Source: Lytechinus pictus (taxonomy: Eukaryota). From it: DNA of 64,000 nt. The position numbers and the translations under genes were made by a program. The notes under the pieces were generated by a model. It did no database searches, had not been told where the DNA came from, and saw only the letters and a program-made list of their open reading frames with translations. Shown here one piece after another: positions 1 through 64,000 of the stretch. The stretch is taken from contig NC_087245.1 in NCBI RefSeq assembly GCF_037042905.1, forward strand, positions 33,172,001 to 33,236,000, given 5' to 3'. How positions within the stretch are numbered: position 1 is the first letter of the stretch; the number at the start of each line of letters is the position of its first letter.

Positions 1-541
1 AGACAGAGAGACAGAGACAGGTGGATAATGGTCAGAGAGGGAAATAAAGCGACTAGGTGAGAGATAATAAATTAATCACACAAAATATGTTCTACTGATT
101 TTGATGAAAGACTGCCCTCTGTAGTATCCAGCAAGAAAGTTTTTTAAACATAAGAAGAGATTACTTTGTGGATATGGGTGCAAAACAGTCTCATCATTTG
201 GTTCTGTCATGTATGATGTCACATGGTCTTAATCAAACAGTCAATAATCGAAATAAAGAAATATAGAAAGATATTTAAAAAATCATTACAGAAATGAACA
301 AAAGAAAAATGAACTACCAAGCGATAAAGTTGAAAAATTAAAACTGTATTTTACAATGCAATTTGAGAAGAAATTTGAAACAATTCTTTGTACAGGATAA
401 TGTCATAAGTTGATATAATTCACTTTGAAAATAATAAAAGAAATCATATATCAAAAGCAACATGTTAATGTAATCCTTGATAAAAAAATTAGACGAGGCT
501 GAGTAAATTATGGAACGTTAGGAAATGAAACAATTACTTAC

Positions 542-1247
542 TTGCCAAGTGAAGACCTCTGTCTCCTGTTATCATAGATGGTCCTGTATCCTGCACCACC
601 ATTAGGAAGAGAGTCATCAACAGGCTCCTTAGCAGCCTTACGATGTCTATCGCTGAATGTCGGGTACTGCACCGGTGGTTTAGGCTGGTTGAGCAGGCGC
701 TCGTTTAGGGTTGCCGATGGCTGCTCTGGTGACACCGGTGCTTGCTCTGATGGTACGTCTTGTTGAACCTGCTGTTGGGTCTGCTGCAGGATTGGTGGTT
801 CTTGGTGCTGCTGAAATGGCTGCTGCTGCGGTTGCTGCTGCTGAAGGGTCTGTGATACAGGCACACTCTCTGTCTGGGTGATCTCCCGCACCTCCACCCT
901 CTGGTGCATAATGGAAGGTTCCTGACCGGGGCCAGTCATCACCCCCCTCTGTGGAGTGCTCTGGACCGTTCCATACGACATCGGGGGTGAGATCTGCTGA
1001 ACAGTGGAGTAAGAAGATGGTGCTGAGGCGGGCGGGGCGGTGACATAAGACACAGGTGATGATGGTGAGTTTTGGACAACACCGTGAGAGGCTTGAGGGG
1101 CAGAGGTTTTCACAATACCAAAGGTAGGTGATGGAGATCTGGCCTTGACTGAACCATATGTTGGAGGGGGTGCCACGGTCCCTTGGTGAGGCTGTGATGC
1201 TGGAGCCTGGTACTGTTGACTGGGAACCGGAGAATGAACAGGTGCAG
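542..1247 (-). CDS. TNS: tensin S/P/Q-rich linker exon, last exon in the window
   Basis: CAG/GTAAGT boundaries, 706 nt, phase 1 to 2. Confidence 0.85.
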
Positions 1248-4200
1248 CTGGTAGAGATGAAAAAATAAATCTCTATATTTATTCATATTCAAAATCATTG
1301 CTTCCCTAGCTGTAATGCTGCCCAAGGTGTGGCTAATGAACCTATATTGTATGTGCGCAGGACTGAATCTGATGACCGTGGTAAAGTCCATCTGTAATTA
1401 CTTTATGTAAATTCACAAAAATTAACATCTCTATTACTGATGGCACCTGACAAATCATTGATAAAAACATTTTCACAAAATCTTTCTAAGAATCTATTTG
1501 TTACATGAACTAAATTTAATGAAGCCAAGAAGAAGTACGGTAAGAGAAATAAATGGTTACTCATCTTACAGCAATATTTCCATATTCCCAATGCTATGTT
1601 ACCTTATTTAGTATATGTGACACACCAGTGTTTAAATCCCTGTACACTAAATACTTGAATCTTGTATTTGAAAGAGAACATCTTGATAGGACGCTGAGTT
1701 TCAACCAAATGTAATGAAAACTTCCTTAACAATTGCTATAAAGTCAGTGTCACACGATGATCCCAATATCAAAGTTAAGATTGAAATAAAAATAAACCTT
1801 AACTAAACCCTAAGCCAAGCTGAATTTCCATTGTAACCTGAAACAGACCCAACCAGTATAATGAGTAAGATTCACATCTTTTACATACCTTGCTGCCATG
1901 CATCTTGACCCGGGTATTGCTCCTTCCTATCTATGATGACCTGAGCCTCAACAGGAACCACCTGGATAGGTCCAAGCTCCACCGGATGGAGCCGCACCTC
2001 TGTGATAGGTGGCTCCATGGCCCTGGAGCGAGGTGGCTGCTCCTGGTACTGTACCACACTGGGTTGGGTTGGGGTGGTTGCCTGGGGGAGTGGCGCTGAT
2101 GGTGGGGGAGCAGCGTTGACTTCCCGTACATAGCGAGGTGTGAATCTGGCTTCAACAACCCTGTCAGATAATGCAGGAGGAAAGAAATTGAAAGAAATAT
2201 GAATGAAGAAATGAGGATACAAAAAATAAAAAGATTTGTTTGCCTTTATTCAGATTTTTGAAAATACATTGATCTTTTCTTGATTTCCTTAAAGAATGGA
2301 TACCGTCAGGAAACAAATGCGTATATCTTTGTCTTTTAAAGATGTAAAATAAGGTACAAAGCTAAAATGGTCAAGAAAATTCAATGATTTGACTTTTGAA
2401 TTACCATTCAAGGATAGGGTTTTATATTATATTCTTGAAAATTGATGAACATTCATTTAATTGTGGCAGCGGTGGGATCATTCCCCATGCCAATGGCAAA
2501 CTTATGTTATCGACGGCAAGTCCATGTTATCTTTTTATTTCTCCATTTACTGAATCAATATACTTTTAACGAGTATTGAGCTTAATATCACCAAATAGAT
2601 AAACCATGCTTCATACTTTAGATGACAATTTTCAAAATGAAGAAAAATTATTTCTAAGTAGCAACAGCTCATATAATGCAGATATGAACATTAGTAAATG
2701 ATTGAAATTCAATATGCATCTCAATGCTTTCAAATCTCCAAATAAAGATGTAACATTATTCCTCAGTTTAATCTTATCTCAAAAGAGAAGATAATATGAA
2801 GCAGATCATGCATATCAACTGTTGAAAATCACAAAAGAACATGAAAAACTCTGAGATTCAAATGACTATCGTAAGCGATGCAAGCAACTGCAGTTCCCAG
2901 AATAAAGCAAAGTAACTTTGCATTTCAAAAAATCCAAACAGTTATAGACATCTAGCATGAAAATTATTAGCTAAATATAGATCTGCATAATCTAACAAAT
3001 TTGGGTTATGATCATAGTAATTTATTTGAAATCTAGGGTGTTTTAATTTCATTGACATGTTATGTTTACTAAATAATCTCAGCATATTGGTTATCGAAAG
3101 AAATTAATAAAAATTACCAAAAAACAAACAAACAGAACAATGCTAACATGGCAAATTCTCGAGACAAGAAAAATATGTAAGATCACCGCAGAACAGCAAT
3201 TTAACATGTTAGTGTTGATTCTTCAACAAAATAAAACCGACCACTACATTTATATGATTGTGATTAATCCAAAGACAACAAATAAACTGGAAACCCATTC
3301 TTTAGTCAAACATCGATACAAACACTAATTGAAAGAGCACACAAATATGAGATAAACATGATTTATAGAGCAACGATTGATGTTTCCTTGAAAGAGGCAA
3401 ACATATCACATCTGAAGCCTTGATGTCCAAAAATCAACTACAAAGAATCCCAGACTCTTCTGGATAAATAAAAAAAAAATGTTCTCCTTGAAATAAATTA
3501 TTGCATGGTATTTTTATTCTTCCACTTTGTTTATCTGGAGGTAAGTTTGAGCATTTCAACATTATTTTCTACATTATGTATAATAAGCTAACTCGATTTG
3601 ATATGCTTTTCATTCAGTAGTTAGTCATAATGAAATCTGCCTCTGTAGATGAGCCATCATAGCAGAGCAATCAAGGTGGGTGGGGAGAGGTTAGATGAGG
3701 GCTGCAAGGGAATGGGGCAAGGTGGTTGAAGGAGAGAAAGGTAAAAATGTATTGGGGGCAAGAGAAGGGGACGACGGGAGCAAGGTGCAAGGCAAGGGGC
3801 AGGAGACGGGAAGGGGGGGGGGCATTTGTATCAAATGGATACAAAGAGGGGCAAATTTGCTTGAGACAGACAGCAAAAGATATACAGAACATCACAGTGT
3901 GACTTGCCCCTTCCCTCTAAAAAAAAAAAATGAAATGATAACTAAAGAATAGTTTTAGCAAGTTCCGAATAGCCACATTAAATTGATAGATTTGCGATTG
4001 GGTTGAATACAAAATAAAATTTCCATTTGACAGAAGAAAGGAAAATAACCAGTGTCCAGAATACATTTTTCTTTAGTCTTCATTGTATTGGAGAACTAAC
4101 AGGGAAGGCAGGAGAGGAAGGGAGAGAAGGTGATATGAAGGAGGAAGAATACAGGGAATAAATTAAAAATGGGTAAACTCAGCCAGGATGAAAAAGTAAA

Positions 4201-7200
4201 TTGCCACTTGGTCTACCACTGCTTTGTCTACTTTCCACTTGGTCCAAACCCACATGGTCTAATACTTGTTAGTGTACAACAAATTTGTCTATTAACCATT
4301 TGGTCTCATTTGCCATTTAGCCTAATTACTAATGTGTCCAACTCCCAACTAGGCTATACCCACTTTTATTCAAATCCACTTGGTCTATATGATTGAATAA
4401 AAATTTTCATTTAACAATTAAAATGCAAAATAAATACGCAAAGCGAAAGTCAGAGCGGCTTGGTATTATACTAAATGAGTTAGACCAAGTGGGTAGTAGA
4501 ACAAGCGGGCTTAGCCATGACAGTTTTTTATAATTTGAGAATTAGAGCATCTGCTTGTAGACCAAATGGGTGAATTACAAAGCAACAAACATAACAAGGA
4601 GTGGGTAAGGGTCAGCTAAGAAGGGGGAAGGGGGTCACGCTCAATATAATCTTGATAAGGTAACCTACGGAGAGACTGTTGGTGGTTCCACCACACCTTC
4701 AAGAAGACTTGGAGGAGGGTCGAGAATACTGAAGGCAGATTAACAAAATTATATCAAATAAACTTTTTCTTGGTAATGATATGTTATATTAAGTAGGGTA
4801 TCTAATTAAAAATGTGGTCTGTGCTGCATCTTCAGCAGGAAGCTTACTACGTGTCCTCAGAATGATTCAAAATTACTTTACAGCATCCCATTAAAAATCT
4901 TTACAAGGCAGCTAACAAAATTCTGTGGTCTGTGCTGCATCTTCAGCAGATATCTTACTATAATGTCCTTAGAATCTTTCATAATGGATTTTCAGCATAA
5001 TTTTAAATATCTATACAAGGCACCAAACAAAAAAGTCTGTGGTGCATCTTTTACAGCAGGTATCAATAATATAGCATTCCATTTTGTTTATGATGAAAAG
5101 TAATAATAATATGCAACATTTATCTAGTGCTGCAAATTTTTACCCCCAGCTTTGGCATGGCTACCCTGACAGGTTCTCAAGCATTCAAAGATTCCTTCCT
5201 ACTGGGAACCCATTTAATACAACTGGATGGAGAGTGGCAAATTTAGCCAGTGCTACAGTGGGAAATGTGAGGGTAAGTGAGAAAATGACACTTGTAGGAT
5301 TCCAGCAGGATAAACGCAGCTCTGACCTTGAGTGTGGTGCCTAAGTTCTTCATCTCTCAATGTACATTATATTTAAACCCATAATTTCTGAATGATATCA
5401 GTTTATAGAACAAAAGTATTCAAATGTTAACTTGCACTGGGTTTCAGTATCAACTAATTATTTTAACCTACAAACATCACTGCGATAATTTACTCTTTAC
5501 TTTGGCAAATACAAGATTAAAAGCATTATCAGTGCTCTATTCAGAACTCAAGCCCAACCCCCATCCCCAACATGAGCATGGGATTTTCTGTTTTATTGTC
5601 AACTATTAAGCCACAGGGATCATACTATTTAAAAGTGACAGCAAAAATGTGCAAAAAAAGCTCTTTTGTGAAATCATCAAAATCAATTACACAGTGGAAC
5701 AATGAATAACATGGGTGAGTAACACATAAATATAAACTTGAAACTTGTTTTCACAAGTATACATCAATCTAATTTTAAAGTGGTAGAAGCAAAAATATAA
5801 GCAATAAGAAATATAATAAAATGTTGCTTTCGCCAGAATACATGTACATTGGTGGATAAGAATTTGTGGTAAACATCGCAATGACACAAAAAGCAGTGAA
5901 AGTGGAAAAGCATGATAATGTTCAAATCCACACACTCCTGTTTTATACATAGAGAGCTGGATATTGCAGAATATTTCACACTGCACTGCACACCTATATT
6001 GCTATAGTTGTGAAATAATCTACGGTAAGTAGTTTGACAGATTTAAAAGATATGATTTATTAACTTGGCATCGAGTTCAAACAGTTAATTATTACCTCTC
6101 ATATATTGCTATTTTAAACTTAACATTGGTTTGCTTTTCTTATAATACATACCAATCATAAGTTATTGTGAAAAAAAAAAGTAAGATTTATTTTGAGTCT
6201 GTATTGTTTATTCAAAAGAAGAACAATTCTAACTTTAGATCCTGTTAAGTTGCAATCCTCTTTGAAAGTTGAGATCTATTCATAAAAAAATCTCTTCAAT
6301 TGGGCTGAAGATTTTTTCCAGCAAAATTTTTATCTTTTTAATTCTAAAGAATAGTGTGGTCCCTCAGTGACATACGGAGGATTCAAGACCAGTGTAAAAT
6401 GTATTGACAAATGCCCATCAAAGACAAATAAGAACTAATAAGTCTTTGTGGGTCTTTGTCATGATGGGTATTCAAGAATACATATATTCTGTTCTTGGCT
6501 CCTCTGTACATCGCTGAGAAAATACTCCCAAGATGACATAAATTGATAGAAGTTGATCACTCACTTTCTTGGTTTCCTAGCTTCCACATCTTCCGTGACA
6601 TCCTTAGTGATGGGCATAATCTCAATGGGTTGCTGTTGATGAGTGACCTCTCGTCTCCACTGGGTGGTGGTAACCGTCTGAGGAACACCATTGGTTACCG
6701 TCTGTGGTTAGAACAGAGATGTTCAATGTTTATTCTTGCTTACATGTATTACATGTTTGATCTGTACAATGACTGATCCAAGACGATAGAAAACATTTTG
6801 GTTTTTAAAATGATTATGAGCTTATGAGAATTTTTTTTTTCTAAATTCACAAAATTTCTATTTGCCTAATTTGCTTTCTCCTCTATGTAGAATATTTAAT
6901 ACTGCCATGCTGCAAAGATCTAGTGAGACTTGCTGCCTCCCAAGCAAAAACTTACCAAAACAGGTAAAAGTTTGTGATTGTGGAAAAATGGAATATAGGA
7001 ATAATGATTTCTGGTTTATAAAATGGTACTTTTAGCTAAGTTTGACCAGATTGTAGAATAAAAATCTGCAATTGTAGACCAATATTGAAAGTGAATTTTG
7101 GTTGACAAAGACAATTCCTCGAAAAGAATTTCTCTTTGTGATTTATCATAAAGCTTGAAAGAACACAGTGCCACACAGTGTTGTCAAGTGTGTTTACAGC

Positions 7201-10200
7201 GCTGTCAAAGTGCTTTCAGTGTGTTTACAGTGCTGTCAATGTTTTCACTGTGTGTTAACATATAAGACTATGTAAAGATGTAATTCATAATATTAAAATG
7301 CTCAAATTAAACAATATGAACATAATTCCACACTGTAGACACATCAACAGTGTGAGTGTTCACAGTGTGTTTGCATTGTGTTCTATATAAAAATGTGATT
7401 CACACTATTAAAATGCTCAAATTTAACTATGCAAAGATGTTTTTCACACTGTGTGTGTCCTACTATGATCACAATGTGAATACACTGTGGGTCATAATGA
7501 GAGGTACACTGTGCGACACACTGCAGGATACAATATGGGACATACTGTGAACTCAATGTGAACACACTGCAAACACATTTTGAACATACTAGGGAGCACA
7601 CTGTGAACACACTCTGGGGAACATTGTGGGACACACTGCAAACACACTGTGACTACAATGTAACACATGGTTGGGCAGTGTGGGACAGTGTTTCAGCGGG
7701 TAAGGTACCCTGGTCTCAAAAGCTGTAGGACATGAGAGATTATACCAAGAGCCAGGCAATTGATTAATATCGAATCTGTAAGATGTAGCAAGCAGGGGCC
7801 GCGGAAGCGGGGGGCTTCAGCCCCCCACATTTTTCCAAAACTGTGTACAAAAACGTAGAAATGACCATAGGATTGTGATTTTTTGCATGGTCAGCCCCCC
7901 CACTTTGAAAACCGTTCCGCGGCCCCTGGCAAGGAAGATAGTGCTTGGCAGTCTCACCTGTATAGGACCGGTAGTGGACATGGTGGTGACAACAGGTGGC
8001 ATCCAGGGCTGTACCTCAACCGGTGCATTGGGACGATGAGGAGAATGAACGATGGGTTTACGTCCAAGCCATGGCTCACTCTCCAGGTATTCCAGTTGCC
8101 TGAAAGACTCCTGACATAGCAACACAAACAGTTAAGGGTTAAAGTGTTAGGATAAGTAGGTCTACTGGCAGAGCCTTACAGTATATAAAGTGAAAAATCA
8201 GAGTTAAAAGAGGTCATAATTTGCTATTGACATAAATACCTTTTTTCTACATTAAAACAAATACATGTACTAACATGACTGTAATCATCACTGAGGATCA
8301 CTTTCATTTTTCAGTACGTGGAATATTTATTTACATCGAACAATTAATGATATCAATAATTTCCTTATGGTGTGTTATTACCCAAGGATCCTGATACAGA
8401 AAAGATACCTGAAAAACGTTGAATAGACAAACTGGCTGCAGTGGGTATGATTAGTCTGTTGGCACATACCTTAATTTGCACTTACATCAGAAATTGGGCC
8501 TTGAGGGAAGTCTAGCAAAAATTATAACTTGTTTTTTAAACATGCTACAGTACACAATCTCATTCAGCCAATGTAGTCTGAAAAGTTCAGAACACGTAAG
8601 CATGTTTTGACTAGTAGAATGCTTATGTTTGCAAGGTTTTCATTTCATTTTCATTTCACTTTCATTTATTTCATCTTCAACAAAATATAAACTAAGTAAC
8701 TTCTATCGAGTAAACAGATAAATATCATAAACAAAATGCCAAGGACATGGATATACAAAGGTCATGGATATAAATGCCCCAAAACTGGTAGACTCTGTTC
8801 AATCAAGGTGCTTTGAAGGTATGGATAAATATGATATGAGAAAAAAAGAATATTATTCATGAAAGCTTGAACAGATACTAGTAAATCCTTTACTTACGTC
8901 TCCTGCAGGAGTAGGTCTGGTTGGTGTGCGTGTGTAGTACCTCTGCTCTTGGCTAGGAGGAGCCGGTGGAGTAGGTGTCCATTCCATAGGCTGTCTGCTA
9001 GGCTCTGTCCTATTCTCCACGGTAATTACCCTCCTCTCCGAGAACATCGGCTGGGTGGGTTGGATCTCCCTGGCAGGCTCCGTCACAGGAATAGGTACTG
9101 GTTGACGGGGCGGGGCATGTACCTCAGCCATGGGTGCGGGGCGTGCCGTAGGTTCAGGCACAGGCGGGATTTCAAAGCTGTCTTGTCGCTGCATGGTCCG
9201 CTGCAGAGGGAGTGGCTGGTCTGGACCTGTAGGGTGGAGGTGAAGAAAGAATTTGATATGAAATCATGATAGTGACACAGATGAAGTCATGGTGTGCTAG
9301 AAACTAAAGCTCGGCCCCAAGAGGAGAATAAACAGAAGGAGGAGCAGTAGATGAAGAAGACAACCAACAAAACAAAAAAAGAGGAGATAACGAAGAAGAC
9401 AAAGAAGATGAAGAAGAAGAAAATGACAAAGACGACAAAGGAGAACAAGATGAAGAAGGAGAAGAAGGGGGAGGAAGTGATGAAGATGAAATAGAAAAAC
9501 AACAACTCACAAAAACAAGAACACACTCCCAAAAGGCAAAGATAACAAATGACACTATACATGCATATACATACAGAGAAAGAAACAGACCAGGAAAAAA
9601 AAAGAGAATAATAAAAGAAATAAAAGGGAAGAAAGTGAAGAGAAACTTACACACTTAGGGCAAATATCTTCCTTGTGATGTCATCCATGTAGTGTATCCA
9701 TATCAATTCTAATGTTTCCTCTTACAAGTTTTTTAATACTTTCCTTCCAAATATGTCCTTTACGACCAAACACAAAAGAGACTATACTGATATCACTCTA
9801 AATGGTTTCCTCACAAACAGATCCAACATCAAATTCAAGTAACAATTATCGGCATATTAATTACATGTTCCTTTAGATGAATTGATACTCCAAATTTGAA
9901 ACTATTCTGTGGAAAGTAATCTTTCACTGACAATCCATATTTTTCCTTCCTTTAGTTTTGATAAAACACCTATTTGGGGGAATGGTGTATTTCCCCTAAC
10001 CAACCGCTGTTCTCATTATCTTCAACAACTCCAGAAAGTATTGGCAATGATGATAATAATATAATGCACTGCGTGATCCCTTTCTTGTTTTGGCAACTTC
10101 AACGCAACGATTTCCTGGAAAATTGCCATTTGGATGAAAATATGGATTATAAGGACAGAGAACTAATCACGATCTATTGTCTTGTTTTTTGGCTATTTCA

Positions 10201-13200
10201 TAAAGATATATTGTAGCACAAGCTAAACATGATATATTCTAGCTTGTTAACAAGAATTGGAAAACTGAATGATCACTCAGAATTATAAAATCTTGATATG
10301 TTTTCTTTTCTATGACTTTCAATGAAAGTTGGCTTATCAATATTTGACCTTGATGTATAGAATCTATTTGACGTACATGTATGTATTCATACACAGAATT
10401 AATGTTGTTATGACCGTGATGATTTGGCAACATTACTTTCAGACCTTAAAGATACAATGAGTAACATGTCTGTTGTCATAAATTTGTCGAAAATGAGTCC
10501 AAATTTAGACTACATTTTAGGTACAGCGCCAAATAAATGAAACTATACCTTAATGAATCTATAGATATTTAAAAAGACCTTTGAAACATGTACGATTTGT
10601 TAGTTTGGACAGAATTTGGGTACTATGGTTGTACATTCTTTATGAAAACCTTGTCAAATTGTTTTTCAAAATACAATGACTCATGTGTAATGTGTATGTT
10701 CATCACATTGTTAAACATTTTTTTACACTTCAGTATAGAAGCCTTGACTGATCTTTTTCAATGACATTTAATCACGTCCAGCTCTAAGTTCTGATCAATC
10801 ATGAGCGATATTTTGAGGGCAGAAAGTCATAATCTTACTTCAACAGTGTTTTCCCTCTCTGTTGTAATCATTTGAATAAAAACACGAGAGCTTAGAGCGG
10901 TTTAGTCCAGAATAGTTCTGAATAACCTTCATAATTTATCACTGTGTTCAATGCAATTGGTTTCTGGAAAGGAAATGAGGAAGAAGAAACTACCCTGATA
11001 CAAAATACAATTAAATTTCCTCAGATTTTATTGAAAGTGAAAATCTATGAACCTATAAAAATACTGAAATTTTACAATGTTACTTGGCTATATATTGGAA
11101 AATGAAGAAGTTGATGTATATGTACTTGCTTATAAAATGTAATCTTATTGATGTTTATGTTATGTTTCCAAAATGAATGATGATACATGTGAATAATGAG
11201 TAGAATGATATGATGTAATGTAAAATTGAATTTCAATGTGATTTTCAAGTCCCATTAATGTGAACATTTTCATTATTACCATTGCTACACCCTATATGAT
11301 ATTTCAAAATTTGAAATATTTGTATGTAGAAACAGATTCATCCCAAGAGAATTCAAAACCACTTGCCAACATAAAGCAAAATATACCCAAGCATGCAATG
11401 AGATTGCAGGTATATGTACAACACAGGTCATTTAAGGCCATAGCTGTCACATCTTTCTGTGCAAGCCTTCCGTGTGACTTGCCAGTAACAATTTCTACTG
11501 CCCACAATTGACGGTGCCTAGCAAGTATCTCGCAAGAGGTTGCTTGCAGGATTAACTTGCAGCCAATTTGTTCCAGGTTAGTCACGGGTGATTGCAGGCA
11601 CGGGTACCTGTATATCACCCATTATCGTTTCGCCGATCAGTTTCCAAGCTCTCATCTGGCAGAACCTAAGCCAGCAGGTAGGATGCAGGTAAAACTTTCC
11701 AAAATCCTTGTCTGCCTGCATTAATCTTGTTGCATGCTGAAAAACTCTGCAGGCAACAAGCCAAGTAGCTTGCATTGAAAGATGTGACAGTACCCTTACT
11801 ACTCTTTAAGAAATGTTGTACATGACTTTAAATCACAATACATTTCTCTGTTGTACATGACTTTAAATCATAATACATTTCTCTGTTGTACATGACTTTA
11901 ATATCATAATACATTTCTCTGTTGTATATGACTTTAAATCATAATACATTTATCCCTGCATTCCTCATGCGGATATTAGTGTTTCATCATTTCAGAAAGG
12001 TACATTTCAAGAAAAATGGGTAGTCCCCTTGACTGTTGTTCAATTTCACTGCATGATCTGATTATATATTAGTTAATGAATGATCTGTACTAATGATTTA
12101 GTATTGTAGTTATTAGTATTTCAACATTTCACATTTATATTTAGTATTCTAACAACCAATCATGTACCAATAAAATCCATTCTCTATCAAGCTTTGAACT
12201 ACTACATTTGGTCCCTCGCAACGTTTGAATTCAGTAATAATACCAAGATGCACCCGGCTCTGCATGCTCAAAGATGTAGAAATTAAGTAAACATGCATTT
12301 CCTTTTTCCAATGGAGGCTATCCCTTAAAACAGCAAAATTCAGAACAAACTCAAAATAAATAAGCATGAAAATATAGATATATGACTGGTCCTTAGAATT
12401 TCTTTCTCTACATCTCTAGATGGAATGAGTATGATTTTACCAAGGTGATAGTCAGCATGCAGTACAGGCGGCAAGACTTTCCCTTTCTCACCATGGGGTG
12501 GCGCTCCAGTCTTTACGATGAAGGTCTTGGTCATGTTGGCATAGGCCCGGGGCCCAACAGGGAACTTGGGCGTCTTGGAACCAGAGATGCTCTCGGTAGA
12601 CGAGCTCAGGTCGTACTCCTTGGGAGGTTCCTGAGACTTGAGTCCATCTTTCCGGTTCCAAAATTCACTCTCCTGGGAGATAATAAAAGAGTGATGCATA
12701 CATGGATACAAATAGTTTTTAGGTGCTTCAGAAACTGTCTCTTTCAAAAAGTTTGTATTTCAGTATTTATAATGAAGAATGTATTCTATCTTTGCTATAA
12801 TCTGTTCATATATGTATAGTCATTAAATTATTGTAACATATTATTCAGAAAGTTGATTTCTGAATACATTGTAATTTGTTTAAGAGATGTTGAATAAATG
12901 AATTTCAATTTGAATCAATGGCATTATACAAACATATCATATGTAATTAAACTAAATCAAATATCAAATATTTGTAACAAAGACTAAAGAGTAAGAGAGA
13001 GATGAGGGGGGTACAATAGCAGAAAACCGAAAAGCAAAAACAAATAGCAAAGAGAGTGTGAGGGGGAGACAAGTTGAGAGACAAAGTGAGTAAAGTGAGA
13101 GAAAGGTTGAAGAGAGAGAAAGGGGGGGGGGGGGGGGTTAAACAGATCAAATACATTTAGGCCAATGGGAAAAGTAAGGGTTATAAAATGCAAAAAAAAA

Positions 13201-16200
13201 AAAATTTATAAGACAGAAAGAGACAAATGAGAACAAGGATATACTATATTAAAGTGACACGAATGGTGAGCAGAATGGTTAACAAACCTTCCTTGGAAGT
13301 CCTCCGGGGTTCTGTAGCCAAACCTCTGCACCGGGGTCGACTAGGTTGCGCCTGCGAGGGGGGCGGTAGTACTGCTGGATACCGGTATCAGAATCATAAC
13401 CTGACTGAGAGTTGGTGCGGCGTGGTGGCCTGGACTGGGTTGCTGGCGGGGTCCTATCCACAAAATCTAATCAAACAAGTAAAAGAGAGTTAGACTAGAT
13501 TCAAAATCAAGACATGACAAAAAAGAAGAAAAATGTGGGTAAGTTTAAATTCAAAGTTTTCTTTTTTGGTAAAGCATATGCCCATCTTCCTTCATAAGGA
13601 TTAATAAACACATTCAACAGGTAAAAGAAAGGGAAATATCTAATTGTATTGCTTTACAATAATGGCTTTGAAATTCCAATTATAATGAAATGCATCATAT
13701 TTGACAACAAAGACAGGGTTGTACAGTATAACATCATACTTTATATCCATACCACATTTCAATATTTGTGTTCTTCAAAGATTCGGGACAAAATGAAAGA
13801 GAAAGGATAGAAAATAACAGATATTATACAATAAATGGATATGACAAATGAGGAAAAATGAAAATGATTGAAAAATTAATATGGATTTCAAAAAGAGATA
13901 AATCAGAAAAATATTACTCACTTGGCGATCTGTCGGCCACCACCCCTCTTGGTATGTTGTCTACCTCTGTTGGTTCATCAATGTGCAGATCAACTTCATC
14001 AAAGTTCTTTTTAGGTGTGGACGTAGCCTGAGGTCTGTGATTGGTCAATGTTTGAGATGTGTTATGGTACCCACCACTGGATTGGTGGGTTTGAAATTGA
14101 GTTCGGTTAATCCTGTCATCTGATTGGTTGTTGTTGTTGAGTTGATGGTGAGAAAGGATGGCACGGTTGTCTAGTGAGGCATGCGTGTTATGGTTAGCAT
14201 CAATCGATGATGAATTGTAAGGGGCACTGAGTTTCTGGATTTCATTGCTCCAGTGAGAGAGCATCTTGACAGCATCATCAAGATTACTGAAGGGATCCTC
14301 ATTAGTAGAGTTGTTATTATTAGTCTCAAGGAGTTCATCAAGGCCAGAGTTGCTCACACTACGGGTAAAGACTCGACCTTCTTTGTTGTAGGAAGGGGTG
14401 CTTCCATGCATGGAGGAGAGAGAGGGATGGGTTGTGTTAAAGGTCACACTTTGTGATGGGTTAGTCGCCTCCACATGCAGGGTTTGTTTGTTTAACGTCC
14501 GCACATTTCGCTCAGTCCTAGCCGGCTGCTGATTATGAAGAAGATGGTCGGGCAATCGCGACTCTGGAAGATGAAAATGACGACCCACCGGACTCTTTTC
14601 GCCATCCTTCGGTTGCATAGGACTGGTTGGAAAGAACCTCTGTGATGCAGAAGGGCCTGGCAAAGGTTGACCAGTCTGTTGCATAGAATTGCTGTTATAG
14701 CTATACCCGTAATTATTCCAGTGCTCTATCTCTTCTCTCCTGTTAGGAACATTATTGGATACCATCTCACGTAAATTATGGTCCTGGTGCTTGCGGGACA
14801 GAGTCCCACCATCTTGCGGAGTCCTACTACGAGTGTTACCCTTAGGGGGTAAGGTTGCCAAATTTTCAAACTGTGGCCTCCCTGGACGCTGTGGGATAGG
14901 CTGGACTACATTTGTTTTACTTTGATTTGTGCCACTACCCCTCGGATTCTTGCTACTGGTTATTATCTCATCCCGCAAATCAAACTGAACCTTATTACCA
15001 CCTTTCTGGCTGCTATCTAATTTACTTTCCCTAGTCCTATCATAAGAGTGTTCCTTTGAACCCACACATGTGCCTTGATTACCATTATTAGTGCCTCTTC
15101 GCAGCTCCCTAATCCTGTTCATAACCCAATCATAAGAGGGGAGTGTTGGAGGTACAGAGGATGCCCTTGGTGGCTGTTCCACCTCAGGCGACAGGTCCCT
15201 TTGGTAGCTACCTATGGGCAATCTGGACCCTTGCTTCTCGCTTTGGTCATGAAAACTGACTTTTGGTCGCTCGTTTGGAATAGGAATGGGTCTTGAAAGA
15301 CTTGGTACACTTGATGGAGAGAGGAGGAAGTCTGCTTTTCTGAATGCAGACTTCAGCAAATGTTGGGAAGGGGTGAGATCTGACTGACCGGTTCTTTCTC
15401 TACTGCTTGTATCGGGAGTATGGGAGACGGACTCATATTCCCGATCCCCGGAGGTTATCTGGGAAGGATGCACAGAGGAACCCTTTTGGGGAGTAGACTG
15501 GTATTGTGAGTTACTACTGGAAGACTGTTGTGTGTGGACGTACTGATGTGATTGGTTATTATGAGAATGATACCCATTACCAGGATGATTCCCGCTACCA
15601 TGGTTACGCTGTGATTGGTAATAAGGACTATTGTCATTTCTATAGTGATGAGGATAGTGAGAAGTAGGTATAGATGAAGTAGAAGAGGAGGAAGAAGAGG
15701 AGTGAATGGAAGTATCATAGAGATGCTCTCCCATGGATGTTGAGACTGACAGAGGAACAAAGGCAGATGTTGGAGAGCGTAAATTTCCTGAGGATATGGC
15801 TGCGGGCTGCCCACCATGCTGTTTCTGAAGGCTTGAGGAAGTCCTTGTAGCATCGCCTGGCCTTGGAAGAAAGCTATCAACCTCTTCATAAGGATTAACA
15901 CGAATATTGACTTTAGGCTGATGCTGCGGTGACGATGATTGCTCTATCGCTTTACTACCAGAGTTACTCTTCCACTGGGTAATGGGTATAGCTGGATAAT
16001 GATAGGACCCATCCTTGTTTAGAACAGCTTCAACTTGGACAGTCTTCTTCCTCCGCTCTGTGGTGTTTCTAATGGTGGTCTCAGAGCCATCATTTCCCTT
16101 GTACCTTGTCACATCGATACTAGTTTCATGTGGGCTCACTCCTGAGAGACCAGATGTCAAGGTCTGGTAAGAAGAGGACTTGTAACCAGAATCAACCGAA

Positions 16201-19200
16201 GGTGTCAAGGAGTTGGAATCGGACACCCTGGATGATACCTTCAACGGTACACTACTGCTGCATGCCGTTTTGGTATTCATAGCAAAGCTGGCATGTCCAG
16301 AAGAAGTGTTTGTAAATGGCACGCTACCAGCTTGAGAGGCTAGCTCTGTCCGTGACTGGTACCGCCTCTGTTCCTGTGCGGAATTGCTATGGCTATTGTG
16401 GTAGTGAAGGTTTGGTAGATGCATGAATATATCGTAGGCAGACACACGCCATGATAAACACCAACAAACAGGAATAAATATGGAGGAAGGCAGAGATTAA
16501 AAGGAAGATGTTAGTGGATCATACCATGTTAATAATAACTTTAATAAAAACCAGGTGAATTCACAAATTGGTTAATAGAGTTGCTACTTGCGACTGTCAT
16601 GAAATTACCCCCAAATCACCTCCTTTATATGATTTTAAACAGCTTTGATGTTTAATGCTTTGTAAATCACTATATATTTTGCTCTATTTTTTGTCATTAT
16701 TCCCCTGCAAATGTAGGCTTATCCACTTTCCCCACAGATAGTCATTTCCAAAGGCATAAGATGTAGTATACATGATAAAATAATACAAATATGACACAGT
16801 CGCAAGTAGCATCTAATTAGAAAATTCCTGAACATGCTATGAAATGTTTAATACCAATACGTATATAACTTATCATGCAATGGGTCACATCAAACACATA
16901 CCTGGGGCCTGTTTTAAAAAGAGCTGCGATTTATCAACCGCAACTATGGACGGCCAGTAACTTCAACATCTAAAATGCATGTGTGTTCAAAATATTTTCT
17001 AGATATGGTGTATATTCATACATTCATCGTTCTCTTGAAAATTCAGTTTGATTCTTTTTATTTACTAAGGAGATGTGCAAATTTCCTGTAGAAAAAAATA
17101 ATGGGAGGTATGGATTTCCAGACAGTTGAGATTGATTGGATCAATTGCAACTCTTTGTAAGACAGGGCCCAGATGTTGAAACACGGATGATCTTTAGTAA
17201 ACTCATGTAGAAACGTAATATATGAATGGCTCACCAGAATGAGAAAGAAAAAATATATGACTTAAATATGATTTAAAGAACAAATTAGGAGTTTAGTTTA
17301 ATAATTCAAATAATTCTTGATTAAAAGAAAATTAAATGGATTTAAATGAATGATTAATCACATTTTTCCAATGAGAGTATTTCAGATATCAATTTAGAAA
17401 CCCCTCCAACCAGAAAAAATAATAATAGTGAATAGAAAATAATTGCTGGTTTTGCGTTGGTGTCTCTGTTCATTTACATAAAAGATCTTGTAGTTGGTGC
17501 CAAAATGCAATGCAAACACAATCAATGTTCACCCCATGATATTCAAAATAATGCACCATGATATCATTAATGAAACCATGAAAAAAAACCATGAATTTAA
17601 GAAGATAGGAAAATTTGCATCACACATCAAAAGGGTCAGTAGTACTCCTCTTTTCCTTCACCAGCAAACCAACTTGAATAAAAAATATCACAAAGGCATC
17701 ATAACCAGCGAAGAGTCGTTCCATCTAAAAGGTCAAGTAAGGAAACCATGTGGGCCCTGGCCAAGTCTACAGGGATTAAAAATCTCTTTGCAACAAATGG
17801 GGTAAATACAAGGTCCAGAAGGGGGAAAAGCATAATATCAAAATATCAAGTTTACTAAAGAATATACAATTCTTAAATGTTCATGAGTTTGTTGGCAAAT
17901 TTTACCAATTAAAAAAAAAGAGAAATAAAAATAAGTGATGGGGGGGTCATGGTTTTATTAACACACCCATATTTAGCAGCCAATAAGGCTGAATTGCATT
18001 TGATCTGCATGAATAATCAGACATCACATATATCTTGGCCTTGAGCCTTTTCTTATAAAAATTAAAATAAAGTCACAATAAATCGTAATTTTCAAGAATG
18101 AAAATACATCACCATGCACTTGGTAGTGACTTACCCATCGTTCCTCAGTTGAGCATTGGTAAGAATGGGAGGAACTGGATCATAAGGCGTAGAAGGTGTA
18201 GCAGGGACCTTTGGTGACTGATCATCAGCAGGTCTCTGGTACACAGGGTCACGAACCCTATCATGGGTCAGATCAGATAGCTGCCTGTTGAGTGGTCTCT
18301 CATGGGGCTCCCATTCTCGGGTCGTGCTGGTGGTGACAGTCCGCTGAACGTAGCTCTGGGCTGGCTTGGCAGTGTTCATTTGCCCAAGCTCGCTAATGGA
18401 TCGCTCTAAGTCTTTTGAAATAGAAAGAGGGGGAGGTGACACACCCCGTCTCATAGACACGCCACCATCCTGAGGACCAGTCATCAGTAGGTGATCAGGT
18501 GCTGGATACATTGCATTCTGCACTGGTGTTACTTCTGTGGCCACCACTGGAGCCTGGTTGATAGGAGTGATGTTGTTACCTTGACGATCCTGCAACTTCT
18601 GCTGTTGTGCAAGCCAAGACGGTGGCTCTTCCCTCTTGGCGGACAGTGGTGGGGACACCATAAGGGGTGCCGGCTCGACGTCACCCTCAAAACGAACACG
18701 TAACTTTGGAGATGCGTTGACAGGCGTAACTCTGATGGGTTCTCCTGGGGATTCTCTCACAATGGGTCTTCCGTTTTCCCTCTCCCGCTTTTCACGAAGT
18801 TTATCCTGCTGCCTCCTGAGCCAGCCAAGCCCATCATCATCACCATTATCAGTAGGACTGACAGGGCTAACCTGTGCAGGGGATGGAGGGGATGGCTGGT
18901 ACTGTTCGGGCGCATTAGGGCCTTTCCTTAGGAGTTGGAACCTATCCTCTCTTGCTTTCAAAGGACGCGGCTCATACTTGGTATGCACAGGAGATGTTGG
19001 GCCATTTTCTAGTCTACTTGCATAAGGAGTCCTTTCTGTCACCCTACTAAGAGAGTTGGGTACGATAGGGGTCTCCACCGGCCCATTCATCTGTGCTACA
19101 TACGGTTGGGCTGGACTAGCATTGTAACCTATCTGGTTATATGTCATAGGTGTCGGTCCATTGGGAACATTGATTTGTCCTGGGTTGAGGTTCACCTGAC

Positions 19201-21498
19201 GTGGGTTTAAATTCACTTGTCCATTCTGAACCATAGGGCCACTTTGAACCACCGGTCCATTCTGGCTCACAGGACCATTCTGCATTGTCCGATGGTTTGA
19301 TCCCTTTGGCGTGATCTCATACGTGGGATTGTGCTGCTCCACAGAACGTGGCACACTAATGCCTCCATTCATCATTGGTGGTGCGTATTGCTCCTTATTC
19401 GTCACAAGAACAGGTGTGATCATTTCCTGTTGGACCACCTCCTGCTGGATCCTCTCCTGTTGTGGACCACTCTGGTTGGTGTTGGGGTTCTGCTGAAGCT
19501 TCTGCTGCATAGCGTCTGTGATCTCTGCATATGGGTTCTCAGCTTCACTGGACTCCTTCCTAGATGCTGGTTTCTTGGAGGGCGAAGAGTTCTCCTGGCC
19601 AGCAGCTTCTTCTTTGATATCCTCCTGGACTGGTGGTGGCGGTTTGGGTTTGGATTGGGAAACCGGAGCATGGCGGAGATCCTCACTCACACTAACAATG
19701 CGCCTTGTGTGGACAGGCTCATGATGGAGAACCTGGGATTAAACAATTTAGAATAAAGAAGCTGTATTTGAAGATGATGATGGTTATGATATCAAGAACA
19801 AAAGAAAGAGCACATGTATAAGTCTATTAGAACCATCATCATGATCACAATCATCATCATCACTTAATAGTAAATTCAAGAGCTTTTCTTCCAAAGCATA
19901 TAAGGATACACAATCAAAGATTATTAAAGGGAAATATGTGACGAAATACACCATCTGATACAGTTGACATCCTTAAGATACAAAATACTCTTTAGACCAA
20001 AGGCAGAATATTGAAAGTCATTATAGGCCTTTGTGACGTTATAGGGCCTATCCAGACCATAATTCAAAATTTACAACAGAACTTCCTCAAAATCTAAAGA
20101 ACCGTTTCTTTTAACCTCCATTTAAATCCCCCCCTTTGATATTTTATAGGGACCACCATCAAAGTACCCAGATTCAAGTAACTGAACAGACCTTGTTATC
20201 AGGGGATGGTGGTGCCTTCCACTGAATGTTGTTGTTCACCATAATTCCTCCATCTGTATCCTCCCCAGTGATGCCTTTGAGCAGTTCATCCAGGGCCATT
20301 CTCTCCCGGTAGTCCATGTTTCTCTTGCCTCCATCCTTGGAGGTGTGGACCTGAGGGGCTCTGTCAGGGGAGAGGACATAAGGCAAGGGGGCATTGGTAT
20401 CCCCATTGGTCAGTCTGGGGATGATCGGAGACTGCTCCGGTGAGGGTGTTTTCTTGACCTGGGCGTAGAGGCTTCCGTCAGGAGCCGAGGAGTGAGGGAT
20501 GTCCAGGATCATGTTGTTGTTGTTGTTACCTGATGTTTCATTGAGATCAGGGCCTCCATCTAGGGTAGAAAGGAACGATAAAACTTACATGTTGATCCCT
20601 TTAAAGAAACCTTTACAAAAATTATTGGCCATAATCCTCAGTGAAGCCATCAGGTATAAATATTTTTAACACATTGATTATAGGATTCAGACTTGCTCTA
20701 TCAACACCTGAATAGGAGCTACAGAATAGAAACCTCTACCTGATTTAAAATACTCTTCTTGATTTGTTGGTCTTATTTATGATTCTGGCAAAATAAATTT
20801 GATAAAATGCACACCAAGACCTTATAGAATGAAAATATAGGAAAATGAAAGACAATGGGCTTCTACCTTCAGGTCCTTCGATGATGTCATTGAAGTGTTC
20901 ATACGAATCCCATCTGATCAATGGATCATCGATGTGTTCAGACGGGAAGCTAGCTCCTGAGACATAGTCACTCCCATGGAGGGCATCGGGAGTAGAAGAG
21001 AAGATCAGTTCTACCTTGGTGAACTCGGGGAATCTAGCATCTATGAAACAAACAAACAAAAAATATCTTGAGTTCTAGTCTTCTTAAGCATTTACAAATT
21101 ACACAGTTCTGTCAGGGAAAGCACACACTCTTTTGACTTTGTTTTTGTATTTTATGCAAGGAAGTTTCGAAATGGAGACGTCTCTTTCTTTCTCTCATAA
21201 AAACAGAGGAGTTGCTCATGTATTCTTTCTCCTGTTCCATGATTACGCCAATATGGTATCATAATATGATAATGATGGTGATAAAATTCCACTGCTGATT
21301 GTTGTTATCACTATAACTATGATCATAATATTTTCTATCAGTAAATATTCTCATCATCCTCCTCCTCACAATTATCATCATCATTATCATCATAAACATC
21401 AACATCATCATCACCTTCACAATCATCATCATCATCACTACCATCATCATCATGATCATCATCATGATCATCATCATCATGATCACCATCACCATCAC

Positions 21499-21534
<36 letters not shown>

Positions 21535-24500
21535 TGTCATCATCACCATCATCGTCCCAATTGCACATCCTACCTGTACAGGCATCATCTAGTTCCTGTT
21601 TTTGGAAGACTAATCTATACTCCATCACTGCTGTTGTATGAAACTGACATCTGAAGATTGTGTCTCGAGTTGTCGACCTGAATTTCTTATGGTAACACTT
21701 TAGCTGTAACATGGATGAAAGAAAAGAGAGAGTGAAGTTGAACTAGTTTAGTCAATTGTTACATTTCGAGCCTGTGCTCAAATTTAAACTAAATACACTG
21801 ATTAGCATTTTAAGAATTTGATAGTATTCTATTAAGGCTATTAACACAACAATCCTGTTGTAGTGATAAAAAAACCTAGCCATTTTAATCTTCACAGAGT
21901 AGAAAGGGGTGCTCTATGAATTGCAATATTTTAGTTTTCTTTGAATTTGTCAAAACAACACAAAAGCTAATGACATTAGCCACTATGAAAAATATAGTTT
22001 TAGCTAAAAAAAATTGCATGCTATTTGTACATGTTGACAATAGTTAACCTCAATCATTTTTACCATCATTCTATTCATTATAATTACCTACATACTCCTT
22101 TTTAAACATTTGAATTTATACGTTTAATTTCCATAATGATTGTAATGTTTAGAAATATGTAAATGGGACACAATACCACACAGAACTTGTAAAGGATGCC
22201 TTTTTCTATATTGAGTTATTTATAGAGAAAATTATGAATTTTGATAGTTTCAAACTTACCAGGATATCACCTCTAAGAGGAATTGCTCTACCGGGCGTGA
22301 TCACAAACCGACTAGTTCCTTCAGGCACAGTGCTACAAATGAGACATTGGATAAAGAGATATTTCTTTCATACATTTTCCTTCAATATATTAAATTAAGT
22401 TCAGCCCTTCATAAGTAATCTAGAACAATATAAAAAGTAATGCGCAATTCATTAAATACAGTGAAAAGCACAAAGAAATGTGTCAATTATTCAAACTCCA
22501 CTCAAGTTTGAAAAAAAAAAAAAATAATAATACAATTAATTCTGCACAAGTAAGCCTTCCAAAAGTCTGATAAAGTTATAAGCCAACACATTTTTCAAAG
22601 ACCATTTTGCAAAACATCTGTCTTCTAGGGTGAATTTCTAATAAGTTCAACAGATATCCAATTCATCTTAACTGAGGAGAGTCACCTACATAAAAAAATT
22701 TTCTGCAAGCTTATGTTCTTTGAGTGACCAAATCCACTCATATTACAACCCCTCAAATAAAAAAAAAAAAGATGAAAAAAGAGAACGACGCATAGAATAT
22801 TGTAACTTTTCTCAGTCTTGGTTGTCTCAGGCAGTGATGCTTTTTTGCTCTCATAGACACATCGCTGAAACTTACATGTATGATACAATAAGAAATGCTA
22901 CTTACTAGACACCCGATGTGTATACAGGACTCATGCCTTGATAAACCCTCAAGAAAGGACGACAACCTGACAGAAGAAATGAAGAGCAACAAATCAGAAT
23001 TGCTGGTCCAATTATTAATTTCAATTACTTTCTGCATTTATTGTAGAATCAAAATACAAAATTTTCAATAAAACTGAAATATTTTTGTCCTGATGAGCAG
23101 TGTTCATTGCACCAAAATCAATTAACAAAAAATAAATACCATAGTGATGATTTCGGCAAAGCTGCATCAAATAAGAATTAAAAAGAGATTTCATCCTTAA
23201 TTTGAGATTTTAAGAAAAGAGTAACAAGTTACAAAATAACAGATGAAGAGTATGATGAAATCAAAAGCTTGTTATAGATAGTTTTTACCTCCATTAGAAT
23301 CATAGTTAGGCACCCCATGGATGACAGCGTGATGAAGAAAGAGGGGTGAGCTGTTGATCTGGATGGAGTTGGTTAAAAGCCCAGAGAAGTAATCAATATA
23401 CCGCATCTGAGAAGGGTGCATGCTGCCCCAACCTTTGGCATCCAAGAAACGCTTCATGGCATGACGATCCATCGTCGAATCATTTCTGAAAGAGGGATAT
23501 GGAGCGAGAAATGAAATCCCCAGCTAATGTAAAAATAACATCATGTAATACTGTTGAAATGGAAAACTTTTCCTTGTGATAACACCTTTTTTTGTACCAA
23601 CCACTATCCTGTAATTCTATTTTCGTGGATAAAACAACTCCAAAGCCCTGGGCCCCATTGTATAAAAGTTACCATTATGGTAACTTTGCCACGCAATGGT
23701 AGCTTTCCAGAAGTCCTAGATTCTGATTTATTGTTGATCAGCGTTACCATGGTAGGTATAAAAGGATGGCAAAGTTACCATAATAGTAACTTTTGTCACA
23801 GGGCCCTGTACCATAAATTATACGATCAATTGTACAATTAAGCATATCTGTAAGTCTATCACTAACCAAATACAAAAAGTACAATCAACTTCATATCATT
23901 CAATCTATTTATGTTATACCCCCTGTACTAACAAAACAACAACAGAAAATCCCACTGCTGCCACCACTGATTACTTTTGATACAACACTTGAAATATAAT
24001 GAAGATGATCTGAGAAAACTATGAGAACAATAATAGAAAGTGAAAGCAAAACAAACTACTAAATCTCCTGGAAGGAACTTTCTCTTTATTTATAAAGTTA
24101 AAGTGAACTTTTACCATTTTCATTTTGTATAACATTTAGTGATATATATTCCTCATTTGGAATTAATTGCTTTAAACTGTTATCATTATTGTTATTTGTA
24201 TTGATTGAACATTTTATTCTTGTTATTTATGCTGTTCAATCATATTTTTGTATTGTATTGTTTTATTTTCTATGTATATATCTGTACTCAATGCCTTTTT
24301 TAGAAATGAATAAATGAACTGAACTGAACTGAAATAAGTCGCATTATCACTGACTTAAGTAGTATTGCATTGCATATCATTTACACATGCAATCAATCAG
24401 AGAATTTAGTCTTACAATTAAGTGCAAAGCTTGAGTTAAGGAGCTTAGGATGGTCCAGCTAGGTGATGATCAGGTTTAATCTATCTTGATCAGAATGATC

Positions 24501-25886
24501 AAGAAAGCTCCCATTCCCTTGGCCTACTACAATACTTTGGACTTCTACAGACAAAATTCTTGTGTCTGTAATCAGAGTGATATCCATACAGGCAGACTGA
24601 TGCTGATAATGGGTTGGACCTAATCAAATTGCTGAACTACAATGCCACAACAAATTGTTTGTCCTTGATTTAAATTAAGTGAGAACCATAACTGAATTGG
24701 AAATCAGATTAGACCACCTGGTATTGGCCCAAATGGTATATAAAAAATGGTGATGAACCATAATAAAAAAAGATGGATATAAAGTACTTACCCTGAAGTG
24801 ATGCTCAGATAGTTCATAAAGGCTGATACCACTACGCCAATGGGTCCCCTACCACCCTGGACAAGGAAGGAGAAGAAAGAATGATATATCAGGATTTACA
24901 AAAGGTAATCTCTAAGTGCAAAAGAGCTAATAACTGCAGTATTCCACAGAATGTCCATTTAACACAGGAGTTGGGTTGACTGTGGCAATTTATATTGGAC
25001 ACTGTTCTCATTACGCTTTCTAAAATGAGTTTACTGGAGAACGGTTCAGGAAACTAGTTTGGAAGATCGCTTTGCTAACGTTCCCATTTGATCATACGAA
25101 AATGGTTTTCAAAATCACTTCACGTAAAGGGATCTTGTTGCTATGGAAATGCTCTCAGAGGGGTGACATGTTTTCATAATGTGCGAAGATCGCTTCCCAA
25201 AGAACGATTGTGTCCTCACTTACGCTAAAACCAGTTTATCAGTTTATCGATCTTGAAAACTACATCGCGAGGTGGTTTTATGAACCGGTTTGGAAGATCG
25301 CTTCGACCGTTCTCATTACACGTTAAACTAGTTTCCAATTAACTAGTTTCCAGTAAACTAGTTTTAGGAAGGTAGTGAGAACCATGTCTTATTCCACACT
25401 AAAGCTATTAAAATCACAATTATCTAATTGAGCAGATGATGTAGTATTGTTATTTCATAACACTCTTCCCTTTCATAGTCTGTATTAATAAAGTCAAATC
25501 TGCTTTAGTGACCACCTGAATAGAAGAACCCCTTTCAATGAATACCACACATTTGATTTGCCTAGAACATTTTTGTTTCCTATTGAAACATATATAACAG
25601 AAAGACTACCTGCTCATAAGGCCCACTATTCTTGTTATCAATGGAAAGTGGACATACCTTACAATGTAGCACCACAACATTGTTGAGGTTACCCTTCATC
25701 CAAGTCTCAATCTGTTTGCATATGCTGCAAAGCCTCTCTAAGGGAGGGGCGAGGACGTTGGGCCAGCCCAAATCACGCACCTAGTGAGGAAGATGCAAGA
25801 GAGAAATACAGAGATTATAACTGATAATTATTGTTGATGTGAAAAGCCTTTTACAAGTTGACGATCATAATCATCGTTATTATCAC

Positions 25887-25918
<32 letters not shown>

Positions 25919-25959
25919 ACACCACCACCACCACCACCACCACCACCACCACCACCACC

Positions 25960-25991
<32 letters not shown>

Positions 25992-26102
25992 AACCATCAT
26001 CACCATCACCACCACCATCACCACAAACCATCATCACCATTATCATCATCATCATCATCATCATCAACATCATCATCAACATCACCACCACAAACCATCA
26101 TT

Positions 26103-26133
<31 letters not shown>

Positions 26134-26216
26134 CCATCATCACCATCACCACCACCATCACCACAAACCATCATCACCATCACCATCACCATCACCATCA
26201 TTATCATTATCATCAC

Positions 26217-26248
<32 letters not shown>

Positions 26249-29200
26249 CCACCACCACCACCACCACCACCACAAACCATCATTACCATCACCATCACAA
26301 TCTCCACCATGACTATCATCACAATCACCACCATCACAATAACCACTCCCACCAATACCACCCCCACCACCACTACCACCATCGTAGCACAATCACACCA
26401 CCTGAACCACTGTCAATTATCATCACTACCAACACCACCTCCACCATGAACACTCTTACCATCAACATCGATTAATTCCTTGAATGCACGAGCGCTGAAA
26501 GGCAGCTCGAGCTAAAGCCGGGGTAATAATAATAACAATGCGCCTCGGAATAGATTGTTTCTAGATAGATGGCGCTATACAAATGCCTAATATTATTATT
26601 GAGCGCTATCATTCTATCAACATTTCAATTAAAGCCAGACATCAAAACTAAAACAAATAATTTTGTCAACCACTACAACCACTATAATCGTTCACTACAA
26701 CTTCTTTTTAGCCACACCCACCATCAACAACACTATAACCACTAGGACTATATTACCATTCTCCTTACCTCTTGGTTTAGTTTGGATACATCATGTCTCC
26801 TCCTTGATAGGTTAAAGACCACGTAGCAGTTGTTGTGTTTGCTCTTTAGCATCCGGACTACATCTCGTAAGTTGCTTCGGTACTGGTTCTCAAGACCACC
26901 AGAAGGGAAAGACACGGCTACAAGGGCAACAAATAAAATGGCTGATTCACAAAGCTGTTTTCAAGTTACATATGGCTATAGGAATGACTAGTGACTTTTG
27001 ATGTCAATCCAGGGGGGGGGGATTTCGATTTTTCTTATTACGTACAGTGGCCAATGGGAGCAGGTAATCTTATCCCCCCCCCCACACACACTATGGACAA
27101 AAATAAATCTTGAAATCCGGCCCAAATCAAGATTTTCAATCATTTTGACTAACAACAGCTACAGTTAAATTTAATCATTGAATACTAAAATACTCTTTCT
27201 CAACAAGCATCTTAAAAGATTTAAATACTTTCTTTTAAAAAGCTTCTGAATGGAAAATTCAATATTTTCAAGGTATGGCTATGGATGGTCACAGGAAATG
27301 CACTCCCATAATGTTCAAACAGAGAAAATTATGGTTATCTCATTTAACACAATATAGGATCACCTATAACAAATGGAGGTTCATGTCTTTGTTTTGTGAT
27401 TCTGAGAATTAGTGATTCATACAGATTTCGGTACTTAATTCAAAGTCAGAATATTGTGCACTGAGAAACATCAGTACAAAGTGCCTTACAGATGTTATAA
27501 CAAAAATATCTAATGTTTTAAATTCAAGTTCTTACCAATTAATCTCTCTGTTATATAATCCACTTCAAGATCAAATGAATATCTAACGAGTCCATCTCCA
27601 CTCCTGGAAACAAAAACAAACAAAACAAATTGTTAGAAAAATTAAATGTTAAAGAAAATAAAATAGGTCTAGTAATGAGAGCTGGTGCTTTGGTTACACT
27701 GCTGCTTTCTAAGTTGGGGATTAAAAACAAATTCTGGTGTTAGACCATCACTGTGATGATTATTTGAACGATTGGGCATTAGATTACAAGTAAATTATAC
27801 TAAATGGGTTGCAGTAGACCACATGTAGCATAAATCAAATAGGAATTAAACCAAATTGATTGCAGATTTTATGGCCCGTATTCTGAAGTCGGGGTTTAAC
27901 TTAAACTCAGGTTAAAAGTTGTGGTTTAAGTATGGATAGCCAATTGTTACATAAATCACTAACGGTACAGATATCATATTTCAGCTCATTTGGCTCTCAA
28001 ATCATTTATAATTGTCCAGGAAGTATAAATAGATGATTGTCTTCACCATCGATGAATCAGGAAAGAGCACAGTTAAACAAGAAACATACAACTTAATAAA
28101 AATTTTGACACATTTGGCTTCCCATAAATTGAGCACAGAGTTAGACCATGGTCTAACTCAAAGTTAAACCTGACTTCAGAATACGGGCCTATCGGTTTAG
28201 CAAATGTGTTATCAGACTATCTGAGGAGACAAACTGTTTGTAGACAAAGTGAATATAAACATGTTATTGAACGGTCAACCAGGATCTTAGTTAGATGTAG
28301 AACTATTATTTACACCAACATTCTGCTCAAATGGCTAATGGTAATGTAATACTCACTTGATAGATATCGACTTTGTCTGTATGGTTTGAGGTTGCATCTG
28401 ATGTTGTATTAGTTGTTGCGGTTGATGTTGTTGTTGTATGCGTTGCTGTGGTTGTTGTTGTTGTGGTGGTGATGGGGCATGTTGTATCTGGACATTTGAT
28501 TGTTGCATGATTGATTTAACAGGTTGGAGCTTGGGAGATTCATCCAGTTGTTGCATCTTCCGTGCTGTTGCCGGGGTGTGCTGTAGCCGAGGAGTGGACG
28601 GCGGAGTGGGCGTGGTTGGCGTCGAGGGCGAGGAGGAGGGCTTTTTGCGCCGATTCTCTGACGGGGATCCAAATATGTACTTGCCTTCAGGCGAAATCTA
28701 ATACATGGATTGTATTCAGGGATTTAAACAAAGAGCAAAAATAATAAATCAATCAGACTGCCTGCTTTCTTGTCCTTTTTTACAATAAAAAGATTAGTCA
28801 GTAACAGAAAAAAAAATTCAAACATGAATGAACAAATCTGATTTATGTCAAGTTATATCATGGATTTTCTTCTTTCTCTTCTGCTATACATTTTGTTCTG
28901 TTTTCCAGAAAGAAATCTAAAAATTCAATACTCATGGACAATATTTTCACAGTCTAAAACAGGATTTTTTTTTCTTCAATTTTTATTCAAGCTTATGGCT
29001 CCAATATTAATGATTTCTGATTAGGTTCTGTCCGCTGACCTCATTTTCACACACCATGGAACTGAAAATGAGGGCAAACCAGAGCAGAAAAATCTGGCTA
29101 ACATATCATGGAAATTCAGAGAGGAAAAGAAGGGATTAGTGCCTTGTGAACAACTTCCTTTGCCGTTATTGGATTAAGATGCTCCTGAGACTATCACCCC

Positions 29201-32200
29201 TGACAGTGGCAAGCTCAGTAAGATAAACACTAGAAGATGTACGGTATGTTAAAGTAGAGGTTCACCCTGATATCAAGATTGTTCATAAATAGGCTGAGAG
29301 GTTGTTACTTTCCTCAAAGTGGAGTTTGCAATACAATTTCTCTTACTACATAAAGAACAAAGATAACCTAATAATTGCATGACCGGCTGCAGTCTTTTCT
29401 AAAATTCCAATCCGGATATCATTATTAAACAAAAGCCCCCTTCATGAATCACACTTTCTTTAGACTGTATATAACATAAACTTGCCTCTAATCAAAGCAA
29501 ATATTTCTGGCCACCCTTCCTTGAAATTCCATTATCCATATAATAAAATAATGTAAAAATTAAAACATCAACAACACAACATGCCAGTTGCAAACATGGA
29601 ATTAATTGAATAACTAAGATGTTTTCTCAAATTTCTCTTAAAATGGAGGAGGAAGTGACTGTTAGGAAAGCCTATCAGAGGGCAAGAGGGGTGTAAAATA
29701 TCACCCATCACGTTCCCCTCTACCAAACTTTTTCTGATTAATGGTAGACAGATGAAAGAGATGAGGTTATCTTTACTATGAGGCTTGAGGAAAGTGATTT
29801 GATCTAAAGTCCACATATGGCTTAATTGAATATACTCAGGAATTCAATTACATCTTTCGGGAGATATATCAATAAAAAACAATACACTTGATTTTGATGA
29901 CATTTTTTAGACTAAATCTAACAGTGCACAAAATGCATATAGTGTACTAGTAACAGCTGACAAGAAGAGTAAAAAAATGGAGAAATGGAGAAAGGAAACA
30001 AATCAAATGAGGAAATATCATGTAGAAAGATTGTGAAAATACAGTAAGACCTCTCCACAGAGGTACATGTGTAGCTGCTTATTGTTGATCAGGATAGTTA
30101 AACAAAGTAACTAGGAAAAGAGGAAAATGTATTGGTCCTACCATCCTAATAGTACATGTAATTGACAGAAAACTTAACAAAACAAATCTTAAACAATTTT
30201 TTTTTAAAATATAAATCTAAAGCATTTTCAGAGAACTGGATAAAATCTTGCTCTTAGTAGGCTATATTCCCGTCAGACCCTAGCATATTTGCTATCATTT
30301 TCACATGTTTGTAAAGATCCTCAAACTGTAAAACACAGAGAGATACAAAGTAGATATTAATGATGGAACTATCTTCCAAGATTTATGGCTAACTAAACGA
30401 GACAATGACGAGTCCACAAGAATGGCTACGTGCAAACTGCACATACACAAACGTCAGTTGGAAATTACAATTTATGGCCAATTTGCTGCTGTGGACCATA
30501 AAAAAACCCTCAGTAGATAACAACATATTCTTACTGTAAGTGTTTCAGGATCGCATAAAATGAAAAAAGGGTATTCCATTTCAGTTAATTGAGTAGAAAT
30601 AATGTTATTGAAACCTTATCCCAATGCTTCATAAAGAACTTGACACTTGATTTAAAGTGAGAGTACACACTATTAAAAACTAAGGTGTTAAAAAGGACAC
30701 CAGTTGGTGTCTCTTGAGGACCACACCCTAAGGTATTAAAAATACACCATAGACATTGAACCGCCAAGGAGTGTAAAAGAAACAACCATATGTGTTTTAT
30801 AGGTGTTGAACACCAAAACTTAAAACCAGAGTGAAATGACTGATGTGGTTCTCCATGTATACCAATCAACACTGCAGTTTTTGCTGTTTGGGAATGGTTT
30901 GGAGGGGCACTAAAAGGTTTGATGATCTCCTTATGAAATTTTGTATTACCCACATTTTTTAATTTTATTCCCTTTTGTATATTTTTTAGTTTCACTTTAT
31001 TTTCATGAATGACCCCAACCCCCATTCATTGACAGCCAAGGAATTGACTTCTTGTTTTGGAGAGTGTGTGTGTGTGTGTGGGGGGGGGGGGGGTGGAATA
31101 ACATAAATATTTCCTCTTTTCTGGTAATTTCAGGAATAGGGGGAATATTTATGAAGGCAAGGGCACTAGAGTTTACACCAGTTGTGTAAATGTCTCCCTC
31201 GGTTTGTCAGAGTCATAAATTTATAACGGTGGCTAACTCTGGAGGTATCACAGGCCTAAATCATTCCCCATAGACTCGTGTGTTAAATTGGCACTTTAAA
31301 AAATTCATAAAAAATAAGGGTGGAATTCGGGGGTCGAATGTTTACTACCAGTGGATAGGATATATATCTGGCAATCCATATCTGACCAGAAAAGGGTCCC
31401 TCGACCGGCTCATTTTAAAAATAAATTGGCGTGTTTGAAGACACCGTCGGGGGGAGCAGATTCATCACCTCAAACAGCAAAATAGCCCTAATCCTTCCGC
31501 CAGTCAAAATATAGTCCAAAATTGGTGATATTTCTTCCCAATTTGGGAAAAGGAAGTTCAATAATTACCAAAAATAGAATCAGTGTTAGATGGACAATCA
31601 TATGCATACACTTTGTTAATCAGCCATATCAAAATAAAAAAAATAGCAATGGGTTGGGTCGAATGAATATCTATGACCTGCCTCTAGTGATTAGGCCCGT
31701 GTAACCTGTATTGTATGGCACATGAAGGTTTCTTTTTAATTTACCTTCCTGGCTTTTCTTTAACATCTGTACACTCACTTTATCACAAAGAAATGCATGA
31801 AATATACAGATGTGTTATGTAATGACCAATTTTAATGTTACTCCTAATGTCTAGTGCCCTATGGATTTACACACATCCTACCTGCCTATATGTAGCTCAA
31901 CAATGGATGCAATGTAGGGCCCAAATCCTATAATGCAAATTGTAGATATGAATAGTGTGCATATCTGGATTCAAGATTTGCCCACAATATAAATACCAGA
32001 TTCACATGAGTTAAATTAGATAACAATAAAAAGAAATGAGAATCAACATACAAGCATACTATACATTCACATCTTCCTATGACAAGGGCCCAAGCCAAGG
32101 GATGTAAGAGAGAGAGACAGGGAGAGAGGGGGGTTAGATGGCTTGTATTCTAAATGGATGGGGGCTAGTCTGGCTAGAAGTCAGTAAAAGTTGAACAAGA

Positions 32201-35200
32201 TAGCAGTAGCACTCATTCTCAGCCCCCCCCCCAAACATACTAACTATGCTTTTCTCTACCCCCCCCTCCCTATTGAATCCACCACTCTTCAGCCAAATTC
32301 TAAAGTTTTCTCTTCTCCTTCCCTTCCCCATGAACCAATTTCACAAGTGCAATTGATGCAAGGCCTATCTTGTGATGGGTGCTATACACGATTTACATCA
32401 GCGCTCGTCGGTATACGAAAACACACGACAACATGAATCACAGAGACAAACACACAGCCTACACGGCCTAGCCTAGGTACACAAACACAGAGTTACCAAT
32501 CACAATTTGTTACCTGTTATACCCCTATGTAGCCTTGTATATAGCCATGAAGTTCAGTTTTTGGACCTCTTGATGATTGAAACATGTATACTAGTGAAAG
32601 CAATCTGCTACTGAAGAGTTTGGGCAGGTATTTCATCCACTAGGGAATTCTCCTTGTAATAGGCTATGGTCAAGGTGTACAGGTATCACAGGCCTAAATC
32701 ATTCCCCATAGACTCGTGTGTTAAATTGGCACTTTAAAAAATTCATAAAAAATAAGGGTGGAATTCGGGGGTCGAATGTTTACTACCAGTGGATAGGATA
32801 TATATCTGGCAATCCATATCTGACCAGAAAAGGGTCCCTCGACCGGCTCATTTTAAAAATAAATTGGCGTGTTTGAAGACACCGTCGGGGGGAGCAGATT
32901 CATCACCTCAAACAGCAAAATAGCCCTAATCCTTCCGCCAGTCAAAATATAGTCCAAAATTGGTGATATTTCTTCCCAATTTGGGAAAAGGAAGTTCAAT
33001 AATTACCAAAAATAGAATCAGTGTTAGATGGACAATCATATGCATACACTTTGTTAATCAGCCATATCAAAATAAAAAAAATAGCAATGGGTTGGGTCGA
33101 ATGAATATCTATGACCTGCCTCTAGTGATTAGGCCCGTGTAACCTGTATTGTATGGCACATGAAGGTTTCTTTTTAATTTACCTTCCTGGCTTTTCTTTA
33201 ACATCTGTACACTCACTTTATCACAAAGAAATGCATGAAATATACAGATGTGTTATGTAATGACCAATTTTAATGTTACTCCTAATGTCTAGTGCCCTAT
33301 GGATTTACACACATCCTACCTGCCTATATGTAGCTCAACAATGGATGCAATGTAGGGCCCAAATCCTATAATGCAAATTGTAGATATGAATAGTGTGCAT
33401 ATCTGGATTCAAGATTTGCCCACAATATAAATACCAGATTCACATGAGTTAAATTAGATAACAATAAAAAGAAATGAGAATCAACATACAAGCATACTAT
33501 ACATTCACATCTTCCTATGACAAGGGCCCAAGCCAAGGGATGTAAGAGAGAGAGACAGGGAGAGAGGGGGGTTAGATGGCTTGTATTCTAAATGGATGGG
33601 GGCTAGTCTGGCTAGAAGTCAGTAAAAGTTGAACAAGATAGCAGTAGCACTCATTCTCAGCCCCCCCCCCAAACATACTAACTATGCTTTTCTCTACCCC
33701 CCCCTCCCTATTGAATCCACCACTCTTCAGCCAAATTCTAAAGTTTTCTCTTCTCCTTCCCTTCCCCATGAACCAATTTCACAAGTGCAATTGATGCAAG
33801 GCCTATCTTGTGATGGGTGCTATACACGATTTACATCAGCGCTCGTCGGTATACGAAAACACACGACAACATGAATCACAGAGACAAACACACAGCCTAC
33901 ACGGCCTAGCCTAGGTACACAAACACAGAGTTACCAATCACAATTTGTTACCTGTTATACCCCTATGTAGCCTTGTATATAGCCATGAAGTTCAGTTTTT
34001 GGACCTCTTGATGATTGAAACATGTATACTAGTGAAAGCAATCTGCTACTGAAGAGTTTGGGCAGGTATTTCATCCACTAGGGAATTCTCCTTGTAATAG
34101 GCTATGGTCAAGGTGTACAGGTATCACAGGCCTAAATCATTCCCCATAGACTCGTGTGTTAAATTGGCACTTTAAAAAATTCATAAAAAATAAGGGTGGA
34201 ATTCGGGGGTCGAATGTTTACTACCAGTGGATAGGATATATATCTGGCAATCCATATCTGACCAGAAAAGGGTCCCTCGACCGGCTCATTTTAAAAATAA
34301 ATTGGCGTGTTTGAAGACACCGTCGGGGGGAGCAGATTCATCACCTCAAACAGCAAAATAGCCCTAATCCTTCCGCCAGTCAAAATATAGTCCAAAATTG
34401 GTGATATTTCTTCCCAATTTGGGAAAAGGAAGTTCAATAATTACCAAAAATAGAATCAGTGTTAGATGGACAATCATATGCATACACTTTGTTAATCAGC
34501 CATATCAAAATAAAAAAAATAGCAATGGGTTGGGTCGAATGAATATCTATGACCTGCCTCTAGTGATTAGGCCCGTGTAACCTGGAGATAGTATGTACAT
34601 GTATCCTCTAATTCTGTGAAAAATTTCAATAGCAATTACTCAGCAATGCCTACTGTTATAATACCATAGGAACATGAAATTCATCAAAAGTTCTTCTTCC
34701 AATAAAAAAACCTCCAGATCTCAAGCTGCCACAAATCATATACAAAAATATGTTAATGCTTGATATTTTTTTAACAGACATTATACCATACTTTTTATTG
34801 GTTTGTCAATAGATACAGTTAATACATTTTTCTTTAAGTGTATTATAATGGATGGGGAAAACCAGACCTCTGGCTAAAACACCATGCTTATTTTGCTCAC
34901 TTCTAATCTTAGCAATTAGATTTTCTTCCAAATTCATCTGGCATAAATATATTTCTTTTTACTCAACATAAAAACACTTGGGTGGTCATTTTATTGGATT
35001 TTGTTCAAACTAATTTTCAGATTCTTAGGTACCACAACTGGCATTAATCTATAAACTTGACCACATTGCATATCCACTGATATGAATATAGCTGACAAAG
35101 AATTACATATATTGTAAATATATTTTGGTGAAAAGCAATAACTGGAAATGCATCTTTCACTTTCAGTTAAAGGAGAATGAAACCTTTAGAACAAGGTAGC

Positions 35201-38200
35201 TTGTGTGAAAACAGAAAAATCAAATAAACAGATCAACAAAAGTTTGAGAAAAATTGGACAAATAATGAGGTTATGAGCATTTGAATATTGTGATCACTAA
35301 TGCTATGTAGATCCTCACATTGGCAATGCGACAAAGATGTGTGATGTCACTTGTGAACAACTCTCCCAATTACTTTAGTAGGCCTATATATTTCACTTAA
35401 ATTGCCTCTTTTATCTCATCAGTCAGTAGATCATGTTCTTTCTATAGGCATGATAGGAGGACATGTGATACAGATTATTAAAGAATACATCATGGATAAA
35501 GAGTTTGTGTCACCATAAGAAAAAGCAAAAAGAGACATTTTGGGGGCATTTTATAGTCCATCAAAGGGAAAGTTGTTCACATGTGACATCACACATCCTT
35601 GTCACATTGCCAATGGGAGGATCTCCATAGCATTAGTGATTGCAATATTCAAATGCTCATAACTTTCTCATTGTTTGTCCGATTTTTCTCAAACTTTCGT
35701 TGATCTGTTTCTTAGATTTTTCTGTTTCGACACAAGCCTACTTATTCCAAAGATTTCATTCCCCTTTAAGGTTTCCTCACAAAATAAACTCTTTTTTCTT
35801 CATTTGGTTTTTCAGTTTTAAAAAGTTTAAATTGTCTGCTTTGGACAAGGCTCTAAAATATGTTAGAAATATTGTGGAAATAACCTCACTTCCATGCAAC
35901 GCTAAATTTCCCATTCTTGACAAAAGTGTTCAACTTAAGCCAGGTGGAATAGACTATTTATATCTGGGTCTTGAGACATAAAACATACATAAATATACAA
36001 AATCTTAGGTGTAGTTGCAAGGTGTTACCAGCTCCTTTGTTATTATAGTCTATAGGCCTCCCATACATTTATAGAGCCAAACTCTGTTGTGAACATTAAT
36101 CATTAACATTGATGTTAGAGGGCCCTTTCCACCTGACAAAAGTTAGTCTACAAAGACCAAACTCCAGATTCAACATGTGAATGAGAAGGGCAAAGTTTCT
36201 TGTTGCCTGGAAGACAGGCTAAAGTGGCATGATTACAAAAAAACAATGGAGATAGCATGCCTGATTCCATTCACAACTCAAAACAACAGAGAAGTATTCT
36301 GAAAGTATTCATTTTGGCTAATTTATAATATCTACACAACATTTGTTCCATAATGTATTTTCCAGTTGTCTTCCACATATATGAAACATTGGAAACATAG
36401 TCATGATCAAACAAATTCTGGTGTGTATTTGTAAGAATAACATTTTTTAATAAAAAAAAACACAAATCAAATATCTTCAAAATGATTCCCCTGTTTGTTA
36501 TTATCTCACTGCAAAATGAAATGGCTTTGACCAGTTAATCTAATGAAGATGGGAATATTAAAATCATGATTATGAAGATGGAGCCTAAGATGACGATGGA
36601 TTTGTGGGAGGGGTGCATGATACAACAGACCTACCCTGGGGGACCTTGGAGATTTAGGAGACCCGTGCTTAAACTTCTCATTGGTCTGTGAGGATTTTCA
36701 AAAGAACTGATTAACATATATCCAAATTAATAATAATAAAAATAATCATAATATAATAACACACATCATCCCCTTAAATTGCTTAATACCACAGACACTA
36801 TTGCAAGAATTTAAACCTCCAATTAATTTCAAGCACATTTTGGGTCTTAAAATCAATGATAAGTTTGCAATTAATTGCAAATTTGCACTGTACTTGATTG
36901 TTGGTCTGGTTCTTGTAACACGCAGTGAAAATAAAAGTATTCATATATCAATATATCATGGAGGATCCGTGGTGTAGTGGTTCTGACTCTCGCCTTGTAA
37001 ACAGAGGGTCATGTGTTCGAATCCCACCACGGTCTGGCACCCTTTGGCAAGGTGTTAATCCACACTTCGCCACTCTCGACCCAGGTGCTAAATGGGTACC
37101 CGGGTGGATGTGAAAGTCATTGTGGCTTGTCCAGTACTGTGTGCGCCTCACTGGCGACTGACTGGAATACTCCCCAGGGAGTGGAGGATGTGCACACATT
37201 GTGTGCGGGAATGACTGATTGAATCTGATGACTGGGGTAATAATATATCTGTAAAGCGCTTAGACACGTCGCTCCAATGTATTAAGCGCTATATAAAAGC
37301 AGACTATTAATTAATTGTAAATCTGCATTAATATTTGCAATTGATTTCAAATGTTTTCTTGCACCACCCCCTAAGACTGCAATTGAGCTTCACGCTGTAT
37401 AATACTTTTGAATGTGAAGCCCAATGAACGGTAGTTTGAATTTTCTATTACCCAAATGGCATATATTTCTCAAGAGATCTCAGCTCGCAACTGCCAATTT
37501 CAATAAATGGTCCATAACATGGACATCTGCTCTTGGACGAGGACAGATTTAATAAAATCTGACCACACAAGATATTATCCTACATAAGAAGCAGAAATCA
37601 TTATCGTAGTACGTGTAGTTCGGTAGAATTTGATAGTTCGAGGAATAGGTAGATGTCAATGAAACCTTGAACAATTAAAGTAAGGTTTGAATATAAGAAT
37701 AGGTACATGAAACTGAAGTTTTTTGTAGCATCAGAAAAAGGAATTAATTGTTGAACATGTAATTTAATTACAAAGAGTTCTTCTCTCTTTGGCATGTATT
37801 CTGCCACCTTCCATTCTAATTTCTCCAGTTCTTAAAATATCACAAATTTTCAATTTCCTCCTTGATTTTTACATCATGATATGTTTCTTCTTAATCCATC
37901 TGTTTTGGCTACCATCAGAAACATTTAAAGAAATGTGCTTTTATTTTCATTAAAAATTCAAAACAAAGATTCATTGAACATCACTTTATAGGGATACAAG
38001 TATGAATTTGTTTGATTATTTATGATAACTTTCTCTTTTTTGCATACAATTTTCCTTCTATTCTTTTTTTATTATGTTCCATTTAAAAATAAATGTATAT
38101 TTTACAGAAGTTCCCCGAATGAAGCAAACTAAAATTCATGAAGAACATTCTCTTAAGGCCTATTTCATCCTATGCTGGTTTCTCAAACTAATTGACAACC

Positions 38201-38493
38201 AATCCCTGATTCCACTACATAGCAGATGTTTTAGATTGGAAGTGTCATTCGTTTTAATAATATGATACTTAATACACAGAGAAATTATACAAACAGGTGT
38301 TGTAATATGGTTATAGAACTTCATATGATCAGACCTAAGATCATAAAAGGTGAAAATTTGTATCATTTGACATTTTCATTATATACATGTATATTTTAGA
38401 TGCTAAAAAGGGAGAAAGTGGAATAAATTTGATTGAAAATTTAAGATATTGGTGACTTACCGTTGGGGACTGAGGTAGACATGTTGTCATAAC
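542..38493 (-). CDS. TNS: Tensin-family gene, partial multi-exon model (PTEN-like phosphatase domain + C2 domain + long disordered linker; continues beyond window start)
   Basis: Spliced translation gives tensin-type motifs: [127 protein letters not shown]. All introns are GT-AG with matching phases. Confidence 0.93.
1889..2160 (-). CDS. TNS: tensin linker exon (VVEARFTPRYVREV...QDAWQQ)
   Basis: CAG/GTATG boundaries, 272 nt, phase 2 to 1. Confidence 0.82.
4669..4728 (-). CDS. TNS: tensin 60-nt symmetric phase-2 exon (ILDPPPSLLEGVVEPPTVS)
   Basis: CAG/GTAGG boundaries, in phase with both neighbours. Confidence 0.7.
4810..5070. repeat. Degenerate ~110-bp tandem repeat, ~2.5 copies
   Basis: TGTGGTCTGTGCTGCATCTTCAGCAG at ~4814 and ~4924, degenerate at ~5036. 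Confidence 0.7.
6565..6701 (-). CDS. TNS: tensin linker exon (TVTNGVPQTVTTTQWRREV...EARKPR)
   Basis: CAG/GTGAGT boundaries, 137 nt, phase 0 to 2; too short for the ORF track. Confidence 0.78.
7160..7700. repeat. CACACTGT/ACAGTGTG-rich repeat related to 38815-39845
   Basis: Shares AAAATGTGATTCACACTATTAAAATGCTCAAATTTAAC. Confidence 0.75.
7793..7928. mobile_element. MITE with CAGGGGCCGCGGAA TIRs and 5-bp TSD (GCAAG)
   Basis: 14-bp perfect TIR with GCAAG on both sides; second copy at 40366. Confidence 0.9.
7958..8110 (-). CDS. TNS: tensin linker exon (ESFRQLEYLESEPW...TTGPIQ), symmetric phase 0
   Basis: CAG/GTGAG boundaries, 153 nt. Confidence 0.8.
8898..9226 (-). CDS. TNS: tensin proline-rich linker exon
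   Basis: CAG/GTAAG boundaries, 329 nt, phase 1 to 0. Confidence 0.82.
9330..9645. repeat. Degenerate GAA/purine-rich low-complexity tract
   Basis: Direct reading. Confidence 0.75.
11436..11795. mobile_element. TIR-bounded MITE
   Basis: Inverted ends CTGTCACATCTTTCTGTGCAAGC / GCTTGCATTGAAAGATGTGACAG. Confidence 0.68.
11815..11951. repeat. 35-bp tandem repeat, ~4 copies
   Basis: Unit GTTGTACATGACTTTAAATCA(C/T)AATACATTTCTCT. Confidence 0.9.
12441..12672 (-). CDS. TNS: tensin linker exon (ESEFWNRKD...TPKFPVGPRAY...HADYHL)
   Basis: CAG/GTAAA boundaries, 232 nt, phase 0 to 1; TPxFPV resembles a tensin linker motif. Confidence 0.8.
13288..13466 (-). CDS. TNS: tensin linker exon (FVDRTPPATQSRPPRR...NPGGLPRK)
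   Basis: TAG/GTTTG boundaries, 179 nt, phase 1 to 0. Confidence 0.8.
13922..16392 (-). CDS. TNS: tensin giant S/N/H-rich linker exon (~2471 nt)
   Basis: 843-aa ORF. Phase-2 TAG acceptor at 16393-16395, with an alternative 6 nt downstream. GTGAGT donor in phase 1 matches the next exon. Confidence 0.8.
16576..16815. mobile_element. MITE with TAG..CTA ends
   Basis: Inverted ends TAGAGTTGCTACTTGCGACTGTCAT / ATGACACAGTCGCAAGTAGCATCTA. Confidence 0.7.
16904..17170. mobile_element. Harbinger-like MITE
   Basis: Imperfect TIR GGGGCCTGTTTTAAAAAGAGCTGCGAT / ATTGCAACTCTTTGTAAGACAGGGCCC. Confidence 0.72.
18135..19732 (-). CDS. TNS: tensin large P/Q-rich linker exon (1598 nt)
   Basis: CAG acceptor and GTAAGT donor; covers the 519-aa ORF; phase 0 to 2. 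Confidence 0.88.
20192..20559 (-). CDS. TNS: tensin linker exon with [10 protein letters not shown] and ALDELLKGI motifs
   Basis: TAG acceptor and GTCTG donor (weak), 368 nt, phase 1 to 0. Confidence 0.85.
20867..21040 (-). CDS. TNS: tensin C2-end exon (DARFPEFTKVELIFS...[12 protein letters not shown])
   Basis: TAG/GTAGA boundaries, 174 nt. Confidence 0.92.
21340..21553. repeat. (CAT)n-type microsatellite
   Basis: Direct reading. Confidence 0.95.
21574..21703 (-). CDS. TNS: tensin C2 exon ([23 protein letters not shown]...ELDDACT)
   Basis: CAG/GTAGG boundaries, 130 nt. Confidence 0.93.
22260..22332 (-). CDS. TNS: tensin C2 exon (TVPEGTSRFVITPGRAIPLRGDIL)
   Basis: TAG/GTAAG boundaries, 73 nt; 'LxGDIL' C2 motif. 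Confidence 0.92.
22906..22966 (-). CDS. TNS: tensin C2 exon ([21 protein letters not shown])
   Basis: CAG/GTAAG boundaries, 61 nt. Confidence 0.93.
23289..23485 (-). CDS. TNS: tensin PTP/C2 junction exon (MDRHAMKRFLD...[14 protein letters not shown]...LFLHHAVIHGVPNYD)
   Basis: CAG/GTAAA boundaries, 197 nt, in phase. Confidence 0.93.
23651..23805. mobile_element. Short palindromic Harbinger-like MITE, CTG TSD
   Basis: Inverted arms AAAAGTTACCATTATGGTAACTTTGCC / GGCAAAGTTACCATAATAGTAACTTTT; CTG on both sides. Confidence 0.75.
24792..24856 (-). CDS. TNS: tensin PTP-domain exon (GGRGPIGVVVSAFMNYLSITS)
   Basis: CAG/GTAAG boundaries, 65 nt; second half of the P-loop. Confidence 0.92.
24997..25389. 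mobile_element. TIR-bounded MITE
   Basis: Inverted ends GACACTGTTCTCATTAC / GTAGTGAGAACCATGTC, with internal repeats of GAAGATCGCTT and AAACTAGTTT. Confidence 0.7.
25658..25780 (-). CDS. TNS: tensin PTP-domain exon ([28 protein letters not shown]...VVVLHCK)
   Basis: TAG/GTATG boundaries, 123 nt; contains the WPD-loop equivalent and the start of the P-loop. Confidence 0.93.
25863..26400. repeat. Compound (CAT)n/(CAC)n microsatellite with recurring CACAAACCAT subunits
   Basis: Direct reading. Confidence 0.95.
26478..26600 (+). mobile_element. 3' fragment of a related SINE/LINE tail
   Basis: CCGGGGTAATAATAATAAC..GCGCCTCGG..GGCGCTATACAAATGCCTAATATTATTATT has the same tail architecture as the SINEs. 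Confidence 0.55.
26769..26917 (-). CDS. TNS: tensin PTP-domain exon ([38 protein letters not shown]...LNQE)
   Basis: TAG/GTAAG boundaries, 149 nt, in phase. Confidence 0.93.
27536..27603 (-). CDS. TNS: tensin PTP-domain exon ([22 protein letters not shown])
   Basis: CAG/GTAAG boundaries, 68 nt, PTEN/tensin 'DLxYITERII'-type motif. Confidence 0.93.
27873..28189. mobile_element. PIF/Harbinger-like MITE, 3-bp TSD TAT
   Basis: TIR GGCCCGTATTCTGAAGTC / GACTTCAGAATACGGGCC with TAT on both sides. Confidence 0.88.
28357..28697 (-). CDS. TNS: tensin exon, S/T/P- and Q-rich pre-phosphatase segment (ISPEGKYIFGSP...QTIQTKSISI)
   Basis: TAG acceptor and GTGAGT donor, 341 nt, phase 0 to 2, open frame. 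Confidence 0.85.
31244..34582. repeat. Near-perfect tandem array X-Y-X-Y-X, period 1438 bp (X 463 bp at 31244, 32682, 34120; Y 975 bp at 31707, 33145)
   Basis: Read directly, and the spurious ORFs recur identically at +1438 offsets. X has imperfect TIRs (GGTATCACAGGCCTAAATCA / TGATTAGGCCCGTGTAACC). TGGA flanks both outer ends. Confidence 0.95.
35171..35765. mobile_element. TTAA-flanked MITE with ~200-bp inverted arms (Kolobok/piggyBac-type target)
   Basis: TTAA|AGGAGAATGAAACC...TTTCATTCCCCT|TTAA. The arms 35171-~35365 and ~35570-35765 are reverse complementary. Confidence 0.88.
36960..37313 (+). mobile_element. tRNA-derived SINE, full length
   Basis: A box TGGTGTAGTGG and B box TGTTCGAATCC, central CCTTTGGCAAGG..CACTCTCGACCCAGGTG..AAATGGGTACC core, LINE-like 3' tail TGTAAAGCGCT..AAGCGCTATATAAAA..TATTA. 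Confidence 0.88.
38461..38493 (-). CDS. TNS: tensin 33-nt microexon (VMTTCLPQSPT), phase 0-0
   Basis: Pyrimidine tract + CAG acceptor and GTAAGT donor. It joins in phase to the exon at 28697. The peptide resembles the end of the tensin C1 domain. Confidence 0.65.
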
Positions 38494-38814
38494 CTGAAGT
38501 TAAATGAGAAAGAGATAGAAAATTAAGAATACTAGATAAATTAACATAAAATTAGACAGGCTATATTAAACATTAATTGTAATTTCACATTCAAGACTTA
38601 TTGATGCTCATTTTTTGTTTAAAAACACCTGGAATTCTAAGACTTCGTGATCCCATCGAATTTGAACTTAAAAAAACAAGAGCAAAAGTAAAACTCCCAA
38701 TGAGGAAGCTTGGAGATGTTTATGAGCATTTTTAATTGTTCACCTATTGGATAATTTGTTTAATGATTAAAATAATTTAGTTGAATTTGTTGAGAGCCAT
38801 AACTCTGATATAAA

Positions 38815-39845
38815 GAACGCAGTGTGTTCAGAGTGGACTGTTTACAGTTGTGATTCAAACAATTTAGCAGTGTAAAAAAATCCCCACTGTAGACACTTCA
38901 CAGTAGGAGTGTTCACAGTCTTGCTCACTTAGGGGAGTGGAAAAATGATCCACACTGTTAAAATGCTTAAATCTAACAGTATGAAGACACTTCGACACTG
39001 TGGCCATCTCAGCACTGTGAGCGTTCATGGTGTGTTTACATTGTAGACTTTATAAAAATGTGATTCACACAGTCAAACAGATCAAATCAAACAGTGTCAA
39101 GACAATTCCACATTGTGGCCACCTCAGCACTGTGAGCGTTCATGGTGTGTTCACATTGTGGACTTTGTTAAAATTGTAATTCACTCTGTGGCCACCCCAG
39201 TAGTGTGAGCGTTCGAGGTGTGTTCACATTGTGGACTTTGTGAAAATGTGATTCACACTGTTAAACAGATCAAATCAAACAGTGCTAAGATAATTTCATA
39301 CTGTGGCCACCACAGCAGTGTGAGTGTTCACAGTGCATCCACATTGTGGACTATGTTTAGAAATGTAATTCACACTGTTAAAATGCTGAAATATAACAGT
39401 GTGAAGACATTATTCCACACTGTGGCCACCTAAGCAGTGTGAGAGTTCACAGTGTGTTCACTTAGTTGACCCTGTGAAGTGTGATGTACACTCTTAAAAG
39501 GATCAATCAAACAATGTTAAGACAATCCCATACTGGAAACCACAGCAGTGTAAGTCTTCACAGTGTGTTCACATTGTAGACTTTGTTTAGAAATGTAATG
39601 CTTAAAATGCTTGAAAATAACAGTGTGAAGACAATTCCACACTGTGCCCACCTCAGCAGTGTGAACAATCAGAGTGTGTTCTTTGTAAAAATGTGAATCA
39701 CACTGTTAAAATGCTCAAATATAAAAGTGTGAAGAAAATTCACCACAAAGTACACCTCTAAAGTGTGAATATTCAGTGTGTTCACATAGTGAACTGTGTG
39801 AAAAAATATTCACATTGCTAAAATGCTCAAATTTAACAGTTTGAC
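38815..39845. repeat. Degenerate ~120-bp minisatellite (AAAATGTGATTCACACTGTTAAAATGCT...CACACTGTGGCCAC...)
   Basis: About 8 imperfect units read by eye; same family at 7160-7700. Confidence 0.8.
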
Positions 39846-40365
39846 AATAAGTTTTCATAAGCTGTTTAAACATTGTAGAACAGAAGGACTCATTACTACA
39901 AACAAAATGAGACATACTATAAACTTTGGCCTTAGGTTTGCATCTACTAAAAGTCAGTCTGACATGATTTGGGAAAAATCTCTTTGTCAGGCATCCAAAG
40001 GAACAATGCGAATAATGGAACATTAATTTGATATTTAACATCATTTTATTATATAAGATAACAGGAAGAGGAACCTTGGCCTTGTTATGAGTTTGACGTC
40101 ATTAACCACAAGGACATTAGGATTGTAGGCGAGTAGACTACATCACAAAGAAAGGAAGTTATGGCATGGTCTAGAAAATTACCCAAGTTTGAGTACAACT
40201 CCAATCATGCAGAGAGTTTATTGCATGAACGAATGACAAATATCTTTTAAATATCACCTTTCTTCAAAACAAAATAGAGGGAAGTTACAAACAATAAAAA
40301 TAAGTCCAGGTTACTTGTTTTTTAGGACGAAGTACAGGACTAATAAAATAATTAGATACACAATA

Positions 40366-40509
40366 CAGGGGCTGCGGAACGGTTTTCAAAGTGGGGGGGG
40401 GGCTGACCATGCAAAAATCACAATCATAATGGTCATTTTTACGTTTTTGTATACGGTTTTGGAAAATAGTGGGGGGAGGCTGAAGCCCCCCCCCCTTCCG
40501 CGGCCCCTG
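40366..40509. mobile_element. Second copy of the CAGGGGC MITE, opposite orientation, 5-bp TSD (CAATA)
   Basis: Near reverse complement of 7793-7928, with CAATA on both sides. Confidence 0.9.
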
Positions 40510-42714
40510 CAATATAAAACATATAACAATCAAATTTACATAAAACGACTATACAATGGTGACTGCAGAACAGAAAATTGAAATAAGAGAAGTACAAGAA
40601 AAGCTCAAGAAAAGCTCAAGTTCATCCCCTGTCTTGTAAAGCCAGCCATAGTCAATAGACTTTGACCTTCAAGAATGAAAGTGAAATTCCTGTATGATGT
40701 CCTCATCATCAGGCAATCATCGGAAATTATAAATAGCCACAAAGAATAGCAAGCCGTGTCATTGTTAAGGAGATACATCGATGATCTAGCTTTAATTCCC
40801 TATGATGAAGAACTTCCTGACAACTTTCAAATATTTCCTAAGAATGGGTTAAAGTTTGGGCAGTTACACCAAGGAAGTCTTTCTGAAGTCTGGATTATTT
40901 CTGGAGGTACCAAGATTTTACTACTGATTTTATTTCTTCAGAGTTTAATGAGTTAAGAGGAAGGCTGCTTACTTATCATGACATATTTGTCTTTAATAAA
41001 TTGATGATTTCTCTGAGTTCTGAAATACTGGAAGAAGCTTCTAAATGATGGAATAGAGAGTGAAACTCTTAGAACTTTTAAACTAAAAGAATTCCAAAGG
41101 CAAAATGTGCAAGAACAAGATAAAATCAAAGAGCTTGACAATATCTTTCTTTTGGCAGTGACACTTCAGTCTGCATTTTAGTGACTTTCTATAAGTCAAA
41201 TAATTACAAATGTCTTAGCAATTTTTCAAACCAGATGAAAATATAAATGTTCTATGCCTCTTCTAAGTAGAAAATATGTCTCTGGTCCTATGAGATTATG
41301 CAGATTAATCTGTATTTGAACTGTAGAGCTAATGAACAAGATTGACCCAATCAATATTTTTAAAGATTTGTAATGTTAAAAAATATCTAGTCACAGACCT
41401 GTATAAAGTTCTGTAGAAAGAAGAAAAAAATTCAACACTTCAGGAAAAAAAACCCGCATTGTGCATATAACTTACACTTAAGTGTGCATTTAATGTATGC
41501 TTGTGCGGGCTTAGGCTAGACATATGATGCAGTGCCAGTCAGTACAATCCCAAACTTGATTTTCATCTACGCTCTAAAAAACTGTTTGAAGTATGAATGA
41601 TGAAGAAATAATAGTCGTAAATGCATAGTGTATCAAGAATAAAAAAAATGCCAACTGTATTGGGGTCATTATTTTCCACCTTATTCTAATACAGTAGTTC
41701 TAAAGCAATGAAATTAATTCTGATAACAGCAAAGGCATCACTGGAAATAGTAAACAGTCTAAGAGCTATATAATCACAAAAATCACCAATCGAATGGAAA
41801 TGAGAAACGCACAAAATGATTGTTTTACGAGACAGTTTGAGACTTTGACCAACAAACTTAACAAGATAAGGTCATTCTTGGAATGTAGCAATGCACAACC
41901 TAACCAATTGAAGGTCTGTTGATGAATTTCAATTGAGATCTTTGCTGGTTTATTGAAACTTTTTTGACAGCAGTTCTACTGAAACATCTGTCAGGTTTTT
42001 TTTGCATTTTGAAAGACATTTATTGTTAAGACAGACGAAAAGAGATTGAATGTGACAATATGGCTAGAGTAACAAAAGTGTCAATTTAAAACAGCCCATA
42101 GACAAAAAGGTTGCTATCATATAAGAATTTAAAGAATAACATTTGGAGATGATAAATAAATGTGTGCTTAGTCTGTTAGTCATGTGACAGATGACTATAG
42201 AATCTAGATTTGTGAGGGCCTCTTCTACTTGGGGCCTTTTTCTTCATTTTCTACTCATCACTGAGATGCAAAAGCTATTTATATGACAAACCAAAATAAA
42301 CTTTAAAACTTTATTTACATACTTGAATTTATTGATATCTGTCAATAATATTACACTGAAAATGAAAGTTCATATTTCAAGATTTTCAACCATCGACATG
42401 ATTGAAGAAAAAAATGTAATTTGTCATATGAAACATATATCATTTATGTGTAGTGTAATCTGATATTTGACTTCCGTTGACACTCTACACCAGAAGGTTA
42501 AAGGCACATTAATGAAGAACATATTATATTCATTTTCTGTCATAATATTCCTTTTATTGATCTTGTCGGCAAGGGATAAGTTATCGAGCTTGTTGCTAAG
42601 AGATTAGTAATGGATTATCAGTAAAAAAATAAAATGAGGACAATGATAGTTTATATATCCTATCTATATAAGCAGGATTAACACAAAAGTTTGAGAATCC
42701 AGAACCCTGCTTAT

Positions 42715-42778
42715 TGGATTCTGGTTTGACCGCACAACGTGTATGCACATGCTCCACTCCCTGTGGAGTATTCCAATA
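42715..42778 (-). mobile_element. SINE fragment, same family
   Basis: Reverse complement TGGAATACTCCACAGGGAGTGGAGCATGTGCATACACGTTGTGCGG matches ~37162-37208. Confidence 0.6.
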
Positions 42779-43126
42779 AAATTTTCCTTGAAATGGTCCA
42801 TCTGATTGGCAAAGACCACTGAAGGTGAATTTCTTCATAACAATTAACTATGGTTACATGTTGTGAGAATATTGCCAACACCATTATCATTGTCAGCTTC
42901 TTCATAAAAATGGATATGTTATGTGATATCTACAATTGCTCAAGCAAGACATCTTCATTGGTGCCACCCAACAATGAGGCAGTGCACACCAACCAACAAC
43001 AATATTTGTTAAACTCAAAAGAAAAAATGATAAGAATGTGACAAACCTCACAACTCATAACAACATCAACCAAGAAAATATCATCTTCTCACCTCCTGCT
43101 TCTAAAAATACACCACACTGACTTAC

Positions 43127-43180
43127 CAAATTAGGTGAGCTACTTTGGCCAAAAAAATATTTCCTAGTAAAGATATTCAT
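43127..43180 (-). CDS. candidate alternative first coding exon of tensin (MNIFTRKYFFGQSSSPNL)
   Basis: ATG-initiated 18 codons ending at a phase-0 GTAAGT donor, with an in-frame stop upstream. No homology support. Confidence 0.3.
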
Positions 43181-43457
43181 TCTTCTGGGGACATCCTTAC
43201 GCACAGCAGCCGAGATATGGGTTTGGAAATTCCAATAAAATAGTCGGTTTCCACAATTGCTCGCACCACGCTGGGTTAGGGCATGCTAAATATGAAAGCT
43301 TGCGGCAGCTCCTGGCGCTAAGCTGTCACAAGTTATTCCAGTGTCATGGCAAAATATACATTACAGTCTGCTCTGCTTGGCTGCTACAGAGCTGGATTGG
43401 TGTTTTTGACCCTGTTCACATGAAAACTTTAAGACTCCTCTCTTAAGAAGACTACCT

Positions 43458-43592
43458 TGGGGAACCTTTCATAAAACTAATAGTCATTCATTTTCACTCA
43501 CTATTGTTATAAGCTACTAGAAATCCTTGCATCTGATTGGCTAATTAGTCAGTCTAAATCACTGGGAAAACTTTTCATGAAACACTCCCCAG
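43458..43592. mobile_element. Short MITE; related copy at ~54706-54837
   Basis: Inverted GGGGA..TTTCATAAAA / TTTTCATGAAACACTCCCC ends; both loci share the core GCTACT.GAAA..CTTGCATCTGATTGGCT. Confidence 0.6.
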
Positions 43593-46145
43593 GTTGTGTG
43601 AATACAAACAAGTAATTCTAACATCTGTGAAGGGTAGAATTATTGCATCTCAATCCTAATATTTTGTAAGTTCCAAATTTGAATGTTTCTTATTTTCACA
43701 AAGAATATAGGTATGATCCAAATTTGATTATCATCTACATGGGAAATTGTACACATTTTCACTTTTAATAGAGCCATAAACACTCCATTGGCAAAACTAA
43801 TGAAAATAAGAACGAGGACAGATATTATAAAGAAGTACTTGGCCCATATTATTAACATAAATCACTTGTATAGTGTGCATGTATAATGCAAGTAAGTATA
43901 TCAGCCACTTACATTTTTCATTGACTTTTTTTTTTCAAACTGATTATCTAAATGAAAGCAATGATTCTAGGTTTTATAAATCTGCAGGTCATTTGTGTAT
44001 ATTATGCAATCATATATTTCTACTTTGATGTCTATGAATATTAACACTGACAGCTGGCCATACCAGTAGTCTCTGTAGGGAGATCTCAAATATAGAACAC
44101 TCAAACTGTTTTTCTGCTGTTCAGAGGATTGATATCACCACACTTTTAATGGACAAATTCAACAGAGGTAAAAAGAGAGAATTAGATCTATACCAGACAA
44201 AATAATGATTTTCTACCATAGAGCTGCTTCAATTATATCATCAAACACTAGGAGAGACATTAAAGACATGAGGAAACATGTAAAGCATCGCTTATCATGA
44301 GGTCATATTTGGAGATTAACACATTTTTCTCAATATATATATTTTTTTACTGTAAAATGTAAATAATCTTAAAAGCTTTCAGAGCCTGAAACATTTTCAC
44401 TGATACCTTGTATATATTGTACTGTCATGGTGTCAAAAATTAAATTCAATCAATTGCTTTTTGGATACAAGGGCAAAAAATTTGAATATAAATCAAGACC
44501 TAAAGAAAATACACTGTTACATTCAAAGTAGCCGATTTCAAAGAACATTTGGTGTCAAGTTTCCCTTTGTTGTTTTATTTTCAAAAGATTTACTGAACAA
44601 AGATTTGAAGTTTGCTTCACTGAATACTCTCTGTATCAGAAACACAGAGTCAATATACAATTTTATGGTTGACGTAACACCATTCATCAAAATGGAGTAA
44701 ATGTTTGATGAAAGAAAAATGTTTTCATGAAGTCTTTATTCCCATTATGCTTCAGTATATCTATTCAATCAAACGTAATGATTGACTGATAACAATGTCT
44801 TTTTTTTCTTCAAATGTTAATATTAGAAATTAGATTTGTGATAGCTTCTCTACTTAGGTGACAGATGTATGTTTTATATTGCTTACTACGATTAATGATC
44901 TGTTTGGATAGTCCATGCTGGATTCAATATGGATAACGCTTTTCTTTTTCATACAAAATTGCTACTTTTTTCTCTTTCTTTTTTATATGAAATTCACTTT
45001 ATAAGAAGCAACTAGTACTATTACTATAGGTGATTAATACCCATGCCCTACACCGTTACCATGGCAACCGTTTCCAATACATGGGAAAAAAATATGTCTT
45101 GCCCATTTTTACCCCAAGACCTGTGTGAGCAAAATATCATGACAATTGGTTAAATATTGATGAAGTAGTGTGAACAGCAAGACTTTGCCGAATTTTTGAT
45201 ATATTGTTACCATGGCAACACAATTTTCCACACTTGCAAAAATATGTCCTGTAGGCCTACATCTTTACTTCGAGAACAATGTGTGAGCCAAGTTTCATGA
45301 GAATTGGTTGAAAACAAGTAAGTCGAACCCATAGATTTTTACCTCATTTGGGGCCTATAATATGTTGTTACCATGGCAACACAATTTCCGATCTTCATTT
45401 GAACTATATTATTATTCCATTAGAAAGTTATTGCTGGAAATAAGAGGATAAGCTACAATATACTAAGAATCCAATATGTATACAAACATGGTGCAAGTCT
45501 TTGATAATTGATAAAACAAGGAGCATAAAAACTAAAGATAAGACAAGAAGAAGCATAAGAACTGAGAATAGTAATCTGTCACACTTTATGAGTCAAATCC
45601 CTCTATTCCACATAGCCATTATTAGACATTCCATACCTACCATCTAAAGGAATGAAACCAGTCCTCAAAAAGTTAACTATATTCTGCTGTACAAATAAAA
45701 ACTACAAGTAGTATTCCCCCGAACATCAAACCGCATCCATAACTCCAGCGACCTTTATTTTTCTAATTTGGTCTGACCCAGATTTCGTGGCAGCCCCCCT
45801 CTTTCGCCCTTGGCATTGGTGTTACTTTCGACCCCCTACACAGGCATCTTGGGGTCGCGGGGTCAAATTCCCTGTCAAGTCCTTATGTGCCTGAAATGCA
45901 GTCGCCATGACAACTGTGTTGCCAAGTTTTGATGGAGTTTTCATTTCAAGTTTCATAACATGGATTTGGTGGGATTACTGCTGGAATAACGTGTGTTAAC
46001 AGCTTGGCTGTGTTAGAATCACTGTACTAGTAGAAATGGACCCAAGCAAGGTACAATTCTGAAGTTACAAACAATTTCAAAGGCGGTTTTAGAAGATATA
46101 AATGAAAATATACAGGAAAATTGAAATGCACTTTGAATCATTTAC

Positions 46146-46193
46146 CTTGTAGCAGTTGAGTTTCCATGCAAGATGTTTCACTTCTTTAGCCAT
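46146..46193 (-). CDS. candidate alternative first coding exon of tensin (MAKEVKHLAWKLNCYK)
   Basis: AACATGG start context, 16 codons, phase-0 AAG|GTAAA donor. No homology support. Confidence 0.3.
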
Positions 46194-49100
46194 GTTAGCA
46201 GTTTAATCAAATTCTCTTAAAATCTGATAAGGTAGTTTCAGATCTCATTATCGAATTGGAAAAATATCAGCTTCTCCAGGAGAGATGGAGGAAGAGGAGA
46301 GGAGAAAGATAGAGAGATGAGGGAGAGAGAGAGAGAGCTAGCACAAATGACTACATGGACTATTTCATAGGAAATAGATTAAATGAGAAATAATACAGAA
46401 GATTGAAATATGGACGAGAAGATTGAGATACAGACCAACAGATACACAGAGAGAGTAAGGAATACCAAGAGTTAGAGAAGAGATCAAATGCAAATAGAGA
46501 ATAATTGATTTCCTTGTGTTTTCTCAGACTATACAGTGTGATATGAAACTGATTGCTGAAATCATAGGAGAGATGGATTTTAAATGGGAGCAAGATTCCT
46601 TCTATTTTCAAAAAATCAATAACGGTGGTAGACTCAAAGTGCCCTGGTATATGGCCGACATCAATAGCAATAGATGGTGCTCAGGCAATGTCTCGTCAGA
46701 GATAGATAATGTTCTCCAGCGACCACATTCCAAAAAATCATTTCCTTTAGTAAAAACAAGATTTTTGTGTACTACTCCATGTGATAAATCCAGTATGTTT
46801 ATCCACAGACTTGTTGAAGAGCTGTATAAAAACAGCTAAAAACTCAAGTTATTTTAACTTTTTCAACCTTAACCACTCATCATATTATCACTGCTATTGC
46901 TTACAAAAGAAAAGTAGCACAGATAGGAAATATATTTCTCAACTTCTGACAAAATGGTCAATATTTCTACTTCCGGCAATGGAACTTGTTAACCGCAGAG
47001 CAATGAAGACTAATTACAAAGTACTTCTCTAAATAAGTAGATCAATAAGCACTACCTCCTTTTTTCTCAATTTCGCCATGGAATAAATCACAAGTATTCT
47101 CTACGTAATTTCCTGTATTTCACAGTCCAATGAGGTTTCATAATGGCAGAAGAATGTGACACTGTTTTTGCCTACTATTTATTGGGGTGTAACAAAAGAG
47201 AGAGAGAGAGAGGGGTAAAAAGAATACTGGTAGTTGGCAGCAGGTCATCCAGGTGTGTTGTGGTCAAGAGTGTCAATGACCATAGGCTAGAGTGATCTTT
47301 CTTTTTCTTTCTTCAGATTACACCTCCACAATTTCAGAGACAATCTTGCTTGATTAGCAGACAATGAAGGATTTACGGAGGAGTTATCTTTCTTTCTCAC
47401 ATTTAACAAATAGCCTATATTCCCTTCTTATGTAGGACCTATAATATACGTCCTACATCTTAATTTACTCATCACCATTTAATTTTCAAAATTACACTCT
47501 GATATTTTTTTTTAAAACTCTATATCAATTTCAATTTTCAATTTTATTCATTAGCTTTATCTTCACCGTTTTCAATTCATTACATTTCTTTCTTAATACA
47601 GCATCAGATATAATGCATCAACAAAGCAACATGAGGAACTGCTCACTCCAAAAAGGGAAGGTGGGGGAGGTCTAAAGGGACTTTTATTTTGCGCCAACTC
47701 ATAGAACATAGAATCTTTAAAAAATTGAATAAATCAATTAAAAGTCAATTATGGAACTAAAGAATAACCAATGCATTGATCACAGGATTCATGCATCCCT
47801 GAGTATAGCCAAATTATCTTTCAAAACACGGAATTTAAAGAAACAATTGTCTGGTCTTTTTTCAAGCCTTCCTTCTGTAATCTCTTCTCCAAGGTGAATC
47901 AACTCACTGTATACAATATCATTGAGGTGATTTCACACTTGCCATCCTAGAAAAGATACATTGGGGCATTACACAAAGATGTAAGTGTCATGCTTAGTGC
48001 TGACCTGCACAGTATATCAGAACACACAATCTCATTGACTAATGTGCAGTTACTAGCGCGCGTCCTTCGAGCATCATTTGACTAATGCAATGATGCATTT
48101 TATACTGCAAGCGACTAAAATTTAAGTCCAACTCTTAAGTCACAGTAACTCTTGGAGAAACACACCCTGGTTAATCTCAGCCAGTAAAATACCAGCCTTT
48201 ATAACAAAATGAAAGCAAAGTACCTGTAATATAACCTGACAGAAAATACTGAAAAATTAGCAGGTACTCCCTAAACCTATGAAAACTTTCACAGGGAATT
48301 GTCAAGGGATGCCAGGTCAACATTTATCAGCTGGAAAGTTGTCAAGTCTGCAATATTTCCTTGGTTTCTATTGGCTCATAAGCACAGGTCTCTGACTGTA
48401 ACTATGGTTACTGTCAGATAATGAAACTTTTATGTAACTCCCCAGGAAATTTGTAGTGTAAACATAAATTACATGTATATAATTTTTGATGGACGCAAGA
48501 AAAATGTGCATCCCAAGTATACAGAAATACATAGGCCTAAATCCTTCTGCACACTCAAATTGACAATATAGTTTAAGCAGGTGGGGAAACTGTGAAATAC
48601 ATCTTCACAATTGAGACCAGGGTTTTGTTTAATAAAACCTGTTCATAGGTTATGCACCAGTTTACAAACTACTTTTACAAAAGACTTTACAAATGACTGG
48701 TGGTACTTACTTGGGTGCTAATCATAGGTTCAGTCATTCAACTACAGTTGAAATATAAGCTTTTTAGATTCATAATTCTATCTTGAACAATAATCTGCAT
48801 GGAAATTTCAATATTTTGATGAAATTTGAAAGGTACTTTAGAGAAAATTCACTCAAATCATATAAAAGCAGGAGAAATTAGAGGTATCTCGAAAGGATCA
48901 CCAGTCATTCAAAAGTCATGTGTAACCAACAATTTTAGAGCTTTATATGAAATGACCCCCTGAACTAATTCTCATAATTGTCAGATATTCTCCTGATCCA
49001 GTAGGTGTGAACACACTATGTCCCTATTCAGGCTCCATGCACAGAGACAGAAATAAACAAACAAATAATTTGTCATCGATACATCCATCATGACATGCAT

Positions 49101-51911
49101 TAGTGAGCATGGGATTTGTTTGTTCTAGATTATATGAATTGCAGCATGTCAGAAATCAATAGTTTAAATCCTGTCAATCTTGTATTTTTCTTCCTGTTTT
49201 CACAAATAAATATGTTTTGAATTGGAGCTATTCTTTAGCTCTTCTTTCCACACAACCTACATAACATCATAATTGTTATTCAGAAGATGAGAAATGGCAC
49301 TTCTTTCAGAGAAGTATTATTTATAAATCCATAAATTTCTCTTGTGATTTCTATGAACTGGAAGTGGAAAATGTGTGACTCCAACCTACAAATATCTTTT
49401 TCGTTTTTTTTAAAGAATGTGTTTTATCCAGATCAGAAAATATCAGTTATTGACGAGAGTATATCAGTTATTGGCTCTGGGTACAGTTTTGTAATTCCAG
49501 TCATCCAGTCTCTTTAAATTCTGCAAAAAATACAAATAAAACCATCAAACTATGCATTCATTTAAGCTGTTTCAATTTTTCTTAAATAATACTCTGCCCC
49601 AAAAGATTTAAATCTTTACCCTTAATACTAGAAGCTATCAATTATACACTTAAATTATAACTGTGCAAATAGGTTTTTATGAATATTACTTACTATGTGT
49701 ATGAACCTCACAAATCAAATTATAAATGCATATATAAATGGAGATATGAATTTGAATCCCTCTACCAAAATTAGACATTTACAAATAAGTTACTTTTGAT
49801 GTCTATTACTTACTAAATGTTTGAACCCAACAACTGCCCCCTCCCTCTTTCTCCCCTGCAACACACCAATCAATCTGACACTGTGTGCCACCCTGGAAAT
49901 GTATTTAGGATTAGTTGAACTTATTTGTAACTTGGCTCTTGGCTAATAGGATTAGTAGCTGGTTAAGAGGATAATCTCAAAAGCCCAAATTGAGCTTCAA
50001 TTCTAATCTCTTGGCAATGGAAAATGTAGGGTAATCTTATCTTATTGTAAATTATTGAAATTGTAAATAAGATATAGGGAATTTCTTTTTGAATGATAAA
50101 TAAGTTATTTTGAAAATAAAGACTTTGCTACTAATCTACACAGAGCATGCACTTATGAACCTGCTTGAAATGATGCAAAATATAAATATATCGTTCAATT
50201 GATTTCCAATACTGTCCCATTCTGTTCACCATGATGAATTTCTAATACACATCAAAACAATATCATTATAAGAGTTGAACTGCCCTTTAAACAATCAATT
50301 ACTGCATGCGTAATATTGCTGAAAGGTGATCGAACTCGAATGACTTTAGAAGTGTGTACATAACTAACGTAAGTATTAATAATTCTGGAAGTGCTCTTAT
50401 ACTTCGTGATAAACTGATATAAAATGAATGGCAAACTCTTATTTTGCAATGAACTTTATTGACCAATGGATAATTGAACTTGCATGGTATTTGTAGATAA
50501 AATATTGTAGGCTGACTTGAGGTGTGCCTTTTATATATCTTGTTTTTACAGAGCTCTTGTTAAACTTTTGGATTTTCTCAATTCCTTTTATAATCATCAA
50601 CATTTTCCGCCACTTGTCATTGTTATTATACTATAATTTGAATGCAATGCATGAAAACAGCATATATGATAACTCATAATCACCTAGTCTTGATGCTCAG
50701 ACTGAGCTCTTACAACCAGCAAGCTAGCTACCAGTATGACAGGTGATCAATATCTAGCATGTCCAAGTTCAAATCTTGTTGGAAACAACACGCGATTTCA
50801 ATCTTTGTTTTCATGTAACATCAGCATCAGCATACGCATATTCCCATCACTGCAATGATACTTATTCTTTCTTTCCAGGAATAATTTATAAAAAGGAGAA
50901 CATCTGGGCTAAACTGTCTGCAATGGTAGACTAGAAGTTGCAGCAGACCAAGAGGACAATAAACATTGACATATAAGGGAGAGCCCTGTCCCCTGACCTA
51001 GCATTCCTCCCATAGCAATGGCTTCTACACACAGGCAAACGCAGCGGCTCCCTCGTCAGTTCCGTACTATCTAGCACACAGAGCCAATTCAATCATGCTA
51101 CTACCTCCCATGTTATAATCACATCTCATATCAATATTCCTATTTCAAAATTAGAGGGATGACTTTATATCTGATTTGTCAACATCGGAATATTGAATAG
51201 ATAAAAAATATTTGAATTAGTTCATGATCAAATTTAAGCTAGAAGTTGTGTAGGGTACGCATCTAATTTGCAACATTAATTACAGTATAGTTTATAAATA
51301 TAATTAATACATTGTTCATAATATGTCAGTATGAGAAAAAAATATTTACTTATACACCAAGTAAACAACATTCAAATAATATTTGAAATGGTCTGTATTT
51401 ATTGATAACAAATAATACAGCTAAATTCTGACACCTACAGACAGACATGTGGGAAGCTACAAATTAGATTACTCTTCTGTGGTTTTTGTTAATTCATTGG
51501 CATTAATAACAATGTTGTACAAACCGTGTCACTTGTTACATTAATATTTACAGCAATGAAAACAAGCTTTAAATGTGTATTGGTTTATCAAAACTAAAAA
51601 ACATGTAAACCTACAGTATTTTGAGAATACACATTTACTTAAGTATTTTTTTTTAATCTAACAGAAAATAACAGAAAAGGAAATGTTACATATTACTAAC
51701 TTCATGATTACATTTAAATAATTTTCAATCCAATATCTGGAAAAAAATTGAAGGGCCTATATCAAAAACTATTTTGAAAATAAACTATGCAATAAAAAAG
51801 AGAGAAATATATTCATCATGCTTCATCATATGGTACATCTGATTTCAAGAAGAATTGGATCAACTTATCCTAAGCAACATTTTTCATAATTTTATATTTA
51901 TTAGTTGTTGG

Positions 51912-52262
51912 TTGGAAGTGTCGAGGTGGAGCGGTTCTGACTCTCGGCTTGTAATCAGAACAGAACCCTGGCCGAGCATCCCTTGGCAACGCGTCAATTC
52001 ACACTCTGCCACTCTCCACCCAGGTGGAGAGTGGCAGAGTTTGGTTACCCAGTAAGATGTGAAAGCCTATGTATAGTACGCCTAACAATCAAGTCGTACA
52101 ACTCTTGTTGGAATGTTCCCCAGGGAGTGGAGAGTGTGCATACACTGTGTGCGGGCATTCAAGGATCTGATGACCGGGGTTGTAATATATGTATAAATTA
52201 CTTAGAGACGTCGTTCTGATGTATTAAGTGCTATATATCGTGGATTATTACTACTATTATTT
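51912..52262 (+). mobile_element. Diverged copy of the same SINE family
   Basis: Colinear similarity to 36960-37313 (GGTTCTGACTCTC, CCCCAGGGAGTGGAG, TGTGTGCGGG, GATGTATTAAGTGCTATATA). Confidence 0.8.
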
Positions 52263-54051
52263 ATAGACAGTACATTTAGTCAATGGGTGGTCCAAATGAT
52301 GGAGTAGAAGTTCCAGTTATGTTGTCATTTAATTCCTTATCATAATGAGAATCAGTTCCGTCATTGATGGCATGCTGTATCACTTGCGTCTTGTTTCAAC
52401 CTATGGTATCTTTGAAATCCAAAGAAACATTATTTTTCTTTAGAATAGGAGAGACTGTGTGGACTTTTCATGATATAAATGGCAAACTGCATAAATTACA
52501 TTATAAACATTAATTTCTAACAGCCAAGAGGAAAATTACATATCAAACGAGATAAGGAAATATTTCTCCACTTCTGTAAAAATCAGTATAAAAATGGTTT
52601 TAAGATCTTACTTCCCAAAAGAATCAACAAATAAATAAATAAATAAATAAATAAACAAACAAATATATAAATAAATAAAATAATAAAATACAGATTTCTG
52701 TGAGGTTGAAAAGAAATCTTCGATGGTCAGTTTTTATCACTTCTCAATTCAGATATTGGTTTAAAATCTCTATGATTAGGACTATTGCCAACAAAGAAAC
52801 TACCTCAAAATCATACAATTCATGAAAAAAGGAAAAACGATTAAGTCCTATTTATATTAATGGATGAAATTCGATATTACCCAAGCTGCAGAATAGTGAG
52901 AAAATGATATTGCTTCCATTTCCGACTTAAAATCTCACTAAAAATGACCAAGTGGAGCGAAGAGTAGTTTCCAAATTGCCATATGGTTAGCCCTATCTTA
53001 TGAATGTGAGAGCACTGTTCTACAAGTGTATTATAGGCTTCGTTCAATCGACACAATTTTACCACATGGTTTCAAAGATCTCTTCCCATGGTTGTGTTCA
53101 AGCAATTTTTCACCAATATAAAATCTTTCAAAATTCAAACATGAAATGCTGACAATGGTATGTTTAGTATATAAGGCAATATTGCTGAATCAATGAAGGA
53201 AAAAGATCGCTTGAACATAGACTGAACGTAACAGAGATCTTAATGATAATGAATCTACTACAGACTTTTTTTGACTCGCGTTTTAGTCGTGCATTGCGGT
53301 ATATTGCAAAATATTCCTTGTTGACTTTGACTTTGTGAGTCAAACTCACCAAAAAAAGATGAGTAGTTAGTGGGTGGGCTTGGAAATAGGTAGAAAGCGT
53401 TTTGTTTTGTGATTCACGTTTTTAATTATAGCTTTAAAAATAGATTGAACATGTCCTTTGACAGGTTAGACCAGAGGGTGTAAAAGAGAGAGATGGCACT
53501 AGAGTTAGCACGTGCGTAAGAAGATTTAATTTCTTTTGTTCACACTTAAGCCCATTCAAGTTGGGCAATGACCCTGTTTAAAGCATCCGTGGAACTTGAA
53601 ATAGAAGTAGAATCGTCACGGGTAAGCCCTAAAGCGCAAGGTGACGCTAAAATGTTAAAAGTCTGTTTATAGTATGGCTTGACCTAGAGTTTGACAGTAG
53701 CAGTTGAAAGAAAAACTACAAGTGCAAATTAAATTGTTGATAAGACATTTAAAATGAGCATCTAACACTGAAAATTTCAAACTATTTTTATCAGAAAGAA
53801 TAGAAATATTTAATGTACATTTTTCATATTTTTCAAATATTTTCCATAAGTTTTAGGAACTATCAGAAGTGAACATTCTACATACAGTACATTGGAAGGG
53901 AGACAACTTTTAAAAGAAGGGAAATAAAATATATTGAAGAAGGTATTATGTAATAAGCAGCATTTTTTTCTCCTTTTGAAAATTACAAGTTTGGATCAAT
54001 ATGAAATCATAAAATATATTTTAAATTTTAAAAAAGATTTATTTTTTTCAA

Positions 54052-54056
54052 ATATA

Positions 54057-54120
<64 letters not shown>
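54052..54120. repeat. (TA)n microsatellite
   Basis: Direct reading. Confidence 0.95.
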
Positions 54121-54128
<8 letters not shown>

Positions 54129-56043
54129 TTGTTTTTACATTATCGTTTTAACTGATTGACTGCTGAATTTTGTAATTTCTCTATGCTTTAATATGAGATT
54201 ACTATACTCCAATAAACAATGTATTAATTGTAAAGGCTTTGTGGTTTAGAGTATAAATATTGTTTTGCTTCATTCATATTGAGCATTGAACCTTTGAACT
54301 GTGACTCGAAATCATATAGTCACAGATGCAAAACCTCTAGACCAATACCTTGCGTTCAGTTGAGATCATGAATGTTCTCAAGAATGCAAAAAAAAGGAGA
54401 AAACAATGGATGTTTAGTCTATACCCTCCTGCTCTATTTAGAGACCCAAGATATGAGGGTCACACGCTCTTGGACTTGACCTTGAGCATGACGTCAAAGT
54501 GACTCTGCGATTTGGGATTTAGGACTGCGGAAGAGCTTGACATGACTCCAACTCAGATGGGACTTTTATGAAGAGAGCAGGTGGAGCAAGGAGACAAGCT
54601 CGGAGAAGACCTTTGATCGATAATTCACAGCTGATGGAAGAACTCTCCACGTTATCTTCTCTGTAGCGGGTCACTCTTTTGGCGAAGACTACGATGTTGC
54701 AGCATGAGGAACATTTCACAAAAACTTTCAGTGAATTTCAGCAACTTATAAGCTACTGAAAATTCTTGCATCTGATTGGCTGAGAGCAGGAAGTCAGTGA
54801 AAATCACCCCAAAATCTCTTCATGAATTGCACCCCAGGTTTGACTTATGAGGTCTTAAATAAAGACTACTTAGCAGTATCAACAGCAAACAAAACAAAAC
54901 ACCCCCCCCCCAAAAAAAAAAAAAAAAAAAATCCACTATGTACATTGTACTTGAGTAGCAATTGACTTTTTAACTTAATCATAAATAGTACATGCTCGCA
55001 AGTGAACAATATTTATCATGGTCATCTGTTCATTTTTGTTATCTTGACAAACTTTCAATCAGTAACAGAACTTGAAGTAAATACCTTGAAACTCAATATC
55101 TTACTAAGTTTGTTTATGTAATCCTCATTTTCCTGAAGCATATTTACCTGAACCCCAAAGATGAAGTGGATCCTTTACAGGATATTTCAGTTTGGTCTTT
55201 AAGCTTTGTTATTTTTTCTTTAAAAAAATAAGGCATTTCTATGGAAAATACTAAAAGAACTAATAATTTTTCCCATAACTATTGATTGGGGGAATAAAGA
55301 AAAATAAATCAACACAGGCCTTCAAAGAAAACTCTGGGTTTCAAGACTAGTCCTATAAATGAGCTGTTCCAATATTTTCACACTTTTCTTAAAGTGGATG
55401 TGACAAACCTTATCCTAGCAGATTAAGTCACCATATTTGAGAAAATTTCAAATTGAATGTTTCAGACAGTGATCTATTAATACGGATGAATATGGTATTA
55501 GCAAAATTCTGGGTTTTTTTCTCCAAGTGACTGAATTCCTATGCTGAGTGGCCTCTAAATATATTCTTTGTTCTTTAAATTTAGCTGCAAAGTCTTTTGC
55601 ATCTGTTGTCATTAATATGAATAGGCAAAACTTCATCATGTGATATTACATGCAGGAAAATAATTTTGTTACCATAGTTAATAGGTGTCATCCTTCAATG
55701 ATCTAATTTTAATTTGCGATTAACACACAAAAGCAATCTATTCAGGACCTTGCAGGCAGGGGTTCAGGAGATTTATATGATCCCCCCATTGAAAATACGT
55801 AACAAAAATATTGTAAAATTTACCTCTTTCGGAGTGGTAACCTTTTTGGGATCAGATCTTTCTAATTCTAAAATCAATACCATATTCTCAACGAAAGCCA
55901 AATTTTGAAAGAAGGATATCCATTTTAAAGGTAAAAGAATGTAGTTGAAGCAAACAATTATTTCATGAGAAAGTCTATAAGATCAAGGTTAATTGTCACT
56001 CTATTGTCATAGATCTAGATCTGGTACATCAACATAAATTTAT

Positions 56044-59000
56044 GTTGTAGAGGCGCCTCACAGGCAGTCCCTTTTTGAGCTCCAGAATTCTTCTTATTTT
56101 GTCACATTATTATTGTTTGAATGCTATATTTACTATATCAGTTTGTAATATATATCGTCAGGATCACCCTAGACCAGTTTGGATCTGTTTGATGGCCTAC
56201 TTTGGAAAATCTGCACGGATCTAGTTTTTGCAGTTTGTCTTCATTGCTGAACCACCATTACATGCATGTTCTCCATGTATCTTGATTTTGGCTTTCAAGT
56301 TCACTCATCCACACCTTCCATTGTCTTCATCAATAGCTTCTGGACACAACAATGGAGTTGGTCAACTTGATAGCAATTGTCCTCATTGTGTCTACAATGG
56401 GAAGGAATGAAGTGGAGCCCTGTATTGGCCACCATGTATTCAAGTGCTGTTTTAAAGAACAGCTGAAACCCAGTAAGTTCCTTGGAACGCGGGTAGCATA
56501 TTATTCTAATGCCACGTCAACCTTCCAGCTTCAACTCTTGTTATCAGGAGATATTAGCTTGAACCCTGGACCAAGGAACTTTGATACCACCACGACCACC
56601 GATGAGTGTTACAATCCTGGTGATACAGCGAGAACAGAATGTAAGGTAAATCGACATGTATATGATAGAAATAAGTTACTGGAGATCAATCAGAATAGAC
56701 AGTTTCTAACAAGGTGCAGACTTCAGGATGGCGTTTGGAAGAATATATGTTCTCTCGGGATTGCTAAAAGGCAAAGGTTTCACAGAGGTAAAAGAGCAGG
56801 GAGAAGGAAGCAGAGGCATATCCCAGTATTGACAACTCCTCGTTTGCCTGTCAACAATACCTCCAGGTGTGGCATCAATTACAACAATCTGAGGAGGATA
56901 CCCAGACACGATCCTAACATTCAGTCTGGTACAAAAGTACATTTATGGAATGCACGTTCTCTCAGAAATAAGGCTTTAGTCACCTATGACTACATTCTTG
57001 AACATGATTTAGATATATTTGTCATCACAGAATCATGGCTGAAAGATGACGATCAAGTTATCAAGGGTGAATGTACCCCACCTGGATATACGCTCATCAA
57101 CACTCCACGTAAAATGGGAAGTGGGGGAGGCATAACAGTTATCTTCAAATCTGAGCTCAAATTACAAACCCGCACTTTGGTGAATGAGTTTAGGACATTT
57201 GAGTGTGTCCATGTTGTGAACAAGTCATCGTCATCTTCATCACTATTGAGTCTGGTTGCTGTTTACCGACCGCCACCATCACCCACAAATGGACTGTCCT
57301 TGGTGGATTTCATGAGTGAATTTGATACCTTTTTGACTGATATGTATGTAATCCCAGGCAAACTAATTTTGCTTGGAGATTTCAACTTCCACATAGACAA
57401 TCTTACTAAGACAGATGTGAATGGTTTTCTCCAGGCTATATCAGCGGCCGGCTTACATCAGCATGTTACTGGTCTAACCCATTCGCAGGGACACACACTG
57501 GATCTTGTTTTCACCAGAGAATCTGAGTCAATAATCAAGAGATGCAGCGTGCAAGATATGCTGATGTCTGACCATTCTGTAGTGAGGTTGGAGCTGACAA
57601 TCCCTGTCAGTCAGCAAGAGATGATCACAAGAACCTCTCGTAATTATAAAGCAATTGATAGGGACAGATTCAGAGATTCCCTTCAAACGATGACTCAGAA
57701 GTTTTCACAACATAAGGATACTGATCATAGTTTTGACTGGTACAATGATACGCTGCGTGGTCTTATTGATTTCTTGGCTCCATCGACAGAAAGGACCTGT
57801 GCGGTACGTAGAAGAATGCCTTGGTACACCGAGGAGATCCATCTTTCTCGACGGAAAAGGTGCAGAGCTGAAAGGAAGTGGCAGAAAAGCAAGTCTGCAA
57901 TAGATCATGATAGCTATCTAATTGCAAAGCGTGAAACATCAAATCTGATCTGCAGGACAAAGATGTCCTTCTTTCGACATGCACTTTCTTCTTCAGATAC
58001 CAAGGAAGTCTACAGGACATTGGACTATTTACTGAACAGAAAGAATATGTGTCTTCCCTTCCATGACTGTGCGGAGACCTTGTGTAACCAGTTTTCTACA
58101 TTCTTTACCAACAAGATTGAAAAGATTCATGAAAGTCTTGGGGATATCACTTCATGTTCCGGGACCTCGATTGAATCTAGACCGTTTTCATCATCTCCTA
58201 TGGTCTGTTTTGATCTGACAACTGAAGATGAGATATTGAAAATCATCAAGGGTTCTGCAAGTAAGTCATGCAGCCTGGATCCCATTCCTACATGGTTCTT
58301 GAAGGAAAACATCCAAGATCTTCTTCCCATCATAACCAAGATAGTCAACTCCTCGCTCTCATCAGGAAACTTTCCAGCGGCAGCGAGAACTGCAGTTATA
58401 CGACCACTTCTTAAAAAGCCATCACTCGACAGGATCTGTCTTTCCAATTATAGACCTGTGTCCAATTTGAGTTTTATTGGAAAGATCATTGAAAAGGTTG
58501 TATGTCGAAGACTTATGGATCACATGGCTGATAATGACCTGTTTGAGCAACACCAATCGGCATACAGACCACACCACAGTACGGAAACAGCTCTAGTGAA
58601 GGTGAAAAATGATATAATGTTTGCCTTAGATAAAGGTCATGTGGCACTTTTGTTGTCACTTGATCTATCAGCAGCATTCGATACCATCGACAGGCAAATT
58701 TTGATATCTCGTATGTCAAACAGGTTAGGAGTCAACGGTATTGCACTCAAGTGGTTCAAATCCTACCTTGCAGACTGGACTACCAAAGTAGAAATAGGTG
58801 GGAAGTCATCTAAGTGTAGTGCGAGTTCTATAGGCTTGCCGCAGGGGTCTGTATTTGGGCCGATCGGCTACTGTATCTACACCTTACCTGTAGGAGACAT
58901 CGCTCGCCATCATAATGTCTTCTACCATACTTATGCTGATGACATACAGCTTTACGTAACATTTGATCCTAAGGTTTGCAGTGTAGATGAAGCGAAGAAG

Positions 59001-59879
59001 ACTCTTTGTGCTTGTGTCACAGACATCTGTAGTTGGATGACTCTTAACAGACTTAAACTCAATGAAGGAAAGACTGAATTTCTTGTCATAGGTTCAAGTC
59101 ATAACCTTCGTTCCCTTGGTGATGTTAGCCTTGGTATTGGTTCTACTACTATTGTATCATCCAAATCTGTTAGAAACCTTGGTGCTTACTTTGATTGTAA
59201 TATGAACATGTTAGAACAAGTTAATCAATTATGTAAATCTGTCAGATTCCATCTAAGAAACATATCGCAGATAAGAAAGTACATAACTGAAGAAACCTGC
59301 CACAGTGCTGTTCGTTGTCATATTTTGTCCAGATTAGATTACTGTAACAGCCTATTAACATCTGTTCCCCAAGTGTATTTGAAGCGCCTACAAAGTTTAC
59401 AAAACTGGGCAGCCCGTATTATCTTTAAGGTGGACCGACGTCATGATCCTGGCCCTTTACTTAAATCTCTTCATTGGCTCCCTGTAAAGAAGAGAATTGT
59501 CTTTAAATTACTTCTTTTTGTCTTCAAAGCCTTTAATAACCAGATGCCAAAATATATCAAAGATAGCCTTGCTTCCCATAGACCAACTCGCCCTAATCTC
59601 CGTTCATCTAAAGACCCATATTTGCTTGCCATACCCAAAACTCGTACAAAAACATTTAGTGTTACTGCTTCTAAAGAATGGAACAACATCCCCACTTTCA
59701 TTAAATCATCAAACTCTTCAGATCAATTTAAGAAACTTCTAAAAACATACCTCTTTTCCGATTAATTTCCTTTGCGTGTATTTGTATTGTAATTATTATG
59801 TACTTTTTTTTTAAATCGTTTGTAAACGCTGTGATATAGTTAACTATGGAGAGCGTACTAAATGCTAGTTATTATTATT
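56044..59879 (+). mobile_element. L2/CR1-group LINE with ~300-bp 5' region and short 3' UTR ending in (ATT)n
   Basis: Intact ORF; 3' end TGTAAACGCT...AGCGTACTAAATGCTAGTTATTATTATT. The 5' boundary is approximate. Confidence 0.85.
56352..59765 (+). CDS. LINE ORF: APE endonuclease + reverse transcriptase (L2/CR1-group non-LTR retrotransposon), 1137 aa, uninterrupted
   Basis: APE motifs WNARSL, ITESWL, VYRPP, LGDFN, GHTLDLV, SDH. RT motifs NYRPVSNLSFIGK, QSAYR..HSTETAL, LDLSAAFDTID, GLPQGSVFGP, YADDIQLY, LKLNEGKTE. C-terminal SRLDYCNS and LHWLPV are typical of the L2 group. Confidence 0.96.
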   Translation: MELVNLIAIVLIVSTMGRNEVEPCIGHHVFKCCFKEQLKPSKFLGTRVAYYSNATSTFQLQLLLSGDISLNPGPRNFDTTTTTDECYNPGDTARTECKVNRHVYDRNKLLEINQNRQFLTRCRLQDGVWKNICSLGIAKRQRFHRGKRAGRRKQRHIPVLTTPRLPVNNTSRCGINYNNLRRIPRHDPNIQSGTKVHLWNARSLRNKALVTYDYILEHDLDIFVITESWLKDDDQVIKGECTPPGYTLINTPRKMGSGGGITVIFKSELKLQTRTLVNEFRTFECVHVVNKSSSSSSLLSLVAVYRPPPSPTNGLSLVDFMSEFDTFLTDMYVIPGKLILLGDFNFHIDNLTKTDVNGFLQAISAAGLHQHVTGLTHSQGHTLDLVFTRESESIIKRCSVQDMLMSDHSVVRLELTIPVSQQEMITRTSRNYKAIDRDRFRDSLQTMTQKFSQHKDTDHSFDWYNDTLRGLIDFLAPSTERTCAVRRRMPWYTEEIHLSRRKRCRAERKWQKSKSAIDHDSYLIAKRETSNLICRTKMSFFRHALSSSDTKEVYRTLDYLLNRKNMCLPFHDCAETLCNQFSTFFTNKIEKIHESLGDITSCSGTSIESRPFSSSPMVCFDLTTEDEILKIIKGSASKSCSLDPIPTWFLKENIQDLLPIITKIVNSSLSSGNFPAAARTAVIRPLLKKPSLDRICLSNYRPVSNLSFIGKIIEKVVCRRLMDHMADNDLFEQHQSAYRPHHSTETALVKVKNDIMFALDKGHVALLLSLDLSAAFDTIDRQILISRMSNRLGVNGIALKWFKSYLADWTTKVEIGGKSSKCSASSIGLPQGSVFGPIGYCIYTLPVGDIARHHNVFYHTYADDIQLYVTFDPKVCSVDEAKKTLCACVTDICSWMTLNRLKLNEGKTEFLVIGSSHNLRSLGDVSLGIGSTTIVSSKSVRNLGAYFDCNMNMLEQVNQLCKSVRFHLRNISQIRKYITEETCHSAVRCHILSRLDYCNSLLTSVPQVYLKRLQSLQNWAARIIFKVDRRHDPGPLLKSLHWLPVKKRIVFKLLLFVFKAFNNQMPKYIKDSLASHRPTRPNLRSSKDPYLLAIPKTRTKTFSVTASKEWNNIPTFIKSSNSSDQFKKLLKTYLFSD

Positions 59880-61568
59880 AGGTGGTCTGTCTATGACAGA
59901 TCACCTATTGATTTCGCCAGAATTTTCTTTATTCTTTATTCTTTATTCTTTATTTATTTTTATTTCTTCCGTACACTTTTTTGTACACACGTTCACTCGA
60001 ATTCGACATGGTCAATTTCCTTCAAATTTCTGTCAAACATCAAGCCCTATGATTTCAAGTAAAATCAACTTTTTCAAGGTCATCAAGTCATCGTGACATC
60101 ATCCAGGCGCCATTTTGTGAAATCACATTGTCGATCATATCTCCATTATCAATTATCAAAAATCATTTAAATTAACATCACATTAACTTCAGGTCAAGGG
60201 TCAACAGGTCATGTCATCAAAGGTCACCTGAAGGTCACGACGCGCGCGTCAAAATTTTAAATTGCTCAAAATTACTTTTTGACCAAAGTAAAGTACGTTT
60301 CAGGTCATTTTAAGCATTTCAAAAATTTGCGCACGCACAGGTATGCGCGCGCGTTTCCGCACGTAACCCCTTCAACGCAACGCAGAAACGCCGTTTTTTT
60401 TATATCATTGCATTGATAATATAATTCTGAGCAATTTGATACCTTGATCAACCTTCTACGACCATTAATAACGAAATTAACACCCGTTAAAGTTTGCAGC
60501 ACGTGTGCGCGCGACCTCTTACTATAGGCCATATATGGGCAAAAACATGCCTATTAAAAATTCACTGTAGTTCTTTAAATAGTCCGTTGACCCCCAATTT
60601 TTTTTCATATATCGATAGAGTATGAGTTGTAGATTTGATTTCATGTCACCATTGTCCCTCAATTTGATCATGACGTCATCAAAATTGCGCCTAAACTGAA
60701 ATTTTTTTTTTTCAAAAATGACGTCATCAAATTTATGCAAATTTGATCATAACTCCGTGAATATTGATCATTTTTCGCCCAGATTTCGATATATTGTAGT
60801 TTAAAATGTACTCTTTCTCGTCAGTCATCATAAATTTTCATTTTGAAAAACGCATCATGGTGTAAAATTGCGATGAAAAGAGGCATGTCATTTTTCCTCA
60901 TTTTACGTGTAATCTCTAAGGGACATGACTTTTTCTCAAAACTAGATTCGACATTCCTCTATTTCGTGAGCTATATCTCCATTTTCTTTTGTCAGTTATC
61001 TCTGAGCTTTGAATATGTTGTAGCTGAGATTCTCAGCTTTTGGAATGTGCCCTCCATTTTTTGATCAGATGCCGGGATCATGCCCGTTTTTTGCTTGCAA
61101 AATTGGATTTGCAATTCTCAAATTTGCTTACGTGTAATCTCTATGGGAACGTGTAATCTCTATGGGGAATATCGTGGCTCAATGGATAACGCACTTGACT
61201 TGAGATTCGGGGGCGCAGGTTCGAGTCCTGGGGGTGAACAAGGTGATTTTTTTTTTCATTTTTTTTTTCTTTTTACCACCTCGTACATGATCCTTTATGG
61301 TATTTAAAAGGTATGAAAGTTAAAATTTAGCAAGATTAAACAGATTATAATTACTTTTTTCATATCACATGTATTTTCATATATCAAAGAGACCCTTTTC
61401 ACAGTTCTTTATCATCTCCCGACTTTCACAAGTATTCCATCCATAATGAACATTCCGTTGTCATCATGAAGATCATATTGATCTGCTTGAACATGGTAAT
61501 AGTGATCATGATGGCGAGAATAAGGACAGACCACCTAATTCGTCCGCATGACGAATTAAAATCTAGTT
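59877..61568 (+). mobile_element. Non-autonomous Helentron/DINE-like (HINE) element
   Basis: 5' AGGTGGTCTGTC with an adjacent partial inverted repeat GACAGATCACCT. 3' subTIR GACAGACCACCT (61525-61536), then hairpin TAATTCGTC-cgcat-GACGAATTA and a CTAGTT end. T-rich insertion site, no coding capacity. Confidence 0.72.
61164..61256 (+). ncRNA. tRNA-like/SINE-head sequence with Pol III A and B boxes inside the Helentron-like element
   Basis: A box TGGCTCAATGG (61175-61185), B box GGTTCGAGTCC (61218-61228), T-run at ~61247. The acceptor stem does not pair, so it is not a functional tRNA. Confidence 0.55.
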
Positions 61569-63029
61569 TATTATTATCTTTGTAAAATCACAAGATTTTA
61601 GCTGAAAACTGTCAACACTTGATCTCTAACAGAGAAAAGCATACGTTGGACAGTGTACTAATACTGATTGGAAAAATAACTGACATGTCATAGAATTTTG
61701 TGTTTATTTTGCTCAATTCCTCAGCAATTACACACTTCCTTTCCCAAGCCATTTGGCATATATTTTTGAAAATTTATACTTACTATCTGTTCGAAAATCA
61801 TTTTGAGATCGTTACCACAACTGGGATTTCTCTTTAATCAAGTTATAAAAAACTGTAAGGGTTAAAAACATTATTCAAATATGAATTCAAATGATGCTGT
61901 TAAATAAAGGGTCTTTTCACACGAGAATCTTGAATTATTGTAATGATGATTGAAATTCATCTTTAGAATCATCGGACCTATCACACGCTCACTCGAAAAC
62001 TGTCTGTCTGTGATTTGAATTTGAATTCCCGAGCGAAGGCAGTATTTGTCCTTAGTGACTTGTCAATCAAAGCACTGTATCGCAAATACAAACTACGATG
62101 AGTGCATGACAATTGTATAATCTATGGAAGTGCTTGAAAGGTCACGTAAGCTCCGCCCCCAAAAAAGATGTTTTGGAGGTCAAGCCTTTCACACGTAAAA
62201 TTTGTACCATAATTTGAGTGAAACTTAACTGGAATTCACCTTCGGAGTAGAATTTGAATTCGTGATTGTGATAAGCGTTCGTGATTCTAATCATGTTCTA
62301 GTTTGGTTTCACACATGCTAAAAATTCTAATTCAAATTACGATTTTTTTTTACAGTATGAAAGGGTGGAAAGTCATCTCAAGTGACAAACTTTGTGTCTC
62401 TATTAAGTAGGCCTATATGTATTTGAATACTGACTAGATGAATGAAGAAATGCAATCCCATCTAAATACTAGGAGAAAATCACAACAACATTCGTGTAGG
62501 GTTTAAGTATGTATGCTTGCAAAATATAGCAAGAATTTCACAACATAAAGACTATATAGGTATAGGATAAATCTTGGGATATATGTTCATTATAAATTTA
62601 CAATTAGTCATAGGAGCTGCAATGGTAATAACAGTCCACACTCTTTAAGGCAGCTGACAGCAGTGATGCTTATTAGAAATAAATTAACATTTTTGCCTCA
62701 AGCATTTGACATTAATAGCTTCTCCATATTGTTTTCTTCAATCAGCAAATTACTAGGAAACATTTGTATGCATCAACACTTACACTGCATTGCTGTATTG
62801 CTGAGAAGTGGATAAATTTTGCACAATTAACAGTTTGATTCCTTGTAATAGGCCTATTTGCGGTTTTATATGTATAAAAAGAACATAATCATAAATTGTA
62901 CCTGGAACATATTATCAGGATATGGATAGTAAAAGGAACAGGGAAAGAAGAAGGAAAAGGAGAAAAGTTTTATGCAACAGCAGTCAGGCAGTAGCAGCTA
63001 GATGAAGTATCTGAACTACATGTTCTAGC

Positions 63030-63111
63030 TTAAGTAGTTGTAATACTAGTAGTAGTAGTAGTAGTTATAGTAGTAGTAATAGTAGAAGTAGTAGTAGCAG
63101 CAGCAGCAGCA

Positions 63112-63190
<79 letters not shown>

Positions 63191-63245
63191 AAGCATTGAC
63201 ACCTAACATAGTGGTATTTGTATTATTAGTAGAAGTAGTAGAAAT
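63030..63245. repeat. (TAG)n/(CAG)n microsatellite
   Basis: Direct reading. Confidence 0.95.
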
Positions 63246-64000
63246 ATCACTAGTATGTATCACTGAAATATATATAAACAGTAAAATAAAATAATACTCT
63301 CACTTCACAGAATTATGATTTCTTGTAATCAAAGTATTGCAAATAACATTGGCTAAATTCAAAAGGCAAACAAAGCTCACATAATTCCGATATATACCAT
63401 AACAATATATCTATTTCATATACGACCCCAAAATAAAGAGTCAATATGATATCTTAAAAGCAATGTAAGTCAAGTAGCCAAGAAACATATGAATTGTATC
63501 AACAAATTTCTACATACAATCCAGACATGAAGTCATAAGTTGGTCTAATCTCTTGACTTTATAACAATACAACTCAAAGAAATATTTCCTTACCTTTTAA
63601 ATAAATATGTAATTAATCCATCATCCTAGCACTGCAAGCTACCCAGACACAAAAGAAAATACAAGCATAACACAAACAGAGTTGTTCACCCAAGAGAGGG
63701 AAGACTGGTAAATGATAGCTTCCCGTCTGCACTGTCCCCCTGTAGTGATAGAGTAATGGGGGTCAAGCACCCTTAGAGTTGTGATGATGCACCACTCTCG
63801 GCAGCTAGATAGACCTCATCAGCAAACTCTGCAGGAGTGAATAGCTTTCGATGTGACTCATTCACAAAATAAGCTCGCTTCTCCAAAGTTTTGAAGTTCT
63901 TCACACTTCAGCCATCAAGTCTACGACTGGAAGTTGCCTTGGAGAGATCTTTACCATATTTGCAGTAAAACCTCAAGTCCTCTATTTTACAACTTTTTTT

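What the first reader, a model, noticed from the sequence alone, without database searches (positions are those of the whole stretch)
31240..34586. Composite X-Y-X-Y-X element bracketed by a single TGGA duplication: possible eukaryotic composite transposon or atypical TRIM-like array
Seen: three apparently identical 463-bp X units with GG..CC termini and imperfect ~20-bp TIRs alternate with two 975-bp Y spacers. Each Y starts TGTA and ends TACA. The repeat boundaries coincide exactly with the TIR ends. Only the outermost flanks match (TGGA|GG...CC|TGGA, extendable to CTGGAG); the individual X copies lack their own matching TSDs. Inference: X-Y-X moved as one unit, like a bacterial composite transposon or an LTR/TRIM element, then expanded by unequal recombination between X copies. 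I found no canonical PBS/PPT and no coding ORF, so it fits no standard class cleanly.
Basis: partly seen in the sequence, partly recalled or inferred. Interest (0 to 1): 0.8.

Follow-up and report, generated by a model that had tools for sequence, protein, structure and literature searches.

The report
Gene-less KolobokP transposon dimer
This is a young, gene-less double copy of an already described animal jumping-DNA type (KolobokP), likely moved by an intact helper element in the same genome, and its end repeats appear to have been exchanged with that helper's.

Summary
It is not a new class. It is a non-autonomous KolobokP dimer, (LTDR-INT)2-LTDR, a structure described by Kojima and Bao 2022 (PMC9587614). 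X is the long terminal direct repeat (LTDR) and Y the gene-less interior (INT). In this genome 18 of 23 complete Y-bearing insertions carry their own exact 4-bp duplication, and solo X copies exist. X is homologous, by eye, to published KolobokP_LyPi LTDRs. An intact helper with a 95%-identical LTDR encodes a Kolobok-type transposase and a His-Me nuclease. One contig from a related organism spans an empty site. Two extras are not discussed in the parts of the paper I read. First, the LTDR and INT trees disagree (quartet sites 60:2 versus 27:4), suggesting LTDR exchange with the helper. Second, all 10 LTDR-LTDR junctions found have a 4-bp spacer equal to the INT's first bases. The scan has reported KolobokP before in other windows, including this genome.

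The parts
31240..31243 (+). left target-site duplication TGGA
   Evidence: 4-bp TSD family-wide
31244..31706 (+). LTDR 1 (X1), 463 bp, GG..CC ends, imperfect TIR 13/16; its left end is the insertion's left end
31707..32681 (+). non-coding interior INT 1 (Y1), 975 bp, TGTA..TACA; ends homologous to INT ends of autonomous KolobokP (60-66%) and of N2_LyPi-like copies (71-73%)
32682..33144 (+). shared middle LTDR (X2)
33145..34119 (+). non-coding interior INT 2 (Y2), identical to Y1
34120..34582 (+). LTDR 3 (X3); its right end is the insertion's right end
34583..34586 (+). right target-site duplication TGGA
   Evidence: empty site in a related organism

Best explanation
This is a recent insertion of a gene-less KolobokP DNA transposon in dimer form, (LTDR-INT)2-LTDR, likely cut and pasted in trans by the transposase of an intact KolobokP family in the same genome whose LTDR is 95% identical. 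Shown: the structure, a different 4-bp duplication at each locus, solo LTDRs, monomers and multimers, homology to published KolobokP LTDRs, and the helper's two genes. Inferred: the transposase pairs any LTDR left end with any downstream LTDR right end, so solo X, XYX and longer arrays can all move and leave one 4-bp duplication at the outer ends. The extra unit likely arose by unequal exchange or break repair between LTDRs, at this site or in the donor. A role of the His-Me nuclease in that step is the paper's untested proposal.
For: Architecture and sizes match the paper: LTDR about 450 bp, TIR up to about 20 bp, RR..YY ends, 4-bp TSD, and multimers sharing an LTDR. Table S1 lists KolobokP-N2_LyPi at 1904 bp with a 465-bp LTDR; the monomer here is 1901 bp. 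Six exact 15-19-bp words read from the published LyPi LTDRs are all in X, in the same order. 18 of 23 complete Y-bearing insertions have an exact 4-bp TSD, with 17 distinct sequences; 5 of 7 solo X at 97% identity or more have their own. Helper L147 (C17:13473963-13478874) has LTDRs 95.4-95.6% identical to X, a 696-aa frame matching PF20700 (E 3.9e-49) and an opposite-strand 146-aa frame matching PF05551 (E 2.5e-11). The latter matches the printed KolobokP_1_LyPi nuclease segment at 71 of 85 residues, counted by eye. One contig of run X1 joins window 31242 to 34593 over 8 letters, 7 expected for an empty site.
Against: 5 of 23 insertions lack an exact TSD: one is off by one base, one appears split by a later neighbour, two differ at one base (one of them reading TGTA on the right), and one has none. 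The L147 helper copy itself has no matching TSD. Y encodes nothing, so membership rests on LTDR/INT homology, not on an own transposase. Y's ends are only 60-66% like the helper's interior, so Y is not a simple recent deletion of that helper. The empty site rests on one contig in 1 of 4 runs, from an organism about 90% alike that reads TGGT instead of TGGA there. No INT-INT junction was found (0 matches for one exact pattern), although the paper reports them in other families. Mobilisation by L147 is untested.
Confidence: 0.95

Rival explanations
1. A tandem array of a TRIM or other non-autonomous LTR retroelement, with X as the LTR.
For: The LTR-internal-LTR layout, solo repeats and shared-repeat arrays look alike; the paper itself notes the resemblance.
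Against: X ends GG..CC with a 16-bp TIR, not TG..CA. The coding relative with the same terminal repeat matches only PF20700 and His-Me/HNH families in its two long frames, and no reverse transcriptase. X is homologous to KolobokP LTDRs.
Confidence: 0.01
2. An opportunistic composite: two independent X MITEs landed near each other and captured 975 bp of ordinary host DNA (or X is a CAGG..CCTG element with a TA duplication, as the inner junctions suggest).
For: Solo X copies transpose with their own TSD. The inner junctions read TA-CAGG..CCTG-TA.
Against: Outer junctions vary freely and show 4-bp, not TA, duplications. Y's two ends are homologous to the ends of autonomous interiors (E 8e-11 and 2e-6 against L147) and to other non-autonomous KolobokP interiors, so Y is element-derived.
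Confidence: 0.03
3. The element is real but the dimer at this locus is an assembly artefact (the true state is a monomer or a longer array).
For: The units are 100% identical over 1904 bp, and no reads of the same individual were available.
Against: Dimers and a tetramer with their own flanks and slight differences between units occur at C4, C13 and C21. All three X here share G at position 80, where five other copies have A.
Confidence: 0.07

Closest known systems
KolobokP-N2_LyPi (non-autonomous KolobokP, Lytechinus pictus; Kojima & Bao 2022, PMC9587614 Table S1)
   Same: Monomer 1904 vs 1901 bp, LTDR 465 vs 463 bp, 4-bp TSD, about 16-bp TIR, non-coding interior of about 975 bp; LTDR and INT ends homologous. 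Copies with N1/N2_LyPi-type ends occur in this genome (340 LTDR-INT junction matches).
   Different: A sister family, not the same one: against one in-genome N2-like unit the LTDR is 79% and the whole INT 63% identical. Three exact terminal motifs of this family were not found in the paper's four supplements. It pairs with a different helper.
Autonomous KolobokP (KolobokP-1_LyPi type; in this genome L147 'A' and L153 'B')
   Same: LTDR 95% identical to A; INT ends homologous; same multimer habit.
   Different: No transposase or nuclease; INT ends only 60-66% like A or B.
Bacterial composite transposons and IS30-type tandem dimers (PMC9333248, abstract read)
   Same: Two terminal modules, each with its own inverted repeats; end-to-end junctions with a short spacer; insertion next to the element's own ends.
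   Different: Unrelated transposase family; in KolobokP the enzyme lies in the interior, not in the terminal modules. The analogy is untested.
TRIM tandem arrays and LTR swapping in soybean retrotransposons (Du et al. 2010; title seen only in the reference list of PMC4079214)
   Same: Shared-repeat arrays; terminal repeats exchanged between autonomous and non-autonomous partners.
   Different: Those are retroelements; this is a DDD/E DNA transposon.

Membership tests
KolobokP | LTDR-INT-LTDR layout with long direct repeats of about 450 or 660 bp | tested here: met
   463-bp X around 975-bp Y; 18 XYX monomers elsewhere
KolobokP | each LTDR has short perfect or imperfect TIRs and 5'-RR..YY-3' ends | tested here: met
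   GG..CC, 13 of 16 bases
KolobokP | 3-5-bp TSD of variable sequence at the outer ends only | tested here: met
   18 of 23 exact 4-bp, 17 distinct
KolobokP | solo LTDRs and (LTDR-INT)n-LTDR multimers | tested here: met
   solos, dimers at C1, C4, C13, tetramer at C21, array of 13 X on C248
KolobokP | sequence homology to described KolobokP LTDR and INT | tested here: met
   by eye and by shared exact words against printed LyPi consensus; measured through in-genome N2-like copies, 79% and 63%; the published sequences were not aligned directly
KolobokP | family has an autonomous member with a Kolobok DDD/E transposase (C/DxxH, two zinc fingers) and an opposite-strand His-Me finger nuclease | tested here: met
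   L147: PF20700 and PF05551 hits; motifs D280, CCHC 326-347, D386, CSTH 412, C486-C501, E554 assigned by analogy
autonomous KolobokP | the copy itself encodes transposase and nuclease | tested here: not met
   longest ATG ORF 65 aa; no tblastn hit; so non-autonomous
KolobokP | LTDR-excision products (INT-INT junctions) | tested here: inconclusive
   0 matches to one exact pattern; joints going back from Y's end to Y's start appear in contigs of the related organism, not followed up
KolobokP | mobilisation by the helper's transposase; LTDR cleavage by the nuclease | not testable with these tools
   needs biochemistry or a cell assay
TRIM / LTR retrotransposon | TG..CA terminal repeats and an RT-coding partner | tested here: not met
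   GG..CC ends; the partner's two long frames match no RT family
TRIM / LTR retrotransposon | primer-binding site and polypurine tract | not tested
   no search against host tRNA 3' ends was run
Tc1/mariner MITE | TA target duplication | tested here: not met
   variable 4-bp TSDs at outer ends

The most novel reading that the evidence does not exclude
Gene-less KolobokP lineages outlive their helpers by exchanging LTDRs with whichever autonomous family is active, a DNA-transposon counterpart of LTR swapping. Here two sister non-coding interiors each carry the LTDR of a different helper. In addition, head-to-tail LTDR pairs separated by exactly the first 4 bases of the interior are the chromosomal footprint of IS30/IS3-like end-to-end joining, the circular or 'copy-out' step that the KolobokP paper left open.
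Probability: 0.5. Interest if true: 0.5.

Novelty: new member of a known kind. Interest (0 to 1): 0.25.

Why it matters
As a finding it is ordinary: one more non-autonomous family of a lineage with 228 described families. Its value is as material for an open question. KolobokP's mechanism (circle or not, role of the nuclease) is untested. This genome holds very young copies, an intact helper in long tandem arrays, LTDR-4bp-LTDR junctions and LTDR/interior discordance. Together these give specific substrates and predictions for testing end-to-end joining and LTDR exchange in a eukaryotic DDD/E transposon.

Tried and rejected
TA-duplication (Tc1/mariner-like) reading of the inner junctions: rejected, outer TSDs are variable 4-mers. 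6-bp CTGGAG duplication: rejected, it includes X's own end bases. C1:29303179/29306825 as a helper candidate: it is a partial plus a full solo LTDR with the same flank, and no long ORF. Eleven CTGA-flanked solo X rows share both flanks and so reflect one insertion amplified inside another repeat; they were not counted as independent, and four 'solo' rows are LTDRs of autonomous elements. A PDB sequence search with the nuclease gave nothing meaningful. Exact terminal motifs of X are not in the paper's supplements. INT-INT junction pattern: 0 matches. Runs X5, X6 and X9 do not bridge the insertion site, which says nothing either way. The trees used a too-distant outgroup (C_L149, about 41% in the LTDR) and are poorly supported; I rely on the unrooted quartets and trees. 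A Pfam scan of 54 window frames (53 of the 101 minus-strand frames listed, plus one plus-strand frame) did not identify the host gene. A look-up of earlier findings by X's sequence gave nothing.

Full report
Observation. Three 463-bp X units (31244-31706, 32682-33144, 34120-34582) and two 975-bp Y units (31707-32681, 33145-34119) are 100% identical. X begins GG and ends CC with an imperfect inverted repeat (13 of 16 bases). Y begins TGTA and ends TACA, and TGGA stands on both outer sides. Nothing else in the window matches X or Y. The longest ATG frame is 65 aa.

A genome-wide family. The window's genome (812 Mb, 368 contigs) holds many near-identical copies. The X and Y searches each scored only 40 candidates (of 2053 and 1063). 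Exact patterns give 48 matches for the left 20-mer and 199 for a right-end motif, of which 99 were not listed or examined. In the loci I fetched and stitched, 23 Y-bearing insertions have both outer X complete, and 18 of them have an exact 4-bp duplication with 17 distinct sequences (chance about 0.005 each). The five exceptions are: one off by one base (C21), one whose duplication appears split by a later neighbouring insertion (C14), two differing at one base (C13; C2, reading TGTA on the right) and one without a match (C15). Six rows with truncated ends and the C248 array were left out. Structures include solo X (5 of 7 at 97% identity or more have their own TSD), monomers, dimers (C1, C4, C13), a tetramer (C21) and a 13-X array running off contig C248.

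Empty site. Public runs hold only a related organism, about 90% alike in the flanks. One contig of run X1 continues from window 31242 directly to 34593 over 8 letters, where 7 are expected for an empty site, and its letters match the right flank. The duplicated word reads TGGT there. The other three runs do not bridge the site.

Identity. The layout recalled KolobokP. I read parts 1-4 of 6 of Kojima and Bao 2022 (PMC9587614), all of Table S1, part 1 of 7 of supplement 2 and passages of supplement 3. The paper defines an LTDR-INT-LTDR element with LTDRs of about 450 or 660 bp, short TIRs, RR..YY ends, 3-5-bp TSDs, solo LTDRs and (LTDR-INT)n-LTDR multimers. Table S1 lists the non-autonomous KolobokP-N2_LyPi at 1904 bp (LTDR 465, TSD 4, TIR 16). 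The printed LyPi LTDRs are plainly homologous to X by eye. Six exact words of 15-19 bases and four interior words read from them are present in X and Y. Copies with N1/N2_LyPi-type ends are abundant in this genome (340 junction matches). Against one such unit X is 79% and Y 63% identical, so the window's family is a sister family; three of its terminal motifs were not in the four supplements. The host is thus likely a sea urchin (inference). The term KolobokP is in 2 papers of the library, and Kolobok with LTDR in 1.

Helper. Family searches for PF05551 and PF20700 led to L147. It has LTDRs 95.4-95.6% identical to X and 462/463 identical to each other, a 696-aa frame on the + strand (PF20700, E 3.9e-49) and a 146-aa frame on the - strand (PF05551, E 2.5e-11). 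The long frame has the Kolobok signature as the paper describes it; residues were assigned by analogy, not by alignment: D280, a CCHC finger at 326-347, D386, CSTH at 412, a second Cys cluster at 486-501, and E554. The short frame equals the printed KolobokP_1_LyPi nuclease segment at 71 of 85 residues, counted by eye. A second autonomous family, B (L153), has an LTDR only 80% like X.

Mechanism. Shown: any outer left and outer right LTDR end delimit an insertion with one 4-bp duplication. Inferred: the L147-type transposase acts in trans, and unit number changes by exchange between LTDRs. All three X in the window share a private base (G80, against A in five other copies). That fits either expansion in place or transfer of a homogenised dimer.

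Extra 1, LTDR/interior discordance. X is 95% like helper A's LTDR but 79-81% like the LTDRs of B, the N2-like family and an older Y-family (L181). Y's ends are 90-91% like L181's, 71-73% like N2-like and only 60-66% like A's or B's. For the quartet window/N2-like/A/B, LTDR sites favour window+A by 60 to 2, and interior-end sites favour window+N2-like by 27 to 4 to 1. For window/L181/A/B the counts are 26:3:2 and 41:0:0. The three LTDR sites that side with L181 lie in the last 25 columns, a weak hint of a breakpoint near the right end. So LTDRs were exchanged between coding and non-coding lineages; the direction is not established. Caveats: one representative per family, short interior alignments, and different constraints on coding and non-coding interiors. 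The words 'swap' and 'chimeric' do not occur in the paper's main text, but its model of an LTDR-INT circle entering a solo LTDR (Fig. 5b legend) would allow this.

Extra 2, end-to-end junctions. A pattern allowing 0-6 spacer bases found 10 LTDR-LTDR junctions, all with exactly 4 bases (9 TGTA, 1 TTTA), at four loci. Seven lie in one C14 insertion, so they are not ten independent events. TGTA is the first four bases of the young interior and TTTA of the older one. This is what end-targeted joining would leave, as in IS30 tandem dimers (PMC9333248, abstract only), but insertion of a solo LTDR right beside another explains it equally well. The paper leaves a circular intermediate open. One such junction is visible in its Fig. 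S3 for Mercenaria, and 'LTDR-LTDR' is absent from the main text. Unread parts of the supplements may hold more.

Verdict. A new, non-autonomous member of a known lineage. Earlier scan notes report KolobokP in at least 8 genomes including this one; I did not check them and they are not evidence. Interest 0.25, for the two mechanistic leads.

Noticed in passing
G000 C8:21257288-21299717 (L145, L146) and contigs C109, C157, C174, C200, C214, C219, C273, C361: Satellite-like tandem array of the intact helper (about 4.46-kb unit): 9 nuclease hits on C8 between matching CGCA flanks, plus 74 hits with like spacing on eight unplaced contigs, 83 of the 106 hits. It may be one array of several hundred kb of coding transposon.
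   Followed up: partly
G000 C5:35.936-35.970 Mb (L141-L143): A second tandem array of an autonomous KolobokP-like element (4.35-kb unit, 723-aa and 143-aa frames) with no X match; further families at L148-L154.
   Followed up: partly
G000 C14:26728552-26744280 (L072, L082): One insertion between TGGT flanks that mixes XY units, six tandem X-TGTA units and a LINE-like insert (RT-like frames) inside one X.
   Followed up: partly
L063, L064, L065, L147 right ends: Four copies end in X followed by TGTA (the interior's first four bases) and then unrelated DNA, with no clean TSD; unexplained.
   Followed up: no
G000 C14:4302167-4306023 (L077): One monomer inserted head-to-head 3 bp from the left end of an older monomer, splitting its TSD; a hint of insertion next to the element's own ends.
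   Followed up: partly
G000 C1:20.300-20.336 Mb and C2:46.169-46.232 Mb: Long tandem arrays (about 1455-bp unit) of the N2_LyPi-like family; some spacings near 2450 bp on C2 could be INT-INT junctions.
   Followed up: no
window 35167-35769: A 603-bp foldback (MITE-like) element with long inverted arms and TTAA-like flanks, very high copy in the public runs and absent from the related organism's contig.
   Followed up: partly
window 56337-59765 (+): A 1142-aa open frame with endonuclease and reverse-transcriptase domains: a LINE ORF2.
   Followed up: partly
window 538-1272, 13914-16496, 18131-19738 (-): Long Pro/Gln/Ser-rich open frames, likely large exons of a host gene; no Pfam match. The insertion may lie in an intron or upstream of it.
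   Followed up: partly

Follow-up and report, generated by a model that had tools for sequence, protein, structure and literature searches.

Since 2013 it has been asked why LINEs carry 2A-like motifs, many of them seemingly inactive, and how LINEs without ORF1 build an RNP. Both questions arise in the window, i.e., the whole stretch of 64,000 nucleotides of Lytechinus pictus DNA that was analysed, where the frame of a single LINE carries a hydrophobic start and, further on, a 2A-like motif with Ser for the conserved Glu. Neither the 2A-like motif in LINE ORFs nor its Ser form is new: Odon et al. 2013 (PMC3708506) describe such motifs at 40-80 aa from the start of LINE ORF2, among them forms with Ser for Glu. 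What bears on the two questions here is a conserved signal at a fixed spacing, a motif longer than any 20-mer screened, and natural variants with Met in place of the 2A-like site. The features of the element are listed below, all on the plus strand, with G/P marking the junction between the last Gly and the Pro of the motif.

56046..59880, plus: full-length, single-ORF LINE, apparently L2-type, ~3.83 kb (copy alignment; 5' end between 56031 and 56057)
56046..56351, plus: 5' UTR without ORF1, ~300 nt, short uORFs only
56352..56402, plus: signal-peptide-like segment, aa 1-17 (rule-based: ACA-ATG-G start, 14-aa uncharged core, (-3,-1) site after G17)
56397..56399, plus: Met16, second in-frame ATG, ACA-ATG-G context, possible signal-less start
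56403..56480, plus: variable linker, aa 18-43, a Cys/His/Lys-enriched spacer whose sequence is not conserved
56481..56573, plus: extended 2A-like motif, aa 44-74, G.R[IV].YY.N...TF..LL.GD[IV]xxNPG/P, predicted skip or pause site G73/P74
56661..56681, plus: YxxxxL-phi motif, aa 104-110, fitting the canonical eIF4E-binding consensus (4E-BP-like; predicted)
56736..56816, plus: WxxIxxLGI motif (aa 129-137) and basic patch (aa 145-155), conserved, aa 129-155
56946..57575, plus: APE endonuclease domain, aa 199-408 (PF03372, E 5.2e-09)
58413..59183, plus: reverse transcriptase domain, aa 688-944 (PF00078, E 3.8e-29)
59766..59880, plus: 3' UTR with a short inverted repeat (59826-59830 / 59852-59856) and an (ATT)n tail

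The ORF (56352-59765, plus strand) is opened by the ATG at 56352 and encodes 1137 aa, with APE and RT in one frame. A DNA search returned six genome matches to the element. When five fetched regions were aligned, copies L037, L038 and L041 started at 56057, 56036 and 56031, four copies ended at 59876-59880 in the (ATT)n tail, and three copies were 99% identical to the element, which represents a young, intact LINE family. An older copy (L040/L041, G000:C11:27159000-27177000; 92-96% identity) is interrupted in the spacer between leader and APE by ~8 kb of other sequence. ORF1 is absent: copies (n=3) begin ~300 nt before the ATG, with only short uORFs between. The six upstream ATGs at 56042-56275 all have weak context, and two of them lead into a uORF in another frame that extends across the start. 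By eye, the element showed no target-site duplication. An L2 placement is suggested by the likeness of its RT motifs to those of STR-51/69/133/142, judged by eye; the RT tree took in only elements of the Lytechinus pictus genome, L2 references being absent from it. The inverted repeat in the 3' UTR may resemble the L2 3' stem-loop.

The element's layout is that of the 2A-bearing single-ORF APE non-LTR elements described by Odon et al. (PMC3708506; S. purpuratus STR-51/69/133/142 in L2, with others in Rex1, Crack and CR1). As far as that description was considered, these likewise lack ORF1 and carry the motif 40-80 aa into an APE-RT ORF, a range that includes G73/P74, and they share a 90-115-aa tract leading to APE, frequent substitution of Glu (Ser included) and occurrence in several clades. 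By contrast, the part of the Odon text covered here has 0 occurrences of the term signal peptide, gives no YYxN extension and calls the post-2A tract motif-less, whereas the element has conserved YxxxxL and WxxIxxLGI motifs there. Our literature search, which covered sources other than Repbase notes, theses and subscription papers, showed no description of a YYxN extension, a YxxxxL motif or a separate, constantly spaced signal peptide in such LINEs.

Conservation of the leader among LINE families

The initial annotation had seen a signal-peptide-like leader in the start of this ORF, and the first 17 residues, MELVNLIAIVLIVSTMG, bear this out. Their hydrophobic core fits the 7-15 aa criterion for signal peptides, and a simple rule gives a candidate (-3,-1) cleavage site after G17; a basic K/R in the n-region, found in 22 of 26 families, is absent from the element's start. 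The best 9-aa Kyte-Doolittle mean of the element, 3.39, was equalled by 0/356 internal Mets and by 3.9% of 693 flanking ATG frames.

The first 234 aa had 198 matches in the genome. Eighty-five loci were hand-picked for long frames, of which 57 passed a motif filter and gave 26 families, while 28 failed. With the start Met sought 60-100 codons before G/P, the spacing from Met to G/P was 72-88 codons (mean 77.7, SD 4.4) in all 26 families, ACA-ATG being present in 21, and in 28/31 intact loci no earlier Met preceded the chosen one in the open frame. A 9-aa hydrophobicity of at least 2.5 at this Met was found in 23/26 families, compared with 1.4% of the 356 internal Mets and 22.5% of the 693 flanking ATG frames, so a chance origin of the hydrophobic start is untenable. 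The cores in the 26 families are mostly 11-16 aa long with a basic residue in front, and 19/26 have a (-3,-1) site by simple rules.

Outside proteins have the same arrangement. A query without the signal part (A2) retrieved 14 of them; 10 have a Met 73-87 codons before G/P, all with a hydrophobic start that reaches at least 2.5 in 9. A profile of the full leader matched 1540 clusters at E 0.001 or better, with the core present in 139 of the best 150; the hydrophobic share of 77/106 among profile matches is circular, since the profile itself contained the signal. The relatives that carry a name come from echinoderms (Lytechinus, Diadema, Amphiura, Anneissia and Strongylocentrotus), most matches being nameless. 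By RT motifs compared by eye with the Odon supplement, the leader occurs in L2 and in Rex1-, Crack- and CR1-like elements. To judge from these comparisons, the signal-plus-motif leader is a family trait of many distantly related elements. The sequences of L045, L043 and L056 are alike after the YxxxxL motif, though the RT of L045 is distant and Rex1-like; leaders may possibly have been exchanged between clades.

As to the motif itself, P74 ends at 56573 and the letters from T57 to P74 are those given in the initial annotation, whose 2A-like motif with Ser for the conserved Glu was confirmed, in a layout kept in the 26 families. Four other features had gone unmentioned there, namely the YYxN extension at aa 50-53, the YxxxxL and WxxIxxLGI motifs, and the strong-context ATG at Met16. 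The canonical viral 2A, D(V/I)ExNPG/P, has the G-D-I-x-x-N-P-G-P core and an upstream Leu cluster in common with the element, and the element's Leu residues at -14, -12, -11 and -10 agree with the upstream Leu criterion (-13 to -10) of class A 2A. However, viral 2A is 18-22 aa long and has Glu, whereas the element has Ser, so that the D(V/I)ExNPGP core with Glu is not matched, and its conserved region extends to about -29. Across families the motif (YYxN..F..LL.GD[IV]xxNPGP) is ~30 aa long. Part of this conservation is built in because the loci were hand-picked and passed through the motif filter, which partly imposes YYxN and GD[IV]..PG; the conserved positions outside the filter among the 26 families were G-29 (16), R-27 (14), F-16 (23), L-12 (19), L-11 (20) and P+1 (26). 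Conservation ends at P+1, a position that the filter does not fix and that is nevertheless kept in 26/26, and its span is about one exit-tunnel length. The ribosome exit tunnel holds ~30-35 residues. The substitution of Glu by Ser, noted in the initial annotation, is not supported as a special point of this copy: in the 26 families the position is held by S (6), H (6), N (5), E (only 3), D (2) and Q (2), and in the 139 among the best 150 of the 1540 outside clusters by N (39), H (28), E (22), S (20), Q (13) and D (11).

The initial annotation had also suggested comparing conservation and dN/dS of the leader across copies. The element's own copies are uninformative in this respect (99% identical), and distant pairs are near dS saturation, hence only pN was used. 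For four pairs at 57-69% identity, pN was 0.14-0.18 in the 31-aa motif, 0.16-0.26 in APE-RT and 0.39-0.65 in the linker; in two pairs at 55% identity the motif was less constrained (0.33 versus 0.27 for APE-RT). By this measure, the 2A-like motif is under purifying selection, as constrained as the enzyme in four of the pairs compared. Because the pN of the motif is like or below that of APE-RT and the pN of the linker is far above it, the motif appears to be selected and the linker to be a spacer. Conservation held for the motif, which is constrained between families, but not for the linker, which drifts, with pairwise identities of 15-40% where the enzyme has 59-72%. Two candidate features of the motif were rejected. 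A stop-transfer transmembrane helix does not suit so polar a segment (best 19-aa mean at most 1.02), and N-glycosylation at YYxN is not a shared feature, S/T at -19 occurring in 13/26 families, no higher than at neighbouring positions.

Families without the 2A-like site

The basic patch and APE domain that the initial annotation had put after the motif are both present, but they are not adjacent to it: ~70 and ~125 residues lie between, the patch being at aa 145-155 and APE starting at aa 199. Within this tract, the YxxxxL motif was found in 23/26 families versus 10/410 background windows (13/26 versus 3/410 in its strict form), and it may bind eIF4E near the new N-terminus. No protein family or structure match was found for the N-terminal region: a word-based protein search with aa 1-160 gave 0/92 candidates, a PDB sequence search with aa 97-158 gave 0 matches (one other match, E 1.9, was to a T2A tag), and the best score of 0.80 in an ESM Atlas search offered no lead.

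How could the enzyme be made without the signal? Met counts between start and APE cover 25 of the 26 families, and in 5/25 this interval has no Met at all, so that AUG re-start cannot yield a signal-less RT there. A usable second Met is missing in most families, and only 2/26 of the 2A-bearing families have a Met between G/P and the YxxxxL motif. Met16 in its present form is not shared by the other 24 families of this Met count, and it possibly gives the element's family a bypass of the signal.

A different picture emerged from families lacking the 2A-like site, which were obtained via an RT-only search and a search with a 2A-less leader. On the RT tree a single clade of these families is rejected (p-AU 1.6e-121, 5 changes); the tree left out L075, L076, L026 and L077, which had too little RT, and the change count left out L087 and L089, which are broken 2A-bearing copies. 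Ten 2A-less families keep the hydrophobic stretch, and in 9/10, by eye, a Met lies no more than 7 aa from the YxxxxL motif. In L070, L077, L095, L109 and L110, for instance, the hydrophobic start leads straight into a second Met in strong context and then the YxxxxL motif. The two devices, Met and 2A-like site, seem interchangeable by this comparison; in both designs the enzyme would start at about the same signal-free point. Of the comparative arguments that the 2A-like site may separate the chain, this swap is the main one. In one 2A-less family, L093, the hydrophobic stretch and the YxxxxL motif are separated by a short tandem repeat rich in Tyr, Asn and Gly.

Possible roles of the leader

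We tentatively favour a mechanism that joins SRP targeting to a timed pause and partial StopGo, which would free cytosolic APE-RT at the ER; we consider it quite possible, at a little short of an even chance. In this scheme SRP would be recruited by the hydrophobic start, docking the ribosome and the element RNA at the ER. From the length of the tunnel, a ribosome at codon 73 would have just exposed the signal, which is the stage of SRP engagement, and the 30-residue motif would pause it at G73/P74. Some of the ribosomes would then let the 73-aa leader go into the translocon and carry on, giving a cytosolic endonuclease-RT beside its own RNA, while those that do not skip would send RT into the ER, where it would be lost, damping the element. 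The partitioning of RT between cytosol and ER proposed in the initial annotation is better read as targeting plus damping, because RT in the ER lumen would probably be a dead end. Among the points against this mechanism, published short forms were mostly negative, the n-region K/R is missing from the element, and Met16 could bypass the signal.

The published tests, as far as these sources were considered, are mixed. Odon et al. tested two E-to-S forms, neither of which was active in vitro, and offered decay as the simplest reading, while three sea-urchin elements, STR-51, STR-69 (E to Q) and STR-197 (E to N), gave skipping in reticulocyte lysate (PMC3708506). In the human-cell reporter screen of 20-mers (-19 to +1) by Snell and Matreyek (10.64898/2026.06.17.732966 / PMC13405545), our tally by eye of the machine-assigned classes gave 26/30 family-like 20-mers as non-skipping, 2 as skipping and 2 as fall-off. 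All Ser-bearing family-like forms were non-skipping (11/11), but so were most Glu forms; 5 of all 6 GDISLNPGP 20-mers were non-skipping, and one 20-mer was identical to family L044 (PMC13405545). These 20-mers leave out YYxN (-24 to -21) and the signal. In the saturation mutagenesis of P2A/F2A by Baral et al., only E14H was above threshold at E14, and one natural Ser form skipped at 39% (10.64898/2026.09.24.754024). Rare core variants were active in natural context, and His at the Glu position was functional in viral 2As (PMC12846837).

A motif that stalls the ribosome and leaves the chain unsplit, lowering output or only timing ER docking, with RT coming from translocation escapees or Met16 starts, is somewhat unlikely in our view but deserves weight. 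It would suit the mostly negative data for short forms, the strong context of Met16, the reduced protein from 59% of the ORF2p-associated 2A-like peptides tested (PMC13405545, in the part considered), and the purifying selection, which any tunnel-acting peptide could show. Among family-like 20-mers, however, that reduced class made up only 2/30 in the same source, the sea-urchin relatives did skip in the tests reported in PMC3708506, P+1 is retained in 26/26, and most families have no second Met to use. We regard as clearly improbable an uncleaved anchor, in which the hydrophobic start would keep the entire APE-RT at the ER or nuclear envelope, on the cytosolic side, and the 2A-like site would be optional. 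In its favour, the hydrophobic start is retained in the 2A-less families, where the conserved N-terminus of the enzyme follows directly, but the fixed spacing and the second Met are left unexplained. Under the positive-inside rule, a basic residue before the core sets membrane orientation, and the short cores with a basic residue in front favour the opposite one.

Two further explanations fare worse. The initial annotation had proposed release of a ~73-aa secreted or membrane-targeted peptide; that the released peptide of 56-73 aa is itself a functional secreted product is very improbable: the signal-like start has cleavage candidates and the linker is enriched ~2.5-fold in Cys and His, but the linker drifts, its Cys count runs from 0 to 5 with no common pattern in the 26 families, 2A-less families delete the peptide, and the N-terminal region has no family or structure match. 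Least credible of all is a vestige, a once-active 2A that decayed by E-to-S behind a hydrophobic start that arose by chance. The negative assays of Ser forms and the preference for decay in the part of Odon et al. considered (PMC3708506) speak for it. The motif is nevertheless not a decayed relic, because it is under purifying selection, which already largely refutes this explanation, and the young intact copies, the excess of hydrophobic starts over both controls and the 1540 clusters matched by the leader profile do not suit it either.

We also consider a more specific form of the SRP-targeting mechanism, unlikely as it stands, in which the Glu-independent 30-aa motif would skip only with the signal engaged at the ER; the putative eIF4E-binding motif of the freed RT would then grip the cap complex of its own RNA and replace ORF1p for cis-preference in single-ORF LINEs of several clades. 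In that case short reporters would fail because skipping needs an ER-engaged signal.

Parts of the SRP-targeting mechanism have counterparts elsewhere. In XBP1u, SecM, MifM and VemP, a hydrophobic targeting segment is followed at a fixed distance by a tunnel-length nascent peptide, which stalls without splitting the chain; these signal-coupled arrest peptides resemble the element in layout, chain splitting being what our proposal adds. Signal function and StopGo are combined in sea-urchin NLRs, whose N-terminal 2A-like signal sequences give cytosolic versus secretory products (Roulston et al. 2016, PMC4981915, in the part considered). There, however, one 26-aa peptide of host immune genes is both signal and 2A, whereas the retrotransposon has separate parts ~75 codons apart with a linker between, G/P at 72-88 and a non-canonical core. 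Coupling to SRP and the ER, proposed here, was shown for Ty1, whose RNA is brought to the ER by way of SRP during translation (Doh et al. 2014, PMC3945221, again in part); unlike the element, Ty1 is an LTR element without 2A, and its Gag transits the lumen. If true, the SRP-targeting mechanism would bring the ER into the LINE replication cycle and define a class of context-dependent StopGo peptides.

Genomic surroundings of the element

On the minus strand at 538-28697, the window contains several long open frames rich in Pro, Gln and Ser (up to 860 aa, at 13914-16496; 535 aa at 18131-19738), which resemble exons of a single large host gene; the LINE, being on the other strand, perhaps sits in one of its introns. 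RNA reads on the element numbered 39-51 per run (drawn from ~6% of 3 runs), with the first mate on the plus strand across the element and past its 3' end. Since the first mate was mostly on the minus strand for a plus-strand gene used as a sparse control, the element's reads are probably antisense read-through; they carry no support for sense expression, and we did not count them as evidence of it. Just upstream of the LINE, a short and very abundant repeat occupies 55925-55976, and many reads and contigs match that piece alone. A tRNA-like stretch with A- and B-box-like motifs at ~61170-61240 is probably the head of a SINE.
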